Shown here piece after piece: positions 1 to 63,765 of a stretch of 63,765 bases of DNA (its first letter is position 1; every line of letters begins with the position of its first letter). A program made the position numbers and the translations under genes. Under the pieces are notes generated by a model, which saw only the letters and a list, made by a program, of their open reading frames with translations, made no database searches and was not told where the DNA came from. Where the stretch lies: positions 1 through 63,765 of the forward strand of contig CBEUCH010000018.1 in NCBI GenBank assembly GCA_965541585.1, written 5' to 3'. The stretch comes from an uncultured bacterium. GTDB lineage: Bacteria; Zixibacteria; MSB-5A5; UBA10806.

Positions 1-2
1 CG

Positions 3-3000
3 TCGCTGATAGCCAGCGTTGAGAATGGCCTCCGGGCGATTAGGGCCGACGAGGTTTGGGCCATGGGTTATACCGGCGCCGGACGGCTCGTCAGCCATCT
101 CGATACCGGAGTCGACGGCAACCATCCGGCGCTGAACGCTCGCTGGAGAGGATATGATCCCCGTTACGCCGACAATCCCGAATGGGCCTGGTTCGATCCA
201 GTAACCAATACCCAGTTCCCATTTGATGCCGGTTCGCACGGAACTCACACCATGGGAACCATCTGCGGTCTGGGTGAGGGCACCGGCGATACCATCGGTG
301 TCGCTTTCGGTGCAGAGTGGATCTCCGCCGGCGTGATAGATAGAGTCTCGATTCCTCGCACCGTTGCAGACGCAATACTATCATTTGAATGGATTGCAGA
401 TCCTGACGATGATCCCTCAACCGTCTGGGACGTGCCTGATTGCAACTCCAACTCCTGGGGTGTGGGGACCTTCCACGGCTACGAACGTTGCGATCCGATA
501 TTCTGGGATGTTCTCGACGGCTGCGAAGCCGCCGGAGTTTTTGTGGTTTTCGCGGCAGGCAACGAGGGACCCGGAGCGCGCACTTTAAGGAATCCTGCTA
601 CCAGGGCGTCAACCGATCTTCAAAGTTTTGCAATCGGCGCTCTCGATGGAAACAATCCTAACCTGCCGATTGCAGGTTTCTCGTCTCGTGGGCCTACTGA
701 GTGCACCCCCGACGGAACCGACACCATCAAGCCCGAAGTTTCGGCTCCGGGCGTGAATGTCAGAAGCTCGGTTCCCGGCGGCGGGTATGCCGGCGGCTGG
801 AGCGGTACCTCCATGGCCTGCCCGCACGTGGCCGGCGTTGTAGCCCTCATGAGAGAAGCCAATCCCAACCTTTCTACCGATCAGATAGGCGAGATCATGC
901 TGGAAACGGCTGCGGATCTCGGCCAGGAGGGTGAGGATAACGCTTACGGCATGGGCATCGTCGATGCCTACGAGGCGGTAACCATGGCCTTAGCCTATCT
1001 CGAGGGTTGGGGAACGCTGGCCGGTTACATTACTGATCAGGCCTCCGGAGATCCCATCGAGGGCGCTACGGTCAGCGTGATCGATCGTCCATGGAGCGCT
1101 ACCTCCAACGGCGTAGGCTTTTATAGGGTTTTCATGCCGGCTGACACCCTCTGGGATATCAGGGTTGATAATTCACCGACCCACCTGCCTGTATTCGACC
1201 AGCAGATGGTCGCGGAAGGTGAAACCCTCTATGTCGATTACGCACTTGAGGGCAAAGTCACCGTCACTCTCATGGCGTCGTTTGCCAACCCGGAGGATGC
1301 TTCCTATCGCGCCTTCTATATCAAGGGCAGCTGGGATAACGATGGTTTCTATGATGAAACCTGGGCCGGTGATTACATTGCCATTTATGACGATGGCGCA
1401 GCGCCGGATGAAACTGCTGAAGACGGTGTTTATACCGGTACCATCATGCTCGCCCGCGATCAGGCTAATACCTATAGCTGGGCAATATACAGTGAGACTT
1501 ACGGCGACGAAGATGCCCGTCTCGATGACGGTGCCGATTTCGATATTCCCGATCTGAACCCGCCGGATGTGGCCACGTTGGTCGTCGATCCGTCCGGTTC
1601 CGATAACAACTGGGTCATCTCGGTGGAAGGCGATAACGGCCTCTCGCTCGATCTGGTGCAGGGCATCGATAACACCCCCACCAAATGGGGAGCGGCTGTG
1701 GCGCTGGATGAAGGAATCACCTATACATTCCGGTTTCATGTCATGCACTCCGATGTTGCCAGCTACGGCTCCGGCGGGATAGGCGGTGCTGATCTGTCAT
1801 ATACGCCGCCGGTGGATAGTTCATACGATTTCATATTCAATGACGCGGACGACAGTTACATAGTGCAGTTGTCTGGCACCGAGGGCCCGCCGATAAATCT
1901 GACCGCCGTCTCCGGGCTCGACCATCATATCCCGGTCTCATGGATAGCTCCAGGGAGAATGGGTTTGCCGGATGGTCCCCCGCTGGCTCTGGATATTCAG
2001 GTCCTGGCCGGGTACAACTTATATCGGGATACCGCTCCCGGGCCGTATGATAGCGGTTTTATAATTAACGATGAACTGATCACCGATCTCACCTATGACG
2101 ACTGGGGCGATGATCCTTACGGACCGATCGTCAATGGTATAACTTATTACTACCAGGGATCGGCGGTTTACGATATCGGCGGCGGTGAATTTGTCGAAGT
2201 TGGGCCATCTAATCAAGCATCCGCGGCGGCGGTCAATCACCCGCCCGCAGCGCCGTTCCTCAATGAGCCGGAGGTTTTAGGCTTCGAGGTAAGCTTGACA
2301 TGGATATTTGAGGATCCGATTGGTGATTTCGACCACTTCGCAATCTATCGCAAATTCATGCCCTCCGGGGAATGGGAATTGGTAGGAACATCTGTCGACG
2401 AAAGCTATACCGATATTATTCCTGATGGTCAGGATGGCGTCTATGGGTACCGTGTTACTGCATTTGATGACGGAGATCCGGCGCTGGAATCCGGTCCGTC
2501 TAATGTAGTCTATGCCTCGGTAGGACATCTTCCTCCTGGCAATCTGGTGGCGACAAGCGAACAGGACGCTCAGGTGCCACTCAGCTGGAGCCTGCCCGGA
2601 ACGTGGCGCGCACCTCCGCCGCCGGATGATCCCGGACTACCATTTGCCCAGGAGTGGAAAGAACGGTCTAACATCGTTTCCCAAGCGCCCGCTGAACAAC
2701 ACCATCTGGATCTCTCACATAAGGGAGACAATGGTAACGTAAACCCGCCCGTTATCCTCGACCAGGGTGGTCCTGACGAGTTTGGCTATACCTGGATCGA
2801 TTCAGATGAGCCGGGTGGTCCGTCATATTCGTGGATCGATATCGTAGGCATCGGCGAGCAGATACCTATAACCAGCGATGACCAGAACCTGGGACCTTTC
2901 GACATCGGGTTTGATTTCTCTTTCTATGGTGAAATCTTCAGCACGTTCAATATCTGCTCGAACGGCTGGATATCGTTCACCAGCACTCAAACCAACTACT

Positions 3001-4913
3001 TTAACCAGCCGATTCCCGATCCCGGCCTGATGGAAAACCTCATAGCGCCTTTCTGGGATGACCTTTATCCACCCAATGGCGGAGAGTTCTGGTATTATTC
3101 CGACGGTTTTGAGCTCGTAATCTCTTTTATTGACGTTCCGCACTTCGGGTCCGGTGGTCCTTATACGTTCCAAATCATTTTACGGCAAAGCGGAGCGATT
3201 ATGTATCAATACCAGGAGATGTTGTCACCTTTGAATTCCTCTACCGTTGGCATACAGAACGGTGATGGTAGCATCGGCCTGCAGATCGCTTACAATGCCG
3301 ACTATATTCATGACGAACTTGCAATCAGAATTGCTACCGGCCCCGATGGCTTTCCCCCGGTACACTACAATCTGTATCGTTCCGAGAGCAGTCCGGTGCC
3401 GGTCGATCCGGATTACCTGATTACAGGTGATATTCCGGGTGATACGACCAGCTATATTGATTCCAGCGACCTTGAAAACGGCACAACATATTATTATGTC
3501 GTAACAGCAGTCTGGCCGGACTCCGTGGAATCGCCTCCTTCAAATGAAGCCAGTGCCACGCCTGTGCTCGGCGCCAGGATGGTTCTCGATCCAACTTCAT
3601 TCACGGCCACGGCCGGCCCGGGAGAGATCGTCACCGAAACCCTCAATATCTCAAATCCCGGCGGACTCGATCTCGACTTCGTGATAATAGCCGAAACTGA
3701 TAACCGCAGGCTCAGGATTCCGGTCGATCCATATTCTGATAGGATCGAAGAGACGGAGTTCACGAGATATTCGGTAAAGTACGACAAATCGAATCCCCAT
3801 GAGGAGGAAACATATCCACCCGTGATTCTCGATCGCGGCGGCCCCGATGAGTTCGGATACGTATGGATAGATTCGGACGAGCCCGGTGGACCGACTTTCG
3901 ATTGGATTGATATTACCGATATCGGGGATCCAATCTCTATGACTGACGATGACAACCAGGGTCCGTTCCAGATGGCTTTCGAATTCCCGTTTTATGGTTC
4001 GTTCTATAACTCAATCAGGCTTTGCTCAAACGGCTTCCTATCTTTCACAAGTACAAGCACCGATTGGAGCAACGACCCGATTCCGGGTTCCAGTGCTCCC
4101 GAGAATCTGATTGCTCCTTTCTGGGAAGATATAGCCCCCAACAACGGCGGAATGATTTACCTCTACGCCGACGAGGAAATGACAGTCTTTTCCTGGATCG
4201 ACGTTCCCGCCTTTGACTGGGACGGAGGAACGGGTCCTTTCACCTTCGAGGTAATACTCTACCCTAGCGGCGCCATAAAATACCAGTATCTGGAGATGTA
4301 TCCGCCGCTTGCGAGCGCTACTATCGGTATCCAGGATGGCACTCAAACCATCGGCCTGCAGATTGCTTTTGACCAACCGTACGTTCATGACGATCTGGCT
4401 GTGATGATAACCACTGGCTGGCTATCTGCAGATCCGAGTGCAGGCACAGTCGGGGCCGGCGATAATATGGATGTTGACATCATATTCGATGCTTCATTCA
4501 TCGAAGATGGCACCTATACCGGGCAGTTGATCGTCACGGGTTACGACATGAACGATATTGTTGATCAGATCATCGTTCCCTGCACTTTCATCGTCGGTCC
4601 GACTGCAATCGACGGAGAGGAGATCAATCTCCCCGCTGAATTCTCTCTCTCGCAAAACTATCCGAATCCGTTCAATCCTGCGACCGAGATCAAATTCGCG
4701 CTTCCTGAAAACGCGCATGTGAAGATTGAAATCTTCAACGTGCTCGGCCAGAAGGTGCGGACGCTGGTCGATACCGATATGGACGCCGGATATCAATCCA
4801 TTGTCTGGAATGGCGCCGACCGAAGCGGACGGAGCGTATCGAGCGGAATATACCTCTACAGAATGCAGGCCGAAGACAAGACATTCACAAAGAAGATGTT
4901 GATGCTGAAATAG
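3..4913 (+). CDS. Large secreted S8 (subtilisin-family) serine peptidase with carboxypeptidase-regulatory-like/FN3-like domains, a duplicated GGPDEFGY domain and C-terminal FlgD/T9SS-type sorting domain; 5'-partial
   Basis: Catalytic triad motifs HLDTGVD, SHGTHTMGT and GTSMACPH; C-terminal QNYPNPFNPATEIKF...KKMLMLK. The frame is open from position 3, so the true start lies upstream of the window. Confidence 0.92.
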   Translation, partial: SLIASVENGLRAIRADEVWAMGYTGAGRLVSHLDTGVDGNHPALNARWRGYDPRYADNPEWAWFDPVTNTQFPFDAGSHGTHTMGTICGLGEGTGDTIGVAFGAEWISAGVIDRVSIPRTVADAILSFEWIADPDDDPSTVWDVPDCNSNSWGVGTFHGYERCDPIFWDVLDGCEAAGVFVVFAAGNEGPGARTLRNPATRASTDLQSFAIGALDGNNPNLPIAGFSSRGPTECTPDGTDTIKPEVSAPGVNVRSSVPGGGYAGGWSGTSMACPHVAGVVALMREANPNLSTDQIGEIMLETAADLGQEGEDNAYGMGIVDAYEAVTMALAYLEGWGTLAGYITDQASGDPIEGATVSVIDRPWSATSNGVGFYRVFMPADTLWDIRVDNSPTHLPVFDQQMVAEGETLYVDYALEGKVTVTLMASFANPEDASYRAFYIKGSWDNDGFYDETWAGDYIAIYDDGAAPDETAEDGVYTGTIMLARDQANTYSWAIYSETYGDEDARLDDGADFDIPDLNPPDVATLVVDPSGSDNNWVISVEGDNGLSLDLVQGIDNTPTKWGAAVALDEGITYTFRFHVMHSDVASYGSGGIGGADLSYTPPVDSSYDFIFNDADDSYIVQLSGTEGPPINLTAVSGLDHHIPVSWIAPGRMGLPDGPPLALDIQVLAGYNLYRDTAPGPYDSGFIINDELITDLTYDDWGDDPYGPIVNGITYYYQGSAVYDIGGGEFVEVGPSNQASAAAVNHPPAAPFLNEPEVLGFEVSLTWIFEDPIGDFDHFAIYRKFMPSGEWELVGTSVDESYTDIIPDGQDGVYGYRVTAFDDGDPALESGPSNVVYASVGHLPPGNLVATSEQDAQVPLSWSLPGTWRAPPPPDDPGLPFAQEWKERSNIVSQAPAEQHHLDLSHKGDNGNVNPPVILDQGGPDEFGYTWIDSDEPGGPSYSWIDIVGIGEQIPITSDDQNLGPFDIGFDFSFYGEIFSTFNICSNGWISFTSTQTNYFNQPIPDPGLMENLIAPFWDDLYPPNGGEFWYYSDGFELVISFIDVPHFGSGGPYTFQIILRQSGAIMYQYQEMLSPLNSSTVGIQNGDGSIGLQIAYNADYIHDELAIRIATGPDGFPPVHYNLYRSESSPVPVDPDYLITGDIPGDTTSYIDSSDLENGTTYYYVVTAVWPDSVESPPSNEASATPVLGARMVLDPTSFTATAGPGEIVTETLNISNPGGLDLDFVIIAETDNRRLRIPVDPYSDRIEETEFTRYSVKYDKSNPHEEETYPPVILDRGGPDEFGYVWIDSDEPGGPTFDWIDITDIGDPISMTDDDNQGPFQMAFEFPFYGSFYNSIRLCSNGFLSFTSTSTDWSNDPIPGSSAPENLIAPFWEDIAPNNGGMIYLYADEEMTVFSWIDVPAFDWDGGTGPFTFEVILYPSGAIKYQYLEMYPPLASATIGIQDGTQTIGLQIAFDQPYVHDDLAVMITTGWLSADPSAGTVGAGDNMDVDIIFDASFIEDGTYTGQLIVTGYDMNDIVDQIIVPCTFIVGPTAIDGEEINLPAEFSLSQNYPNPFNPATEIKFALPENAHVKIEIFNVLGQKVRTLVDTDMDAGYQSIVWNGADRSGRSVSSGIYLYRMQAEDKTFTKKMLMLK

Positions 4914-4929
4914 AATTTTCGATATAGTC

Positions 4930-4966
4930 AAAACAATGGGGAGTTGCCAAAACTCCCTTTTGTTTT
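4930..4966 (+). terminator. Intrinsic terminator after the S8 peptidase
   Basis: Hairpin aaaacaatggggagtt / aactcccttttgtttt with a T-rich 3' side, 17 nt after the stop codon. Confidence 0.7.
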
Positions 4967-5078
4967 ATCATTTAGCGATTCGGTTAGATATTGCACGCTG
5001 AACATCAAGAAGCCGCCAAGGGTGTTCAGCTATCTATGTACTTATACCATTATTGAAATGCTATTTTGAGGGATTATT

Positions 5079-5107
5079 AAAAAAGCGGCTGGAATGAATC
5101 CAACCGC
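5079..5107 (-). terminator. Intrinsic terminator after the small zinc-finger ORF
   Basis: Minus strand gcggttgga-ttcat-tccagccgc followed by tttttt. Confidence 0.7.
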
Positions 5108-5120
5108 CTAAGACAGATCA

Positions 5121-5234
5121 TTATCTTTGTCTCTTGTGAAGATGGCAGCGTTTCGCTGGAGGCGCCACCTTGCGTTTACACCTTTTTCCTGCTGATGTCT
5201 TGCCGGCGCAACGGACTTTCCTCTTAGATGCCAT
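5121..5234 (-). CDS. 37-aa basic CCCH zinc-finger-like protein (DUF5763-like), absent from the ORF track
   Basis: AAGGAGG RBS, then MASKRKVRCAGKTSAGKRCKRKVAPPAKRCHLHKRQR*; C-x9-C-x10-C-x2-H pattern; terminator follows. Confidence 0.75.
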   Translation of the reverse strand: MASKRKVRCAGKTSAGKRCKRKVAPPAKRCHLHKRQR

Positions 5235-5256
5235 TACAAACCTCCTTCTGTATTAT

Positions 5257-5985
5257 CTACTTACGCCTTAACTCCCTCAGACGCACCCATTCACCTTTCT
5301 TATTCTTGAAGTGCCAAAACCACCATCCATTTGTTGAACGACCTGTTGCCGCCTTTCCAGCCATGGAAGGTGAATTAAAAAGATTCCCATTGAAGTTGAT
5401 TGTGCCATTGCTTCTAACTTTAGCTTCGTACGATTTTCCTCTATACTTAGCCCGAATTTTGAAACGCTTCTTGACATAGGATGCTAAAGAAGGCTGGCGT
5501 GCGATTCTCGCCCTTCTTTGCGGTTGAGATTTTTTCTGTTTCAGTTTAATTCTTTTCTTGGCGCCAAGTAGGCTAATAAGTTGTTTCGCCTGGGCTGTTT
5601 TTATTTTGGCCTGAAGTTCAAATCTCAAATTCTCGGCTCGGGCCAATCGCCCCCTTGTTGCATTTCCTGTTGGATCCGCAATTCGCAAGATCAATGATTC
5701 AAGCTCTTTTATATGATCAGCTTTTCTTACCAGATAAAGGCTGAATTTGTCCCACTTCCCTGCATGTCTGTCTCGCAAATGATGTCTGATTCTATTTCTC
5801 AAATTGCTGGCAAGCCCAACATAATAGAGACGGTTGCCCTTATAAAGGGCGTAAACACCGTGTTGTTTGCTCACTAAATCTGTAAGTTGCTTTGGGAAGT
5901 CTGAAAATACTTTACTCGAAATCCGTTCTAAATGGCCTAGAACTAATTGCCTGCTTCGCCGAGTTCTCTTTTTTTTGACTGCCAC
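5257..5985 (-). CDS. GIY-YIG nuclease with C-terminal RAMA/DUF4357-like domain
   Basis: GVYALY...LYYVGLASNLRNRI and later ELES (GIY-YIG); FNSPSMAGKAATGRSTNGWWFW (RAMA-like). Confidence 0.8.
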   Translation of the reverse strand: MAVKKKRTRRSRQLVLGHLERISSKVFSDFPKQLTDLVSKQHGVYALYKGNRLYYVGLASNLRNRIRHHLRDRHAGKWDKFSLYLVRKADHIKELESLILRIADPTGNATRGRLARAENLRFELQAKIKTAQAKQLISLLGAKKRIKLKQKKSQPQRRARIARQPSLASYVKKRFKIRAKYRGKSYEAKVRSNGTINFNGNLFNSPSMAGKAATGRSTNGWWFWHFKNKKGEWVRLRELRRK

Positions 5986-6066
5986 TTTGGTTTCCTGGTC
6001 TATTCTCAGATGCTAAAACGCCTTTATGCGGAAATTCTAGGAGAAACATGGCCCATATGGCAATGA

Positions 6067-6663
6067 TTTTATTGCTGTCATACCGCCCAGATCGGTCGAT
6101 TCAAATCATATCTTATTGCATCCAAAAATAGCTGGGCCGATGATATCAAGCTTCAATTGAAACACGCCACGCCTTACTTGAAGCGAATTATAGGCCTTGG
6201 GGCATATGGGGGACTGCGCCGGTCCGAGATAGCGGAGCTTAAAATGTCCGATTTTGATTTGAAGAGAAAAGAGATCAAAATCCGATCAGATCAGGATTAC
6301 ACGCCTAAGGGTAAGCGGCCGCGGACAATCCCTCTAAATGGTAAACTCATCGGAATTTTGAAATCTACCGGTTCCATTTCTGGTTCATGGGTGCTACCTT
6401 GAACGATGAAAGATGGGGCACCATTCAATTTCCATCGGTTGCAGGAGTTATCGTTAGCCTATAAAAGATTCCTGATAAAGTTCGGACAGAAGGGCAAGCT
6501 ACATGATCTCAGACATTCCTTCGGAACTTATGCAGTTGCGTCCGGTGTGCCAATCAGAGACGCCCAAGCATGGATGGGTCATTTCGATATTCAATCGACG
6601 ATGATTTATACTCATCACGCACCCGATGTGAATAGCGATAAGATCAATTTACTTCCCTATTAG
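6067..6663 (+). pseudogene. Tyrosine recombinase/integrase remnant
   Basis: GLRRSEI (Arg I), LHDLRHSF (HxxR) and GHFDIQSTMIY (catalytic Tyr) in one frame, broken by TGA at 6400-6402; N-terminal domains are missing. Confidence 0.85.
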
Positions 6664-6693
6664 GTGCTAAAAATTTGCTATATACGATTGTTG

Positions 6694-6786
6694 TAAGTTA
6701 TTGATATATATAGAGAGTTACTTTACTGCCAGACCTCCAAGATTACGACATGCTTTTGTCGCATTCTCTTTAATGTCAATAACTTA
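6694..6786. promoter_or_regulatory. Two IHF-consensus sites beside the left att core
   Basis: TATCAATAACTTA on the minus strand at 6694-6706 (exact WATCAANNNNTTR); TGTCAATAACTTA at 6774-6786 (one mismatch). Confidence 0.6.
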
Positions 6787-6802
6787 CAGCGGCAGAATCC
6801 AT

Positions 6803-7080
6803 GCGGAGAGACTGGGAATCTCCGACATAGGTTTTAGTTAATCCCATACACAGCAGCAAAATACGGGATAACTATAAGATTTTCAATAGATTAGGTTTTA
6901 TATCTGTTTGTGTCTGTTTGTATCTGTTTTTGTCTGTTTTGGTGGTAGGTGGTCACAATATGGGCACAAAAGCGTTTCGCCATCATTTTATAGAGAGGTC
7001 AAACAACTACACCATGCTATACACGCCGCCAGAATGGATGGGACCATTCTGAGACTTTAAACCGAGATTTGGCATACATA
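6803..7080. repeat. att arm, copy 1: tRNA-Ser core, 4x10-bp tandem repeat and arm-type direct repeat; homologous to 57592-57858
   Basis: gcggagagactggga at 6803-6817; (t[ag]tctgttt[gt])x4 at 6901-6940; tggtcacaatatgggcaca at 6950-6968; colinear similarity to 57592-57858. Confidence 0.9.
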
Positions 7081-7096
7081 TATTCATATCGTACTA

Positions 7097-7819
7097 TCAT
7101 CCACCCAAAAACGCCCTTTTGACCTGTTCGTTTTCAATGAGTTCCTCAGTTTTACCTTCCAGCTCAATCTTCCCGACTGAGAAAACGTATGCACGGGTAG
7201 CAACCTCCAAAGCCATGCGGGCGTTTTGCTCCACCAAGAGAATAGTGGTACCCGTTCGGTTAATCTCTTGAAGTTTAACAAATATAAGATCTACAAAATT
7301 GGGCGATAATCCCAGAGATGGTTCATCGGCCAAAAGCAATTTCGGGTTTAACACGATCGAACGACCCAAAGCAAGCATCTGCTGTTCCCCCGTTGACAGA
7401 GTACCGGCCTTTTGTTTGGCACGTTCTTTCAATCTAGGGAAAAGATCGAAGATGACCTCTAATTCCCCTTTAGCGTTCTTTTTTCCATCCCGACTGAATA
7501 AGCCCATTTCAAGATTCTCGAAAACGGTCATCGTCGGAAATACCCGTCTGCCCTCCGGTACCAGGGCTATACCTTTTCGAACCAACTGATCGGTCCTCAA
7601 TCCGGTTATCGATCTATCGTTAAATTCAATACTCCCGTCAATAATTTCTCCCCCATATTCATCGAGCAGACCGCTGACAGCTTTAAGCGCTGTCGATTTC
7701 CCCGCTCCGTTGGGGCCGATCATAGCCACAATCTCGCCCGATTCGACATGGAAAGATACGTTTTCCAGCGCTCTCACGGCTCCATAATTGACCGACAGAT
7801 TATTCGCTTTTAGAAGCAA
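7097..7819 (-). CDS. livF: Branched-chain amino acid-type ABC transporter ATPase
   Basis: GPNGAGKST, VPEGRRVF, LSTGEQQMLA, DEPSLGL, VEQNA. Confidence 0.93.
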   Translation of the reverse strand: MLLKANNLSVNYGAVRALENVSFHVESGEIVAMIGPNGAGKSTALKAVSGLLDEYGGEIIDGSIEFNDRSITGLRTDQLVRKGIALVPEGRRVFPTMTVFENLEMGLFSRDGKKNAKGELEVIFDLFPRLKERAKQKAGTLSTGEQQMLALGRSIVLNPKLLLADEPSLGLSPNFVDLIFVKLQEINRTGTTILLVEQNARMALEVATRAYVFSVGKIELEGKTEELIENEQVKRAFLGG

Positions 7820-8582
7820 CCGACCTCCTCCGTCCGAGGTACGCCGTGATTACCTCGTCGTTGTTTTGTATCTCCGACGGCGAACCGTCAGCTATGATTC
7901 TTCCATAATTGAGGACTATGATCCGTTCGGCGATATCCATGACGACTTTCATATCATGTTCGATAAACAGAATCGTTTTACCATCATCCTTAAGCTGCTT
8001 GATAATCCTCTTCATTTCCGTAACCATCTCGGGGAATAATCCCGCGGTAGGCTCATCCAAAAGGAGCAATTGAGGATTTAAAGCCAGAAGCCGGGCTATC
8101 TCTACGAGCCTTCGTTGACCATGCGAAAGTTCCTGGCCAAGAGCATCCTGCTTATGTTCGAGACCGACTTTCTTTAAAAGATCGATCGCTACGGATCTGT
8201 TTTCATCGTCCTCGCGAATCATCCTTTTCGATCGAAGAAGAGCCGATGTCAATCTTTCCCCCGTATCATACTTCAAGGCCAGCATTAAATTCTCCAGCAC
8301 GGTCAATTGAGGGAAAAGCCTGATATTTTGGAATGTCCTTCCTATGCCCATTCTGGCTATCCTATACGGCGGTAGACTGGAGATCTTCTTAGAATTGATC
8401 TGTACCTCTCCCCTGCCTTGTCTCAGAAAACCGGTGATCACATTGAAAACGGTGGTCTTACCCGCGCCGTTGGGACCTATAAGCGCCGTTATCTGGCCTT
8501 TATTAAGCTCGAATGAAAGATCGTCGATAGCTCTGACACCATCGAAATCCTTCGAAAGATTTTTAACTTCGAAAAAAGCCAT
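7800..8582 (-). CDS. livG: Branched-chain amino acid-type ABC transporter ATPase
   Basis: GPNGAGKTT, GIGRTFQNIRLF, LLLDEPTAG, IEHDM, AYLG. Confidence 0.93.
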   Translation of the reverse strand: MAFFEVKNLSKDFDGVRAIDDLSFELNKGQITALIGPNGAGKTTVFNVITGFLRQGRGEVQINSKKISSLPPYRIARMGIGRTFQNIRLFPQLTVLENLMLALKYDTGERLTSALLRSKRMIREDDENRSVAIDLLKKVGLEHKQDALGQELSHGQRRLVEIARLLALNPQLLLLDEPTAGLFPEMVTEMKRIIKQLKDDGKTILFIEHDMKVVMDIAERIIVLNYGRIIADGSPSEIQNNDEVITAYLGRRRSVASKSE

Positions 8583-8587
8583 ATACT

Positions 8588-9457
8588 CTACCTGAATCGA
8601 TATCGTCCCAGAATCCCCTGCGGACGTTTTAGCATTAGAAGAACCAATAAAAGCCCATATATCATCTGACGCATAGGAGCGGCGATAGAGCTTGGCATTC
8701 CAAGGAATCGAAGCATCTCCGGCAAGATGACAAGTATAGCCGCGCCCACGAATGAACCCTTGATACTTCCCATACCGCCGAACACTACCATCAACAGGAT
8801 CGTTATGGATTCCATGATGGTGAAGCTCGAAGGATCGATGAAGGTGATATAATGCGCGTACAGGCTCCCGGCGATACCCGCAAAGAACGCGCCTATCATA
8901 AATACGAGGATCTTGTGACGGTTGACATTTTTTCCCAACGATTCGGTGGCGATTTCATCCTCCCTGATCCCTTTGAGGATTCGTCCGAACGGCGAGTTTA
9001 CTACGCGTGTCAGGAGAAAGGCTGTTAACGACACCAGTAACGTTACCAGAATCAGGTAAGACCAGATCGACGATAATTGAAAACCGGCGATGGAAAAGGT
9101 GGGGATTCCCGGAAGCCCCAGAGGTCCCCGCGTTACCGCTACCCAGTTTTTGGCGATTGAATATACGATCACGGCAAAACCGAACGTGGCCAACGCAAAG
9201 TAGTCGCCTTTAAGACGCAGCGACGGGAACGCGATTACCCCACCCACAAGGGAGGCGGCACCAGCTCCGATCAGAAGGCCGATCCATGGGGAGATACCGT
9301 AATTAAGAGCCAGCAAAGCCGATACGTAAGCTCCGACGCATGAAAAGGCGGCGTGGCCCAAAGCCGGCAGGCCGGTATAGCCGAGGATCAGGTTCAGGCT
9401 CAATGCCAGGATGATGTAGATTCCGGCGATGACCAGAATATGCAAGAGATATTCCAC
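8588..9457 (-). CDS. livM: Branched-chain amino acid-type ABC transporter permease
   Basis: LNLILGYTG, LGHAAF, LRLKGDYFALAT, GIREDE, GGMGS. Confidence 0.92.
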   Translation of the reverse strand: MEYLLHILVIAGIYIILALSLNLILGYTGLPALGHAAFSCVGAYVSALLALNYGISPWIGLLIGAGAASLVGGVIAFPSLRLKGDYFALATFGFAVIVYSIAKNWVAVTRGPLGLPGIPTFSIAGFQLSSIWSYLILVTLLVSLTAFLLTRVVNSPFGRILKGIREDEIATESLGKNVNRHKILVFMIGAFFAGIAGSLYAHYITFIDPSSFTIMESITILLMVVFGGMGSIKGSFVGAAILVILPEMLRFLGMPSSIAAPMRQMIYGLLLVLLMLKRPQGILGRYRFR

Positions 9458-10338
9458 TATACTCGCTCCTTCTCCACCGCTACGCCGAAAATGCCGCCTG
9501 GACGGATGAGCAGGAAGATTATGAGGATGGCGAACGCGATACTGTCTTTCCAGCCCGACTGGATTTTCCAGATGCCGAGGTTCTCGGCGATGCCCAGGAA
9601 AAGCCCTCCGGCCACCGCGCCGGGGATGCTTCCGATCCCGCCGATGATGGCGGCGATGATACCTTTGAAGATAGCGTTGAAGCCCATGGTCGGTTCGATA
9701 TTGGTCTCAAGCGAGATCAGGATACCGGCGGCTCCTGCTAACGCCGAACCGATGGCGAATGAGGAGAATATGATCTTCTCAGGGTTGATCCCGACTATGC
9801 TGGCAGCGACGGGATCATCGGCAACCGCCCGCATGGCTTTGCCGAGCTTCGCTCGCTGTATGAAAATCCATAATGCGCCTAAGAGTACGATGCTGACTAC
9901 GAGGATCAGTATCTGTATATCGGTGATGACCGCCCCGAGAATATGGTGGCCTTCCTTGACTGGCCCGGTGCGGATGGTCAGGATCTGCGCGCCGTAGATG
10001 AGTTGCAGGAGGTTTTGAATGAATATGAATACCCCGAACGAGGCTATAAGGAATACCAGGTTGGCTGCTTTTTGCTTACGAAGCGGACGATAGACCAGCC
10101 GATCGATAGCAACCCCGATCACCCCGGCCAGAATTGAGGCAAAAAAAAAGCTGACGATCGGATTTACGCCAAGCTGAACAACCAGCGTATATGCCAGATA
10201 CGCCCCGGCAGTATAGACCACCCCGTGCGCCAGATTAAAAAATCGCACGGTCTTATAGATAACCGCAAACCCCAGCGCAATCAGCGCGTAGATGCTACCG
10301 GCGATCAGGCCGTCGAAGAGCAGTTGAGTTATGAGCAA
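9457..10338 (-). CDS. livH: Branched-chain amino acid-type ABC transporter permease
   Basis: GSIYALIALGF, FNLAHG, GKAMRAVA, IIGGIGS, RPGGIFG. Confidence 0.92.
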   Translation of the reverse strand: MLITQLLFDGLIAGSIYALIALGFAVIYKTVRFFNLAHGVVYTAGAYLAYTLVVQLGVNPIVSFFFASILAGVIGVAIDRLVYRPLRKQKAANLVFLIASFGVFIFIQNLLQLIYGAQILTIRTGPVKEGHHILGAVITDIQILILVVSIVLLGALWIFIQRAKLGKAMRAVADDPVAASIVGINPEKIIFSSFAIGSALAGAAGILISLETNIEPTMGFNAIFKGIIAAIIGGIGSIPGAVAGGLFLGIAENLGIWKIQSGWKDSIAFAILIIFLLIRPGGIFGVAVEKERV

Positions 10339-10416
10339 AATTAACCTTAATTTATTTGTGCCTTGATACTATGCAAATATATACGAGAAGCTTAAGATTC
10401 AGACTTTCCATTATGC

Positions 10417-11637
10417 CTAGCAATCAACGATAGTATTACAAGACTTTTGCGCTGCTTGTTCACTACCAAATAATGAATCTACAGTTGGCTCGAATTGCCG
10501 ATCAAAATTTACTTGATAGCCTTTACTTGTAAGAATCCTAGTCATCTTGCCAACATCAGTGCGATCTTCAATTACAAATTGTTCACTGTTTTTTTCTAAT
10601 TCTGTATTTAAGACCATTCTCGAAGAATATCCCTTTGGCGCTGTCGAGCTACCTGCACTCAATTCTGTTGCGCCTATCTCCAACAGCTTCAATCGGAGCT
10701 CCAGAGGTTCCCTTGTGCTTACTATGATGTGAGCCCACGGTATGGAGATTCTTATAATTGACACTATTTTCATAAGCGTCTCATCCGTAATAGAATACGG
10801 AGATGTAAACATAGTCCCCAGCGCATGACGTATCCGCGGTATGGAAATGGAAACTACTTCCACTCCATATTTTTCCCGAAGATATTGTGCATGAGCAACC
10901 ATACAGGCAACATCGTATTTCCAGTCGGTTAATCCAAAAAGAACCCCAAGACCGAGAATCTTTACTCCGATATGAATTGCATTATCAAACACCCTCAGCC
11001 TGTCATAAAAATGAGATTTGGGCCCATGCTTGTGATACAGCTTAAACGCCTTTTGATCATAAGTCTCTTGAAAAACCCTATAATAAACTGGGAAACCAGA
11101 TTGGAGCATTTGCACAAATTCGTCTTCCGTTGGTGGCTCTGCGTTTATACATACCTCATTCATCGAATTACCACTATAGCAGGTATTATAAAGAAGAGAT
11201 AGATGCTCCCCAATTCGATTCCTTAGACTAGGAAAGTCGCCGTAGATGAGGCAACTTCTGCGATGGCCCTGCGCCAACAATATTGCCGTCTCTTCACATA
11301 ATTCATTGGAAGAGAGCGTTCGTCTTAAGAGAGTTCTATTTTTCGCTCTAAATGCGCAATAGACACATTCATTTCGGCATAAGTTTGTCACATAGATTGG
11401 CGCAAACAACCATACTTTATTCTTGAATAGTCTGCCCCGTATAGAATTCGCCTTTTCATATACTATCTTCCATACTTCTCGGTCATTGGACAAAAGTATT
11501 GCAACAATATCACTAAGATCTAAATCGAATGAATCATTTGACTTATCAAGTATATTAGAAATTCTTGAAGATGAAATTCCCCCAGTTCTCTCCATTATTT
11601 TAGTTATTTCAAATGGGATGTTGTTTAGAGCAGACAA
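10417..11637 (-). CDS. Radical SAM enzyme of the ThiH/HydG/NosL aromatic amino acid lyase family
   Basis: FAPIYVTNLCRNECVYCAF (CxxxCxxC), FQETY, SIPRIR, STRE, SAGSST.P.GY, QF.IED; no HydG C-terminal Cys motif; AAAGGGGA RBS before TTG. Confidence 0.85.
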   Translation of the reverse strand: MSALNNIPFEITKIMERTGGISSSRISNILDKSNDSFDLDLSDIVAILLSNDREVWKIVYEKANSIRGRLFKNKVWLFAPIYVTNLCRNECVYCAFRAKNRTLLRRTLSSNELCEETAILLAQGHRRSCLIYGDFPSLRNRIGEHLSLLYNTCYSGNSMNEVCINAEPPTEDEFVQMLQSGFPVYYRVFQETYDQKAFKLYHKHGPKSHFYDRLRVFDNAIHIGVKILGLGVLFGLTDWKYDVACMVAHAQYLREKYGVEVVSISIPRIRHALGTMFTSPYSITDETLMKIVSIIRISIPWAHIIVSTREPLELRLKLLEIGATELSAGSSTAPKGYSSRMVLNTELEKNSEQFVIEDRTDVGKMTRILTSKGYQVNFDRQFEPTVDSLFGSEQAAQKSCNTIVDC

Positions 11638-11722
11638 AAAATTCCCCTTTCTTTATTTAACTACAGTCCTTCATAGCTACCTGAAGGCAAAAATCAAAAA
11701 CATCCTCATCCATATAGTATAA

Positions 11723-12499
11723 TCATTGATCAGATGATAGTCTATTAAGAAATTCTGAAAAGTCATTAATTTCGTGGCCATTCTGACAACATAGGTCAAA
11801 GAACTCCAAACACCTTTTTAGCGATTTCGCTTCATCAATATATTTGATTCTAAAAAATTCAACGACGTTATCCTTCACATACCGTTCGCCGTTGAGTACA
11901 CAGCCATTATATACGATGAGGTCATCAGGATCAAAGGGAATTTCTCCCTTGCTAAACTCATCTTTCGTGCATGTAAAATTTCCTGACGGCATCCAATATA
12001 GCTTGAATTTGCGCTCCAAATGCCAATCGACAAACTCTTCAAGTCTACTGTCTACTTTCAGTTCTTCTTTCTCCCGAACTATCAACCTCTTTTTATCTTG
12101 CATATTATCGCTTTTTTCTTTTTGTTTGTCAATATACCTTGTATGGCTAAGAAATTCCGTAGGAAGTATCGTACAAATTGCATTAAATCGCTTATTAGCT
12201 ATATCCAAAAGGGATATCAAGACCTCATTGTATTGGGCAGGGCTTACTAAAATGCCTTCTCTATATTTAGGTTCCTTTATGAATTCCCTCACTGGGTATA
12301 GAATTCTTCTGTCCTTGAATAATTTATAAGCCACCTTTACCACCTTTGCGATAGTCAATTGAAGGACGCCAACAAAAATACCAAGGAAAAAACCCAGAAT
12401 TGGACCGGCTTGATTTGTTGCAAATGCCGATGTCAAAGCCACAAAACTCGCCATAACTATAAGTTCTATTTTGGTTTCTGGCATCTGTAGGAATTTCAT
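11723..12499 (-). CDS. Hypothetical membrane-anchored protein
   Basis: 258-aa ORF overlapping the livK stop (ATGA); two hydrophobic N-terminal segments, then a soluble domain. Confidence 0.7.
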   Translation of the reverse strand: MKFLQMPETKIELIVMASFVALTSAFATNQAGPILGFFLGIFVGVLQLTIAKVVKVAYKLFKDRRILYPVREFIKEPKYREGILVSPAQYNEVLISLLDIANKRFNAICTILPTEFLSHTRYIDKQKEKSDNMQDKKRLIVREKEELKVDSRLEEFVDWHLERKFKLYWMPSGNFTCTKDEFSKGEIPFDPDDLIVYNGCVLNGERYVKDNVVEFFRIKYIDEAKSLKRCLEFFDLCCQNGHEINDFSEFLNRLSSDQ

Positions 12500-13644
12500 G
12501 ACTCATACCAGACGAATTTACCTTTCGAAATCGTTTTAAAACCAATCGGCTTATGCACATCACCATTCTCATCAAACGTCATTATCCCAGAAGAACCTCG
12601 ATACTCTTCGAGCCTATTTAGCCCCTTTCTAACACCCTCTCCTGTATATTCACCAGATAGTTCTATCGCCTTTGCTATCATCTTGACGGCATCATAACCA
12701 GCATTCGCACCTATCCCAGGTTCTTTTCCATACTTTTGTTGGAATGCTGCTATAAAGTGGGCAACCGCCGAAGATTCAAGATCAGGGTCAATAGGATAAG
12801 GGTAAATGACTCCTTCTGCAGCTTCTTTCGCTAGTTCCACAATACCAGGATCCTGAAAAGCAACACTGCCAATTATTTGTTTTTTTAATCCTATTTCTTT
12901 AGCCTGTCTAAGTATCAAAGGAATTTCCCTCGGATAACCTACCAAGTAAACAGCATCTAATTCCCTCGCTCTTATCTTATTTAGCTGTGTTTTATAATCA
13001 GTGGCATTCTGGTCGAATACTTCTATAATGTCTATTTTGCCCCCTATAACATTAAACTCATTTTCGAATACATCTTTCAAGCCCTTGCCATAGTCATTAT
13101 TAATATATATGATAGCGACTTTTCGATAACCTAAAACCTCATACGCATATTCCGCAGTTGCCTTACCTTCATCTGCATCGGAATTCCAAATCCTAAAAAA
13201 GTATGGACCTGCCTCTGATAATTTTGGCGCTGTTGCTCCAGGTGAGAGCAGGACTATCTTATTTTCCTGCGCTAATGGAGCAATTGCGAGAGTTGGTGAG
13301 CTTGCTATATCCCCTATGATAGCTTGAACCTTTTCAACTTTTATTAGCCTATGAAAACTACCTACCGCCTTTTGAGGAGTTGCTTCGCTATCTTCGTATA
13401 ATAGTTGTATCTCTTTGCCTATGACACCACCGTCATTATTAATCTCCTCAATAGCTAAGTCCATACCTTCCTTGTCATTTTGACCCCAAACAGCGGCGGA
13501 TCCTGTTAGTGGTAAAATAGCCCCTATCCTAATCTCTCCAGCATCCTTCTTCCCGCAGGTAATCGCTCCCATCCCAATCGCGGTCGTAATGACCAGAATC
13601 GTCAGTACCTTGATCAGGCTAACATGCAACCTCATCATATCCAC
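12496..13644 (-). CDS. livK: LivJ/LivK-family periplasmic substrate-binding (lipo)protein
   Basis: IRIGAILPLTG, AIEEIN..GG, NNDYGKG, YDAV, G.MTFDENGD; signal peptide ending in Cys. Confidence 0.88.
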   Translation of the reverse strand: MDMMRLHVSLIKVLTILVITTAIGMGAITCGKKDAGEIRIGAILPLTGSAAVWGQNDKEGMDLAIEEINNDGGVIGKEIQLLYEDSEATPQKAVGSFHRLIKVEKVQAIIGDIASSPTLAIAPLAQENKIVLLSPGATAPKLSEAGPYFFRIWNSDADEGKATAEYAYEVLGYRKVAIIYINNDYGKGLKDVFENEFNVIGGKIDIIEVFDQNATDYKTQLNKIRARELDAVYLVGYPREIPLILRQAKEIGLKKQIIGSVAFQDPGIVELAKEAAEGVIYPYPIDPDLESSAVAHFIAAFQQKYGKEPGIGANAGYDAVKMIAKAIELSGEYTGEGVRKGLNRLEEYRGSSGIMTFDENGDVHKPIGFKTISKGKFVWYES

Positions 13645-13787
13645 CTTTTGCTTTTAGTGTCTCTAATTTTGTCCATTTATATTTCGGATACAACATCTCC
13701 CCTGCACGTTTACCAAAGCGGGCAAAATCATAGCTGCGAGTTACAAATACTACTACCACGCCTTCCCGGGGGGAGGGAATTATGCGA

Positions 13788-13817
13788 TTTATAACAAGAA
13801 CGCATATTGGTTGTCAA
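13788..13817 (-). promoter_or_regulatory. Putative sigma-70 promoter of the liv/radical SAM operon
   Basis: TTGACA-N18-TATAAA with TG upstream of the -10. Confidence 0.5.
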
Positions 13818-13846
13818 GTTCTTTTTTGGGGGAATTCTCGGAACAA

Positions 13847-16800
13847 TTATTCGCCCACCGCCATCCAGCAAATCAGAAAGACTTCCGATTCATCGATTAT
13901 CGGTAGAGGCTCTGGAGCGGCATATGGGGACATTCCCAACTCCTGGACCTTTTCGTGTATTTTGATAGATTTTTCCTCGTCCGAAAGCAATTCATCCCGC
14001 ATGATGGGTCGAAATTCTCTTTCATAACGAATACCCCATGGGGCAAGCAATGCTTCGACAGATTCCTGGATTTCTGATTGAGTGACGTTCTGAGGGGGAA
14101 ATTTGCGGACGTGTTCGGCGATTTCTCTGAATAGAGGTCTGATTCTAGGCTGCAAGTTTTTAGGATCAGTACCTCTAGTCCACTCTTCGTAGATATCCCG
14201 TCGAGCACGCTGCCATGCGACATACGCTCCGGAAATCATTTCGTCATTCAAATTACGAGGAGTATCGGCTTCGCACGATATCCGTCTTAGACAACCGAGC
14301 GTATCAGACAATAATAGGCCATCAGAGCTTGCAGGAATGAATCGCAAGAATATTTTATTCCCTACACTTGCGCAAAAGAACCATCCCTTCTGAACTCCAT
14401 GGGCGATACCTGATCCGGCAGCCCACGGAAGGCTTATTATCTCTCGTTCATATTCCTCCAACCCTTTCCGCAATTCCTGACGATACTCTTCTCCCGTATG
14501 AGCACCCTCGACTTCGTCGCCCCGCTCGAAAAGGTCCGCATCACCGTGGCGTAATGCTTCGATCTGATCCTGGGTTTCTGCAAACGTGATCTCCCCTATC
14601 GCACCGCCCGGGACGACCTCTGACTCGATACCGATCGACGCTGCGGCGCGAGCCAGCTTGCTTCTCACCCGATATTCAAGTGCCAATAAATCATCCAGGC
14701 GCACGTCCGGAAAAAAACACTTTATGAATACCTTTTCATGAGGGCTGCCAATTCTATCAATACGGCCATGCCGTTGGACAAGCCTCATTGGGTTCCAGGG
14801 CAAATCGAAATTGATTACATGACGGCATTGCTGCAGATTCATTCCCTCGGCCAAAATATCGGTGGTCACAAGAATGTCAAACCGGTCTTTCGCGAACCGC
14901 GCCGGCGCTTCCATGGAAATAGGTGCAAACCCAAATATTGTCGCTTCCCGGCTATCTCCCTGGAGCGATCGGTCTCCTACAAGGGCAGCGAGCCGACCCC
15001 TATACGTAGCCAGTCTACGATCGGTCTCGATCTTATCAATGAGATACTCATATATCCATTTGACGGTGTCGCCGTAATATGAAAATATAAGCACCTTTAT
15101 ATTGTCACGGGGGTATTCCCCCTCACCAGCTTCTTTCTTTGCCTTATTCAAAATCATCAGTAGCGATTCCAGAAGTTTGTGCAGTTTGGGTGACATATCC
15201 CGTGTGATCTTTTCGGCTATGTTCGCATAGGATCGCAGCAGATCACGATCACGCATTACATCTGCCCTCAATTCCTCAGCTCGAAATAGTGATAACGGCT
15301 GAGAGCCGGTCTCTAATAATAATTCCTCAATGGCTTCATCTGAGTCAGTCTCTATCAACTCCTCCATTGCCTGGGGAGACGGCACATAGCCTGCATCCAA
15401 GGCCGCAAGGAAGCGTTCATTTGATTCAGCCATTCTTGCGGTAGTCCGCCCAAATGCAAATACCGAGGATTCAAACCGCTTGAGTAAGGCTGACCGTATC
15501 AATCCCACCAGCGCCATTTCACTCCCTGCCGTTCCTCCTTCCCTGAGGTAGCCGGAGGGCTTGTAACGTGCCATTGTTAAAGCCGGTTCTCCCTCCTCGG
15601 GTGCTAAAGCCTCCGCAAATTCCTCGAAAAATCCTGGCGGCAAGACTTCCTCCAGGTCATATTCGATTCGATCCACGTAAGGCGTCGGGAATCGAACCGG
15701 AATCATGACGCCGTCCGGCATTGGAATGCGCTCATGCGGATACCATCTTTTCACGAAACGCCGTGTTCTCCTTACTGTCACTGGATCAAGCACATCAAAT
15801 AAAACGTCCGGACGTAAATCGAAAGGATCTGTCTTTTGTGCATCTGAGAAGCGGTCTTTAAGGGAGCGGATTCCTCTAGTGGCAAAAACAGCATCATGCT
15901 TGATGAAATAGGTCATCAGATAGTATAGATCCCATAGAGAGTTATTCACCGGTGTGGCCGTCATTAAAACGAGCTTTTTGGGCGGTTTTCCTCGCAAGAG
16001 CTTCCGAAGGGCCTGCGCTCGCTGTGTATCGGGGGTACGAAACGCCTGGGCTTCATCAATAACTATGAGTTCATATTCCTCCGGTCTGAAATCAGGCGGG
16101 CCTAAGACGAGCTGTTCATAGGAAAGATTTTCAAATCGCAGCTGCGTTCTTTTTTGAAAACGGTCCCAGGTGCCGTCGCGCAAAGCAGCCGGTGAAATTA
16201 AAAGAACTCTCTGGCGGTTTTCCTGAATGAGTCGCATCATCTCACCAGCTATAAACGTCTTCCCAAGGCCGACACCGTCCGCTATGATAACGCCATTATA
16301 TCGCTTGAGGATTCTTTGAGCGCGGTCGAGACCGTCATTTTGAAAAGTCGTTAAGGGAATCCTACCACTCGGCTGACGCTCCTCCTGCAAGTCATCTTTA
16401 TAAAGCTCCCATAAAACGCGCAAATATATAAGATATGGGTCATATTCAGCGTATCGCTCTTCGTAGATGCTGGCTAAATCATAGGGCTTAGCTTCGTCCC
16501 ACAGGCGATCAAACCACTCCTTCACTTGAGTCACCAATCCGGGTTGATAATGCCCCAGATTCAATTCAAGATTCGATATTAGCCCGGCGGCTGTGAAATT
16601 GGAGGAACCGGAAAGTACGCCCTCATCACCTGAGAAAATGAACGCCTTGCCGTGAAGAAATCTACTTTCATATCGTCGAACCTCTACCTTACCGGCTCGG
16701 AGGACATTGAGGAGTCGTTTGACGGTGGAGTCAACCCGAGGTTCGAATTCTAAGAGATCCCTATCTCTACGAATACCGGTTTCGCTTTCATCCAGCTTAT

Positions 16801-17086
16801 CAGTGAGTATTTTTTCATAAAACTTTGCACCCCTCGGATCGCGCTCCGGGTCACGGCGAGGCATGGCCGGTGGGGAGATCGGCTCAGCGCCCAGAAGCAA
16901 ACGAACATGAGATACACCGTCAAGGTGATCTGCTATCTCGGCGAATCCACCCGGATTGAAATAACCGGTAGCGATAGAAAGCTCGACCGGTTCGGCATAT
17001 GTCTGCTTGAGCCAGTCGAGGTGGGTTCTCAGAGCAATGGCAAGCGTGTTGCCATCAAGATTGTCGACAAATTCAGGTTTGCTCAT
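13847..17086 (-). CDS. PLD-family nuclease domain fused to an SF2 (SNF2-like) helicase
   Basis: FLHGKAFIF...GSSNFT (PLD); ADGVGLGKT, IDEAQ, MTATP, EGMNLQ, QRHGRIDR. Confidence 0.9.
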   Translation of the reverse strand: MSKPEFVDNLDGNTLAIALRTHLDWLKQTYAEPVELSIATGYFNPGGFAEIADHLDGVSHVRLLLGAEPISPPAMPRRDPERDPRGAKFYEKILTDKLDESETGIRRDRDLLEFEPRVDSTVKRLLNVLRAGKVEVRRYESRFLHGKAFIFSGDEGVLSGSSNFTAAGLISNLELNLGHYQPGLVTQVKEWFDRLWDEAKPYDLASIYEERYAEYDPYLIYLRVLWELYKDDLQEERQPSGRIPLTTFQNDGLDRAQRILKRYNGVIIADGVGLGKTFIAGEMMRLIQENRQRVLLISPAALRDGTWDRFQKRTQLRFENLSYEQLVLGPPDFRPEEYELIVIDEAQAFRTPDTQRAQALRKLLRGKPPKKLVLMTATPVNNSLWDLYYLMTYFIKHDAVFATRGIRSLKDRFSDAQKTDPFDLRPDVLFDVLDPVTVRRTRRFVKRWYPHERIPMPDGVMIPVRFPTPYVDRIEYDLEEVLPPGFFEEFAEALAPEEGEPALTMARYKPSGYLREGGTAGSEMALVGLIRSALLKRFESSVFAFGRTTARMAESNERFLAALDAGYVPSPQAMEELIETDSDEAIEELLLETGSQPLSLFRAEELRADVMRDRDLLRSYANIAEKITRDMSPKLHKLLESLLMILNKAKKEAGEGEYPRDNIKVLIFSYYGDTVKWIYEYLIDKIETDRRLATYRGRLAALVGDRSLQGDSREATIFGFAPISMEAPARFAKDRFDILVTTDILAEGMNLQQCRHVINFDLPWNPMRLVQRHGRIDRIGSPHEKVFIKCFFPDVRLDDLLALEYRVRSKLARAAASIGIESEVVPGGAIGEITFAETQDQIEALRHGDADLFERGDEVEGAHTGEEYRQELRKGLEEYEREIISLPWAAGSGIAHGVQKGWFFCASVGNKIFLRFIPASSDGLLLSDTLGCLRRISCEADTPRNLNDEMISGAYVAWQRARRDIYEEWTRGTDPKNLQPRIRPLFREIAEHVRKFPPQNVTQSEIQESVEALLAPWGIRYEREFRPIMRDELLSDEEKSIKIHEKVQELGMSPYAAPEPLPIIDESEVFLICWMAVGE

Positions 17087-17132
17087 TTCTTATTCCAAAC
17101 ATTACTTGATATCCCAAAACGGAACCTCAAGA

Positions 17133-20100
17133 TCACACCTTCTTCTTCCACTCCTTAAAATGCTTCAATGTTGCCCGCAGGCGCTCCTCGTAATCCCAGC
17201 CGACGTGGAATGTCTCGAATATATGGATTAGTTGTTTCTCACTCAACCCGTAAAGATGGGCCACTATGGCGTCGAGCTCATGGATCATATCCGTCTTCTC
17301 ATGCTCGGCTAGCGGACCATACTTGACCCCGACAGCCTTTGCGAATTCCGCGAAACGCCTATCCAAGCAGGCAAGGCGGCCAGCAACTGCTAATATCCGT
17401 GGCAGAATCTTATCGTCCTCAGCGATACGAGGGATGGGAAATGAGTTTATAAGATAGAAATTCATGCTTTCTTCAACGAATCTTCTTGAATACCAATCTT
17501 GAATGATCGAAGATAAAATAGCCAATAAATATACAATGTGCGAGGTTTTCCCCTTCGGCCATAAGAAGGTAGGACCCTTGTTGGTAATAACTACATTGGG
17601 AGGAATTAGAGCGATTCTAACTGTCCTACTATCAGTTGAACGACTAATATCTCTGAAAGCAATCCGTGGATGCAAACAGGGTAACGTAGATTGATCTTTA
17701 ATCCATTCGTCCGAAAATTCAAAGAAAACCGACCTGGCGTTTCGATGGCCACGCTCCCTCTTTTTTTGCAGGTGTTCTATGATCTTTTCAGGCTCAACCC
17801 AGGCGTAGTATTTGCTTGTATCGGGATTCCAGATATCGAAAGATTCACCTTTATAAACCGGCCAATAGCCTTTTGGCGGATCGTTGGTGAGGGTAAAAAG
17901 ATCCCGGTCATTTGTCGCATCGAGTTCGCGTAGAGGTCTGCAGCGCCAGCATCCGATATCGGCATCGAGACGAGGAGCCTTACGCATCTGCAAAAATACT
18001 TTCGCAGATTCTTCTGAAGGCAACAATGGTAAAGAAGCGGTGTCGGTCCAGCCTAATACATCTTCAACCTTATAGGAAACAGGAGGATTAGTTATACCCT
18101 CGTCAAACGTCGACTTACTGCGGTAGGGCCCTCGAAGGTATAGGGAATGATCATTCTTTTCAGGTGTCGATTTTTCAATACTCGTTAACGCTATGGTATA
18201 TCTCGGTTCCGCGTCATCAAAAACCCAACCTCCGCTATTTAGAAGATAAGTAATATCCTCAACTCGGCCATCTGTAAATACTTCTTTCCTGAACATCTCC
18301 GACCCTTTGACAAACCATGCTGAACGAGGTAGAACTACCCCTAATCTCCCGCCATCCTTGTAAATAAGATGCCAAAACCTCCAATAGAAGGCTTTGTAAA
18401 GATCGGGATCTCCCGTTCCCATACCGGGAAAAGGGCCGGTAGTAAGCACCCGGCGGAGAAGATCATTCTCTCTAATTTCTTGTTCGAGGATTCGAACCAG
18501 ATCGGATCGCTCTTTTCTATACTCATTTTTCAAGATTTCTTGGTCGCTCTGACGCATCCCCCGTAGGCCAGGAAAATGCCTTGCCCAAAATGCATCTTCT
18601 TCTATTGTGGCTTCTTCCCACGGCGGATTGCCGATGATGACGTCAAAACCTGGCCGGTCGCGCAGGAAGACCTCGGGAAAGGCAATGGGGAAATGAAATG
18701 GCGGGATGTCGCTCGTGGCTTTTCGGGCTTTCTTGTGCAGCGCGTAGCCGAACAGGTTTTGTAACTCGGTTAGCTTTGTAAGAAACCCGGCTGCTCCCGA
18801 GCCCATTTTTTTGACTATTTCCTTATCCAGACGGGCGGCTGAGAGGATATCGAAAAAGGCGCTTAATTCAGAGAGTCTTTTCCCAATCCCCTCATGAGCT
18901 TTTTTCGCCTTATCTATTTCTCCAATATCAGCGTCGGAGATTTCCCGCAGAGCCTGTATCTCCTTCTGGGCAGCTCCCAGCCACTTTTTTGCCGGGTCCT
19001 CGAATAAGTCCAAAGTATGCCCTTTGCTTGTTAGTTCCTCAAGCACTTCGTCGAAAGTCCCTATCCCCACCAGTGAGTTCCCGCAAACCAGGTTGTGATC
19101 AAGAAATGACAGCGGTAGTCCCGGCACGAACGTATGTATCCAGACCGACAGGCGGGCCAATTCCACCGCCAGGGGATTGAGATCGACCCCGTAAATGCAA
19201 CGTCGAGCAATCAGGCGACGCAGAAGTTGGTTTTTCTCCAGTCGGCGCTCGTCAACAGCCTCGCCGAGCTTTTCCCTGGCGACCGCACGGAGCTTCTCAA
19301 GCTCGGCATCGACACCCTTAAAATGAGGATTATCGCCCAGAAATGAGAGGAACCGTTTCTCAATACGGTCGATGGCGCTTATAAGAAAATGCCCGGAGCC
19401 CATGGCTATATCGGCCACGTAGAATTCGAACAGCATCCGGGACGCTTTATCGGTATCCGTTTTCGCCGCTTTCACCACCTTCTCCAGATGCTCGTCGAGA
19501 GCAGGCTCCAGCGAATGATCGAGCAGGTGATCGACCGCGAAACTCTTGGTATAATACGAACCGCTCGCTTTTCTAGCGCCGGATTTATTATGCAGGTATA
19601 TTTCGCCTTCGGAGACTACTACCTTCTTTTTACTGTCGGTGGGTTTGTAATGGCCTTTTTTGTCGGTTGTCAGATTGGAATCCGCAACCGAAAGCTCATT
19701 TTCGAGAAGGCCTTCATAGATCGTCCCGAATTCCCGAACGCCGAGGGATCGAAAATCAACCGGGCCGAGACCTTCGGGGGTATCCTCATCGAGAAGAAGA
19801 AAAGAGAGAATCAAACCAAACTCGCGGTTAGAGAGGCTGATCTTAGCCAATTCTGCGCCTGCAGGATGATCTTTACCCTCTTCAAACATACCACCGTTGT
19901 ACGGAGGTATATCCCATTCTGATTGACCATCACGAACGGCCTTCCATAATCGATTGACCTCATTCCAGAGAGAAGATCCCGGATCGAAACCATGATTCTC
20001 ATCAATAATCCGTTTTAATTCATGTGCAAGCCTCGTCAGGGACCTGCTTCTATACAACTCATTTGTCCTATACGGTAAAAGATCATGATCTTCGGCATAG

Positions 20101-21224
20101 GCCACAAATAAGAGCCTGAAGAGAACAAGCATGGCCATCTGGTAGGTAAGATCCAGGTCTTTAGATGACGGTTTCTTAAGCTTCCTGGCCTTCACCATTG
20201 CCATGGCCAATTGCGGTATGACTGATGTATAGATACGGTCTCTAAGGCGTTCGCCGATATCCTTGGCGTATCGTTCAGATTTTTCCCGAAGGACTTTGAA
20301 AAAGCCGTCGTCCCGAAGTCCTTCTGCAGACAAAATAAGCCAGGCAAACGGCAACCTTTTTTCCGGAAGCAATTGCAGATCAAGAGACAGATAGGTATCT
20401 GTAAGGCCCCGACGTCCAACTCCAACATCAGTTCGCGTTGGATAAAGTCTTATTTCACTTCCCCTGCTGACAATCACCCATTTGAGATTATGGGATTGAG
20501 CTAATTGTAAAGCGTAGGATACCGGTGTTTGATTACCAAACCGCCGAGATGGAAGCTCTGCAATTTCATTTTGATCCAGGAAAATGGCAAGCGCTAATTG
20601 TGAGCCTTTTGCCGTCAAAATGGACGCTGGACCAGTTAATGGCTCAATCGCATAACCAAGTCCGGATAGTAATTCCTTATCTTTAAGATCCCGTAAACGG
20701 ATCGATTTTTGGGCTGCTTTATGCCAGGCATCGGTTCCGATTTCATCTTCCCCTCGCTGCAATACATATGTGGCTAATAACCCCTGGTTTCGGATTCCGA
20801 ATATAGAAGACTGGGATTCCGGTAAATGATCGCGCAAGAATCTATCTACCGTATGGTGATCCGGTAATTCAAGGGCCGTCGCGCAAAGACGCTCGGCGTG
20901 CTCAACAGGCAGATCGGGCTGAACCGGTATTTGTCCACGTGACCGTTCGCTATGGCCACAAATGGAGCAATGATGATCGTATATGGCCACTATAAGAAGT
21001 GGGATTCCTCGCCCGGTCAAACGTTCCTTCCAGGCCTTGTGCAGTCCGTCCTTTGAAGGTCTGTGCGTACCGGTATACACAAGCAGTTCTAAACCGGGCG
21101 TTCCTTTGCCGAGAATGAGACCTCTCGCATTATACCCTTCGATTCTCGGAAATTCACCCGGGCGGTATTCATAACCGGCAAGGAAATTGATAGTATCGGA
21201 GCTCATCATAGGATTCTCACCCAC
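17133..21224 (-). CDS. Eco57I/type IIG-like DNA amino-methyltransferase with target-recognition domain
   Basis: GSYYT, DIAMGSGHFL (motif I), IYGVDLNP, GFDVIIGNPPW (motif IV). Confidence 0.9.
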   Translation of the reverse strand: MGENPMMSSDTINFLAGYEYRPGEFPRIEGYNARGLILGKGTPGLELLVYTGTHRPSKDGLHKAWKERLTGRGIPLLIVAIYDHHCSICGHSERSRGQIPVQPDLPVEHAERLCATALELPDHHTVDRFLRDHLPESQSSIFGIRNQGLLATYVLQRGEDEIGTDAWHKAAQKSIRLRDLKDKELLSGLGYAIEPLTGPASILTAKGSQLALAIFLDQNEIAELPSRRFGNQTPVSYALQLAQSHNLKWVIVSRGSEIRLYPTRTDVGVGRRGLTDTYLSLDLQLLPEKRLPFAWLILSAEGLRDDGFFKVLREKSERYAKDIGERLRDRIYTSVIPQLAMAMVKARKLKKPSSKDLDLTYQMAMLVLFRLLFVAYAEDHDLLPYRTNELYRSRSLTRLAHELKRIIDENHGFDPGSSLWNEVNRLWKAVRDGQSEWDIPPYNGGMFEEGKDHPAGAELAKISLSNREFGLILSFLLLDEDTPEGLGPVDFRSLGVREFGTIYEGLLENELSVADSNLTTDKKGHYKPTDSKKKVVVSEGEIYLHNKSGARKASGSYYTKSFAVDHLLDHSLEPALDEHLEKVVKAAKTDTDKASRMLFEFYVADIAMGSGHFLISAIDRIEKRFLSFLGDNPHFKGVDAELEKLRAVAREKLGEAVDERRLEKNQLLRRLIARRCIYGVDLNPLAVELARLSVWIHTFVPGLPLSFLDHNLVCGNSLVGIGTFDEVLEELTSKGHTLDLFEDPAKKWLGAAQKEIQALREISDADIGEIDKAKKAHEGIGKRLSELSAFFDILSAARLDKEIVKKMGSGAAGFLTKLTELQNLFGYALHKKARKATSDIPPFHFPIAFPEVFLRDRPGFDVIIGNPPWEEATIEEDAFWARHFPGLRGMRQSDQEILKNEYRKERSDLVRILEQEIRENDLLRRVLTTGPFPGMGTGDPDLYKAFYWRFWHLIYKDGGRLGVVLPRSAWFVKGSEMFRKEVFTDGRVEDITYLLNSGGWVFDDAEPRYTIALTSIEKSTPEKNDHSLYLRGPYRSKSTFDEGITNPPVSYKVEDVLGWTDTASLPLLPSEESAKVFLQMRKAPRLDADIGCWRCRPLRELDATNDRDLFTLTNDPPKGYWPVYKGESFDIWNPDTSKYYAWVEPEKIIEHLQKKRERGHRNARSVFFEFSDEWIKDQSTLPCLHPRIAFRDISRSTDSRTVRIALIPPNVVITNKGPTFLWPKGKTSHIVYLLAILSSIIQDWYSRRFVEESMNFYLINSFPIPRIAEDDKILPRILAVAGRLACLDRRFAEFAKAVGVKYGPLAEHEKTDMIHELDAIVAHLYGLSEKQLIHIFETFHVGWDYEERLRATLKHFKEWKKKV

Positions 21225-21382
21225 AACGTTATTGGTAGTAAGTCGTTTAGCCTTTTTCCAATATTATATATAATTTACCTGAAATAGTAAATGAAATTTA
21301 GCTAATGCCGAAGGCCTTTCTAATATCTCCCGGTTTTCGTTTTTAGCACAAATATTGATATCTAAAACCGGTTTTAAAATCC

Positions 21383-23110
21383 TTATTGGCTCTTGTTTTT
21401 AATCTTGATTAAGCTTCTTCGATCGACCGCATGCATTTTTTTTATCTGATCCCATGTTAATCCGTGTGCAGTTTTTTGCTTCAATAGAAGCTTCATCAGC
21501 TCCTCGGTTACATCGGTATAGCCATATTTGCGCAGTAATCCGAACATAATACGCTGCTCTTCCTCTGAAACCCTCATTTCAGGAATGCTTATTTGCTTCA
21601 CTTTTTTTCGTTGAATGCGACTTGACGGTAACTCAAAATGCTTTTTAATCTGCTCCTCATTCTGAGTGGGATGCTTTCCCTCTTCTGTCAATTTGAACGA
21701 TATATAAGGAGTATATCTCTCCGGCTTGTACTTCTGATGAGGACTCATTAGCCCCATAAAGAATAGTGCCGTATCAAACGATACCCGTGGATCCTTGATA
21801 TTCTCGGGGTTATATGTCCGGAAATATTCTATCTCTTTTTTGATTAGCTCCAATAGTTCATCGGGTAGTATATAGACGTCCGTATCTTTCAATCGGTCAT
21901 GAAGCCGGCTGGAGCTTGCAATATTGGTCTTGTCCGGAAGGTCCAGATATATAAGAAATCTCTGTTTCACTAAATGATCAAGGGTTCCCTTTGTAAAGAC
22001 GGCCTTATAAGTTCTTTCAGGGTTCCGTCGATAATACCAGGCAATTATCTGATTGCCAGCATATTTGATTTGTTCGGGCTGCCCATTATTCTCAATCAGA
22101 ACTTCCAGCGTCATGTCTTTCTCTATAATCGGCTGGCGATCAATTTGGTGGCTGAACCGGCTATAGAATCCATTCGATAACCTGCTATTTCTCAGCAAAT
22201 GCAAGATTTCCTGTTCGAGCTCGCGATATCCCCCCTCTTTCCAGTCGTATTCAACAAGGCAATAAAGATTGTGAAGGCTCCAGCAATGCCTCTTCTTGCC
22301 GTTTCTTGACTCTCCATGCTTTGACAGGATATCGCAGATGAATGGAATGATGTCGATTTTCCTTTCTGAAAGCGGTGGGATCTCCACGTGCCAAAGAGCG
22401 ATCCTATAATATAGTTCTTTGGAAAACTCGTCGGTATCCACAACCTTCTTATTTGTGGCGCAAATCAAACCGAAATTCGTTCTATACTGATCTTCAAAGG
22501 TTCCCCCGACCGGCATGACCTCTCGGTGTTCGAGCGCGCTCAATAAGGCGTTCTGTAATTCTCTTGATAGATTGCCGATTTCGTCCAGAAACAAGATACA
22601 CCCATCAGCTTGCTTCAACAAGCCTTCCTTGTCCTTCACCGCCCCGGTGAACGCTCCTTCCAAATGCCCGAATAATTCACTCCTGATTAGATTGGGTTCT
22701 ATTTCTGAGCAGTTTCGTGTAAAGGAATTTTTCCTGTTTTTTCCCCAGGCTCGCCGACGAATAGAGTCAACCAGGGCAGTTTTGCCGGTTCCGGAATCGC
22801 CTGTAACCAGAACAGAGTTCATACGATTGTCTACCGAGAGAAAATCTGCAATGTCATCCGCCATCCGCTTAAGATCGTTCATCGACTTGCTGAGGCCTAC
22901 GAGTTCCTTTACATCAAGGGAAGACGTAGAGTCTTTTGAACGGGATTTTTGACCTTTTGTCTTAAGTTCAGGTCGCTTAGTTCCCATCAATCTCCTGTCT
23001 GTCATATTTGTCTTGTCTATGCCATTATATAACCCTTCGGCGGTAAGGATCAAGCAAAAAAGGTCAATATAAGCAAGCTCCTTGAGATCAATATTAGAAT
23101 AGTTTATCAA
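21383..23110 (-). CDS. Sigma-54-dependent enhancer-binding AAA+ activator without a recognisable sensor domain
   Basis: GDSGTGKT, SELFGHLEGAFTGA, FLDEIG, ICATN, LYYRI; long unassigned C-terminal region; start uncertain. Confidence 0.85.
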   Translation of the reverse strand: MINYSNIDLKELAYIDLFCLILTAEGLYNGIDKTNMTDRRLMGTKRPELKTKGQKSRSKDSTSSLDVKELVGLSKSMNDLKRMADDIADFLSVDNRMNSVLVTGDSGTGKTALVDSIRRRAWGKNRKNSFTRNCSEIEPNLIRSELFGHLEGAFTGAVKDKEGLLKQADGCILFLDEIGNLSRELQNALLSALEHREVMPVGGTFEDQYRTNFGLICATNKKVVDTDEFSKELYYRIALWHVEIPPLSERKIDIIPFICDILSKHGESRNGKKRHCWSLHNLYCLVEYDWKEGGYRELEQEILHLLRNSRLSNGFYSRFSHQIDRQPIIEKDMTLEVLIENNGQPEQIKYAGNQIIAWYYRRNPERTYKAVFTKGTLDHLVKQRFLIYLDLPDKTNIASSSRLHDRLKDTDVYILPDELLELIKKEIEYFRTYNPENIKDPRVSFDTALFFMGLMSPHQKYKPERYTPYISFKLTEEGKHPTQNEEQIKKHFELPSSRIQRKKVKQISIPEMRVSEEEQRIMFGLLRKYGYTDVTEELMKLLLKQKTAHGLTWDQIKKMHAVDRRSLIKIKNKSQ

Positions 23111-23214
23111 AAGTGGCCAATATCGCTATTTTCGGGCGGTTTACCGTCCTCAACTCGGCGCCAGAAAAGCTCTTACTGTTGCTAACGCCCTTCAGTTCAT
23201 AAACTTACATGGAT

Positions 23215-23230
23215 TGGCACGTTATCTGCA
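23215..23230 (+). promoter_or_regulatory. Sigma-54 (-24/-12) promoter upstream of the element's replication genes
   Basis: TGGCACGTTATCTGCA, i.e. GG-N10-GC, ending 30 nt before the ATG at 23261 and divergent from the GAFTGA activator. Confidence 0.8.
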
Positions 23231-23260
23231 ATACTCGAATCAGTAGAACAGGAAAATAAA

Positions 23261-23551
23261 ATGAGACAACAGAAAAGACGACAGATTGCAATTGACGACA
23301 TCAAACTTGCTGCCTATCTGCATGCAAAACAGATTCCTATAGAGAGAGTCCAGCGATCTGGCAGATATGGCTGTTTCTATTTCGACGAAAAGAAGGCCCG
23401 GGCTGAAGTGGACAGATATGTGCTTGGCGAAGCCCTCGTTGAGCCAAAGGTGTTCTCAGCAGCGATCCGGGAGTTACGATCGCTCGTCGATAGCCTGTCC
23501 GACGAAATCAGCAGAGAGTTTACTGCACAGACAGATGGAAAGGCATCATGA
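23261..23551 (+). CDS. Small protein, DUF5659-like (mobile-element associated)
   Basis: DIKLAAYL...FYF pattern; RBS; ATGA overlap with the primase gene. Confidence 0.65.
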   Translation: MRQQKRRQIAIDDIKLAAYLHAKQIPIERVQRSGRYGCFYFDEKKARAEVDRYVLGEALVEPKVFSAAIRELRSLVDSLSDEISREFTAQTDGKAS

Positions 23552-26002
23552 GTAATTCTGTCAAAAGACTGCCATTGGAGCCCCATCATATTGAAGACTT
23601 ACAGAGATCCGGTCTTTCCTTAAAGACAATCCGAGAAGCGAATGTTCACTCGATTTCAGATGAAGCCGTAGAGAGAATATTGGGATTCAACATCACAAAA
23701 TCAGCGGGCCTGGCTTTCCCATATCTTTTGCCGGAAGGAACCGCATCTGACCCGTTCATTCGCGTCAAAATTGATTTGCCGCCAATAATAAATGGCAAGA
23801 CGGCACGATACCTAAGCCCTAAAGGATCGGGGAATCGTCTTTATATTCCTCCGGGGATTCAGTCATCACTGAAGGATACATTCAAGGCAATCTATATAAC
23901 TGAGGGCGAAAAGAAAGCGCTTAAGGCCGTACAGGAAGGCCTCTACTGCGTCGCCCTATCTGGAGTATGGTGTTGGAGAGAAAAGGACCACTCGGGGGAA
24001 AGTCATCCCATAGGAGATCTCGACTTGCTTGAGTGGAATGATAGGCACGTTTTCATCGTCTTTGATTCAGATGCCATCCAAAAACCATCGGTATTGAAAG
24101 CGGAAAAGGCATTAGCGGAAGAACTCTTTTCAAGAGGCGCCGTCGTTAGAGCTATTAGGCTACCCGGTGGGAACCATGAGAAAGTGGGATTGGACGATTT
24201 TCTGACGGAAAACTCGGTCGGTGATCTGCTCCAGCTACTTCAAATTGATCCCTTAGATCAGAAAAAGAAGAAAACGTCACGGTCTGGTGAAACTCAAAAT
24301 AAAAAGCTGATTGATTATGGATCGCTACTATTCCTTTTTCATGATCAACACAAAGAGGCCTTTGCCTTTATTGACGGCAATTCCGTCCCTCTGAGTGCCA
24401 AGAGAGCTAAACGCTGGTTAACACGATGCTTTTATGAAGACGAAGGAAAAGCTCCAAACACTGATACGCTCAACCAGGCAATACTGGCATTAGAGGCAAA
24501 GGCACTTTTCGATGGCCCGGAAATAACGCTTAATAACCGTGTAGCCTCCCACGAAGGAGCTTTCTGGCATGATTTAGGCAACGGGCAGGCAATTAAGACA
24601 GTTCCAGGAAAATGGGAAATTGCAGAATCCCCGGTTCTATTTAGAAGATATTCCCATCAGCAAATTCAAGTAACGCCGTCGCCCGGTGGTGATCCTTTTG
24701 CTGTATTTAAGTTCTTAAACGTCAGGGGTGACCAAGAGCTGCTGGTGCTGGCCTGCTTAATCTCATACTTTATTCCTGATATCCCCCACCCGATCTTCCA
24801 TCCCCATGGTCCGCACGGGTCCGGGAAAACCTCTTCCTGCGTATTAATAAAAAGACTTTGTGATCCGTCGACTATTGAAACTTTAATATCACCCAAAAAC
24901 CCTACCCAACTGATACAGCTACTGGCCCACCATCATGTTTGCCTTTTCGACAACATGAGTAATTTACCCGACTGGATGTCTGATATCTTATGTCAGGCGT
25001 GCACCGGCGGAGGGTTCAGCAAAAGACAACTGTACACCGACGACGATGACATCATTTACCAGATCAAAAGGTGCGTAGGGCTTAACGGAATAAACTTGTT
25101 AACCATCAAATCTGATATTCTGGATCGAAGTATTCTGCTTCATCTCGAAAGGATCGATAGCCGGACACGGCTGGAAGAAAGCGATATTTGGAGATCATTT
25201 GATGAGGCCAAGCCAAAGATACTTGGCGGTATTTTCGATGCTCTGTCAAGGGCTATGGCGATATACCCAACCGTCAATTTCCCCTGTCTCCCCCGGATGG
25301 CGGACTTTGCCAGATGGGGGGGCAGCTATCGCCGAGGCGCTCGGTTTCAGCGGAGAGGAGTTTCTCCGAGCATATCAGTGCAACGTTGACAGGCAAAACG
25401 ATGAGGCCATTCAAAGCAATACGCTGGCTCAGGCGGTCCTCACCCTAATGTCAGAACGAGAATCCTGGGAAGGTACTGTCAAGAAAGCCCACAACAGGCT
25501 CCGGGAAATCGCCGATCCAGATAGGAAAGACCCTACTTTTCCCAGAAGCAGCCGGACCTTGCGCAAGCATCTGGAGCGGATCAAGGCAAATCTGCAGGAT
25601 TACAGCATCACATACACCATCGGCGAGCGGACCAGGGACGGATATCCGATCAGTTTCCGTAAAGATGATAATTTTGGTTCACTTGCTTCACAGCCGCTGG
25701 AAGACAAAGAGTTAACTAGTGAACCAAGTGTGAACGAAAGTGAAGCAAACGGAATATCACCATTATTTGATTCACCACATAACCCGTTGAAAGACAATAT
25801 CTGTGAACTTGGTGAACCAGATGCATCAAATTTCAAAGCCTTACGGATTGGCTCCCCAACCTCACCAACGAATCTGAAAGATTGGCCGGAAGAATTGCGA
25901 GAAGAGTTCGAGGAGCGAGCGGCCATCATGGAATTTGACGGCGGATTAAGCCGAGACGAGGCCGAAATGGCAGCTCTCCTATTGGCTGGAGAGCCAACCT
26001 GA
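23548..26002 (+). pseudogene. DUF3854/Toprim-like primase fused to a P-loop helicase-like domain, split by a frameshift in a G7 run at 25316-25322
   Basis: YLSPKG, ITEGEKKA, FDSD, GLDDFL; GPHGSGKT, FDN. LPRMADFARWG continues as AAIAEALG in the other frame. C-terminal FEERAAIMEFDGGLSR..AE motif. Confidence 0.8.
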
Positions 26003-26064
26003 GAGGTTGTTTGACGGACAAAATGAGACACAAAAAAAAGAATATTAATATGAGGGGGAAAACA

Positions 26065-26286
26065 ATGACTGACAGACCCATTACAACCATGGAAAAAAAC
26101 TCGCAGGAGGAGATCCGGTTCTCCCTGCAGGAATACCGGGGCACTGATTTGATCGACATCAGGGTATACTACGATCCCGGTTCCGGCAAACGGAAACCGA
26201 CCAGGAAGGGCATCTCGGTTCCGGTTGATCGATTTGATGAATTCATGGAATGCCTTAAGAACGTTAAGAAAACCGTCTCTACATAG
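26065..26286 (+). CDS. PC4/p15-family single-stranded DNA-binding protein
   Basis: KNSQEEIRFSLQEYRG..LIDIRVYY...PTRKGIS; GAGGGGG RBS before the ATG at 26065. Confidence 0.85.
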   Translation: MTDRPITTMEKNSQEEIRFSLQEYRGTDLIDIRVYYDPGSGKRKPTRKGISVPVDRFDEFMECLKNVKKTVST

Positions 26287-26421
26287 CATGATTAGCAGAG
26301 AAAATTCAGGCAAGAACGGTCACATAGGAAATGGGAATTTCCTGAAATACGAGACCGCTGATACGAAAAATGGATCAAAAGAGAGTAGGAATTCATAGGC
26401 TATGGAGATTATCACAGAAGG

Positions 26422-26754
26422 ATGATGAGAGATAAGCAGAATATCGAGATTGTCGAATTGCGACCTTGCTCGCTGGTGGGAGCGGCGGCGTTCCTGCGAA
26501 GGATTTACATCATTGAGGGTATAATGACTAATGATCTGTCGTTGAAGCTCTTCAACCGGGCTACAGGCGAATACGATATAGCGCGACCCTTGACCGATGA
26601 AGAGCGGTTACAGCGGCGTCTCGAAAAAGCCAAGACCAGTTATAAGCAAAAGCGGATTGCCCGATCGGAACGAGCTAGAAAAGAGGCTCGCAGGAAGCGG
26701 GAATGGCGGAAACGGAAGAACGTCCCGGACTCCCCCATTTTGAGGGAAAATTGA
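26422..26754 (+). CDS. Hypothetical basic protein
   Basis: 110-aa ORF co-oriented with the replication module, Arg/Lys-rich C-terminus; start uncertain. Confidence 0.45.
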   Translation: MMRDKQNIEIVELRPCSLVGAAAFLRRIYIIEGIMTNDLSLKLFNRATGEYDIARPLTDEERLQRRLEKAKTSYKQKRIARSERARKEARRKREWRKRKNVPDSPILREN

Positions 26755-26761
26755 TATTATG

Positions 26762-26774
26762 TATCAACGAGTTA
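26762..26774 (+). promoter_or_regulatory. IHF-consensus site upstream of the excisionase
   Basis: TATCAACGAGTTA matches WATCAANNNNTTR exactly. Confidence 0.5.
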
Positions 26775-26893
26775 CAGCGGACGTTTCGAGGGGGTATGTG
26801 GTTTGACATGAAAAAATCGGCTGAAAATGTTAACCGATTATATTTCAAGAAGTTAATAATTCGGGTGAAAATACAGGAATGAGCCTCTGATCG

Positions 26894-27094
26894 ATGCAGA
26901 AACTACTGACCGTTGAAGAGATCGCCGACTACCTGCAGGTCAAGCCGTCTACCATCTACCAGTGGACGCATCAGGGGTTCATTCCGCATGTAAAGCTGGG
27001 GAATCGGGTGAGGTTCAGGCTGAGCCAGGTGGACAGGTGGATTGAGAGGAGAGAGAATAATGGGAGGACATTAAAAAGGTTGCAGATATTATGA
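26894..27094 (+). CDS. Excisionase-family helix-turn-helix protein
   Basis: LLTVEEIADYLQVKPSTIYQW...IPHVKLG..VRF. Confidence 0.88.
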   Translation: MQKLLTVEEIADYLQVKPSTIYQWTHQGFIPHVKLGNRVRFRLSQVDRWIERRENNGRTLKRLQIL

Positions 27095-27405
27095 TGGCAG
27101 GAATCAACATGTGAGCTGTGTCACCCTGCAACAGCTTCACGTCTTTGTTAGATTTCGAGGATTTAAAGTCACCGAGAATATGACCGAAAACTGTAATGAA
27201 GAAAACTAAATAACGGACGAAGAATGCCTTGTCGTGTAAGACATGGGCTTGCAAGAGTGAGGCGCAATCAAGTCGCTTTTTTGAGCGATCTTGGCTGCGC
27301 CTTTTTGTTTTGAGGTAACATGCGCTTTAAGCGAGACCAGCAATGAAACAAAGAAACCAGGAGAGAATAACCGGTCCAGAGTGACCAGAGTAAAGGAGGA
27401 AGGCC

Positions 27406-28326
27406 ATGACGCCGGAAGTAACTACAGATCAGAGACCTACGGAGGCAGCGGGGCAGAAGCCATACGATGCCCAGATCCTAATCAAGGAACTATGCTCCCA
27501 CCTTCGAATGACCCGGGAGACCAACAGGAGCACGTGGATAGACAGGATCATCGAGGGCAACCTGCTCAAGGCCATGAACAAAGAGGAAATCACGGAAGAA
27601 ACCTCTAACATCTACGACAGCTACATTGCGGTATTGGAAACAGGCAAAGAGGAGGACCTTACCGCCTACGCCCGGGGCCTCTCGGAACGCATTATACCTC
27701 GCGGGGTATCAACCGGCGAGGTCATAGGAATTGTTCTCCTGCTGCGCGACATTCTCTCGCGCTCACTCAACGACAAGTATCGAGGGGACATGACCTACCT
27801 TAACAACGTGATGGACATATACGAGCCAGCCGCGAACCGGATCGCCACCATCGTGTCCGCCTCCTTCGTGGAGGAGCGCGAGCGGTCGCTCAAGGAACAG
27901 CAGGAGGCTATCCGGGAACTGTCGACGCCCGTTTTCGCCGTATGGCAGCAACTTCTGGTATTGCCTATAATTGGAACAATCGACACGGTCCGGGCCAAGC
28001 AGCTGACCGAGAATCTGCTGGCTGGCATCCGTCGCCAGCGGGCGAAGGTGGCGATAATGGACATTACGGCAGTACCGTCCGTGGATTCCAAGATTGCCAA
28101 CCATATCCTTCAGGCAATTGACGCCGCACGTATGCTCGGCTGTGACGTGATTCTGACCGGCGTTTCAGAGGTGATTTCGCAGACGATGGTACAACTGGGC
28201 CTCGATCTATCGCGCGTCAAGGCAGTGCTTGACCTCCAAAGCGGAATAGAGCAAGGTATCACCGCGCTGGGGTTGGAGATTAGGTCATTAAGCGCTCAGA
28301 AGGCAGTGGACATGCCCAAGGAGTAA
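27406..28326 (+). CDS. rsbR: Stressosome sensor RsbR (helical N-terminal domain + STAS)
   Basis: QQEAIRELSTPV, PIIGTIDTVRA, DITAVPSVDS; AAGGAGG RBS. Confidence 0.9.
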   Translation: MTPEVTTDQRPTEAAGQKPYDAQILIKELCSHLRMTRETNRSTWIDRIIEGNLLKAMNKEEITEETSNIYDSYIAVLETGKEEDLTAYARGLSERIIPRGVSTGEVIGIVLLLRDILSRSLNDKYRGDMTYLNNVMDIYEPAANRIATIVSASFVEERERSLKEQQEAIRELSTPVFAVWQQLLVLPIIGTIDTVRAKQLTENLLAGIRRQRAKVAIMDITAVPSVDSKIANHILQAIDAARMLGCDVILTGVSEVISQTMVQLGLDLSRVKAVLDLQSGIEQGITALGLEIRSLSAQKAVDMPKE

Positions 28327-28330
28327 TTCC

Positions 28331-28693
28331 ATGCTGTCCCAGGTTCCGATCTTAAAGATTGAAGACTACCTTCTGGCAACGGTTCAAGCCACTCTTTCGG
28401 ATGAGGATATCGTTAATTTCGGGCAGAAACTGCTTCACGCCGTGGGTCGCCAACGGATGAGAGCGGTAATTATTGACTTAAGCGCCCTGGACGTGATCGA
28501 TTCCTTCGCCACCCGCCAGTTTCGCAACATGGCCAACGCCACGCGGCTACGGGGGGCGCGCACTATAATGGTTGGCATCCAGCCGGACGTGGCCTACGGT
28601 CTCGTCCAACTGGGCATGCGGCTAACGGGGATTGAGACGGCTCTTGACCTTGAGGACGCCCTGGCGGTACTCAAAAAAGGAAGGCGCCGGTGA
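28331..28693 (+). CDS. rsbS: Stressosome STAS scaffold RsbS
   Basis: VPILK, IDLSALDVIDSF (phospho-Ser), GIQPDVA, TALDLE. Confidence 0.9.
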   Translation: MLSQVPILKIEDYLLATVQATLSDEDIVNFGQKLLHAVGRQRMRAVIIDLSALDVIDSFATRQFRNMANATRLRGARTIMVGIQPDVAYGLVQLGMRLTGIETALDLEDALAVLKKGRRR

Positions 28694-29085
28694 ATACCGC
28701 CTCAATTCCCATCAAGAACGAGAACGACTTGGTATCCGCCCGCCTTCAGGGGCGGGATATGGCAAAGGAAATAGGCTTTGGCGTTTTTGATCAAACGCTG
28801 ATTTCGACCGCCATTTCTGAACTGGCGCGAAACATCCTATCGTACGCTGAAACCGGTGAGATGCTGCTTGAGATGACTTCAGACGGGTCCCGCCGGGGCA
28901 TTCGGCTGCGTGCCATCGACAAAGGACCGGGTATAGAGGACCTGGAGGCGGCTCAACATGAGGGCTATTCTACCGGCGGGGGGTTGGGGATGGGGCTATC
29001 AGGCGTCCAACGGCTAATGGATGAATTCAGTATCGAGTCCGAGCCAGCCAGGGGCACAACCGTGGAGGTACTCAAATGGCTATGA
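28690..29085 (+). CDS. rsbT: Stressosome Ser/Thr kinase RsbT
   Basis: TAISELARNI, DKGPGI, GYSTGGGLGMGL, RLMDEF, KWL. Confidence 0.92.
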   Translation: MNTASIPIKNENDLVSARLQGRDMAKEIGFGVFDQTLISTAISELARNILSYAETGEMLLEMTSDGSRRGIRLRAIDKGPGIEDLEAAQHEGYSTGGGLGMGLSGVQRLMDEFSIESEPARGTTVEVLKWL

Positions 29086-29699
29086 AGAGGATGGCGACTG
29101 CAACGAAACTCAATTTCGGAACCAAGACGGTTTCCTCGCCAGGAGAGGAGATGGCGGCGGATTTATGGGTCGTGAAGCAATTTGGAGAGCAGTGGCTGAT
29201 GGCCGTCATAGATGGCCTGGGTCACGGCCCAGAGGCCCTTAAAGCTGCTGAGACTGCCAGGGGAGTCATTGAAATGTTTGAGGGGCAGCCGCATCCGGCG
29301 ACCATTCTGACGGAGTGCAGCGCAGCGATGACGAATACCCGCGGGGCAGTGATCGGACTGTGTCTGGTGGACTATGGCCGCGACCGTCTAACATGGTCTG
29401 GAGTGGGAAACATTGAAGGCAAGGTAGTTTGGCGCGAAACCGAGGGGCAGCTTCAGCAGGTATCGCTGATTTCTACTCCCGGTATTGTGGGGTGCGATCT
29501 TCCCAAACTCAACCAACAGGTCTGTAAACTGAAACCTGCCAGCCTGATAATCATGTTTACCGACGGACTCGACAGCAAATGGGTATTTCCCGAAAACCGC
29601 TGGCTTTTCGAAATGGAGCCGGAGGCGCTGGCGGCACACCTGATGAAGAGTCACAGCAAAAAGACAGACGATAGCCTTGTAGCTGTAGTGAGGTACTGA
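29076..29699 (+). CDS. rsbX: RsbX-like PP2C/SpoIIE phosphatase
   Basis: IDGLGHGPEA, TRGAV, GVGNIE, GIVG, FTDGL, DDSL. Confidence 0.85.
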   Translation: MAMKRMATATKLNFGTKTVSSPGEEMAADLWVVKQFGEQWLMAVIDGLGHGPEALKAAETARGVIEMFEGQPHPATILTECSAAMTNTRGAVIGLCLVDYGRDRLTWSGVGNIEGKVVWRETEGQLQQVSLISTPGIVGCDLPKLNQQVCKLKPASLIIMFTDGLDSKWVFPENRWLFEMEPEALAAHLMKSHSKKTDDSLVAVVRY

Positions 29700-29703
29700 C
29701 GAA

Positions 29704-30171
29704 ATGGGAGATAACACGCGGGGCGGAAAACAGAGCAATCAACTGCAGGTCAGGATAGCCAGCCATGCTGAAGTCATTAATCTGACCGGCAAGATAAAGG
29801 CATTGTTGGATGGGGGCTGTTCGCCCGAAGAGGAGGCTGAGATCGCCACCGCTGTTATAGAGCTGGCTTCCAACGCCTTGCAGTATGCGGGTTCGGGAGA
29901 TTTGAATCTCCAGATCGAGGGCGACATTTTAACTGTCAGTTGTGAGGACAACGGTCCCGGCATCCTGACGTGGGATTTAAGGAAGTACGAGGAGTTGGAG
30001 CTGAGCCACAACCTTGGCGAGGGCCTCGGTGTGGTGCATCGGCTCATGGATATGGTGGAAATTGAAACGAAAGCAGGAAGGGGAACAAGGATCATCGCCA
30101 GGCGCCGCCTGGGGGTTCGCACTGGTCCTCCTCCACTGCATGATGACGAAACGCGGAAGATCGGGGGTTAA
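29704..30171 (+). CDS. Second RsbT/anti-sigma-like HATPase protein
   Basis: TAVIELASNALQYAG, EDNGPGI, LGEGL, RLMD, GRGT. Confidence 0.8.
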   Translation: MGDNTRGGKQSNQLQVRIASHAEVINLTGKIKALLDGGCSPEEEAEIATAVIELASNALQYAGSGDLNLQIEGDILTVSCEDNGPGILTWDLRKYEELELSHNLGEGLGVVHRLMDMVEIETKAGRGTRIIARRRLGVRTGPPPLHDDETRKIGG

Positions 30172-30175
30172 CGCT

Positions 30176-31285
30176 TTGACACAGCATTTAGTGAGAGAAG
30201 CCAAGATCGATTTTGAGAACGTACTCCTCAAAATGCCCGAGGCCGCGCTGATTGAGAATGAGAGGCATGAAATTGTCTGGGCTAACGATGCTGCCCGGCA
30301 ACTCTTGAAAGTGAAGGCCGGAGAACCATCGGTAATACCGGGCGAAATTACGGAGGAATTGGCAAAAGGGAATAAGGATTTTATTATCAAAAAGCTCCGA
30401 ATTAAAGGACTCACGTTAGAATGCAAGTCGTCCATTCAAAAGGGCGGGAAATCTGAAACTAATATCTTTTCAATACTATCCGACGTATCGGAGCTGGAAA
30501 ACATCGCCGCCCACTGGTCCAAAATAGCCGAGGAAAGCGAGCGGAAAGCGGTGGAACTGGCACGGTCAAACGAGGAACTGGAGCAGTTTGCGTATGTAGC
30601 CTCGCATGACCTGCAGGAACCGTTACGAAAGATAAAGAGTTTTACAGAGCTTTTTGCCCAGCGCTTCAAGGGGAAAATCGATGAGAAAGCGGATAAGTAT
30701 ATTTATTACATCATAGATAGTACGGCCCGTATGCAGGGACTAATCAATGATTTACTATCATATTCACGGGTGAGCAGTCAAGGTCAACCCTTTAAGATGA
30801 CAGACTGCGAGAAGGCACTCGATTATGCAATAAGTAATTACCAGATGGCAATAAAAGAGAGCGACGCGGAGATAACGCACGATAAGCTCCCCTCAATTGT
30901 GGCTGATGAATCACAGTTGATACAAGTGTTCCAAAACCTGATTGGCAACGCTATAAAATTCAGCGGAGAAAAATCTCCGCGCATTCATATTTCGGCGAAG
31001 GATGAACATAGCGAATGGATTTTTTCGATCCAAGACAATGGTATAGGGATTGAAGCAAAGTATGCGGAACGCATTTTCATAATTTTTCAGCGATTACACA
31101 GCCGGGAGGAAAGTCCCGGCAGCGGAATCGGCCTGTCTATATGCAGGAAGATCGCAGAACGTCATGGGGGCCGTATCTGGGTTGAATCAACCCCCGGGGA
31201 GGGTTCAACGTTTTATTTCACTATACCAAAAAGCGAAAATGTGGCCAAAAAAGATAACAAAACATTAGTCAAGGCAAGGAGTTAA
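30176..31285 (+). CDS. PAS-containing sensor histidine kinase (Cph1-type transmitter)
   Basis: [42 protein letters not shown]; start uncertain (30140 or 30176). Confidence 0.88.
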
Positions 31286-31289
31286 GACG

Positions 31290-31796
31290 ATGGATGACGA
31301 GAAATTCGGAAGCCCCATTGAGGTGTTGCTCGTCGAGGATGACCCGGGCGACGTTGAGCTGATGACCGAAGTAATGAGTAAAGCAAGGTTAAAAATCAAG
31401 ATGAACGCGGTGAGCGATGGCGTTAAAGCATTGGCGTATCTGCGCAGAGAGGGCGAATACGCTGATTCAACCAGGCCCGACCTGATATTGCTCGATCTTA
31501 ACATGCCCGGAAAAGATGGCCGGGAAGTGCTTCGTGAAATCAAGAATGAGGAAAGCTTGAGGTCCATACCCGTAGTAATCCTGACCACATCCGACGCAGA
31601 TGAGGATGTTGTTAAAACATATACGCTTGGCGCAAGCTGCTATGTTACCAAGCCAGTGGGGTTGGAACAGTTTGCCAAGGTGGTGGAATCTCTCGAAGAT
31701 TTCTGGTTTACGGTTGTAAAGTTCCCCCCGCGGAAAGACAGCGAACTTGAAAAGGACAAAGATCATGAGAATATCCATTCTTCTGGTAGAGGATGA
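31290..31796 (+). CDS. Single-domain response regulator (Rcp1-like)
   Basis: [37 protein letters not shown]. Confidence 0.9.
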
Positions 31797-32619
31797 ACCG
31801 GGAGACGTTGAGCTTATTAGAGAAATGCTCGGGGCAAATCGGGACATTTCTTACAAATTGACTATATCTGATCGTTGCTCCAGGGCGGTAGAAGTCCTGA
31901 ACAAGGAGAGGATAGATATTGTCTTGATGGATCTGGGCCTGCCCGACAGCCAGGGCATGGATACCCTTTTACGTGTTCTCGATGGGAAACCTGACGTTCC
32001 CATTATTGTAATGACGGGAAACGATAATGAAGCACAAGCGGCAAAAGCCGTTCAAATGGGCGCCCAGGACTATCTGATTAAAGGCCAAATCGATCAGAAG
32101 GTGCTTCAAAGATCGATTCGCTACGGTTTAGAACGTTATCGTTTATTAAAAGAGCTGGAGCTCGCGCGATTGCGGAAAGAGCAAGAACGGGAGATTAGAT
32201 CGCTTGATGAGTATTCGGATGGCTTGGCGACATCTGTCACGGCCCGTTCATTTGGAGTGGGCTTACTAAGCGAGACTATACCGGATTCATTCGAGGAACT
32301 TGTTTCAATATATGGTGATCTCCTTGATCTATCTCTCGAACAACGGACATTCAAGGTGGATAATACGATTTCCAAGAGGCTCTACTCCCTGGCGGAAAAG
32401 ATTGGCTTTCTGAAGGCCGGCCCTCGGGATATCGTGGAGATTCACAGCCTTGCCCTAAAAAGAAGGACAACGGAGGTCCCTCCGCAAAGGGCACAGGCAT
32501 TTATGGAAGAGGGAAGACTGATGGTGCTCGAGCTTATGGGCTATTTGGTTTCTGTTTACCGCGCCAATCAAAGCAGAATACCTGCTCAAATGGCTCTGAC
32601 TGAGAATAAGAGAAACTGA
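31765..32619 (+). CDS. Receiver domain fused to a KaiA-like C-terminal domain (KaiA3-type)
   Basis: N-terminal REC (VED, MDLGLPD, AQDYLIK). C-terminal [10 protein letters not shown]...[18 protein letters not shown] aligns by eye with the KaiA C-terminal helix (DYRL.LID.LAHL.E.YR). Directly upstream of kaiB-kaiC. Confidence 0.72.
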
Positions 32620-32638
32620 ATATCCGAGGAGGAGACTA

Positions 32639-32947
32639 ATGAATAAGCAAAAAATGACATTGTACATCACGGGGCTTACGCCCAAATCGGAACGGGCTAT
32701 CGCCAATCTACGGAAGGTCTGCGATGAGGAGCTTGGCGATCAATATGAAATTGAAGTTGTTGATATTCTCGAGCATCCTCAACTGGCGGAGGACCAGAAA
32801 ATCCTGGCGACGCCAACCCTGATTAAGGTTTTACCTCCACCCCTTCGCCGAATCATAGGAGATCTTTCCAATTTAGAAAAGGTCTTAATTGGACTTGACA
32901 TTCAGGTCCGCATACAAAAGACGGAGGAATCCAATGTGTCCGAATAA
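32639..32947 (+). CDS. kaiB: Circadian clock protein KaiB
   Basis: LYITGLTPKS, PQLAEDQKILATPTLIKVLPPPLRRIIGDLSN.EKVLIGLD. Confidence 0.96.
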   Translation: MNKQKMTLYITGLTPKSERAIANLRKVCDEELGDQYEIEVVDILEHPQLAEDQKILATPTLIKVLPPPLRRIIGDLSNLEKVLIGLDIQVRIQKTEESNVSE

Positions 32948-34472
32948 AGATATTCTCGATTTTGAGATTAAGAAACTGGAAACTCGAATTCCAGGCTTCG
33001 ACCTTATCAGCAACGGCGGACTTCCGGAGGGCCGCACAACTCTGGTTTCCGGAACAGCCGGAGGTGGAAAGACCGTGTTCGCGGTGCAGTTTCTTGCAGA
33101 GGGAATCCAAAAAGCCGATGAGAACGGCGTCTTTGTGACGTTCGAAGAGCCGCCCGAGGATATTCGCAGGAATATGCTCGGCCTGGGGTGGGACATTGGG
33201 AAATGGGAAGACGAGGGCAGATGGGCGTTCGTAGATGCCTCACCGCAAGAGGGGTTAGAAATAATCGAGACCGGGAACTACGATTTAGGAGCCCTTTTGG
33301 CTCGAATCGAACATGGCGTCAAGAAGGTTGACGCGAAACGCCTGTCAATGGACTCTCTCGGCGCCATTTTCTCCCAGTTTACAAACAGCGGAATTGTGCG
33401 GATCGAGCTATTCCGGATAGCAATAGCTTTGAAAAAAATGGGTATCACCGCGATCTTGACAGCTGAGCGGACAGAAGAATACGGTGAAATCTCACGTCAT
33501 GGCGTTGAGGAATTCGTGACAGATAATGTGATTATAATGCGGAATGTACTGGAGGAAGAGAAGCGTCGCCGAACCATAGAGATACTCAAATTCAGAGGAA
33601 CCAGTCATCAAAAAGGAGAATGGCCCTTTACAATAGTCCCCAATGAAGGGGTGGTTGTGCTTCCCCTTTCCGCCATGGAGCTCACCCAGAGATCATCCGA
33701 TATCAGGGTCTCTACGGGAAATGATGTTCTCGATGAAATGACCGGCGGCGGTTTTTTCCGAGATTCGATAATACTTGCGTCCGGTGCCACCGGCACAGGC
33801 AAGACGCTTCTGGTTACGGAATTCCTGAACGACGGCTGCCTTAAAGGCGCTAAAACTCTCGTGTTTGCCTTTGAGGAATCTCGGGCGCAGCTCTTGAGAA
33901 ATGCCATTGGCTGGGGTATTGATTTCCAGAAGTGGGAAGAATCCGAATTATTGAAAATTGTCTGCGAGTACCCTGAGAGCCGCGGGCTGGAAGACCATTT
34001 ACTTATTATGAAAAGGGAAATCGAAAGTTTTCAGCCGACGCGTATTGCGGTAGATAGCCTCTCAGCGCTTGAAAGAGGGTCAACTACGAAGAGCTTCCGC
34101 GAATTTGTGATCGGGCTGACTTCCTTCGTCAAGGAAAAAGAAACGGCCGGCCTGCTCACAGCTACGACAACCTCATTGATGGGTGGAACATCGGTAACCG
34201 AGGGCCATATCTCAACCATCACCGACTCGATCCTGCTGCTCAGATATGTCGAATTGTTGGGAGAGATGCGAAGGGGCATAACAGTTTTGAAAATGCGTGG
34301 TTCAATGCATGATAAGAACATCCGGGAGTTTTCTATAGACGGAGAAGGGATGCATATCGGCAGACCGTTCCGGGACGTTTCAGGTATATTGTCCGGCCAC
34401 ATTGTCCATGTGAGCCCGGGAGAAATAGAACGCACGGGAAGCATGTTTAAAGAAATGGAAAAAGTGAGATAG
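32934..34472 (+). CDS. kaiC: Circadian clock protein KaiC (double-domain)
   Basis: Walker A GTAGGGKT and GATGTGKT, FEE pairs, KFR/KMR fingers, phosphosite region HISTITDSILLLRYVE; GGAGG RBS before the ATG at 32934. Confidence 0.96.
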   Translation: MCPNKDILDFEIKKLETRIPGFDLISNGGLPEGRTTLVSGTAGGGKTVFAVQFLAEGIQKADENGVFVTFEEPPEDIRRNMLGLGWDIGKWEDEGRWAFVDASPQEGLEIIETGNYDLGALLARIEHGVKKVDAKRLSMDSLGAIFSQFTNSGIVRIELFRIAIALKKMGITAILTAERTEEYGEISRHGVEEFVTDNVIIMRNVLEEEKRRRTIEILKFRGTSHQKGEWPFTIVPNEGVVVLPLSAMELTQRSSDIRVSTGNDVLDEMTGGGFFRDSIILASGATGTGKTLLVTEFLNDGCLKGAKTLVFAFEESRAQLLRNAIGWGIDFQKWEESELLKIVCEYPESRGLEDHLLIMKREIESFQPTRIAVDSLSALERGSTTKSFREFVIGLTSFVKEKETAGLLTATTTSLMGGTSVTEGHISTITDSILLLRYVELLGEMRRGITVLKMRGSMHDKNIREFSIDGEGMHIGRPFRDVSGILSGHIVHVSPGEIERTGSMFKEMEKVR

Positions 34473-34552
34473 GTGAATGTGTCTGAGCGGCTGAACAGCA
34501 TACGAGACAGGAAATGCCGTTTCTCGGCAATTGAAACTCGGGCGGTACAGGT

Positions 34553-36874
34553 ATGAGCGACAAGAATTTAAGAATTTTGCTTATCGAGGACGATCAGGGC
34601 GACGCCCAATTGATTCGGGAGATGCTTGATAATATTCAGGCGTCTCGTCCAGCCGACTTTTCCTATGAATTAGTTCACGTCGGCCGGCTTGCAGATGCCC
34701 TTGATAAAATACGCGAAAGGAAATTTGACCTGATCTTACTTGACCTTTCGTTGCCCGATTCTAATGGTCTTCAATCGCTTCTCAAAATCCGAATTCATGG
34801 TGCAGGAATCCCGGTAATCATATTAGCCGGTTTGGACGATGAATTAGTAGCAATTCAGGCTATCAGAGGCGGCGCCCAGGATTACCTGGTTAAGGGACAT
34901 ATGAATAGTCGCCTCTTAGGGCGGTATCTCAGATTTGCTGTTGAACGGCAACAATTATTGTGCAAGTTGGATGGAAGCGAATCACGTCTGCATAAGATCA
35001 TTCAGAAAAGCGCAGATGGTATCATAGTGGTGGACAGGGACGGAGTTGTATGCTTTGTCAATCCGGCAGCTGAAAATCTGTTTGCGCGTCAAAAGAATGG
35101 AATCCTGGGCGATCCCTTCGGCTTCCCTGTCGTGCCAGGCGAAAATGCAGAGCTCGATATCCTGAGAAAAGACGGGAAAACCGCCACGGTGGAAATGCGG
35201 GTAGTCAAAATCGAATGGCAGGAACAGCCTGCGTACCTGGCATCCTTACGGGATATTACGGAACGCAAGAAGTCAGAACAGGAAATCGCTAATCTGCGTC
35301 AAGAATTGTCGGAGGAAAACCAAAGGCTCATGGAATCGAATGAGAGGCTAAAGGAGCTTGATAATCTAAAGACTGATTTTCTAATGACAGCTTCTCACGA
35401 GCTTCGAACCCCGTTGACCATAATTCAACAATATATTGCAATAGTCAGAGACGGCATGGCCGGACCCATCAATAAGGAACAGGAGGAGTGTCTTGAATCC
35501 TCATTAAAGAATTGCAATCGCCTGGGCAATCTCCTGAATGATATCCTTGATTTTGAGCGTATACAATCCGGCAGACAGCGTTTAAAGCGGAGAAGCACGG
35601 ATATCTCAGCTCTATTGAAATGCTGCTATCACGATTTCCTTCCGCGCTGCAAGGGCAAGCATCAACAACTGGAATTAGTCGTTCCGGAAGGGTTGCCGAA
35701 CATTCTGAGCGACGAAGAGAAAATCCAGCAGATTTTAGTGAACCTACTGGGTAACGCTCAGAAGTTCACCCAGGAAAACGGCCAGATTATCATAAAAGCC
35801 CATCATGACAATAAAAAGGTAATTGTATCCATCCAAGACAATGGCCCCGGTATCGGCAATGAGGATCAGAAAAGTATCTTTGACAAATTCACTCAAATTG
35901 AACGAAAAGCTGGTCCTGGAGCTAAAGGCACAGGTTTGGGGCTGGCAATATCTAAAAAAATAATAGAAATGCATGACGGAATATTAACGGTAGATAGCAC
36001 TCCAGGCGAGGGATGCACATTTTCATTTGCTCTTCCGATTTATGACGAGAAGAAGGAATTGTATAGCTTCATTAGTGATCGTGCGAAAATAGCAGAAACG
36101 ATCGGAATGAATTTGTTTTTGATTCTGCTGAAGATTGGCCGAGATGGTGTTTCCTCCCAGAAATCCCCAGGCGAAAATGAGGTAGGGACTCTGAAAGGGA
36201 TTGAAGAAACTACTGATCGAATTTTAAGACGAAATGATGACGAAATTCTTTTGGTTCCATCTGAAGGTCTGCTGGCAATTATGATGGAAGCCGATGATAA
36301 CGGAGCCCGGGCTTTTGTGAATCGTTTGGGAAGTTCGCTTGTTGATAGTCTAGAATTGGATGATCCGATTTTCTATTCAGCTGTTAAAGTTGGAACGGAG
36401 ATTGCCGCCGAGGAACTACTCGATTCTGCCATTAACAAATTGAAACGTATGGAGGGATTGGCCGTCCGAAAACGTGTACTCATAGTGGATGACGAGGAGG
36501 ATATTTTACCTGTAATTACCGGATTTCTGGAGTCGACAGATCTCGATCTGAAGATCGAATCAACTACCAGTGGTTACGATGCTTGTATCAAATTTGGAAT
36601 CTTTGCCCCGGATCTTGTTATACTCGATATCGTAATGAGGGGTTTTGACGGTATTGAGGTTTTGAAAAAGATTAAGGAAAACCCTCACAAGAACCATGCG
36701 AAAATATTGGTCATGTCAGGACATTCTCAATTTATGGATGATGCGATGCATCTAGGCGCCGACGATTTCCTTTTAAAAACACAGATGGCAAATGAGTTAG
36801 CTCGAAAAGCCATCTACTTGCTGGGGGAAGAGAAAAAAGGGGAAAGTCGTTTGGCAGAAAAGGTGAATCTTTAA
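34553..36874 (+). CDS. Hybrid histidine kinase REC-PAS-HisKA-HATPase-(degenerate GGDEF-like)-REC
   Basis: N- and C-terminal receivers, ASHELRTPL, NLLGNAQKF, DNGPGI, GTGLGL. Confidence 0.88.
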   Translation: MSDKNLRILLIEDDQGDAQLIREMLDNIQASRPADFSYELVHVGRLADALDKIRERKFDLILLDLSLPDSNGLQSLLKIRIHGAGIPVIILAGLDDELVAIQAIRGGAQDYLVKGHMNSRLLGRYLRFAVERQQLLCKLDGSESRLHKIIQKSADGIIVVDRDGVVCFVNPAAENLFARQKNGILGDPFGFPVVPGENAELDILRKDGKTATVEMRVVKIEWQEQPAYLASLRDITERKKSEQEIANLRQELSEENQRLMESNERLKELDNLKTDFLMTASHELRTPLTIIQQYIAIVRDGMAGPINKEQEECLESSLKNCNRLGNLLNDILDFERIQSGRQRLKRRSTDISALLKCCYHDFLPRCKGKHQQLELVVPEGLPNILSDEEKIQQILVNLLGNAQKFTQENGQIIIKAHHDNKKVIVSIQDNGPGIGNEDQKSIFDKFTQIERKAGPGAKGTGLGLAISKKIIEMHDGILTVDSTPGEGCTFSFALPIYDEKKELYSFISDRAKIAETIGMNLFLILLKIGRDGVSSQKSPGENEVGTLKGIEETTDRILRRNDDEILLVPSEGLLAIMMEADDNGARAFVNRLGSSLVDSLELDDPIFYSAVKVGTEIAAEELLDSAINKLKRMEGLAVRKRVLIVDDEEDILPVITGFLESTDLDLKIESTTSGYDACIKFGIFAPDLVILDIVMRGFDGIEVLKKIKENPHKNHAKILVMSGHSQFMDDAMHLGADDFLLKTQMANELARKAIYLLGEEKKGESRLAEKVNL

Positions 36875-36885
36875 AATTTAGATTA

Positions 36886-37275
36886 GTGGAGGATTATATG
36901 TTCAAAGGAAAAATCTTAGTTGTCGATGATGAACCGGATATTGTCAAGATAGTCGGTATTCGACTAAAAGCGAGCGGCTACGAAGTCGTCACGGCAATGG
37001 ATGGTCTGCAGGCCACGAATATTGCCATCATTGAGCAACCGGACCTCATTGTACTGGATATAAACATGCCTGCGGGCGATGGCCACACAGTCGCAAAGCG
37101 GTTAAAAAACTCCTCCAAAACCTGTTCAGTCCCAATCATTTTCTTAACCGCTAGCACGAATCCTGAAGATTACAAGAAAGCTATTGACTCAGGTATAGTC
37201 AAATACATTACGAAGCCATTCGATGCCAAGGAATTGCTAGCCGCTGTGGATGATCTCGTAACCCGAGGAAAATAG
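36886..37275 (+). CDS. Single-domain response regulator
   Basis: ILVVDDE, PDLIVLDINMP.GDG, FLTA, YITKPF. Confidence 0.9.
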   Translation: MEDYMFKGKILVVDDEPDIVKIVGIRLKASGYEVVTAMDGLQATNIAIIEQPDLIVLDINMPAGDGHTVAKRLKNSSKTCSVPIIFLTASTNPEDYKKAIDSGIVKYITKPFDAKELLAAVDDLVTRGK

Positions 37276-37315
37276 TCAGGTTGAGATGAATTGGAATCGT
37301 CAGTTAGGGCAACCT

Positions 37316-38422
37316 TTATTTGTAATCAAATTCCAGCTTCTCCACCGCATCCGCAAGGTGATCCGCCGCGAGATGAGAATAGATCATGGTGGTCTGGATA
37401 TCTGAATGCCCCATCAGTTTCTGAACGGTTGGAAGATCGACACCGCTCATTACAAGATGGCTGGCGTAGGTATGGCGCAATGAATGGAGCTTGGTCAAAC
37501 CCTCGATTCTGGCCTTCTGCGCTACCCTGATAAGCTGCCTGCGGAGCTTTTCTTTGATTTTGCCACCGTCTGCATGCGGGAAGACGAAGCTGGCTTTTAG
37601 ACCTTTCTCATTCTTCACTTTGAGATTTTTCAGGAGTTCATAGGTCCCCTGGTTCATCGGTATCTCCCTCTCCCCCGTCTTGGGATGCCAGAAATCTTTA
37701 CGTCGGATCTTGATCTTACGGCGTTTGAAGTCAATATCTGCCCATTCGAGATTCTCCAACTCAGCTTTCCGCATACCTGTATTCAGGAATGTGTAGAAGA
37801 TATTCCTCAAATCCGGATGGGAGTTCTCCAGCAACCGCCTGCATTCTTCCTTGGTCAAGAATCTCGGCTGTTTGGAATCGTTGACCTTGAGCCGGACCAC
37901 ACCCTTTGTGGGATTCTCCTTCATGAAGCCCCATTTGATAGCCATGTTGAAGATGGTTCGCAGCGTCCCGATCTCGAAGTTGATGGTATTCCCCCTGGCT
38001 CCCTTTCGCGTGTAGTCAGAGATATCCTCGTCAGATTCAACTTGAGAACCGTTCGGATTGACCCACTCACCTTTGCGGAATACCTTATAGCCGTCTATCT
38101 CCTTTGCCCCGATCTGGGATAGGAACAGAATCTCCGGCTGGAGGGTTAAGAACTTCTTGAAGTGATCTAAAACAGCCCTGTAGCGATTGTAGGTGGCCTT
38201 CGAATGGTTGGCATCGGAATACTCCAGGAACCGCTCCAGAAACATTTGTATGGAAGCATCGTTCTTGGCGAAGCCGAACTCATCCCTGGCGATTTTGACT
38301 TCAGCATCCCTTAAAGCAAGCTCGGCAATCTTCTTTGAGGTGCCTACGCGCTTACGGACTCTTCGCCCACCGGCCCGTACATCGATATACCAGATATTGC
38401 CTCTTTTGTAGGTTGATCCCAT
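37316..38422 (-). CDS. int: Tyrosine integrase of island A
   Basis: N-terminal arm-binding-like YKRGNIWY; TGMRKAE, LHSLRHTYAS, GHSDIQTTMIY; next to the tRNA-Ser core. Confidence 0.93.
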   Translation of the reverse strand: MGSTYKRGNIWYIDVRAGGRRVRKRVGTSKKIAELALRDAEVKIARDEFGFAKNDASIQMFLERFLEYSDANHSKATYNRYRAVLDHFKKFLTLQPEILFLSQIGAKEIDGYKVFRKGEWVNPNGSQVESDEDISDYTRKGARGNTINFEIGTLRTIFNMAIKWGFMKENPTKGVVRLKVNDSKQPRFLTKEECRRLLENSHPDLRNIFYTFLNTGMRKAELENLEWADIDFKRRKIKIRRKDFWHPKTGEREIPMNQGTYELLKNLKVKNEKGLKASFVFPHADGGKIKEKLRRQLIRVAQKARIEGLTKLHSLRHTYASHLVMSGVDLPTVQKLMGHSDIQTTMIYSHLAADHLADAVEKLEFDYK

Positions 38423-38476
38423 GCTAACCCCCGTATTCTGATGGTCACAATATGGCCACACGGCCTGTCCAGCCTC

Positions 38477-38504
38477 AGTATACTATGTCGGAATCTTTTG
38501 TCAA
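38477..38504 (-). promoter_or_regulatory. Putative sigma-70 promoter of the integrase
   Basis: TTGACA-N16-TATACT on the minus strand. Confidence 0.6.
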
Positions 38505-38533
38505 GTATAAAGTTACAGAATCTCAAAAAAAGA

Positions 38534-38560
38534 TGGCGGAGAGACTGGGATTCGAACCCA
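38534..38560 (-). tRNA. tRNA-Ser 3' fragment (att core), not a complete tRNA
   Basis: Minus strand tgggttcgaatcccagtctctccgcca: T arm, acceptor 3' strand TCTCTCC, discriminator G and CCA; no 5' half upstream. Confidence 0.85.
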
Positions 38561-38846
38561 GAAATGCCCTTTCACACCAATAACTTACAGCAGTTGCTAC
38601 AAATATGCTACAAGAATCGGCTTGATCCATTAGTGGATTTTCACCATCCGCTTACCTTCTGCCAACTCGGCATTTGATTGCACGGGAGGGCAAGTCCGGA
38701 GAACACTGCAAATAGGTCATTTGCTGTTGCCATATTGTTGGCGCGGTTGCCCGGTTCACCGGGATATTGGCTCCCTGTACCCAATGCACCCAGCCGTATA
38801 AGCCGGGCCGATCTTAAGAAGCAGGTCAGATATAAATAAAAAAATG

Positions 38847-38875
38847 TTGACAGAGTTTTTGGGATTCTATACTTT
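38847..38875 (+). promoter_or_regulatory. Putative sigma-70 promoter of the Rrf2/NXR cluster
   Basis: TTGACA-N17-TACTTT. Confidence 0.5.
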
Positions 38876-38893
38876 AACATCCAGAAATCCGAG

Positions 38894-39337
38894 ATGTTGT
38901 CGACCACCTCAAAATACGCGTTAAAAGCCCTTGTTTCCCTGGCCCGAATGCAAAATGGAAAAGCCAGGCGCTGCCAAGATTTAGCTCTGGAGACGAAAAT
39001 TCCTACTAACTACCTCTATAAGATTCTTTTGGCTCTACGCAACGCGGATATATTAACCGCTGCTCGTGGAATGACAGGAGGATATAAATTTAGCAGATCG
39101 CCGGAAGAAGTCCGTCTTATCGAAGTAATCCAGATATTTGAAGGAAAGAAGAAAAGAGCGATGTGTTTTCTTGGTGATGACCATGAATGTTCGGATCACT
39201 CCCCTTGTTCAGCACACGAATTATGGAGGAAAGTACAGTTTGTCTTACTTCGCTTTCTGGAATCTACAACCATTGAGGACATTTCAAGAAAGCCCTTGCA
39301 TAATTCCAGCAAACAATTACGGAAGAGAAATGTTTAA
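38894..39337 (+). CDS. Rrf2-family Fe-S transcriptional regulator
   Basis: LSTTSKYALKAL, IPTNYLYKIL, RGMTGGY, CFLG...CS...PCSAHELW. Confidence 0.9.
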   Translation: MLSTTSKYALKALVSLARMQNGKARRCQDLALETKIPTNYLYKILLALRNADILTAARGMTGGYKFSRSPEEVRLIEVIQIFEGKKKRAMCFLGDDHECSDHSPCSAHELWRKVQFVLLRFLESTTIEDISRKPLHNSSKQLRKRNV

Positions 39338-39432
39338 AACATTTTCTTTGGAGACCGGAAAGAATGAAGAGTTATAGGATACCACTTTCATGCTCCCGGT
39401 TTGAATATCACTCTTAGATGACGAGGACTACT

Positions 39433-40041
39433 ATGAAGAAAATCATTCTAGCAGCACTTTGCTTAGGCTTTGCCGGTTCCATCACTGCAGAAGAAACTGA
39501 AGATGCGGCGGATAAAGGCGCGACCATCAGCGGTACAATTGAAGTTAGAAGATTAAGAAATGCCAAGGATGTTCTGGTTTATCTGGAGAATGTCGAGGGC
39601 ACGTTTGAGCCGCCTCCAGAAAATCCAGTGGTCGATCAAAAAGATCTGACCTTTATACCACACGTTCTTCCTGTACTGGTAGGTACAACAGTTTTGTTCA
39701 CTAACAATGATAAGGTTAAACATAATGTGTTTTCGCCGTCCAAATGCTGCAAATTCAATCTCGGGACCTACGATGCTGGAGTGGTTCGGGAGGTTACATT
39801 TGATACACCAGGAGTCACCAATGTGCTCTGCAATGTACATACGGAGATGTCAGCTTTCATTATTATTCTTCAAAACCCTTATTTTGCCATTACCGATCCA
39901 GACGGAAAATTTAGCATTAAGAGCATCCCTCCCGGAACATATAAAATTAAAACGTGGCATGAGAAACTAAGAGAAAAGGAACAGGATATAACTGTAGTCG
40001 AAGGAGAAATTGTTATAATTGACTTCAAACTTTCAAGGTAG
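39433..40041 (+). CDS. Periplasmic cupredoxin-like/carboxypeptidase-regulatory-like protein
   Basis: Signal peptide; DQK.LTFIPHV, HNVFS and CNVHTEM (His/Cys/His/Met copper-type ligands), WHE. Confidence 0.75.
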   Translation: MKKIILAALCLGFAGSITAEETEDAADKGATISGTIEVRRLRNAKDVLVYLENVEGTFEPPPENPVVDQKDLTFIPHVLPVLVGTTVLFTNNDKVKHNVFSPSKCCKFNLGTYDAGVVREVTFDTPGVTNVLCNVHTEMSAFIIILQNPYFAITDPDGKFSIKSIPPGTYKIKTWHEKLREKEQDITVVEGEIVIIDFKLSR

Positions 40042-40098
40042 AGGTCTTTTATGATTGCTTCATTGGCCGGGGAGAAAATGTCGAGGGAATAAAAGGGG

Positions 40099-41091
40099 AT
40101 GGAACATCTTTCTTCAAATATAAAAGTTGAATACGACCCAGGCCTGATCCAGGATCTGGTTTTAAAAGAAATAGAACGCAGAGAGAAAGACGGTGATTCG
40201 AACCTCTTTAGAGAGTACCACGAGGCTGCTGATCCCATTTATGAAGAGTATCCTATTGAGAATCGAGATACGCAATTTGGCAAGCTGCACGAGCGTATCT
40301 TCTCAGAATTGGGCTTTGGTGAACCTGTTAACAAAACGCTTGACGAGTTTCCAGAGTTGACGGAGAAGGTGAAAGCGATTATTATTGGAAAGTCCATCTC
40401 CAAACATGATGAACGTGCCGACCTGAGCACGGATTTTAAAAACATCGGTATAAAGATTCGAACTGAGCGATTTTTCGACCAACGCGATCTCCAGAAGCTG
40501 CTCAGACATGAGTTGATGCATATCTCTGATTTGCTGGATAAGGAATATGAGTACAAATATAGCGAAAGGTTGGATGTTTCTTTTCCTGCTGAAGAAAACA
40601 TTGTAAGGGAAAGGTATAGGATCCTATGGGATATTTATATCGACAGCAGGCTGATAAGGTCAGGAAGAGAGACGATCTCGGACAAACGTGGCAGGTGTCG
40701 AGAGTTTGAGGCCCTGTATCAAAAGATACCCCGCTCCAACCGAACGACTATATTCGAGCGTTTCTGGAAATTAAAGAAGCTGACTCATAACCAGATATTG
40801 GAGTTGGCCTTTGATACGGGCAGGCTTCTGCAGAGGTTCGGAGCAATTGCCGGGATAGATAAAGACCCTGAAATTGGAATTTCAGGAAATAGTATCCAGC
40901 ACCCCGGTTCACTTTGCCCCCTCTGCCGTTTCCCCACGTTTACCTGGAAGCATGATATCAACATGCTTGATGAAGATATCATCAAACTCATCAAAAAGGA
41001 CTATCCCCATTGGGAGACGGTGAAGGGAGCTTGTGAGCAGTGTATTGAAGGTTATGAGGTTAGAGCGGGACAATGGTCGTCAAATGTCTAA
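40099..41091 (+). CDS. Hypothetical protein with HExxH motif and C-terminal CxxC...CxxC
   Basis: LRHELMH; CPLC and CEQC; RBS present; directly upstream of nxrA. Confidence 0.7.
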   Translation: MEHLSSNIKVEYDPGLIQDLVLKEIERREKDGDSNLFREYHEAADPIYEEYPIENRDTQFGKLHERIFSELGFGEPVNKTLDEFPELTEKVKAIIIGKSISKHDERADLSTDFKNIGIKIRTERFFDQRDLQKLLRHELMHISDLLDKEYEYKYSERLDVSFPAEENIVRERYRILWDIYIDSRLIRSGRETISDKRGRCREFEALYQKIPRSNRTTIFERFWKLKKLTHNQILELAFDTGRLLQRFGAIAGIDKDPEIGISGNSIQHPGSLCPLCRFPTFTWKHDINMLDEDIIKLIKKDYPHWETVKGACEQCIEGYEVRAGQWSSNV

Positions 41092-41118
41092 GAACCAGAG
41101 ATAAGGAGATGATAAAAA

Positions 41119-44100
41119 ATGGGAGTAAGTAGGAGGAGATTTCTTCGGACTGCCGGAATTACCGGTGCGGCGTTAGCCTTTACGGACAAGGCATTAGCGT
41201 TAAAAATGCTGCAGCCAGCGGTTGAGATAGGAAACCCGTTGGAGGCCTACCCCATCAGGGGTTGGGAAAAGATTTATCGTGATCAGTATCGGTATGATAG
41301 CTCTTTCACATTCGTCTGCTCTCCAAATGACACTCATGCGTGTCGGCTGCGGGCGTTTGTGAGAAACGGTGTGGTAGTGCGAATCGAGCAGAACTATGAT
41401 GTGGATAAATACTCCGACCTCTTTGGGAACAAAGCCACCCCAAGCTGGAATCCCAGGGGATGCCTCAAAGGCTATACATTTCATCGACGAGTCTATGGTC
41501 CTCACCGACTCAGATATCCAATTGTTCGTAAAGGTTGGAAACAATGGGCTGATGATGGATTCCCTGAGTTAACCAAGGAAAATAAAACCAAATATAAATT
41601 TGATGCCCGCGGAGAGGATGAATTCCTAAGATTATCCTGGGATCAGACCACAGATTATATAGCTAAGGGATTTATCAATATTTCCACCACGTATAGCGGC
41701 GAGGGCGGAGCCAAACGTCTGGCCGCCCAGGGCTATGCCCCGGAGATGATCGAGGAGATGAAAGGAGCCGGCACCCGTACATGCAAATTTCGAGGAGGAA
41801 TGGGGCTTCTGGGCGTGATCGGGAAATATGGCATGTACCGCCTGGCCAACACCCTTGCTTTACTTGACGAAAATATACGCAAGGTTAGCCCTGCCAAAAC
41901 CCTCGCCGGTCGTGCCTGGTCGAACTATACCTGGCATGGTGACCAGGCCCCGGGGCATCCTTTCACGCATGGTCTGCAAGGCTCGGATATTGATCTCAAT
42001 GATCTCCGTTTCTCCAAGCTTCATATCCAGGTTGGAAAAAACCTTGTTGAAAACAAGATGCCCGAATCACACTGGTTCATCGAGATTATGGAGAGGGGCG
42101 CGAAAATTGTTGTGATAGCTCCTGAATACAGCCCGCCGGCAACCAAGGCAGATTACTGGATTCCAGTGCGCCCCGGCGTTTCTGACACTTCGATCTTTCT
42201 GGCAATCACCAAATACTTAATTGATACTGAACGTTATGATGAAGCCTTCGTGAAGAGATTTACGGATTTCCCACTGCTTGTTCGGACCGATAACCTGAAG
42301 CGGTTGCGTGCTCATGAGGTCTTTCCGGACTATAAGTTAGGCCTGACGGAGGATGGGGCTAGTTTTGAGATCCAGGGCATAAAGCGAGAACAGTATGAAA
42401 AACTGGGTGATTATGTCGTTTTTGATGCAAAGACTCAGAGTCCACAGGCTATCACCCGCGATGATGTCGGCGATAAGTTGAAAGGTAAAGGCTTAGACCC
42501 GGTCCTTCCATACAGGGCTACGGTGCAGCTTACAGACGGTGGAGAAGTCGAAGTCATGACTTTATGGGAGATGTATAAAATTCACCTTAAGGATTATGAT
42601 CTGGACACTGTTGCTGAAATCACCGGATCGCCGAAGGAATTAATTAAACGCCTGGCGAACGACATTGCTACTATTAAGCCCGCCGCCATCCATTATGGAG
42701 AGGGAATCAATCACTGGTTTCATGCAACCCTGCATAACCGGGCAACATATCTTCCCCTGATGCTTACAGGCAATATAGGGATCCCCGGATCGGGATCGCA
42801 TACCTGGGCCGGTAACTATAAGGCCGGCTTGTTCCAGGGTTCAAAATGGAGCGGACCCGGCTTTAAGGGATGGGTGGCTGAGGACCCGTTTAATCCTAAT
42901 CTGGATCCCGGCGCCAATGGCAAATCCATAAAGGCTCATGCATATACAAAGGATGAGGAACCGGCTTATTGGAATCACGGCGACAAGCCGCTTATAGTTG
43001 ATACACCGAAGTACGGTCGCAAGGTTTTTACCGGCTGGTCACATATGCCAACGCCCACAAAGGCCTTATTCTTTAACAACGTAAATCTGATCAATAACGC
43101 CAAGCACGCTTACGAGATGATAAAAAACGTTGACCCTAATATCGAGATGATAATCTCCTCGGATATTGAAATGACAGCTTCCATTGAATACGCCGATTTT
43201 GGTTTGCCGGCGAATTCATGGATGGAGTTCGAAGGGCTTGAGATTACTGCATCCTGCTCGAATCCATTCCTTCAAATCTGGAAAGGGGGCATTAAACCTC
43301 TTTATGACTCCAGGGACGACGTGGTCATACTGGCGAAGATTGCGGAGAGAATGGGTGAGTTGATCGGTGATAAGCGTTTTTCAGAATATTGGAAGTTTAT
43401 ATTGGAGGAAAAACGGGAAATTTATATCCAGCGTCTCCTGGACTCCTCGATCACCACACGCGGCTATAAATTATCGGATATCATGAAAGGAAAATACGGA
43501 GAGCCCGGTGCAGCTCTCTTGTTGTTCCGCACGTATCCGCGTAATCCGTTCTTCGAACAAATCACAGACAGCGTCCCATTTTATACTGATACCGGTCGCC
43601 TTAACGCCTATTGCGATATTCCCGAGGCCATTGAATACGGCGAAAACTTCGTCGTTCATCGCGAGGGGCCTGAAGGGACACCGTATCTGCCTAATGTTAT
43701 AGTAAGCTCCAATCCGTACATAAGGCCTGATGATTATGGCATTCCACCTGATGCAATGCACTGGGATGAGAGGACTGTAAGGAATATAAAAATGCCCTGG
43801 CAGGAGGTAAAAAACACAAAGAATCCTCTCTGGCAAAAGGGATACAAATTTTACTGCCTTACTCCCAAAACTCGACATCGAGTCCATTCCCAATGGAGTG
43901 TTACTGACTGGCATCTAATCTGGGACTCCAATTTCGGAGATCCATATAGAATGGACAAAAGATCTCCCGGAGTTGGAGAGCACCAGTTGCATATAAATCC
44001 CGATGCGGCAAAGGATCTTGGCATAAACGACGGGGATTATGTATACGTAGATGCCAATCCAATGGATAGGCCATACATTGGATGGAAGCCTGATGATCCC

Positions 44101-44565
44101 TTCTATAGAGTAGCACGGCTCATGCTGAGAACTAAATATAATCACGCATATCCCTACAATGTAGTAATGATGAAACATGCCCCCTTCATAGCCACCGAAA
44201 GATCAGTACGGGCCCACGAAACCAGGAGCGACGGCAGAGCCCTTTCCGCCGGCACCGGTTACCAGTCTAATTTCCGGTACGGGTCTCAGCAATCCATAAC
44301 GCGCAACTGGCACATGCCTATGCATCAAACAGACAGCTTGTTCCACAAATCCAAAGCGTATATGAGCTTCCTTTTTGGCGGGGAAGCTGACAATCACGCC
44401 CTGAATACGGTACCGAAGGAGACACTGGTAAAGATAACGAAAGCTGAAGATGGTGGCATCGGGGGCAAGGGAATCTGGGAACCGGCCAAAAGCGGGTTTA
44501 CCCCGGCATCCGAAAACGCCTTGATGAAGAGATACCTGGACGGAAAATTTGTGGAAATTGAATAG
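41119..44565 (+). CDS. nxrA: Periplasmic nitrite oxidoreductase/nitrate reductase alpha subunit (type II DMSO reductase, anammox/Nitrospira-type)
   Basis: Tat signal SRRRFL; FS0 motif CSPNDTHAC...RGC; Mo-ligand region [24 protein letters not shown] as recalled for anammox NxrA. Confidence 0.9.
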
Positions 44566-44575
44566 GAGGAGAGAA

Positions 44576-45487
44576 ATGAGTTTGAAGACCAGGTTCGTAA
44601 CAAACTCAATCATGGTAACGTTTCTTGCACTGCTCCTGAATAACCCCCTATTTGCACAGGACATAAGCAAGGATGATTTGTCCTTAATTCCTACGGGTTA
44701 CCCGCTAAAAGTACATTACATAGATGAGCAGTTGACGGATGTCGACGCCTCGTTGGTAGAGGATATTCTTTATTCCTATGAATCTCTAACATTCCCTTTG
44801 AAGATACAGGATGCATCGCTCCCCCATGGTGGCGGTTCCATCTCCTTGATTGAGTTGAAGGCCTTTCACAATGGGGAATGGATCTATTTTCTTTTCTCCT
44901 GGGTAGACAACAGCAAGGATACCAAGGTCATTAAGCATCACCAATATCGCGACGGCGTGGCTATCCTTTTCCCTATGGGAGAGATGTCCGTGGATTCAAT
45001 TTTCAGTCCCAGAATGGGGGATATAGACAAACCGGTTAATATCTGGCATTGGAAAGCGGATTGGGAGGAGGATCTGCGGGGCACGAATTCCGGAAACCAG
45101 ATCGAATCGCAATATGCTGACGCCCCGCTGGAGGATCGACAAGGAGTCATCCTTGAGTTGGACAAGGCCGGAGGGGGTTGGGGAAGCGGCAATATCCTCT
45201 CGAATAAGGATCGGGGGCGTTCTGTGGAAGACCTCAATGCGGCGAAATTCGGAACATTGACTTCACAGGAACATCAGGACGTTTACGGTCATGCTGTTTG
45301 GTCGAGGGAGAGATGGACGGCGGTTATGGCGAGAAAACTGTCCACCGAAGATGAAAATGATACTCAACTATATGCGGGCCAGAAGAGCTATTTCAGCCTG
45401 GCAGTATGGAATGGTTCCGCGGCGGATCGGAATGGGCAGAAGTCTGTCAGTGACCGCTGGCACCCATTCGAGATCGAGCCGGAATGA
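44576..45487 (+). CDS. nxrC: Heme b gamma subunit (EbdC/NxrC-like)
   Basis: N-terminal signal; YRDGVAILFP, PRMG...PVNIWHWKA, A.KFGTL, AVWNGS..DRNGQKS. Confidence 0.78.
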   Translation: MSLKTRFVTNSIMVTFLALLLNNPLFAQDISKDDLSLIPTGYPLKVHYIDEQLTDVDASLVEDILYSYESLTFPLKIQDASLPHGGGSISLIELKAFHNGEWIYFLFSWVDNSKDTKVIKHHQYRDGVAILFPMGEMSVDSIFSPRMGDIDKPVNIWHWKADWEEDLRGTNSGNQIESQYADAPLEDRQGVILELDKAGGGWGSGNILSNKDRGRSVEDLNAAKFGTLTSQEHQDVYGHAVWSRERWTAVMARKLSTEDENDTQLYAGQKSYFSLAVWNGSAADRNGQKSVSDRWHPFEIEPE

Positions 45488-45518
45488 AATAAAGCCCTGA
45501 AAACACGGAGGAAAAAGA

Positions 45519-46766
45519 ATGGCTGAAACATATAACTGGCAACTGGGACGAAAGATGACCTACCCTTATCCTGAAGAACGTCCCAAGCTCCAATTTGCCG
45601 CGGTTTTTAACCTGAATCGCTGTATCGCCTGTCAGACATGCACCATGGCCTGCAAAAGTACCTGGACATTTGGCAAAGGTCAGGAGTTTATGTGGTGGAA
45701 CAATGTCGAGACCAAGCCATACGGAGGATATCCTCAGAACTGGGATGTGAAAACCTTATCTCTTCTCGGGTACCAGGGCTGGTCACCTGAGAATAAAGAG
45801 AATCTGGTATCTCCCTATGGGTCCTATCAAGGCGACACACTTTTCGAGGCGGCCGAATTTAAAGAACTTGGGCAAGAGGCAGTAGGCTACATTCCCGATG
45901 ACAAAGAGTGGCGATTTCCAAACATTTATGAGGATACGGCCAAAGGGTTCAAGTCACCGGCAGATAAGGATGGCTTTTCTCACGGCAGTGAACTCCCTGA
46001 GCACGCTATGTGGTTTTTTTATCTCCCGCGCATATGCAACCACTGCACTTATCCCGCTTGCCTGGCGGCCTGTCCCCGAAAAGCCATTTACAAGAGGCCT
46101 GAGGATGGCATTGTTCTGGTTGATCAAAAGAGATGTCGGGGGTATCGCAAATGCGTGGAGCAATGTCCCTACAAGAAGCCTATGTTCAGAGGTGCTACTC
46201 GCATCACGGAAAAATGTATCGCCTGCTACCCGAGGATTGAAGGTAAAGAACCGTTATCGTCCGGTCGGCCAAGGGAGGCCCGGTGCATGGCAGCATGCGT
46301 GGGAAAGATTCGGATGCAGGGTTTAGTAAAAATGGGCGAGAGTTCATGGGCCGTAGATCCGGAAAATCCTCTCTATTTTATGGTGCACGAGGAAAAAGTG
46401 GCTTTGCCTCTTTACCCTCAGTTCGGAACGGAGCCCAATATCTACTATATACCACCGCGCTGGGTACCTCGCAATTATCTCCGGCAGATGTTTGGCCCGG
46501 GAGTGGATGAGGCTATTGAAAGATATATGGCCCCTTCAAGAAAGCTTTTAGCGGTGCTCCAACTCTTCAGAACTACCCAGCACATCATTTTCAAATACGA
46601 CATCAAAAAAGGGGAGAAAGTCTTCGAAACGTCTATCAATGGAAAGCCGTGGGCGATGTACAATGACACGGTAATCGGGTTTGATAAAAAAGGGAAAGAG
46701 GTTGTCAGGACGACGGTAGAGGAACCGATCTATATCAGACCGAAAAAATATCTCAATGCAATTTAG
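45519..46766 (+). CDS. nxrB: Nitrite oxidoreductase/nitrate reductase beta (Fe-S) subunit
   Basis: CIACQTCTMACK, WWNNVETKPYGG, CNHCTYPACLAACP, CRGYRKCVEQCP, EKCIACYPR. Confidence 0.92.
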   Translation: MAETYNWQLGRKMTYPYPEERPKLQFAAVFNLNRCIACQTCTMACKSTWTFGKGQEFMWWNNVETKPYGGYPQNWDVKTLSLLGYQGWSPENKENLVSPYGSYQGDTLFEAAEFKELGQEAVGYIPDDKEWRFPNIYEDTAKGFKSPADKDGFSHGSELPEHAMWFFYLPRICNHCTYPACLAACPRKAIYKRPEDGIVLVDQKRCRGYRKCVEQCPYKKPMFRGATRITEKCIACYPRIEGKEPLSSGRPREARCMAACVGKIRMQGLVKMGESSWAVDPENPLYFMVHEEKVALPLYPQFGTEPNIYYIPPRWVPRNYLRQMFGPGVDEAIERYMAPSRKLLAVLQLFRTTQHIIFKYDIKKGEKVFETSINGKPWAMYNDTVIGFDKKGKEVVRTTVEEPIYIRPKKYLNAI

Positions 46767-46773
46767 GATTAAG

Positions 46774-47517
46774 ATGAGCGAGGTGAAATCAATGGAATCA
46801 AGAATCAGGACTGAAAGGAGCGATATTTACCGGGTGCTTGCAAGTGCATTCCTCTATCCCGATGAGGAACTGACCGCATATATTCAGGATGGCCTGATAG
46901 TCGAGGAGTTGCGAACGTATGCCCGTGGCATTGAAGAAGATAGCGGGGCCGATTTCTTCAAAGCAATTCAGGATTTCGAGTCAACCTTTGAAGGTCTTAC
47001 CCTTGCCAACCTGCAGGCGGAACACAGGAGAGTTTTTGGCCACACGATTTCGAAAGAATGTCCCGCCTATGAAACCGAATATGGGGGTATGCACATTTTT
47101 CAGCAGGCACAGGAACTTGGAGACATTGCCGGATTCTACAGCGCTTTTGGTTTAGAGGTCTCGGATGATATCCGGGAGAGACCGGATCACATCAGCACCC
47201 AGCTTGAGTTTATGCATTTCCTTACCTATAAAGAGACTTATGCTCGGGAAAATCATGGCAAGGAGAGTGCCGAAATATGCCGGGAAGCGCAGAAAACATT
47301 TCTGAGGGAACACCTGGGGAGATGGGCGCCCATTTTCCTGGAACGCCTGGTTGGAAAGGCAGAGAAGGGCTTTTATAAGGAACTTGCTCAATTTACGAGG
47401 AAGTTTTTGATGTTTGAAGCTCGGTATCTTGACATAGAACCGGACGAGATTAAACAACTTCAAACCGTTTCTAATGGACCCGAAGGAGAGTGTGCTTCCT
47501 GTGATGACATGGAGTGA
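46774..47517 (+). CDS. TorD/DmsD/NarJ-family molybdoenzyme chaperone
   Basis: YETEY, DIAGFYSAFG, ERPDHISTQLEFM, FLREHLGRW. Confidence 0.88.
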   Translation: MSEVKSMESRIRTERSDIYRVLASAFLYPDEELTAYIQDGLIVEELRTYARGIEEDSGADFFKAIQDFESTFEGLTLANLQAEHRRVFGHTISKECPAYETEYGGMHIFQQAQELGDIAGFYSAFGLEVSDDIRERPDHISTQLEFMHFLTYKETYARENHGKESAEICREAQKTFLREHLGRWAPIFLERLVGKAEKGFYKELAQFTRKFLMFEARYLDIEPDEIKQLQTVSNGPEGECASCDDME

Positions 47518-47801
47518 TTCGACTGCTTTGATAGGTGGATGTTAACGATCCAACCTTAGAATACTATATCAGCCATAGGTCCCTGGAGTGATCGGAGGCA
47601 GGTAAAATCATGTTCAAGATACTTTCTATCTCCGAGTCCATAACCCTAATCTCCATAACAACTATGGTAATGAACAACAATAACAACGGGTCAAACGATT
47701 TACCACTCGGTGTTGACGCGGCGGATTAGACTCTTGGCGCCATAAGTCCGAAAGATCCAAAAAGACAGCAATTTTGATAAGAGTGAAAAAAAGCACCGCT
47801 C

Positions 47802-49022
47802 TTATTTAATTAACAGCATTTTTTTCGAGCTAACCCCCGCATTAGAACTAAGGCTATAATAATATATGCCTGACGAATTTCCGGCTGCATTCCAAGCGAT
47901 TAGATGATTACCCGCATCGATCACTCCGTTATATAAGGATTCTATTAATCTCCCATTTATGTCGAAGATCTCGAGTTTCACAAACGTCTTTTCCTCGACT
48001 TCTACAGGAATTATCGTCGTGGCATTAAAAGGATTGGGGTAGTTCTTCTTTAAGTTAAAACGCTTGGGTTTTTCAACGATATCATCATCTATTCCTGTTT
48101 GGATCTGGCTATAACGTACAATAATGCCATTCATTCCGACAGTGAAGCCAAGTTCCGAGTTAACAAAATGGACAGAGTTTAAGGACGAAAATATCCCCGC
48201 ATCAGCGTCAACCCAGGTGTTTCCGCCGTCGCTTGTCGATAGGACGGCACCACCATCTCCAACAACCCAGCCATTATTACTATCCACGAAGTAAATGTCT
48301 CTGAGAATAGTGACGGTCGGCGTATTTTGAAGAGTCCAGGAAGTTCCACCGTTATTGGTTTTTAAGATTATACCCTGATCACCGCAAACCCAACCCGTTT
48401 GTGAATCAATAAAAAACACTCCTCTGTGAGTTTCGAATGTGCCTGAAGGCTGAGAGGCCCATGAATTTCCACCATTAGATGTAAATAGGATCATTCCATC
48501 TTTACCGACGATCCAGGCCGTGGACGGGTTGTAAATCGCAATGGCATAAAGGTCGTCGACTGCTGGATTGGTTTGATGGTTCCAACTAATGCCTCCATCT
48601 GTAGTATGACGCAAGATCCCATCTCTGCCGACCGTCCAGCCGCTTAAATTATCAGCCATCCGAATATCCCGAAGCTTTTCGGCGACGCCTGAATTGAGGG
48701 GTGTCCAGTTATCGCCTCCATTGGTTGTGTGCAGCAACATCCCGTCATTACCACATACCCATCCCTCGTCTTCATTTATGAAATGGGTTGCCTCGGCGTC
48801 ATCGTTGGTGAAGAACATAGTCCAGTTATCTCCCCCGTCGACAGTGCGCAGGATACCCTGATCGCCGGCGCACCATCCATTCATAGAATCTGTGAAAAAG
48901 ACGTCGTTGATCGGCAGAGTAGTCGGCGAGTCCAGATATTCCCATTGGAACTCAATGCCTGCTGCCGGGCCGCCAATAAATAGCGCAACCGACAATACGA
49001 AGCCCGATAGCTTTTCCTTCAT
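47802..49022 (-). CDS. YCF48/BNR-repeat beta-propeller protein with C-terminal sorting domain
   Basis: Repeated GW.(C/V)G..G.IL.T.(D/N)GG..W; KNYPNPFNATT...KKMLLIK; signal peptide. Confidence 0.88.
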   Translation of the reverse strand: MKEKLSGFVLSVALFIGGPAAGIEFQWEYLDSPTTLPINDVFFTDSMNGWCAGDQGILRTVDGGDNWTMFFTNDDAEATHFINEDEGWVCGNDGMLLHTTNGGDNWTPLNSGVAEKLRDIRMADNLSGWTVGRDGILRHTTDGGISWNHQTNPAVDDLYAIAIYNPSTAWIVGKDGMILFTSNGGNSWASQPSGTFETHRGVFFIDSQTGWVCGDQGIILKTNNGGTSWTLQNTPTVTILRDIYFVDSNNGWVVGDGGAVLSTSDGGNTWVDADAGIFSSLNSVHFVNSELGFTVGMNGIIVRYSQIQTGIDDDIVEKPKRFNLKKNYPNPFNATTIIPVEVEEKTFVKLEIFDINGRLIESLYNGVIDAGNHLIAWNAAGNSSGIYYYSLSSNAGVSSKKMLLIK

Positions 49023-49077
49023 GATTTCTCCCTTCGCTTGTTGATTCAGTTATCAAGATGTATTCATCGTATATTTT

Positions 49078-49097
49078 AACTATGATTACCATTATCA
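49078..49097. promoter_or_regulatory. Fur-box-like site in the divergent intergenic region
   Basis: Minus strand GATAATGGTAATCATAGTT matches 15/19 of GATAATGATAATCATTATC; TGATTAC-C-ATTATCA fits the 7-1-7 form. Confidence 0.5.
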
Positions 49098-49241
49098 AGT
49101 TCCTGGGTGCCTATAATCTTAGTGGCAATTATTAATGGTTAAAAGGGGAGATCGATCCATAATTATGAATATCGCAGCTGTACTCTTTACTTTACATAAC
49201 ACAATTGCATTTCTTTCGTATTGTTGTTAAATTAACTTGGC

Positions 49242-50138
49242 ATGGTCAGAGGATCCGCTAAAAGCAATAAATCGGGCGTTAAGACATTTTTGAGTATTCT
49301 CTATGTGGTATCCTTCGCCGTTATCTTCTATCTTACGGTTGACGGGTTTTCATTTTACAAAACTTCTTATATGAAAAGACCGCGACACGAAGATTATAGA
49401 GTCTTGAGGCCCGCGGGACTGAAAGGACATGCGTTTGGGATAATCGGTTCGGCTATGATGCTGTTTATGCTTTTATATTCAATTCGTAAACGGACAGGGG
49501 CTTTCGGGAAATTAGGCAGGCTGAAGAGCTGGCTCGATATTCATATCTATTTTGGAATTACAGGACCGCTTTTGATAATCCTGCATACGTCTTTCAAGGT
49601 GCAAGGCCTGGTGGCGGTCAGCTTCTGGTCAATGGTGGCCGTTGCGCTGAGTGGAGTTTTCGGAAGATATTTGTACTTGCAGATTCCGCGCGATATTGAG
49701 GGTGAGCAGCTCGGCATCCAGGAAATAGAAAGATTAAAAGATGAAATTTCGAATCAATTAAATAACGCAACCAAATTTGACCAAAATCAAATGGAATTTA
49801 TTGAAAAAAGTTTATCATTGGATAGAAAGGAAAAAGGCGGGTTGTTCATGTCGCTCTGGGCGATTCTATCTGATGATTTAATGCGGCCCCTTAAGATAAG
49901 AAGGTTCAGGCGAAAGTATTTGAAAAAGCTCGATCTGCCGGATGAACTTGGAGATCGTATTTTGATCCTAACATTGGATAAATCGTTATTAAACAGGAAA
50001 ATCGCGTTTTTTAATCAGGTTCAAACACTTTTTCATTACTGGCATGTTTTTCATAAACCCTTTGCGATAATCATGTATCTGATAATGCTGGTACATGTGG
50101 CCGTCGCCGTATGGCTCGGTTATGTGTGGATGTTTTGA
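49242..50138 (+). CDS. Inner-membrane protein with conserved His residues (ferric-reductase/cytochrome b-like)
   Basis: About 5 TM helices; GHAFGIIG, WLDIHI, ILHT, WHVFHKP, VHV. Confidence 0.72.
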   Translation: MVRGSAKSNKSGVKTFLSILYVVSFAVIFYLTVDGFSFYKTSYMKRPRHEDYRVLRPAGLKGHAFGIIGSAMMLFMLLYSIRKRTGAFGKLGRLKSWLDIHIYFGITGPLLIILHTSFKVQGLVAVSFWSMVAVALSGVFGRYLYLQIPRDIEGEQLGIQEIERLKDEISNQLNNATKFDQNQMEFIEKSLSLDRKEKGGLFMSLWAILSDDLMRPLKIRRFRRKYLKKLDLPDELGDRILILTLDKSLLNRKIAFFNQVQTLFHYWHVFHKPFAIIMYLIMLVHVAVAVWLGYVWMF

Positions 50139-50146
50139 TCAATCTT

Positions 50147-51874
50147 ATGGCAACTATGAAAATACATATTGCGGGTAGCAAATCTATATCTCGTCACCTG
50201 CTCCTGGTATTATTATTCCTTTTAGTATCCGATAAAGGAGCCTACGCGCAATTATCTCCAGGAGAACTTCACAATTCTCACGCGAACCTCGAGGGTATAA
50301 AAAACTGTGAGAAATGTCACGAGACGGGCAAGCAGATAACCGGGAAAAAATGTCTAGAGTGTCATATATTTATTGCTGAGAATATTCAGTATGGTAAGGG
50401 ACTTCACGCAAATGAAGGTTTCGATGCATGCACGAACTGCCATGTTGAGCATCTGGGCAGAGAGTCTGAAATGATCTGGTGGAATGAGGGGATCGAAAAT
50501 TTCAATCATTCGCAAACCGGATATACTCTTCAGGGTAAGCATCAGGGAATATCTTGCCGCAGATGTCATAACAGCCAGAATATATACGAAGGAAATAGAA
50601 TTCTTGAAAGCGGCAAGGATCCTGACTTTACGTTTTTGGGACTTTCAAAAGCATGTATCCCCTGCCACCATGATGAGCACCGTGGCCAGCTCTCATCACA
50701 ATGCCTGAGATGTCACGTTATGGACGGATGGAAGACACCTGGAACGTTCGACCACAACAGCGCCAATTTCAAATTAACCGGTCGTCATCTTGAGACTGAT
50801 TGCAAAAAGTGTCATAAAACGGTAACCGATAGCCAGTATGAAGGTGATTCTGAATATGCCGTCTTCAAAAACGTTGACCATGAAAGTTGCGTGGATTGTC
50901 ATAGCGATTATCATAATGGGAAATTGGGCTCAGTATGCGAAAAATGCCATTCAACGTCGGGCTGGCGGGAGGTTAACAGGGCAGAATTCGATCATTCTAG
51001 AACTCGTTTTCCGCTGAAGGGTAAACATCTCGCTCTGTCGTGTATTAAATGCCACTTGAAAGGAAAGCCGGCTGCGGGATTGAGTTTTTCATTATGCACA
51101 GACTGCCATTCGGATTACCACTTGGGGCAATTTTCGGAAAGGGAAACAAAGGGAGAATGTAAAGAGTGTCATTCGGTTGAAGGTTTTTCGCCGTCCTTTG
51201 TTAATATTGAAATGCATAACCGCACCAAATATCCGTTGACCGGATCTCATCTGGCGGTTCCCTGCTTGTCCTGTCATAAAAAAATCGCGACAGCGAATAA
51301 TATTGAGACAATACAATTCAGGTATGAATCTACCAGATGTAATAACTGCCATGAAAATCCGCATAGAAAAGAAGTTGATAAATATATTGTAAAGGGAGAA
51401 TGCGAATATTGCCACGTTGAGGTGAGCTGGAGGGTGATCGGATTCGATCATGATCAAACGGAATTCAGGCTTTCTGGCGGCCATTCGAAGGTAAAATGTG
51501 GAGCATGCCACTGGAGCGGAGATTCAGAATCAGACAGGTCGGTCTTAAGGCTTTCCGGAGTGTCAAGATCATGCGAGAGTTGCCATCGTGATATTCACAA
51601 CAATCAATTTTCAGAAACACTAAATATGATAGCCGATTCGGGCGTAAGAGCAAGCTGCGAACGTTGCCATACGCCGGATCGTTGGTATCCGGATAATTTT
51701 GACCATGACAAAAGTTCCAGATTTAGACTCGAGGGTGCTCATCGGAAAACCGAGTGCCGGGCCTGTCACAAAAAGGTGGCGAGAAATAATGAAAGCATCG
51801 TATTATATAAGCCGCTTGGAACAGCGTGCAAAAGTTGTCACGCCTCCGGCACCTTGAAAGAAGATGGAAAATGA
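50147..51874 (+). CDS. Multiheme c-type cytochrome, 20 CxxCH
   Basis: 20 CxxCH motifs counted; signal peptide then QLSPGEL..H; start uncertain. Confidence 0.93.
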   Translation: MATMKIHIAGSKSISRHLLLVLLFLLVSDKGAYAQLSPGELHNSHANLEGIKNCEKCHETGKQITGKKCLECHIFIAENIQYGKGLHANEGFDACTNCHVEHLGRESEMIWWNEGIENFNHSQTGYTLQGKHQGISCRRCHNSQNIYEGNRILESGKDPDFTFLGLSKACIPCHHDEHRGQLSSQCLRCHVMDGWKTPGTFDHNSANFKLTGRHLETDCKKCHKTVTDSQYEGDSEYAVFKNVDHESCVDCHSDYHNGKLGSVCEKCHSTSGWREVNRAEFDHSRTRFPLKGKHLALSCIKCHLKGKPAAGLSFSLCTDCHSDYHLGQFSERETKGECKECHSVEGFSPSFVNIEMHNRTKYPLTGSHLAVPCLSCHKKIATANNIETIQFRYESTRCNNCHENPHRKEVDKYIVKGECEYCHVEVSWRVIGFDHDQTEFRLSGGHSKVKCGACHWSGDSESDRSVLRLSGVSRSCESCHRDIHNNQFSETLNMIADSGVRASCERCHTPDRWYPDNFDHDKSSRFRLEGAHRKTECRACHKKVARNNESIVLYKPLGTACKSCHASGTLKEDGK

Positions 51875-53997
51875 AGACTAATAGATACTTGGCATTATTT
51901 ATTATACTATGTGGCATTACTTTTTTGTCCCAGAGGATTATAAAGAGCGAGATCGGCAAAAACCCGCATGGAGAAATTAAATGGAATTGTCAGGATTGCC
52001 ATACTGTCGAATCGTGGGAGATACTGAAAAAACCTCTGGAGTTTTATCACGGTCAGACCGGTTTTTCATTGCTGGGCGCTCATAGGAATGTCAAGTGTAT
52101 TAACTGTCACAACCATCTTGAATTTTCTCATATCGGGGTCGAGTGCGCTGATTGTCATACGGACGTTCACAGGAATCAATTCGGTATTGACTGCGAAAAT
52201 TGTCACACTCCATTGGATTGGGTCGGGCGTCGCGATTTTCTTGAACAACACTCTCAACGTGGTTTTCCGCTACTGGGGGTTCATACTATCGCCGATTGCG
52301 ATGCCTGTCATATAAGGCAAGGCAGGGAGGAGTTCATTGGTACCCCCATCGATTGCGACGGCTGCCACGCGGATAATTTTATTGAGGCAAGAAATCCTGA
52401 TCATGCCAAAGCGGGTTTTGCCAGTGACTGTGAGGCTTGTCATATTCCCGTGGCATCAAGCTGGATGCAAACGAATTATCAGCATCCGGCGCCTTTTGTG
52501 ATCAAGGGAGCTCACGCAACAATTGAATGTGCCGACTGTCATCAGCAGATATATTCGGGTACTCCGGATTATTGTATAGGATGTCATGAGGATGATTTAG
52601 CAGGAACATCCGATCCTTCTCATGTTGCCCTTGGTTTCCCGACCGATTGCGAAATCTGCCATAGTGAATCGGGATGGGAAGGAGCACAGTTCGACCATAT
52701 CGCTGTGAGCGGATTTGAAATACTGGGGGCTCATGTATCGATAACATGCGTTGATTGCCATATCGACAATCAGCTGGATCTCCCGCGCGATTGTATCGGA
52801 TGCCACCGGACTGACTTTGAAAATGTCATCGATCCGGATCACATTTCAGGAGGATTTCCGGATGATTGCGTGTTCTGTCACAGCGATATCGCATGGAGTC
52901 CCGCGACTTTTAACCATGAGCAGACAGCGTTTCCGTTAACGGGAGCCCATAATTTTCTTGCCTGTGAAAATTGTCATCAAAACGGTCAATTCAGCGGTAC
53001 ACCCTTCGACTGTTATGATTGCCATAACGGCGATTATAACTCAGTTCAGGACCCGGATCATGCGGCAAACAATTTCGAAATCGATTGCACCCAATGCCAC
53101 ACTACCAATGGATGGACGCCGGTGACATTCAGTCATAATCAAACACAATTTCCTTTGACGGGGGCTCACATAGGATTGAATTGTATCCTGTGTCATGCGG
53201 ATGGCTACGATAACACACCAATCGATTGTTTTGCCTGCCACGAGGGCGATTACAATTCGGTAGAAGATCCTAACCATGTGACCAACAATTTCAGCACTGA
53301 TTGCACCGTCTGCCACACGACTGCAGGCTGGCTGCCGGTCTCGTTTAACCATAGCCAGACCCAGTTTCCATTGACCGGAGCTCATGTTTCTCTGGAATGC
53401 ATTCTATGTCACGCCGATGGGTACGATAATACACCCACCGATTGTTTCGCCTGCCACGAGGATGATTACAATTCTGTTCAGGATCCCAACCATGTGACAA
53501 ATAATTTCAGCACTGATTGCACCGTCTGCCACACGACGGATGGCTGGTCTCCCGCCAGTTTCGATCATAGCCAGACGCAATTTCCCCTGACCGGCGCTCA
53601 TATCGGTCTTGAATGTTTGGCCTGCCATTTTGACGGGTATGAGAATACGCCATCGGACTGTTACGCCTGCCATGAAGGGAACTACAATAATACGGTTGAT
53701 CCGAACCACCAGCTAATGGGATTTCCGATCGAATGCGAGATGTGTCACACAACAAGCAACTGGGGAACAGCCTGGAATCATGATTCTCAATATTTCCCAA
53801 TATTCTCTGGAAGACATCAGGGAGACTGGAACCTTTGCGCCGATTGCCACGTTATTCCTGATGTTTATGAGACGTTTGAATGCATTTTCTGCCACGCGCA
53901 CAATCAGCAAGATACCGATGAAACTCATCTTGAGGTCCCGGGCTACCTGTATAATAGCCAAGCCTGCTATGATTGCCATCCCGATGGCGAAGGCTGA
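51871..53997 (+). CDS. Multiheme c-type cytochrome, 28 CxxCH
   Basis: 28 CxxCH motifs counted; N-terminal hydrophobic leader; ATGA overlap with the upstream gene. Confidence 0.93.
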   Translation: MKTNRYLALFIILCGITFLSQRIIKSEIGKNPHGEIKWNCQDCHTVESWEILKKPLEFYHGQTGFSLLGAHRNVKCINCHNHLEFSHIGVECADCHTDVHRNQFGIDCENCHTPLDWVGRRDFLEQHSQRGFPLLGVHTIADCDACHIRQGREEFIGTPIDCDGCHADNFIEARNPDHAKAGFASDCEACHIPVASSWMQTNYQHPAPFVIKGAHATIECADCHQQIYSGTPDYCIGCHEDDLAGTSDPSHVALGFPTDCEICHSESGWEGAQFDHIAVSGFEILGAHVSITCVDCHIDNQLDLPRDCIGCHRTDFENVIDPDHISGGFPDDCVFCHSDIAWSPATFNHEQTAFPLTGAHNFLACENCHQNGQFSGTPFDCYDCHNGDYNSVQDPDHAANNFEIDCTQCHTTNGWTPVTFSHNQTQFPLTGAHIGLNCILCHADGYDNTPIDCFACHEGDYNSVEDPNHVTNNFSTDCTVCHTTAGWLPVSFNHSQTQFPLTGAHVSLECILCHADGYDNTPTDCFACHEDDYNSVQDPNHVTNNFSTDCTVCHTTDGWSPASFDHSQTQFPLTGAHIGLECLACHFDGYENTPSDCYACHEGNYNNTVDPNHQLMGFPIECEMCHTTSNWGTAWNHDSQYFPIFSGRHQGDWNLCADCHVIPDVYETFECIFCHAHNQQDTDETHLEVPGYLYNSQACYDCHPDGEG
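52910..53770 (+). repeat. Intragenic tandem repeat of about 216 bp (72-aa, 3-heme unit)
   Basis: ttcagcactgattgcaccgtctgccacacgac at 53290 and 53506; FxHxQTxFPLTGAH unit occurs four times; bounds approximate. Confidence 0.85.
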
Positions 53998-54043
53998 TAA
54001 TCTATTCTAATCGCCGATCATTGTCGATTCAAAGGTTTGAAGG

Positions 54044-55654
54044 ATGAATAAATTAATCGCGACTTCAATTTTGACAATGGTATGTATTGCTAATATATCG
54101 GCGTCGGAAAAGGATTTCTTCAGGGTTAAATATATATCGTCCGAACATGTTTATATAGATGCCGGCGTGAAAGAGGGTCTGGAAGCTGGAACCAGGCTAA
54201 TTATAATTGGCAGCGAGATAGAAGTGGCGGAAGTTGAGGTTGTCTACACCGCAGAGAACTCATCATCCTGTAAAATTATAAGCAAGGTCGCGGATATAAA
54301 TAAAGGCGATTTGGCAAAGCTTAAAACTCGATCCGGATCAGCTGTTAAAACGTCCCGCGATTCATTATCTGTCCTTAAAAGTGAATCGGGCGAAGTTCTG
54401 GAGGCCGATAGGAACACTATTGAAATCGAGAAATCGGCGAGGATTAGAGGGAACGTGGCCGTTGGTTTCTTAAGCTGGAATGACAGAAACTCAAGTGATC
54501 TCGATTTTCGACAGCCGTGGGTAAGGCTGAAGATAACAGCGAGTGATCTTTTGGGAAGCGGTTATTTTTTAAGGGCCCGGCTGCGCTCCAGGTACAACCA
54601 GAGATCGAAACGATTTTCAGCCAATGTTCCGGAAAATGAGTGGAGGAATAAGATCTACGAATTCTCGTTTGGCCGGGGCGGAGATTTTGATAACGGATTC
54701 AGAATCGGTCGTATCATTCCCAATAGCCTGAGCGGCACCGGATACATTGATGGGATATTAATTCAAAAGAGGTTGTCCAATTCATTTAGGGCGGGCGTTT
54801 TCGGAGGAACTCAACCTGAGTGGCAATACGCGCGTGTTCAATCGTCGATTCAAAAATATGGTTTATATCTATCCGTCAGAAAGAATACGCAGGACGGCTG
54901 GCGCTTTACGTCATCTCTGGCGCTTGTCGCTGAATATCATCTGTCCACCGTAAGTCGTGAATTCTTGCATTTTAAGAGTAGTATTAACCGTGATCGGTGG
55001 TTCAGCGTTTACCAGAGCATCGATGTTGATATCAATCGCTCATGGCGTATGGATAAAGCAAATGAGAAGCTTTCGATCTCGAATTATTATTTCTCTGCTC
55101 GATACCGATTTAATCCAAGAATTAGTGCAGGCCTGACATATGATAACAGGAAGAGGTACTGGACATATGAGATGCGATCTCTCGCCGATAGTCTTTTCGA
55201 CGATTTAACCAGACGTGGATTAAAAACCTCGTTGATTGTGAAACTCCCCGGCGACATTAATATGAACTCCAGCTACGGTTTTAGGATGAGGGAGGGAGAG
55301 CAAAAGGCTTCTAAATCATATTTCATACGCCTGAATAAGTCGAATATTCCGGCCGTTCATCTTAGTGCAGGGATTCAGGTATCGGTATTCTCCAATTTAT
55401 ACAGCGACGGCCTGAATTTATCCTACAATCTGGGGAAATATTTCAGGCGGGGAGATTACCTGAATTTGAATATTGGGTCCTACGAGTATAAATATGACGC
55501 GACAAATACGCGAAGATCGAGCAAATGGATACAGTTAAGAGCATATCTCCGTTTTATGCGATCCGCCTTCTTATCGGCAGAATTTCAGTCAAGTTCCGGC
55601 GACGATATCGAGGGCTATCGATTCATATCGGAGATCGGGTATAATTTCAGGTAA
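54044..55654 (+). CDS. Putative outer-membrane beta-barrel protein with a small N-terminal beta domain
   Basis: Signal peptide; alternating amphipathic strands; C-terminal EIGYNFR. Confidence 0.7.
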   Translation: MNKLIATSILTMVCIANISASEKDFFRVKYISSEHVYIDAGVKEGLEAGTRLIIIGSEIEVAEVEVVYTAENSSSCKIISKVADINKGDLAKLKTRSGSAVKTSRDSLSVLKSESGEVLEADRNTIEIEKSARIRGNVAVGFLSWNDRNSSDLDFRQPWVRLKITASDLLGSGYFLRARLRSRYNQRSKRFSANVPENEWRNKIYEFSFGRGGDFDNGFRIGRIIPNSLSGTGYIDGILIQKRLSNSFRAGVFGGTQPEWQYARVQSSIQKYGLYLSVRKNTQDGWRFTSSLALVAEYHLSTVSREFLHFKSSINRDRWFSVYQSIDVDINRSWRMDKANEKLSISNYYFSARYRFNPRISAGLTYDNRKRYWTYEMRSLADSLFDDLTRRGLKTSLIVKLPGDINMNSSYGFRMREGEQKASKSYFIRLNKSNIPAVHLSAGIQVSVFSNLYSDGLNLSYNLGKYFRRGDYLNLNIGSYEYKYDATNTRRSSKWIQLRAYLRFMRSAFLSAEFQSSSGDDIEGYRFISEIGYNFR

Positions 55655-55662
55655 TTCATACT

Positions 55663-56979
55663 ATGGAATCAATAATTATCTGGTTATCAGTGGCCGTAGT
55701 TTTTGCGGTGATATTCTTTCCATATTACCTGAAATTTCGCAAGAAACAGAAAGCGGACATCGAGAGAAAAAAGGAAGCGGAATCGATCGGTATCGGCAGG
55801 CCGAGATCGCAGTATCCTCTTGTAAATAACGCGGATTGCATAGGGTGCGGGTCGTGTGTCGAGGCTTGTCCTGAGGGCGACGTGCTCGGTGTTGTTTTTG
55901 GAAAAGCGGCGGTCATAAACGGGGACAGGTGCGTGGGACATGGGTATTGCGAACAGGTATGCCCGGTCGGAGCGTTGAATGTGGGCCTGGGAGATATTAA
56001 ACATCGCGACGATATCCCTGTATTAAATGAGTATAATGAATCGTCGGTACCCGGCTTATATATTGCGGGCGAGCTTGGAGGGATATCGCTTATCAGAAAC
56101 GCGATTTCTCAGGGTAAAATGGTGGTGAACAGGATTTCTGAAGTTATGAAAAAAAGCGGGGGAAGTGGAATTGATTATGATATAGCAATCGTGGGATGCG
56201 GACCCGCGGGGTTGAGCGCGTCTCTGACCGCGACGGAGAAAAAAATATCCTATATAGCTCTTGATCAGCAGAATCCTGGGGGGACCATTTTGCAATATCC
56301 CAGACAAAAACTTGTAATGACTCAGCCAGTGGATATTCCGCTTTACGGCAGACTTGATAATTCAGAATATTCCAAAGAACATCTTCTGGAAATATGGAAT
56401 TCCGTGATAGACAAGTTTGAACTTAATGTTAAGACGAAAATCAAAGTGGATAAAATCGATAATCAGAATTCCTTTTTCGCCATTGAAGCGGGCGATAGAT
56501 CGATCAAAGCGCGTAATATAATTTTAGCCATGGGGCGTCGCGGAATACCAAGAAAACTGGGGATACCCGGAGAGAATAAAAAGAAGGTGATGTACCAGCT
56601 TATTGACGCTCAATCTTACAATGATAATAATATACTGGTTGTTGGAGGAGGCGATAGCGCGATTGAATCTGCGATTGGTCTGGCTCGTCAGCCCGGAAAT
56701 AAAGTTTATCTCTCTTATAGAAAGAAAAAGCTTTTTAGAATTAAAAAGAAAAACGAAGAGAGGATAAACGAGCTGATCAGAAAAGGAGAAATAACGGCGA
56801 TATTTAACTCTAATGTCACTGAGATTAAAGATCAATCTGTTCTGATAGAGGAAAAAAATGAGATAATTGAAATTCCAAACGACTACATTTTCATTTTTGC
56901 GGGCGGGATACCGCCGTTTAAATTGCTGAAAGAGATGGGAATAGCGTTTGGCGGGGATGCAGTAAGTATGCTTGATTAG
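55663..56979 (+). CDS. Membrane-anchored 4Fe-4S ferredoxin fused to a thioredoxin-reductase-like FAD/NAD(P)H oxidoreductase
   Basis: N-terminal TM; CIGCGSCVEACP and CVGHGYCEQVCP; VGCGPAG; VVGGGDSA. Confidence 0.85.
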   Translation: MESIIIWLSVAVVFAVIFFPYYLKFRKKQKADIERKKEAESIGIGRPRSQYPLVNNADCIGCGSCVEACPEGDVLGVVFGKAAVINGDRCVGHGYCEQVCPVGALNVGLGDIKHRDDIPVLNEYNESSVPGLYIAGELGGISLIRNAISQGKMVVNRISEVMKKSGGSGIDYDIAIVGCGPAGLSASLTATEKKISYIALDQQNPGGTILQYPRQKLVMTQPVDIPLYGRLDNSEYSKEHLLEIWNSVIDKFELNVKTKIKVDKIDNQNSFFAIEAGDRSIKARNIILAMGRRGIPRKLGIPGENKKKVMYQLIDAQSYNDNNILVVGGGDSAIESAIGLARQPGNKVYLSYRKKKLFRIKKKNEERINELIRKGEITAIFNSNVTEIKDQSVLIEEKNEIIEIPNDYIFIFAGGIPPFKLLKEMGIAFGGDAVSMLD

Positions 56980-57061
56980 TTTGTACCATTCATAAGATAA
57001 AACATTGGTATCATCAACTGTATGGCAAACCGGTACGATCAAGCAACTATTGAAAGTCAAA

Positions 57062-57107
57062 TAGCGGCGCAGGGATTCGAACCCCGGATACGAGGAGATG
57101 ATTCCTC
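57062..57107 (-). tRNA. Degenerate 3' half of a CAT-anticodon tRNA (Met or Ile2), probable att remnant
   Basis: Minus strand gagga-atcatc-tcctc-gtatc-cgggg-ttcgaat-ccctg-cgccgct-a; 6-nt anticodon loop, no D arm, no CCA. Confidence 0.7.
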
Positions 57108-57182
57108 TGACCGCCTTTTTGCTAATCCGTTGAAAGAAAGTCTATTGCGCTGACACGCAAGGAATTACACCGAATCCGACCT

Positions 57183-57217
57183 ACACTTTTCGACACCAGA
57201 GAACACCGGAAAACACC
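57183..57217 (+). repeat. 10-bp-phased ACAC(C) direct repeats
   Basis: acac/acacc at 57183, 57193, 57203 and 57213. Confidence 0.6.
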
Positions 57218-57591
57218 ACAGATATACAACTCGTTGTTGACGTATTATTAACGTGGCTACTCGACGCCCCAGGATGTGCCTCCCGCAGCTGAATCTATTC
57301 AGTCACAAATAAACTTGATTTTGGCTACGATGGGAATAGCCTAAATGGGTATGATCATTTGGGCCAGATCAACAGGTTAAATTTAGATCCATAAATCCTA
57401 CACTAAAGCCAGGAGCACCCCTATCGAATCCAATATAGATAAAATGACCAGTGCTTATATTATGCCACTATGACAATTATTCGAAAAAGAGGTGGGGTTT
57501 AGCTCTTAAACCACAATGGGCCCCTATTATCTGGGTTCTAATCCCAGAGAGGCCGTTATCGCTCAATCACTTACAAAATATGCTACAAAAA

Positions 57592-57858
57592 CGGAGAGAC
57601 TGGGATTCTCCGACATAGGTCTAGCTAATCCCATACTATGCAATAAAATACGGGATAACTATAAGAATTTCAATAGTTTAGGTTTTGTGTTTGTTTGTGT
57701 CTGTTTTTGTCTGTTTTGGTGGTTGGTGGTCACAATATGGTCACAAAAGCGTTTCGCCAACATTTTATAGAGAGGCCAGATGACGACCCCATGCCATACA
57801 TGCCGAAAAAATGGATAGAGTCACGTTGAGACTTTAGACCGTGATTTTCGCATATACA
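57592..57858. repeat. att arm, copy 2 (homologous to 6803-7080)
   Basis: cggagagactgggattc core; aaatacgggataactataaga; tgtctgtttt repeats; tggtcacaatatggtcaca at 57727-57745; aaaagcgtttcgcca. Confidence 0.9.
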
Positions 57859-57995
57859 TCTCAAGCGTCCGTTTCCGACAAGTGGGGATTATCGGAAACG
57901 CTCCTGAGGCCATCCAAACCCGATGAAGTTCGTCTAAGGCCTGATTAGACGAACTCCTTTCTACACCTGGATCCTAGTCCTTTTTGAGGGCAACG

Positions 57996-58020
57996 AAAAA
58001 GCCCCGACCGAAGCCGGGGC
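57996..58020 (-). terminator. Intrinsic terminator after the DNRLRE-like gene
   Basis: Minus strand gccccgg-cttcgg-tcggggc hairpin followed by ttttt. Confidence 0.75.
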
Positions 58021-58059
58021 CTATTCCTTTCCATTCTGATCTCGATCCCAAGAAAAGAA

Positions 58060-58611
58060 CTATTGATCGAAATAAATCCTCACCGTGGCATAGGGAGAGT
58101 TCTGATTGCGACTATACCGGAAATAAGGAACCTCATCCGATGAGCAAAACAGAATCAGCCCATTATTGCTGATCCTTTCTTCCTTCCAGGCCGTGACGAT
58201 ATGTGTGATATCGAAATACGCATCCTGGTTGCCCTCGGCCGACGTGGCATAATGAGTGCCCTCGTCTGATATGACTTCTCTGCCCAGAGAATCACCTACG
58301 TCTTCCCATGATGTATTTTCGTCCCAGGATATTACCAGCGGGTGCATCAAAACCCTTAGAGCGGAGGAATCGGGAACATAACTCGTTAAAGGTATGAACA
58401 ATTCTGCGAAGAATAAATCCGCATTCGAGAGCTGTTCCGGGAGATTGAATCTAAGCAAAACTCGGGCATCCGTTGAATCGTCGTTGAGAAGGTATGCTCC
58501 AGTGGTGATATCTATATCAACTGAATCGATTGAACCCAGAGCGCATGAAGGTAACCACAGGGCAACGACAATCAACGAGATCAAGGATCTTTTTATGTTC
58601 TTTGAAAACAT
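58060..58611 (-). CDS. Secreted DNRLRE-domain-like protein
   Basis: Signal peptide; RVLLRFNL, SWDENTSW, FDITHIVTAW, NNGLIL. Confidence 0.7.
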   Translation of the reverse strand: MFSKNIKRSLISLIVVALWLPSCALGSIDSVDIDITTGAYLLNDDSTDARVLLRFNLPEQLSNADLFFAELFIPLTSYVPDSSALRVLMHPLVISWDENTSWEDVGDSLGREVISDEGTHYATSAEGNQDAYFDITHIVTAWKEERISNNGLILFCSSDEVPYFRYSRNQNSPYATVRIYFDQ

Positions 58612-58641
58612 GGCGTTATCTCCTTTCTGCTTGGGTCAATA

Positions 58642-61600
58642 CTACCTTAATACGGTCATCTTCAGCGTCTTTTGTCTTTCTATCGTTCTCATCTGGCATA
58701 GATAAATCCCTGATGAAACATACTCACCCTTTGAGTTCCGGCCATCCCAGATAACCGTATTCTGGCCGGCAGGCATGGGGCCATCGATGAGCCTTCTGAC
58801 CTCCTGCCCCATTATATTGTATATTCTTAAGGTAACGGCTTGCGGTGAAGACAGATTGAAGCTGATGGCCGTGGTCGGATTAAACGGATTCGGATAAGAA
58901 ATTGCCAGTGCAAAGTCCTCAGGAAGATTACCGGGATCCTCGCCCGGAGCGACCTTTGCCGGTAATGGGTCAGACAGCAGGTAAGGAAAGTATTTGACAT
59001 TCACAAGCTGCGAAAGATTCGGAGGAACCTCGCCCCAATAGTTTTTAATCGCATCTACCGATGTTGAATTGGCATTGTGCAGATCATGGTAGCCAAGGCC
59101 TGGATTTGCATTTTTGAAGGAGTTATTGCCGAAATCGAGTGTAGTTCCGAAATCCGCCCAGCTGCCTGAGGCAACATATGCGCCCTCACTTGAATTGTCC
59201 CAGAACTTGGTCCTTCTAACCGTCGGAGAACTCGACGAACCGGTTATGTAGAGTCCGTTAGTGTGTCCCTCGAAGAGATTGTAGGCCCCTGTACCACCAA
59301 CTATGTCACCGGCTGTATCTTTGTAGTAGACTCCATACGTACCGCTTGAAACCACCTTTGTTTCTGTAATTATGCTGCTGCTGGATACACCGCTGAAGTA
59401 GATCCCTCCCTGGAAAAAGCCATTGATTGAATCGCTCCCGACAAAAACTCTTGGCATCGTCGAGGGAGATTTGAAGGCGTAAATTCCATAATATGATGAC
59501 CCCGCGGTCGAGGGATGGGTTATGGAGCAGTCTTCGTAAACGCCATCGGTATCGCCATAAATTCTGATTCCGTATTTACCGTTAATGAAAGTCGTGGTGG
59601 AAACGGAATCGGTTGATTCATGGGCCAGCAGGCCATAGATGCCGCTATCCTCTACAGTGCTAGCGGTCATATGAAGCTCGCCCTTATAGTTAATCACCCC
59701 GGCCGAAACGTTTTTATAAAAAGTGCAGGTCTTTATAATTCCCAGCGAGTTTTCGCGAAGATAAACGCCGGTGCTATTCCTATTCAGCGTACTGCGTGCG
59801 ACATACAGCTTCCCGCCGTCCCCGTCCACATAGATGCCGTGGCTGCTGTTAGTGCTTATATTGCTAAAGGTAATCTTCGCATCGGTGCTGTCGGCCATAT
59901 CGATTCCCCTGTAAGCCTTTGTGATGGAACAATACGAAAGTGTGCAGGCGGCGTTAGTGCTCAGATAAATACCTTTCCAGTCACCGGACTTAGGTGCCCC
60001 ACCGAGAACTATAAACTTAATCGAATCCGACGACGTGCCATTGGCTATAAGAGTACCGTCGATTTTAAGAAGCGCGTCTTCGAACATGTAAAGATTCGTC
60101 CCCGCCTCTATGACCAGCCTTGAAGTATCGGCCACCGTCAACGTGTCGTAAATGTAGATGTCCCCCGCCCAGGTGGCGTTGGTGTCTAATACCCCCGTGT
60201 AGCCGTAACGGTAGATGTACAGCCCGTCAGACCCGCTCACATAAATATAGCCGTCCGGAGAAAATGGATAAACGCCAAAGGCTTCCCCTTTCCAAGGCCC
60301 CCCGCTGGTTTCAATACCGTGATCATAAAAGCCGGCATGTTTCATAGTGTCAATATCTGTTATATCAAGTATTTGTAAGCCGCGCGAGTACCAGGCATTA
60401 AAGACTAACCGTCCTTTAATGAGGGGGTTATGGACGCCAAGACCCATGTAGCTGAGTTCACCCAGGTCACCACAGTTGCCCGTGCCAAAAGGACATGGCG
60501 TAATATCATCGGGGTCCGTGGCCTCGTCAATTGCCACAGCACCAAAAATGTATTCGTCGGCTGATTCGGCGTCGTCCCAGATGATGTCAAACGCGTTTGC
60601 AAGACTTATAGTCGTATCTCGACTGGGATCGGATACATCCCAGAAATCGTCCACGTCGAATACCCTGAGGCATGGCGCAATCCTTTTATTACAATCAATG
60701 GACCCCTCGTTACCTCCTTCGTCGCCCACTACAAGATATCTGCCGTCATCTGTAAGCCAGCCACTGTGGCTCGTGGGCCCTCTGTCAAGGGTCTCATCAT
60801 TACAGTCAAAGGTTCCGAAGGGATTACTATTGACGACGTCGCCCCGCACTCTGTCATACCAGATTTTCGTCCAGCTGTTGATGTCTCCGTCGCTGCCGTC
60901 AAATTCGACTCTGTAAACGCCGGACTTGAAGGCGAAAATAAACGCCGTGTCCCCTTGAGCATAGAAATCATGGGGCCAGGTATAGACCCCGGTATCGAAA
61001 TCGGAAGACGTCCAGGTCGTCAGCAAAGATGGATTGTCAGGCGTGGCCCCGTTTCTAATTCTAAGTACCGCAACCTCAAATGTATCGTCATCGCTTCTCC
61101 ACCCTTCTGCCAAAAACAGATATTCCCATGTCACAAAAAGGTTATGACAACTTCTTAAGCGTACGTCCTGAGCAGGATCGTCTTCATTGTCAATAAGGTT
61201 CAGTATTGTCGGTACATAAGTATCGGGATTAGAAACCGCATCAGGCAAATAGTAGATCAAAATATATGATGTATCATCTTCTGAATGCGGAAGGAAGTGA
61301 AATGGAGGTTTTTCGCTTGCCAAAAAAGCATAGTCGCCCGATACCTTTACGTCTGCCGCATGAATATGGGGAAGGTCGCCATATCCGAGTGTATCTATTA
61401 CATCTGGATTTGAGGGGTCAGTTGTCTCAATCAAGATCAAACCGGCGTCTTGACTATAATTGCATATAAGGGCGTAATATTTAGAATTTGCGGCGTCATA
61501 CCAGCCCCAAACATCGTACAAACCCCCAATAGTATCGCTGGGGATGTGGCCGATCTCCTGAACATTAAGGCTGTCGTCGACTGCTTGCGACGGCACTACC

Positions 61601-61650
61601 AATGTCAATAACAGAACAGCCGCTAGACATAGGATTTTCTTAAGATACAC
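58642..61650 (-). CDS. Secreted choice-of-anchor B/LVIVD-like propeller + beta-helix protein with FlgD/T9SS-type C-terminal domain
   Basis: DVWGW, CHNL, PHD, SHSGWL, DE, VHNP, AWYSRGLQILDI, GVYPF; parallel beta-helix repeats; SYPNPFNPTT. Confidence 0.8.
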   Translation of the reverse strand: MYLKKILCLAAVLLLTLVVPSQAVDDSLNVQEIGHIPSDTIGGLYDVWGWYDAANSKYYALICNYSQDAGLILIETTDPSNPDVIDTLGYGDLPHIHAADVKVSGDYAFLASEKPPFHFLPHSEDDTSYILIYYLPDAVSNPDTYVPTILNLIDNEDDPAQDVRLRSCHNLFVTWEYLFLAEGWRSDDDTFEVAVLRIRNGATPDNPSLLTTWTSSDFDTGVYTWPHDFYAQGDTAFIFAFKSGVYRVEFDGSDGDINSWTKIWYDRVRGDVVNSNPFGTFDCNDETLDRGPTSHSGWLTDDGRYLVVGDEGGNEGSIDCNKRIAPCLRVFDVDDFWDVSDPSRDTTISLANAFDIIWDDAESADEYIFGAVAIDEATDPDDITPCPFGTGNCGDLGELSYMGLGVHNPLIKGRLVFNAWYSRGLQILDITDIDTMKHAGFYDHGIETSGGPWKGEAFGVYPFSPDGYIYVSGSDGLYIYRYGYTGVLDTNATWAGDIYIYDTLTVADTSRLVIEAGTNLYMFEDALLKIDGTLIANGTSSDSIKFIVLGGAPKSGDWKGIYLSTNAACTLSYCSITKAYRGIDMADSTDAKITFSNISTNSSHGIYVDGDGGKLYVARSTLNRNSTGVYLRENSLGIIKTCTFYKNVSAGVINYKGELHMTASTVEDSGIYGLLAHESTDSVSTTTFINGKYGIRIYGDTDGVYEDCSITHPSTAGSSYYGIYAFKSPSTMPRVFVGSDSINGFFQGGIYFSGVSSSSIITETKVVSSGTYGVYYKDTAGDIVGGTGAYNLFEGHTNGLYITGSSSSPTVRRTKFWDNSSEGAYVASGSWADFGTTLDFGNNSFKNANPGLGYHDLHNANSTSVDAIKNYWGEVPPNLSQLVNVKYFPYLLSDPLPAKVAPGEDPGNLPEDFALAISYPNPFNPTTAISFNLSSPQAVTLRIYNIMGQEVRRLIDGPMPAGQNTVIWDGRNSKGEYVSSGIYLCQMRTIERQKTLKMTVLR

Positions 61651-61685
61651 GCTCCCTCCTTGATGATGCGTAAGTTAGATAGACT

Positions 61686-63107
61686 TTACTTAACCATTAT
61701 CATCGCTTTCGATTCGCGGTAGTCGTCAACATATAATTCATAGAAGTAGATCCCCGTTGCGACATGCTGCCCGCTCTTATCCGCGCCGTCCCAGATATAT
61801 CTGTATTCTCCCGGCTGCTGCACCTCCTTGTTAATGATTGATTTTACAAAATGACCGGTTATGGAAAATATCATCAGACTGACGACGCTGCTTTCAGATA
61901 AAGTGTATGATATAATGGTTTGCGCATTGAACGGATTTGGATAGTTCTGATGCAGTTGAAATCGGTAGGGGCCCGACGGTTCCCCCGGATCTTCAATACC
62001 GACGGTCTGATCGAAATAATAGGCTCCTATATCGGCCCTCGTCCCGTCCGGATCAAGGGAGAAATCCGGATCGCCGGCGTCTATGCAAGGTGAATTTGGC
62101 AACAGGTGATAATCGCCGGAAAATCTGTCAACGAATAATGGGTCGGCTTGAATATCGTGAGGGCCCGGCTCTATCCCGATATAATCTAGGGTCTCGTTGC
62201 CGAAAACCAGATTGTAATCCCAATCGACCTCAGCCGAATCTACTAATTGGCCATAAACCCCGCCGCCATAAAGACTAAATGCAATTATGTTATTCTTGAA
62301 AGAAATATTCTCATTTCGACCGCCTTGCGCACGAAGATGTATTCCTCCACCATCCCCATCATAATTCGATACCCGAGCTGAATTTCCCACGATTGTGTTG
62401 TTATATATTTGTCTATTAGAATTAGGACGTCCGCTTGTATAAATCCCTCCGCCCGCCACAGGTATATATCCACTCGCGGCTTCGTTATCGATAATAAGAT
62501 TATATCTCAGGATACCCGAAACAAATCCTATCCCTCCACCCACTGCGCCGTGAGATGGCGAATAGACTATGTTACCGGAAACTATATTCCCTTCAATAAC
62601 GACATCGTTTATGCCTCCAATACCTGTCCCCGAGTTGTCTTTTACGATGTTATTGCGGATTATCGTATTATGCCTGGAATAAATGCCTCCCCCTCCTCCC
62701 CAAAAGTCTTGCGCATCCTGGATAATGTTACCCACAATGAGAGGTGAACCGGTATAATTCTCAATTATTGCAGGACAATCATAAGGGCATGCGTCATATT
62801 CATAGATAATATTGAATCCTCTCAGCACGCATGTGCTGTCAACCGAATCTCCCTCAATTATCATTATGCCCCTTATAATTGTCACGTCGGGGCCATTAGA
62901 ACTGGTCAGCAGAATATTCTTGTCCTCTATCGCCAATTCCTCAATATACTCCCCTCGTGCCACCAGCACGGTATCGCCGTTTTGGGCGGCATCTATACCT
63001 TCCTGTATGGTGGCGTAGTCTCCGGGGATGTTAATGATGACAGCAGAGGCAACAGGGGCTAAAAGCGCTGACGCTGCAATAGATATTATCACAAATATAG
63101 CTTTCAT
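61686..63107 (-). CDS. Secreted right-handed beta-helix protein with FlgD/T9SS-type C-terminal domain
   Basis: IPGDYATIQEGIDAA..GDTVLV, GGGI repeats, DPLF...SPCIDAGDP...DIGA, QNYPNPFNAQT. Confidence 0.85.
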   Translation of the reverse strand: MKAIFVIISIAASALLAPVASAVIINIPGDYATIQEGIDAAQNGDTVLVARGEYIEELAIEDKNILLTSSNGPDVTIIRGIMIIEGDSVDSTCVLRGFNIIYEYDACPYDCPAIIENYTGSPLIVGNIIQDAQDFWGGGGGIYSRHNTIIRNNIVKDNSGTGIGGINDVVIEGNIVSGNIVYSPSHGAVGGGIGFVSGILRYNLIIDNEAASGYIPVAGGGIYTSGRPNSNRQIYNNTIVGNSARVSNYDGDGGGIHLRAQGGRNENISFKNNIIAFSLYGGGVYGQLVDSAEVDWDYNLVFGNETLDYIGIEPGPHDIQADPLFVDRFSGDYHLLPNSPCIDAGDPDFSLDPDGTRADIGAYYFDQTVGIEDPGEPSGPYRFQLHQNYPNPFNAQTIISYTLSESSVVSLMIFSITGHFVKSIINKEVQQPGEYRYIWDGADKSGQHVATGIYFYELYVDDYRESKAMIMVK

Positions 63108-63140
63108 TGTCAACTCAACTCAAATCGCTTTTACATAAAA

Positions 63141-63169
63141 AAGATAATAACAACCGTTCTAATTGTCAA
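63141..63169 (-). promoter_or_regulatory. Putative sigma-70 promoter
   Basis: TTGACA-N17-TATCTT upstream of the gene starting at 63107. Confidence 0.5.
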
Positions 63170-63172
63170 GAA

Positions 63173-63763
63173 CTATTTTATCATTATCATCGCTTTCGAT
63201 TCGCGGTAATCGTCAACGTACAGTTCATAGAAGTAGATCCCCGTTGCTACGCGTTGCCCGCTCTTATCTTCTCCGTTCCAGATATATCTGTACTCTCCTC
63301 CTGGTTGCACCTCCTTGTTGACGATTGACTTGATAAAATGACCGGTTATAGAAAATATCATCAGACTGACAGCACTGCTTTCAGATAAAGTGTATGATAT
63401 AATGGTTTGCGCATTGAAGGGATTTGGATAGTTTTGATGGAGTTGAAACTGATATGGCCCGGACGGCTCCGCCGGATCATCAATCCCAACCGGCTGATCG
63501 AAATAATATGCGCCGATATCAGCCCTGCTGCCATCTGGATCTAATGGGAAATCCGGGTCACCCGCGTCTATGCAGGGCGAGTTGGGGAGAAGACTGTAAT
63601 CCCCGGAGAACCTGTCAACGAATAATGGATCGGCTTGAACATCATGGGGGCCAGGCTCGATGCCTATGTAGTCGCCACCGCCGTTCCCAAAGACCAGATT
63701 GTAATCCCATTCCACATAGCCGGAGTCAAGAATGATGGCATAGACACCACCGCCATAGGGGTT
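63173..63763 (-). CDS. Tandem paralog of the beta-helix/sorting-domain protein; 5'-partial
   Basis: Frame open to the window edge (NPYGGGVYAIILDSGYVEWDYN...); C-terminal 180 aa nearly identical to the neighbouring gene. Confidence 0.85.
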   Translation of the reverse strand, partial: NPYGGGVYAIILDSGYVEWDYNLVFGNGGGDYIGIEPGPHDVQADPLFVDRFSGDYSLLPNSPCIDAGDPDFPLDPDGSRADIGAYYFDQPVGIDDPAEPSGPYQFQLHQNYPNPFNAQTIISYTLSESSAVSLMIFSITGHFIKSIVNKEVQPGGEYRYIWNGEDKSGQRVATGIYFYELYVDDYRESKAMIMIK

Positions 63764-63765
63764 GA

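Follow-up and report, generated by a model that had tools for sequence, protein, structure and literature searches.

The window, the whole 63,765-nt stretch of DNA analyzed here, carries a 31.7-kb integrative island of the tRNA-Ser type with att cores at 6804 and 38537 (Table 1). The 14-mer core is the same as the end of the tRNA-Ser gene on contig C10; an earlier sequence-only reading had spoken of tRNA-linked integrases. The window has 3'-end copies only and no tRNA gene, the tRNA-Ser(GGA) gene lying on C10. The integrase gene is located 10 kb past xis, beyond cargo that is replaced by 6,068 different bases in one X1 contig and by different genes in L013. The backbone is kept in contigs from four studies, with the cargo swapped in one; the methylase part of the type IIG enzyme adjoins the activator also in X1 and X5 contigs, and a 13.6-kb X1 contig joins methylase, activator, promoter and primase.

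Table 1 Features of the island and its control region (positions in the window)
Feature	Position	Strand	Remarks
att core TCCCAGTCTCTCCG, 3' end of tRNA-Ser(GGA)	6804..6817	-	distal element end
Arm-type direct repeat GGTCACA-N4-GG(G/C)CACA	6951..6968	+	inside distal end; arm role presumed
Cargo: branched-chain-amino-acid-type ABC transporter genes, ThiH/HydG-like radical SAM gene, 258-aa gene without family assignment	7097..13644	-	
Defence cargo overall	13847..21224	-	
PLD-SNF2 helicase	13847-17086	-	defence cargo
Type IIG restriction-modification enzyme	17133-21224	-	REase_MTase_IIG 3.5e-294
Sensor-less bEBP, GAFTGA	ORF 21383-23110, probably 21383..23005	-	
Candidate sigma-70-like promoter of activator, TTGATC-18-TATAAT	23024..23053	-	consensus match only
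Candidate enhancer (UAS), about -105 to -140	23103..23135		putative; free of listed substitutions in three related contigs
Weak IHF-like site GTTCATAAACTTA, about -40	23195..23207	+	3 mismatches to consensus
Sigma-54-type -24/-12 promoter TGGCACGTTATCTGCA, TGGCACG-TTAT-CTGCA	23215..23230	+	1 mismatch to TGGCACG-N4-TTGCW
DUF5659 protein, 96 aa, first operon gene	23261..23551	+	PF18903
DUF3854 primase fused to P-loop helicase-like domain	23548..26002	+	PF12965
PC4-like single-stranded-DNA-binding-type protein	26065..26286	+	PF02229 1.3e-14
76-aa Arg/Lys-rich conserved protein of no known family	26524..26754	+	62% identity in L013
Two IHF-consensus sites, 76-aa gene to xis	26762..26855	+	26762 exact, 26843 one mismatch
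xis, excisionase-family HTH (HTH_17)	26894..27094	+	TIGR01764 1e-17
Non-coding motif, terminator-like hairpin at its end	27201..27312	+	operon closure or cargo leader
Exchangeable cargo: RsbR/S/T/X-like, histidine kinases, response regulators, KaiB, KaiC	27406..37275	+	
Tyrosine integrase, 381 aa	37316..38461	-	
Arm-type direct repeat	38443..38460	+	inside integrase end
Strong sigma-70-like promoter of integrase, TTGACA-16-TATACT	38477..38504	-	11/12
att core, integrase end	38537..38550	-	junction to next tandem unit

The replication and excision genes follow in the order that had been read from the letters, and the family matches bear it out. The DUF5659 protein shares 40% identity with the first gene of L170. 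The primase-helicase ORF is broken by a frameshift at a G7 run (25316-25322), while its relatives of 760-880 aa are in frame; because of this break, the present copy may permit excision without replication, unless the frameshift is an assembly error. It does not appear among the indels listed in the contig comparison. Programmed frameshifting was rejected, as 10/10 relatives are shown in frame. The function of the PC4-like protein is presumed from family knowledge, and the former hypothetical gene is probably the 76-aa frame from 26524. Of the two IHF-consensus sites, that at 26762 is kept in L013. The xis protein also matches AlpA weakly (0.001), and the non-coding motif has three further copies on contig C26.

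The absence of repressor, capsid and conjugation genes noticed at first sight is confirmed: capsid, terminase, repressor and conjugation families were all missing among the element proteins scanned, as were the P4-like Psu, Delta, Sid and Ash. Comparison of 31 element proteins with PHROGs yielded no small terminase or capsid-morphogenesis gene, and the match of xis to a terminase-small model was set aside since it is limited to the HTH. A Pfam scan of the element proteins gave no relaxase or type IV secretion genes (ICE/IME), the host genome (98% complete) no match to VirB4-type PF03135 or to Terminase_6C, and the window no Rfam family.

The gene divergent from the operon encodes a bEBP (Sigma54_activat PF00158, 1.4e-41, 142 bits against a cut-off of 20) that scores 114 bits with the PspF model, whose cut-off is 444. 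Translation probably starts at ATG 23005 or 22987 and not at TTG 23110, given the AGGAG ahead of 22987 and the candidate sigma-70-like promoter at 23053-23024, a class of match found at near-background frequency in this region (10 found vs 9.3 expected). The protein comprises an AAA+ core (~aa 35-270), a variable linker, a family-specific domain of ~80 aa (~aa 365-440) and a likely, weakly supported HTH within the last 60 aa (~aa 480-540). In line with the first claim of no sensor domain, there is no N-terminal regulatory domain: only 46-76 residues precede Walker A in 8/8 clade members. About 275 residues follow the GGYREL sensor II, vs about 90-110 in PspF/HrpR/S. The fold model resembles NtrC1, ZraR and PspF, with all matches coming from the ATPase part; the 8-row structure model is reliable for the ATPase and the last helices only, and the single-sequence model has a pLDDT of 31.5. 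At the C-terminal end, three helices are predicted (pLDDT 72-76 at aa 501-530), with an hhalign HTH probability of 9% that exceeds 30/30 shuffles, and Atlas leads of 0.83-0.87 point to HTH_8 clusters. The family scan gave no HTH_8 match in the activator, PDB sequences none past the lid, and a word-index search with the C-terminal part none at all. The long C-terminal region, originally left unassigned, thus appears partly accounted for, as a likely HTH at its end, while the ~80-aa domain is without a match.

The activator belongs to a separate clade of 8 near-complete metagenomic proteins with 33-44% identity to it (9 relatives in a full HMMER search). In a quick tree, this clade has an SH-aLRT support of 100 and a long stem (1.14), apart from the 15 other bEBP-type genes of the host genome, which also carries rpoN and two HU/IHF-family genes. 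The clade profile found no match in 284 further genomes from the phylum of the host, in 284 genomes around G285 or in 168 around G286, all incomplete samples, nor in viral contigs, phages or plasmids. GAFTGA loop 1, Walker B, the sensor II arginine and the second arginine finger (NtrC1 R299 type) are invariant in 8/8 members. The residue after the Walker A lysine is non-acidic in 8/8 (T/R/K/Y; Thr in the window protein), the switch Asn is kept in the window protein and is Asp in the other 7/8, and 7/8 lack the first arginine finger. An acidic residue after the Walker A lysine and a switch asparagine are typical of bEBPs, not strictly needed (PMC7175178, in part). These deviant residues suggest that ATPase coupling may be altered.

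The site facing the activator, TGGCACG-N4-CTGCA, conforms to GG-N10-GC and lies 31 nt ahead of the DUF5659 ATG, confirming the divergent arrangement originally described. Its consensus has TGGCACG and TTGC boxes, and promoters of this type depend on a bEBP (PMC4641369, in part). Sites with at most 1 mismatch number 17 in the 3.52-Mb genome, with no other within the element, and among 2,123 long ORFs only 0.14% are preceded by such a site at a distance of 25-100 nt; the quality and placement of the site are therefore above chance. At 2 mismatches, sites in the window are at chance level (5 found vs 6.5 expected). In related contigs, the sole change listed in 23212-23233 is the spacer base 23222, and X5 has 23 listed changes in 23136-23211; the promoter is close to the alignment end in X1 and X8, so that changes there may be unlisted. 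The IHF-like site keeps TCA and TTA in 4 contigs and varies between them. An enhancer motif or palindrome common to the window, L169 and L170 was not found.

The pair recurs in 3/3 clade members with flanking DNA (3/8 of the clade; 1.6 kb in L170), each time with a -24/-12-like site between the activator and a divergent replication operon. In L170 this is TGGCATG-N4-TTGAC, 34 nt ahead of the DUF5659 gene, and in L169 TGGCCCG-N4-TTGTA, 117 nt ahead of a replisome-organiser gene. Shuffle p values are <0.0005 for the window, 0.007 for L170 and 0.008 for L169, for three sites picked after inspection with a mismatch at the -12 C tolerated, 2/3 being without that C. None of 11 comparison loci without a bEBP has a site with at most 2 mismatches within 200 nt, the starts used for L055 and L184 being off by a few bases; L186, a DUF5659 locus without a bEBP, has a 3-mismatch site (p 0.045). 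DUF5659 was rejected as a bEBP-specific marker, since L183-L186 carry other large upstream genes. A 1-mismatch site within 1.5 kb was found at 0/67 primase loci, and any bEBP upstream in 2/58 primase relatives with at least 3 kb of upstream DNA. The nearest primase relatives have XRE/Cro/IrrE-like or other regulators, with an XRE repressor in the same slot in L009. The phylum primase matches G048 and G005 are serine-recombinase elements with no bEBP in the stretches read, and a search of the L013 genome did not recover the upstream portion of the L013 element. Since L169 and L170 have a replisome-organiser-type gene behind the pair (one of them with DnaB and terminases), and a bEBP fronts only 2/58 primase loci, sequence comparison indicates that activator and promoter, rather than activator and primase, are what is conserved as a unit. 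The pair would thus be a swappable regulator cassette, which in L169 also fronts a phage-type replicon.

From DNA sequence and comparison, we propose, with a probability of roughly 70%, that the pair controls replication and excision as a swappable sigma-54 switch, in which the element's own GAFTGA activator opens the facing promoter. The integrase would be made constitutively from its sigma-70 promoter, and the island would stay integrated until Xis appears. Host sigma-54 polymerase would be parked at 23215-23230 as a closed complex, keeping the operon silent without a repressor. The C-terminal HTH of the activator would bind the enhancer near -105 to -140, with a loop over an IHF/HU bend near -40, and open the promoter for one predicted transcript of the DUF5659, primase-helicase, PC4-like, 76-aa and xis genes, co-transcription down to xis being assumed. 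Excision and then a rise of copy number would follow. The trigger is the weakest step. Within the switch model, and there only, we put first, tentatively, gating by a ligand or protein via the conserved ~80-aa domain that follows the lid of the ATPase; a pure expression threshold seems slightly less probable, and a PspA-like trans inhibitor slightly less again. The original interpretation of sigma-54 control is partly supported: the 3/3 recurrence and the host rpoN speak for a family of elements switched in this way, but the bEBP-primase linkage is rare.

Four other explanations were weighed. First, as in the initial interpretation, the island may be a genuine satellite of a phage, with an activator that senses the helper, a reading that concerns transfer, not control. 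It has int, an xis-like regulator and a primase as PICI and PICMI do, capsid-remodelling genes are dispensable for PICMIs (PMC10803314, in part), and L169 has both terminase genes, small and large, behind its copy of the switch. Against this stand the 31.7-kb size, the large exchangeable cargo without a packaging gene, the lack of a Terminase_6C match in the 98% complete host genome and 0 clade matches in viral contigs; we regard a true satellite as unlikely. Second, an ATPase-crippled bEBP could act as a lock that holds enhancer and sigma-54 shut or competes with host bEBPs, induction following its removal. The deviant Walker A, switch and first-finger positions, a divergent layout as in phage repressors (with the XRE repressor of L009 in the same slot) and the cost of a constitutive group-4 activator would fit. 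We nevertheless consider a lock improbable: no clade member deviates in GAFTGA, Walker B, the second finger or sensor II, the Walker A lysine of the window protein is followed by the Thr usual in AAA+ proteins, activation persists in PspF variants whose ATPase is very low (PMC3791423, in part), and a sigma-54 promoter is silent anyway without its activator. Third, one of the 15 other bEBPs of the host might drive the promoter, tying mobilisation to host physiology and leaving the element's protein to act on cargo or defence genes. The number of such genes and the lack of a common enhancer would allow this, but the -24/-12 site accompanies the clade protein on unrelated replicons, loci without that protein lack the site, and the element has no other 1-mismatch site; a host bEBP is more doubtful still. 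Finally, mere coincidence, with an activator that is just cargo and a site that matches at random, is hardly credible despite the chance-level 2-mismatch sites in the window and the small n, in view of the 0.14% background, the recurrence in L169 and L170, the conservation in contigs and a clade without a match in the host or 284 other phylum genomes.

Integrated elements must be silent yet fire fully when useful, and known elements achieve this with repressors or with sigma-70 activators. The default state of a sigma-54 promoter is off, and opening it takes ATP plus an activator of its own. If true, the sigma-54 switch would provide leak-free control without a repressor from a small circuit (one gene, 260 bp), limit the host range to rpoN-bearing bacteria and tie mobility to the energy state. 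A literature search found no description of such a switch. More speculatively, and held by us as a minority view, a portable cassette of bEBP and -24/-12 promoter could be a third switch type for mobile elements, next to repressors and AlpA/FlhDC-like activators. It would have been recruited several times independently and would gate replication and excision by way of parked sigma-54 polymerase, with the ~80-aa domain of this clade as a new C-terminal sensor that stands in for the absent N-terminal domain and the modified glutamate switch. Examples of independent recruitment in that reading are the activator clade, the unrelated L016/L055 activators and HTH-less phage bEBPs. Studies of motor gating could also profit from the clade, whose bEBPs are natural variants in their ATPase motifs and have an unmatched domain.

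Among known systems, the group-4 bEBPs PspF and HrpR/S likewise have no N-terminal regulatory domain, a clade-6 AAA+ core with GAFTGA and a divergent sigma-54 promoter (PMC7175178; PMC3791423, both in part), and a C-terminal HTH, putative in the activator, may be a further likeness; the activator differs in the extra ~80-aa domain, the ~275 residues after sensor II, the non-acidic post-lysine residue and the replication-operon target. Phage Htm/Gp204, likewise an AAA+ protein of a mobile element, has been proposed to target sigma-54 polymerase, but is without GAFTGA and HTH, targets host genes and has no cognate element promoter in the part of the preprint used (bioRxiv 10.64898/2026.10.06.757011). 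PICI/P4-like satellites share the tyrosine integrase, AlpA/MerR-like HTH, primase-replicase and att sites, but have medians of 9.5-10 kb and rarely reach 20-28 kb (PICI), vs 31.7 kb here (PMC10085698, in part). The island, in contrast, has no terminase, capsid, Psu, Sid or Delta, carries its integrase behind 10 kb of cargo and has a bEBP in the regulator slot. PICMIs make do with the same small set of int, excisionase-like and primase genes, free of capsid-remodelling genes, and have a constitutive integrase with a regulated excisionase, as suggested for the island; they are small, located by fis in Vibrionaceae and helper-phage induced, with no sigma-54 control in the section describing them (PMC10803314, in part). 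Tycheposons differ as a Prochlorococcus gene-sharing group of 10-20 kb induced by mitomycin, with no bEBP described in the part of the preprint used, and agree in the tRNA-targeted tyrosine integrase, xis, primase/helicase, large swappable cargo, partial tRNA repeats building islands and absence of capsid and conjugation genes (bioRxiv 10.1101/2020.12.28.424599). By these likenesses, cargo-carrying tycheposons appear to be the best functional analogue of the island.

We established the anatomy, conservation and recurrence of an activator-promoter pair that, by comparison, appears to be a conserved unit placed in a swappable regulator slot. The genes and the promoter lie where the sequence-only reading had located them: a GAFTGA-containing bEBP (PF00158 match, 1.4e-41) faces an operon of DUF5659, primase-helicase, PC4-like, 76-aa and xis genes, and the site TGGCACG-TTAT-CTGCA precedes the DUF5659 gene. 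This activator-promoter-replication region lies at the core of a 31.7-kb island, which has the 14-mer TCCCAGTCTCTCCG at both bounds and arm-type repeats within each end. In the tRNA-Ser(GGA) gene, on contig C10 of the source genome, this 14-mer forms the 3' end. It occurs in eight copies, with at least two arm types, over four contigs (C10, C18, C21, C22); this number of copies suggests a tandem array of islands, assembled here as contigs that are not joined. Besides the block between xis and int, the cargo includes a type IIG restriction enzyme with a PLD-SNF2 helicase, an ABC transporter and a radical SAM gene. Neither repressor nor capsid families were found among the element proteins scanned, in agreement with the earlier claim, and terminase and relaxase were likewise not found. 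Dependence on a helper phage, a separate question from sigma-54 control, seems rather unlikely.

Features of the window and of compared loci
Feature	Position (window unless stated)	Remark
14-mer at island bounds	6804-6817; 38537-38550	
Repeat of island distal end	57592; contig C21 27444	83%; 96%
Activator start	ATG 23005 or 22987	probable
Sigma-70-like site	23053-23024	upstream of activator start
Sigma-54-type site	23215-23230	31 nt upstream of DUF5659 start
G7 run	25316-25322	frameshift in primase-helicase
Conserved stretch	26460-26523	before 76-aa gene
~110-nt motif	27201-27312; contig C26 9908, 22166, 27377	four genome copies, 88-90% identity
Cargo between xis and int	27406-37275	Rsb/KaiBC signalling block
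Tyrosine integrase	37316-38461	near-perfect sigma-70-like promoter
Integrase remnant and GIY-YIG/RAMA protein	5257-6663	remnant with stops, 6060-6663; outside distal att core
Adjoining tandem unit	38564-57591	19 kb; att core at each end
NXR subunit A-like gene	41119-44565	1,904 bits against PDB 7b04
CRISPR-like repeat array	L169 112-1870	abuts terminase gene
Latescibacterota primase elements	L016 2968-4760; L055 6979-8960	unrelated bEBP type upstream of HTH/primase operon

Several neighboring features were observed along the way. The cargo block, with RsbR/S/T/X-like genes, KaiB, full KaiC (above the NCBIfam cut-off) and hybrid kinases, resembles a mobile clock-like or stressosome-like signalling block. 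Ahead of the 76-aa gene, a stretch that is probably non-coding is nonetheless kept in L013, a locus from an Ignavibacteria bin; this stretch is possibly a structured RNA or an origin. The ~110-nt non-coding motif has two hairpins, a U-tract in most copies and no Rfam match, making it a candidate leader or riboswitch-like RNA. The protein beside the integrase remnant is PDC-S14-like. The adjoining unit has no integrase match and carries a nitrite oxidoreductase-type operon that also includes beta, delta-chaperone, Rrf2 and multiheme cytochrome genes; it may be a respiratory cassette that is mobilised in trans.

Related contigs came from five of 12 listed sequencing runs in four studies, and runs X4, X5, X6 and X8 are marine or sediment metagenomes per record. 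One 13.6-kb contig of run X1 holds methylase, activator, promoter and primase together at ~89% identity. In a second, xis is linked to the integrase end over 6,068 different bases, so the cargo slot is exchangeable. L013, whose sequence starts within the primase, shares the primase, 76-aa gene, xis and integrase and carries different cargo. The backbone is both real and mobile. A frameshift (either decay or assembly error) splits the primase-helicase in the assembled sequence; the gene is in frame in a 90%-identical relative and in 9 others among the relatives shown.

HMMER searches of 1.84 billion representatives with the C-terminal region of the activator gave nine relatives, and further searches defined a clade of eight near-complete members, including the window protein, to which the others are 33-44% identical; the members looked up had no NCBI records. 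In a quick tree of 78 rows, which left out rows too short, duplicate or without a clear Walker A, the clade is monophyletic (SH-aLRT 100, stem 1.14) and apart from 15 host bEBPs and from viral bEBPs. As had been proposed, the N-terminal sensor is absent, here throughout the clade, with 46-76 residues ahead of Walker A. All eight members keep GAFTGA, Walker B, the second arginine finger and the sensor II arginine unchanged. None has the acidic residue that in bEBPs typically follows the Walker A lysine (PMC7175178), and seven have lost the first arginine finger; the switch Asn is Asp in seven and retained in the window protein. That the activator is a crippled lock, a reading that these losses favor and the invariant motifs count against, is improbable. 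The lid is followed by a linker that varies among members, then by an ~80-aa domain that is conserved (E-x-x-Y ... DPR ... F ... YxPY) and had no match, and finally by a three-helix end (pLDDT 72-76) weakly resembling HTH_8.

The -24/-12 consensus we used agrees with PMC4641369. Two-mismatch sites are no more frequent in the window than chance predicts (5 found vs 6.5 expected); in the genome, just 17 sites have one mismatch or none, and such a site lies 25-100 nt upstream of 0.14% of 2,123 long ORFs. Among related contigs, spacer base 23222 is the sole listed change in 23212-23233, the boxes being well within the alignment for X5 and X6 and near its end for X1 and X8, where changes may go unlisted; for X5, 23 changes are listed across 23136-23211.

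A metagenome scan confirmed two of 145 pattern matches. In L170, the activator is divergent from a 40% identical DUF5659 gene, with TGGCATG-CTTT-TTGAC 34 nt ahead of the first ATG; the second gene (start only) is replisome-organiser-like by eye, with no family match. In L169, it is divergent from a replication initiator, DnaB, adenine methylase, ParB and small and large terminases, with TGGCCCG-AATC-TTGTA 117 nt ahead of the initiator and a serine recombinase after the activator. The repeat array of L169 showed up in the ORF list through its recurring peptides. The activator therefore faces a site in all three clade members with flanking DNA (three of eight). The host genome encodes rpoN, two HU/IHF-family genes and 15 other bEBP-type genes, and that one of these bEBPs drives the promoter is slightly less probable still than a crippled activator. 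Chance is very improbable. Shuffling gave p <0.0005, 0.007 and 0.008 (window, L170, L169) for sites seen before testing, two of which lack the -12 C.

Linkage in the reverse direction, from primase to bEBP, fails. Of the primase relatives, 58 have at least 3 kb of upstream sequence, and two of these have a bEBP there (L016, L055); a one-mismatch site is present in none of 67. Both bEBPs belong to a different clade, are co-oriented and have N-terminal domains (~190 aa, no Pfam match), with sites of two and four mismatches; the nearest primase relatives have XRE/Cro/IrrE-like or other regulators. Separately, 18 of 62 loci with viral bEBPs (some of them near-identical) combine a short activator (~300 aa) with a site of the TGGCA(C/T)-N5-(T/C)TGCT type in the same orientation, no more than 250 nt downstream (L196, L199, L203-L205, L207, L208, L214, L223, L228, L232, L235, L236, L238, L240, L243, L245, L248). 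Most of these viral bEBPs fall within one 22-row clade of the quick tree.

We favor, at a probability of roughly 0.7, the following mechanism. A constitutive integrase would hold the island in place and, with sigma-54 polymerase parked at -24/-12, the operon would need no repressor to stay silent. From a binding site near -105 to -140, and assisted by a bend near -40, the activator would open the promoter, and Xis and the primase-helicase would then excise and amplify the element. Our preferred guess for the trigger is gating through the extra ~80-aa domain. PMC10803314 describes the same division in PICMI, with a constitutive integrase and a regulated excisionase.

No element with replication or excision genes under its own bEBP was found in the literature searched, which covered few subscription journals and in which DUF5659 had no matches. 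The activator would work like PspF at pspA. The likeness to P4/PICI-type satellites did not extend to membership, as the island has no packaging genes and differs in size; it looks like a cargo-carrying tycheposon. The comparison supports well a regulation that appears new in a kind of element already known.

Follow-up and report, generated by a model that had tools for sequence, protein, structure and literature searches.

A stressosome gene set linked to a KaiA3-KaiB-KaiC cassette in an operon on an integrase-bounded island

The 63,765-nt stretch analysed here (the window) carries a horizontally acquired operon that, on balance, probably encodes a signalling chain placing a KaiA3-KaiB-KaiC phosphorylation timer under the control of a minimal stressosome. 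Gene order that recurs in other loci, together with natural domain fusions, supports a functional and not an accidental linkage of the rsb and kai genes, as far as can be judged from sequence. Both modules were already known. A stressosome-Kai linkage was not found in the literature searched, in agreement with the earlier note, which knew of no characterised example. If the reading is true, it would offer a route by which a chemical or stress signal could start or reset a protein timer outside cyanobacteria.

Twelve genes of the + strand, all co-oriented, lie within positions 27406-37275 according to the ORF listing and Pfam (Table 1). Their order is RsbR, RsbS, RsbT, RsbX-type PP2C, a second RsbT-like protein (called T2 here), PAS histidine kinase, Rcp1-like receiver, REC-KaiA3-like protein, KaiB, KaiC, hybrid kinase and receiver, and the coordinates give junctions with overlaps of 4-32 nt or gaps of 4, 4, 4, 19, 80 and 11 nt. 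The twelve identities proposed in the earlier note, including the KaiA3-like call, are confirmed by ORFs, Pfam, solved relatives, profile and fold, and the coordinates bear out the overlaps or gaps of about 80 nt or less that it described for co-oriented genes. A listing of RNA runs showed none that contains this stretch. No sigma factor, RsbV-type extra STAS protein or RsbU was detected by Pfam within the cluster. The absence of RsbU that was also claimed applies to the cluster but not to the genome, where contig C26 encodes one RsbU_N-HisKA-HATPase kinase along with a receiver.

Table 1. Positions of the operon genes and of the flanking island features in the window.
Feature	Position	Strand	Evidence or remark
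Upstream island backbone	23548..26286	+	DUF3854/primase-like protein and small regulator
DUF3854/primase-like protein	23548-25389	+	Pfam DUF3854 E 2.6e-17; PHROG 47 DNA primase E 2.7e-5
Small regulator	26011-26286	+	PHROG 4053 transcriptional regulator E 1.6e-6
RsbR-like stressosome scaffold/sensor, 306 aa	27406..28326	+	N-terminal helical sensor domain and C-terminal STAS
RsbS-like single-STAS protein, 120 aa	28331..28693	+	Pfam STAS E 5.2e-12
RsbT-like GHKL serine kinase, 131 aa	28690..29085	+	Pfam HATPase_c, HATPase_c_2
RsbX-like PP2C phosphatase, 207 aa	29076..29699	+	Pfam SpoIIE E 1e-11
T2, second RsbT/RsbW-like GHKL protein, 155 aa	29704..30171	+	Pfam HATPase_c_2 E 2.9e-9
PAS-like N-domain + HisKA + HATPase_c histidine kinase	~30140..31285	+	Pfam HisKA E 1.4e-11, HATPase_c E 1.4e-29
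Rcp1/RcpA-like single-domain receiver (REC only), 168 aa	31290..31796	+	Pfam Response_reg E 3.8e-22
KaiA3-type protein, 284 aa	31765..32619	+	Receiver, long helix and KaiA-like four-helix C-terminal domain
KaiB, 102 aa	32639..32947	+	Pfam KaiB E 2.9e-30
KaiC, double RecA-like domain, 512 aa	32934..34472	+	Pfam KaiC E 8.7e-115, two stretches
Hybrid kinase REC-PAS-HisKA-HATPase_c-REC, 773 aa	34553..36874	+	Pfam
Single-domain receiver, 129 aa	36886..37275	+	Pfam Response_reg E 7.1e-29
Tyrosine recombinase (integrase)	37316..38461	-	Pfam Phage_integrase E 2.1e-33; PHROG 1 integrase E 3.3e-73
tRNA-Ser(GGA) 3'-end remnant, 25 nt	38537..38561	-	att-type scar adjoining integrase

The HK-REC-KaiA3-KaiB-KaiC-hybrid HK core of the operon is a widespread cassette, and only the stressosome/T2 front end is rare. 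Across 80 KaiA3 loci, KaiB lies directly downstream in 77 and KaiC in 57; homologues of the catalytic core of the PAS kinase and of the Rcp1-like receiver are found directly upstream of KaiA3 in 28/71 and 18/75 loci, respectively, and a hybrid kinase homologue follows KaiC in 29 of the 65 loci having at least 4.5 kb of downstream DNA. Most KaiA3BC cassettes have no stressosome beside them, and most stressosomes no Kai genes. The rsb-kai junction is present in two of the 61 KaiA3 loci whose upstream DNA spans 6 kb or more and in two of 80 RsbT loci, only 18 of which are at least 10 kb long. The check proposed earlier, a search for rsb and kai genes in conserved order elsewhere, reveals a linkage that is rare but found in three other loci of closely similar gene order, L012, L086 and L018. 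L012 has the full order, RsbR-S-T-X-T2-(PAS)(HK)-REC-KaiA3-KaiB-KaiC-HK-REC, with the PAS part and the kinase core split over two reading frames. L018 begins with two RsbR, RsbS, RsbT, a T2-PP2C fusion, HK, PAS-HK, REC and KaiA3, followed by KaiB-KaiC twice, REC-PAS-HK and more. Gene orders this similar argue against a chance neighbourhood.

In L086, RsbR-S-T-X-T2 is followed by a fusion protein, KaiB, KaiC and REC-HK. The fusion (279 aa) joins the PAS domain of the kinase directly to a KaiA-like domain; its PAS half is 58% identical to kinase residues 19-140 and its KaiA-like half 55% identical to residues 138-266 of the KaiA3-type protein (hhalign probability 100%), while HisKA, HATPase and receiver are all absent. 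P0122 (60%) and P0123 (45%) are close full-length relatives, and alignments with many PAS + KaiA-like proteins span 87-97% of the fusion. L086 bypasses the whole His-Asp relay, and phosphorelay onto the KaiA3 receiver is therefore one solution and not the essence of the link.

T2 has a conserved C-terminal tail of its own. It is 56-57% identical to T2 of L012 and L086 and 22-34% to other RsbT/T2-like proteins, and a search against 1.84 billion sequences returned one cluster representative at E 4.7e-62, the next match being at 4e-18. The nearest relatives outside this subgroup are N-terminal domains of histidine kinases: the T2-like domain precedes HisKA-HATPase in 8 of the 11 scanned, with PAS in between in two, and L109 has the same arrangement. 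The T2 gene runs with its stop into the beginning of the following gene, in the window as in L086. In the window that gene encodes the PAS kinase; its start is uncertain (ATG 30140/30143 or TTG 30176), and the kinase N-domain matches PAS_8 weakly (E 0.003). Homologues of this N-domain were found only in L012 (43%) and L086 (57%), both of which carry the T2 subgroup. The second RsbT-like kinase of the earlier note is retained in identity but not as a spare RsbT; the comparative data favour an adaptor, and T2 likely connects the stressosome with the PAS kinase.

The stressosome genes themselves are readily recognized. The RsbR-like product matches Pfam STAS at E 9.8e-13 and RsbRD_N weakly (E 0.0067), and its best solved relatives are RsbR of the stressosomes 9o3z/7b0u (E 2e-32, residues 33-291 aligned). 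Those of the RsbS-like protein are Moorella MtS 2vy9 (E 2.5e-23) and RsbS 6jhk/6qcm, and the Ser of its D-S-F motif aligns with the Ser of MtS. RsbT is 77% identical to that of L012 and 47% to that of L018. It is the sole strong RsbT of the genome, where a search with it matched only its own gene, T2 and one weak sequence. The PP2C gene occupies the same position in L012 and L086, and in L018 and L109 it is fused to a T2-like domain.

The KaiA3-type protein has 2301 homologues and is 37-54% identical to the proteins at the KaiA3 position of the 80 loci, including those of Microcystis, Synechocystis salina, Roseiflexus and Chloroflexaceae. Its receiver keeps the acidic pair, Asp56, Thr84 and Lys106; among 51 family members, E9 never varies and each of D10, D56 and K106 is retained by at least 90%. 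Pfam assigns no domain to the C-terminal ~125 aa, and no Pfam KaiA match is among the 25 listed of 46 families. In a profile search of the PDB with this domain, 7 of the 12 sequences matched are KaiA (best E 0.032), below an unrelated SHERP chain at E 0.017. The top six Foldseek matches are KaiA C-domains (prob 1.00, TM 0.57-0.62 on the query), none of the matches reaching E 0.001. VIA-align superposes 90/91 residues of KaiA 1r5q with an rmsd of 2.5 A and Z 10.8, where a Z under about 13 can reflect a common arrangement of helical bundles; for RsbR N-domains Z is 10.0 and 8.9. RsbU_N matches are weak in Pfam (3/51 family members, best E 0.0082), and RsbU N-domain structures stand in the Foldseek list at prob 0.57-0.77. 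By profile, Foldseek and VIA-align the KaiA matches are clearly better, and the KaiA-like identity holds, weak as the single KaiA matches are.

KaiC passes both NCBIfam KaiC equivalogs (718 > 408 and 663 > 546 bits) and scores 693 bits against 8zn5_B in the PDB and 609 bits against S. elongatus KaiC 1u9i, compared with 321 bits against Rhodobacter KaiC 8dba. Both Walker A motifs and both EE pairs align, as does the phosphosite motif H-I-S-T-I-T-D; the C-terminus is of cyanobacterial type and normal length, without the KaiC2 extension. The protein belongs to the cyanobacterial KaiC1/KaiC3 kind and is not divergent. KaiB narrowly exceeds the cut-off of NF006798 (110.3 vs 110 bits), falls below that of TIGR02654 (103.9 vs 145.3 bits), and matches KaiB 2qke at E 6.6e-29.

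From the recurrence of the linkage and the natural fusions, we infer a path from the stressosome through T2/PAS kinase and the KaiA3 receiver to KaiBC. By homology to solved stressosomes, RsbR, RsbS and RsbT would form the sensing complex, which the PP2C would reset. Fusions and co-occurrence suggest that T2, whose gene overlaps the PAS kinase gene that follows it, reads the state of the complex and serves this kinase as a detached input domain. Synteny indicates that this kinase may phosphorylate the Rcp1-like receiver (best solved relatives RcpA 1k68, E 4.9e-40, and Rcp1 1i3c, E 1.6e-37) and/or Asp56 of the KaiA3-type receiver. The state of the receiver would tune the stimulation of KaiC autophosphorylation by the KaiA-like C-terminal dimer, and KaiB would then close the KaiC cycle; both steps are modelled on the homologous Synechocystis KaiA3B3C3, proposed by its authors to form an oscillator in vitro (PMC11372060). 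The hybrid kinase is a candidate output (or second input) kinase, and with the final receiver it would pass the timer state on to a target. The timer may be free-running, damped, or an hourglass started by the stressosome.

The same wiring could serve a stress-response relay without period or delay function, in which KaiBC is a slow ATPase or phospho-switch. Stress-response roles of KaiB/KaiC homologues are cited for Legionella pneumophila and Pseudomonas in the introduction of PMC11372060, and daily light is no obvious cue for a host that lacks reaction-centre genes. We regard this as possible but rather unlikely, against the KaiC1/KaiC3 kind with its S/T phosphosites, the preference for S. 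elongatus over Rhodobacter KaiC, and a KaiA3-KaiB-KaiC order that gives phosphorylation rhythms in Synechocystis according to PMC11372060. Direct docking is a more doubtful alternative: released RsbT, or T2, would bind the KaiA-like four-helix domain and compete with or enhance KaiC binding. RsbT binding to the RsbU N-domain is the model for it, and the His-Asp relay would, just as doubtfully, be a parallel input. According to PMC11372060, KaiA and the RsbU N-domain have a common fold, and the KaiC site of KaiA corresponds to the site proposed for RsbT on RsbU. The weak RsbU_N matches, a cluster without any RsbU_N domain, and L086, in which T2 and the KaiA-like protein have neither kinase nor receiver between them, fit this alternative. 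However, KaiA matches outdo RsbU_N matches, 78 of the 80 KaiA3 loci studied have no RsbT close by, a genuine RsbU_N-kinase is present elsewhere in the genome, and T2 of L086 might just as well partner the PAS half of the fusion.

RsbU_N is the textbook docking partner for RsbT. The C26 kinase could be a second, or the real, output of the stressosome, and if RsbT served it only, the two modules would be side-by-side cargo of one integrative element. The rarity of the linkage and the island context agree with such an arrangement. So does the restriction of the C26 kinase, like that of the island, to this genome among the 31 searched (0/30 relatives carry it). In the KaiC tree the stressosome-linked KaiCs do not group: their 6 rows need 6 changes, a result that shuffled labels match. 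Nevertheless, a mere cargo arrangement is improbable in view of the same order in four loci with RsbT 47-77% identical and record titles naming different phyla, the overlaps and spacings of 4-80 nt, the strictly joint occurrence of the T2 subgroup with the kinase PAS domain, and the L086 fusion directly after T2. Least probable in our judgement is the opposite flow, in which the Kai timer gates the stressosome and stress sensitivity varies with the timer state. Gene order alone does not give direction, and gene order and fusions support a pathway neighbourhood more firmly than its direction. L131 has a different KaiC-KaiB-KaiB-hybrid kinase set, placed upstream of an RsbR-S-T-X stressosome with its own output, an RsbU_N-kinase and a NarL-type regulator. 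On the other hand, the T2-like domain is N-terminal, the input position, in the kinase fusions; in the KaiA-like protein, PAS is N-terminal, at the regulatory position that the receiver fills in KaiA3; and a separate kinase/receiver pair lies downstream of KaiC in the cluster. The path from stressosome to timer is the one we prefer.

The mobile element and the probably non-photosynthetic host that the earlier note had surmised are both corroborated. No match to PF00124 or PF00223 was found in the 98% complete genome, and a search of 30 relatives yielded no KaiC. The cluster is flanked by the primase-like gene on one side and, on the other, by the integrase, which converges on the operon from 40 nt beyond its end and abuts the tRNA-Ser remnant. 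The window contains no intact tRNA; the remnant matches, in 25/25 positions, the 3' ends of the tRNA-Ser(GGA) genes that are intact in the relatives G003 and G002.

Twelve genes run along the plus strand from 27406 to 37275, overlapping by 4–32 nt or separated by 4–80 nt, in a contig that the window comprises in full and that belongs to a metagenome-assembled genome (MAG) of 3.52 Mb and 98% completeness. The earlier note had described here twelve co-oriented rsb, kinase and kai genes, and ORF coordinates, Pfam domains and solved relatives agree with that description (Table). The RsbR-like protein has the RsbR chains 9o3z, 9o4r and 7b0u as its top PDB relatives (E 2e-32, residues 33–291). The RsbS-like protein has as its best PDB relatives MtS 2vy9 (E 2.5e-23) and RsbS 6jhk and 6qcm, and the Ser of its D-S-F motif, which we take to be the phosphosite, aligns with the MtS Ser. 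Since rsbT follows rsbS and the SpoIIE PP2C gene comes next, in the order R-S-T-X with overlapping genes, the predicted products would at gene level supply the RsbR, RsbS, RsbT and RsbX-type PP2C of a stressosome module.

A consensus scan of 26000–39000 gave 23 promoter-like sites against 15.2 expected and 23 terminator-like sites against 13.5 expected, the host promoter type perhaps lying outside the consensus; the same scan placed no convincing plus-strand terminator in any intergenic gap. For 27406–37275, two DNA-type sediment runs were listed, with small shares of 0.08 and 0.05, and none of the runs listed was of RNA type. The reaction-centre families PF00124 and PF00223 were not found in the genome, in keeping with the probably non-photosynthetic host that the earlier note had supposed.

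Genes of the operon and other features of the window
Feature	Position	Description	Basis
RsbR-like		STAS and weak RsbRD_N	Pfam
RsbS-like		single STAS	Pfam
RsbT-like GHKL		131 aa, HATPase_c / HATPase_c_2	Pfam
RsbX-type PP2C		SpoIIE, 207 aa	Pfam
T2, second GHKL protein	29704–30171	155 aa	Pfam
HisKA/HATPase_c kinase (PAS kinase)	30140–31285	upstream of lone receiver	Pfam
Lone receiver		closest solved structures RcpA and Rcp1	Pfam, PDB
KaiA3-type protein	31765–32619	284 aa; receiver and C-terminal domain without Pfam assignment	Pfam
KaiB			Pfam
KaiC		double-domain, after KaiB	Pfam
Hybrid kinase	34553–36874	REC-PAS-HisKA-HATPase_c-REC	Pfam
Receiver		after hybrid kinase	Pfam
Tyrosine recombinase	37316–38461	convergent, directly after operon
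tRNA-Ser(GGA) 3′ end	38537–38561	25/25-nt copy
tRNA-Ser(GGA) remnant	6796–6820	23/25, same orientation
Integrase fragment	6208–6663	beside the preceding remnant
tRNA-Ser(GGA) remnant	57589–57608	20/20, same orientation
Repeat	6804–7070 with 57592–57847	267 nt, 83%
Helicase and methylase genes	13847–21224 (−)
AAA+ gene	21383–23110
Oxidoreductase set	38894–47517
FlgD_ig-tailed genes, common stretch	61687–62270 and 63174–63757 (−)

In the second half of the operon, KaiB scores 104.2 bits with Pfam against a cut-off of 27 and 110.3 against 110 with NF006798, and falls below the TIGR02654 cut-off (103.9 against 145.3); its closest solved relative is a cyanobacterial KaiB. KaiC, whose gene is the only true kaiC in the genome, stands above both NCBIfam equivalog cut-offs (NF006799, 718 against 408 bits; TIGR02655, 663 against 546). 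It is much nearer to cyanobacterial KaiC (609 bits to 1u9i; best PDB match 8zn5_B with 693) than to Rhodobacter KaiC (321). Aligned with 8zn5_B and Thermosynechococcus (T. elongatus) KaiC, it has both Walker A motifs, both EE pairs, the H-I-S-T-I-T-D phosphosite stretch and a C-terminus of normal length.

The eighth gene had been called KaiA3-like from the sequence, and this assignment is sound once the profile and fold matches of the C-domain are taken together with synteny, each single fold score being modest. Homologues of the product number 2301 at E ≤ 0.001; the top ones, full-length at 45–55% identity, bear no annotation other than response regulator. A profile scan of genome contigs with a 51-sequence alignment returned 238 relatives, of which the best 80 loci were analysed. 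These 80, at 37–54% identity over residues 3–266, include Chloroflexaceae, two Zixibacteria MAGs, and Microcystis, Synechocystis salina and Roseiflexus, the last three at 37–47%. Taxa of the Microcystis, Synechocystis, Roseiflexus and Chloroflexaceae type are named as kaiA3 carriers in passages of PMC11372060, and the comparison with KaiA3 orthologues rests on loci of these taxa. In tblastn searches with proteins of the window, 77 of the best 80 loci have KaiB immediately 3′ of KaiA3, and 57 have KaiC; the loci lacking a KaiB or KaiC match are mainly of Microcystis/Synechocystis type or on short contigs.

When the whole protein was compared with the PDB by sequence, profile and Foldseek, only receiver domains were matched, and the C-domain was therefore cut out as an alignment of 46 sequences; phmmer with the lone C-domain sequence gave nothing meaningful. 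The profile of this alignment matched 12 PDB sequences at E ≤ 10, seven of them KaiA (best E 0.032), with an unrelated SHERP chain at the top (E 0.017). When the domain was modelled with AF2 (pLDDT 89.2), the top six Foldseek hits of the model were all KaiA C-domains, at prob 1.00 and E 0.045–0.12, none below 0.001. VIA-align likewise ranks KaiA 1r5q (Z 10.8, rmsd 2.5 Å, 90/91 residues) and 5c5e (Z 10.5) best, which agrees with the four-helix fold of KaiA; RsbR N-domains reach Z 10.0 and 8.9, and such values are not decisive for helical bundles. RsbU N-domain structures stand further down the Foldseek list (prob 0.57–0.77), and Pfam RsbU_N matches 3 of 51 family members weakly. Pfam KaiA (PF07688) is not among the 25 of 46 families shown for the 51 members at E up to 5, a search in which HMMER filters discard weak matches. 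The receiver domain retains Asp56, Thr84, Lys106 and the acidic pair.

The neighbourhoods of KaiA3 tell how much of the operon is held in common. Among loci with enough flanking DNA, KaiA3 is directly preceded by a homologue of the window's kinase core in 28 of 71 (2 kb or more upstream) and by an Rcp1-like receiver in 18 of 75 (600 nt or more upstream), and KaiC is followed by a REC-PAS-kinase in 29 of 65 (4.5 kb or more downstream). Kinase, receiver, KaiA3, KaiB, KaiC and hybrid kinase thus form a recurrent unit outside cyanobacteria. RsbR/S/T/X homologues stand 5′ of KaiA3 in only two of the 61 loci whose upstream DNA reaches 6 kb or more. One of them, L012 from an uncultured bacterium, keeps the whole gene order, with RsbR 73% and RsbT 79% identical (tblastn). 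Its PAS-kinase homologue (L012:4140–5557) is in two frames, the PAS domain at 4314–4625 and the core at 4754–5539, through a frameshift, an assembly error or a truly split gene. The other, L018, is a 604-kb contig with the record title Candidatus Helarchaeota; its RsbT is about 47–48% identical, and Pfam finds two RsbR-like sensors, RsbS, RsbT, a T2-PP2C fusion, two kinases, a receiver, KaiA3, KaiB-KaiC twice and more kinases. The tandem KaiB-KaiC pairs behind the single KaiA3 gene (L018:11037–14724) have KaiCs that fall in different parts of the KaiC tree.

A reciprocal scan of metagenome contigs with an RsbT alignment returned 290 relatives; the best 80 loci were kept, 18 of them at least 10 kb long, and Kai genes are present at two. 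At L086, RsbR-S-T-X-T2 (58–78% identity) is followed downstream by KaiB and KaiC. At L131 (449–12538) an integrase, a distant KaiC of 582 aa (38%), two KaiB and a PAS-HisKA_3 hybrid kinase lie upstream of RsbR-S-T-X, and an RsbU_N-HisKA_3 kinase and a NarL-type regulator belong to that stressosome itself. The union of rsb and kai genes that the earlier note had seen in this one cluster is thus met again from the KaiA3 side (L012, L018) and from the RsbT side (L086, L131), and the wiring of the two modules is new, rare but recurrent.

A quick IQ-TREE phylogeny of KaiC (LG+G4; 60 rows after the short rows L038, L024 and L029 were dropped) places the stressosome-linked KaiCs within the KaiA3-linked clade at its base, where resolution is poor. 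They do not form a clade: their 6 rows take 6 changes, which is not better than with shuffled labels. A single origin of the KaiC3-type rsb-kai loci with later transfer is neither shown nor excluded by this tree. The KaiC of L131 sits on a long, distant branch, and L131 is a separate Kai-stressosome association.

Between the stressosome genes and the Kai cassette stand T2 and the PAS kinase. T2 belongs to a subgroup, shared with L012 and L086, that has 56–57% internal identity, 22–34% identity to other RsbT/T2-like proteins and a conserved C-terminal tail of its own; homologues of the PAS kinase N-domain were found only at L012 and L086, both with this subgroup. Among 1.84 billion representatives, T2 matches a single 50%-identity cluster at E 4.7e-62, the next match being at 4e-18, and a word-based search added two members (P0219, 88%; P0220, 58%). 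Eleven of the next-best relatives were scanned for domain architecture. In eight of them the T2-like domain is N-terminal to a HisKA-HATPase_c kinase (two with PAS between, one also with PP2C and RsbU_N); the others are two T2-PP2C fusions and one tandem of two T2-like domains. At locus L109 (1844–5150), RsbR-S-T is followed by a T2-PP2C fusion and then by T2-HisKA-HATPase-REC-REC. T2 could be regarded as a mere duplicate of RsbT, a view we reject given its low identity to RsbT-type proteins, its own tail and the fact that its nearest other relatives are kinase N-domains. Together with the overlap of the T2 stop codon and the start of the next gene in the window and L086, the T2-kinase fusions make T2 and the PAS kinase look like a widespread architecture, T2-(PAS)-kinase, that is here split over two genes. 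HATPase_c_2 (RsbT/W-like) domains that are N-terminal on histidine kinases or fused to PP2C are common (P0223–P0239, P0243, P0246), and one protein of 816 aa (P0238) unites HATPase_c_2, PP2C, RsbU_N, PAS and kinase core in a single chain.

A second fusion touches the Kai side. The gene after T2 in L086 (10558–11397) encodes a 279-aa protein without a Pfam match, whose N-half is 58% identical to residues 19–140 of the window's kinase, the weak-PAS N-domain, and whose C-half is 55% identical to residues 138–266 of the KaiA3-type protein (hhalign probability 100% against the C-domain alignment). The sensor domain of the kinase is here joined directly to the KaiA-like domain, with HisKA, HATPase_c and both receivers left out. 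An assembly artefact is rejected as the source of this fusion, since the identical protein is known from two sources and has full-length relatives (P0122, 60%; P0123, 45%). Many PAS plus KaiA-like proteins of 290–313 aa cover 87–97% of it, one relative has PAS plus CBS, and the family of PAS plus KaiA3-type C-domain at 250–350 aa comprises P0122–P0144, P0157, P0159, P0180, P0181 and P0184. With REC, PAS or PAS plus CBS at its N-terminus, the KaiA-like domain comes with interchangeable input domains.

Taken as sequence evidence, the above points to one pathway in which the stressosome side and the KaiA3BC side would act together. T2 and PAS occupy the N-terminal, input ends of the fusions, which suggests that the signal would flow from the stressosome side to KaiA. 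A complex prediction for T2 and the kinase PAS N-domain, each represented by an alignment of 3 sequences, scored 0.00 in two runs with controls not folded, and is evidence neither way. Alternatively, RsbT may signal to a second target, besides or in place of the Kai branch. On another contig of the same genome (C26:20387–22175, also L174:6387–8175), an orphan RsbU_N-HisKA-HATPase_c kinase of 325 aa is followed by a 265-aa receiver protein. RsbU_N was found in none of 30 relatives, and RsbT-like matches in relatives are weak (43–68 bits against 246 for the window's gene). This kinase belongs to a stretch of two-component genes that is distant from the sole RsbT gene of the genome. RsbU_N-histidine kinases at L113, L131 and C26 present the same logic as the window, from stressosome to histidine kinase to receiver, whereas in the window RsbU_N is replaced by the PAS-like N-domain of the kinase together with a separate T2 protein. 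Mainly because the C26 kinase could be an RsbT output, our confidence in the path from the stressosome through T2 and the PAS kinase to the receiver of KaiA3 and on to KaiBC is only moderate.

Both modules are known, and it is the linkage of the stressosome to KaiA3BC that is the new wiring. By passages of the paper on KaiA3-KaiB3-KaiC3 of Synechocystis sp. PCC 6803 (Koebler et al., Nat Commun 2024, PMC11372060), the window's protein resembles KaiA3 in joining REC to a KaiA-like C-domain, in its length of about 290 aa, in its place directly 5′ of kaiB and kaiC, and in the phospho-acceptor Asp that is kept; the same passages extend the KaiA3 family to Roseiflexus, Chloroflexus and other non-cyanobacteria. 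Unlike that of Synechocystis, the window's cassette has a kinase, an Rcp1-like receiver and a full RsbRSTX set with T2 in front of it, and lies on an integrated island in a genome in which no reaction-centre genes were found. The rsb side is like the Vibrio vulnificus-type locus, rsbR-rsbS-rsbT-rsbX with a two-component 'downstream module' (Pane-Farre 2005, cited in PMC10014275), in its minimal RSTX module, lack of SigB and co-oriented two-component proteins directly downstream. Stressosomes with two-component outputs are already known (PMC10014275); the Vibrio output described there is a kinase/regulator pair thought to control c-di-GMP, while that of the window leads into KaiA3-KaiB-KaiC; the small GHKL protein T2 between RsbX and the kinase is a further difference from Vibrio.

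In Bacillus subtilis, RsbT docks on the RsbU N-domain in RsbRST-RsbU partner switching (PMC12143880). The window shares homologues of RsbR, RsbS, RsbT and RsbX with it, and the KaiA-like domain belongs to the fold family of the B. subtilis RsbU N-domain (discussion of PMC11372060; Foldseek). Unlike in B. subtilis, the cluster is without RsbU, RsbV, an RsbW-sigma pair and SigB, an absence already remarked from the sequence and upheld here, and its output is not a PP2C phosphatase. The module order of the window is that of L018, namely RsbR(s), RsbS, RsbT, T2/PP2C, kinase(s), Rcp1-like receiver, KaiA3, KaiB, KaiC and REC-PAS kinase; in L018, however, T2 is fused to PP2C, KaiB-KaiC is duplicated and the RsbR sensors are NMT1-HAMP-PAS and GAF-PAS, and the window's version is bacterial and on an integrase island as opposed to the Helarchaeota-titled contig. 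In the full-text literature searched, RsbT is mentioned together with KaiA only in the KaiA3 paper and its preprint, in a fold comparison (PMC11372060). Papers that name both the stressosome and KaiC do not connect them, and the stressosome-Kai linkage was not found among the top-ranked matches of these searches.

To our knowledge, almost nothing has been learnt of what feeds into Kai systems outside cyanobacteria, or of the kinase acting on the KaiA3 receiver domain. In the operon and its relatives there is a candidate chain that is complete, compact and cloneable, leading from sensor complex and adaptor through kinase, receiver-KaiA, KaiB and KaiC to an output kinase. It comes with natural variants that serve as experiments, such as a version without the His-Asp relay or an adaptor fused to a kinase or to a phosphatase. 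What starts or phases a non-photosynthetic Kai timer, and how a stressosome reaches outputs other than RsbU, thereby become testable. A bolder reading, to which we give little credence at present, is that non-cyanobacterial Kai cassettes are event timers and not day clocks. The stressosome here, in a few other bacteria and in one Asgard archaeon would then start or reset a KaiA3BC hourglass via T2 as an adaptor not recognised before, a detached RsbW/RsbT-like GHKL domain linking Ser/Thr partner switching to a histidine kinase or, in L086, to a PAS-KaiA protein. As a corollary, KaiA and the RsbU N-domain could be one ancient docking module for small GHKL kinases, with RsbT or T2 binding the KaiA-like domain directly.

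Integrative elements would carry such a device between phyla. The operon is bordered by a tyrosine recombinase beside a repeat of a tRNA 3′ end, recognised as such because the same 25 nt end intact tRNA-Ser genes of two relatives (G003, G002), and was not met in the relatives searched, as in a tRNA-targeting integrative element. None of 30 relatives yielded a KaiC; they comprised 2 from the same genus, 11 from the family, 10 from the order and 7 from the class. The DNA at 27.1–37.3 kb has no match in the five closest relatives, in which matches do exist to the integrase and to the 1.1 kb immediately before that stretch. Horizontal acquisition of the operon island, suspected from the sequence, is well supported. 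The two further tRNA-Ser(GGA) remnants and the repeat near them suggest a tandem array of serial insertions at one tRNA site. No intact tRNA was found in the contig by ARAGORN, nor was anything by Rfam at gathering threshold over the window; an exact-repeat search for a second att site gave 12–15-nt matches near 6.8 kb only. A transporter operon between the first tRNA remnant and the cluster is common to a same-genus relative.

Upstream of the operon lie a DUF3854/primase-like gene, a small regulator, an AAA+ protein and a large methylase/helicase pair. The pair consists of a 1079-aa PLD-nuclease/SNF2-helicase next to a 1363-aa Eco57I-type methylase, and the 575-aa AAA+ protein is of sigma54 type, with no DNA-binding domain listed; these genes (13847–23110) probably represent defence cargo belonging to that same accessory region. 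Beyond the recombinase lie an Rrf2 regulator and an ethylbenzene-dehydrogenase-type molybdopterin oxidoreductase set (alpha subunit of 1148 aa, EB_dh, 4Fe-4S, delta chaperone). DNA of both has no match in the two same-genus relatives, and they may form another island, lying between tRNA-Ser remnants two and three. Near the end of the contig, two neighbouring minus-strand genes for FlgD_ig-tailed secreted proteins have a 586-nt stretch in common at 81% identity.
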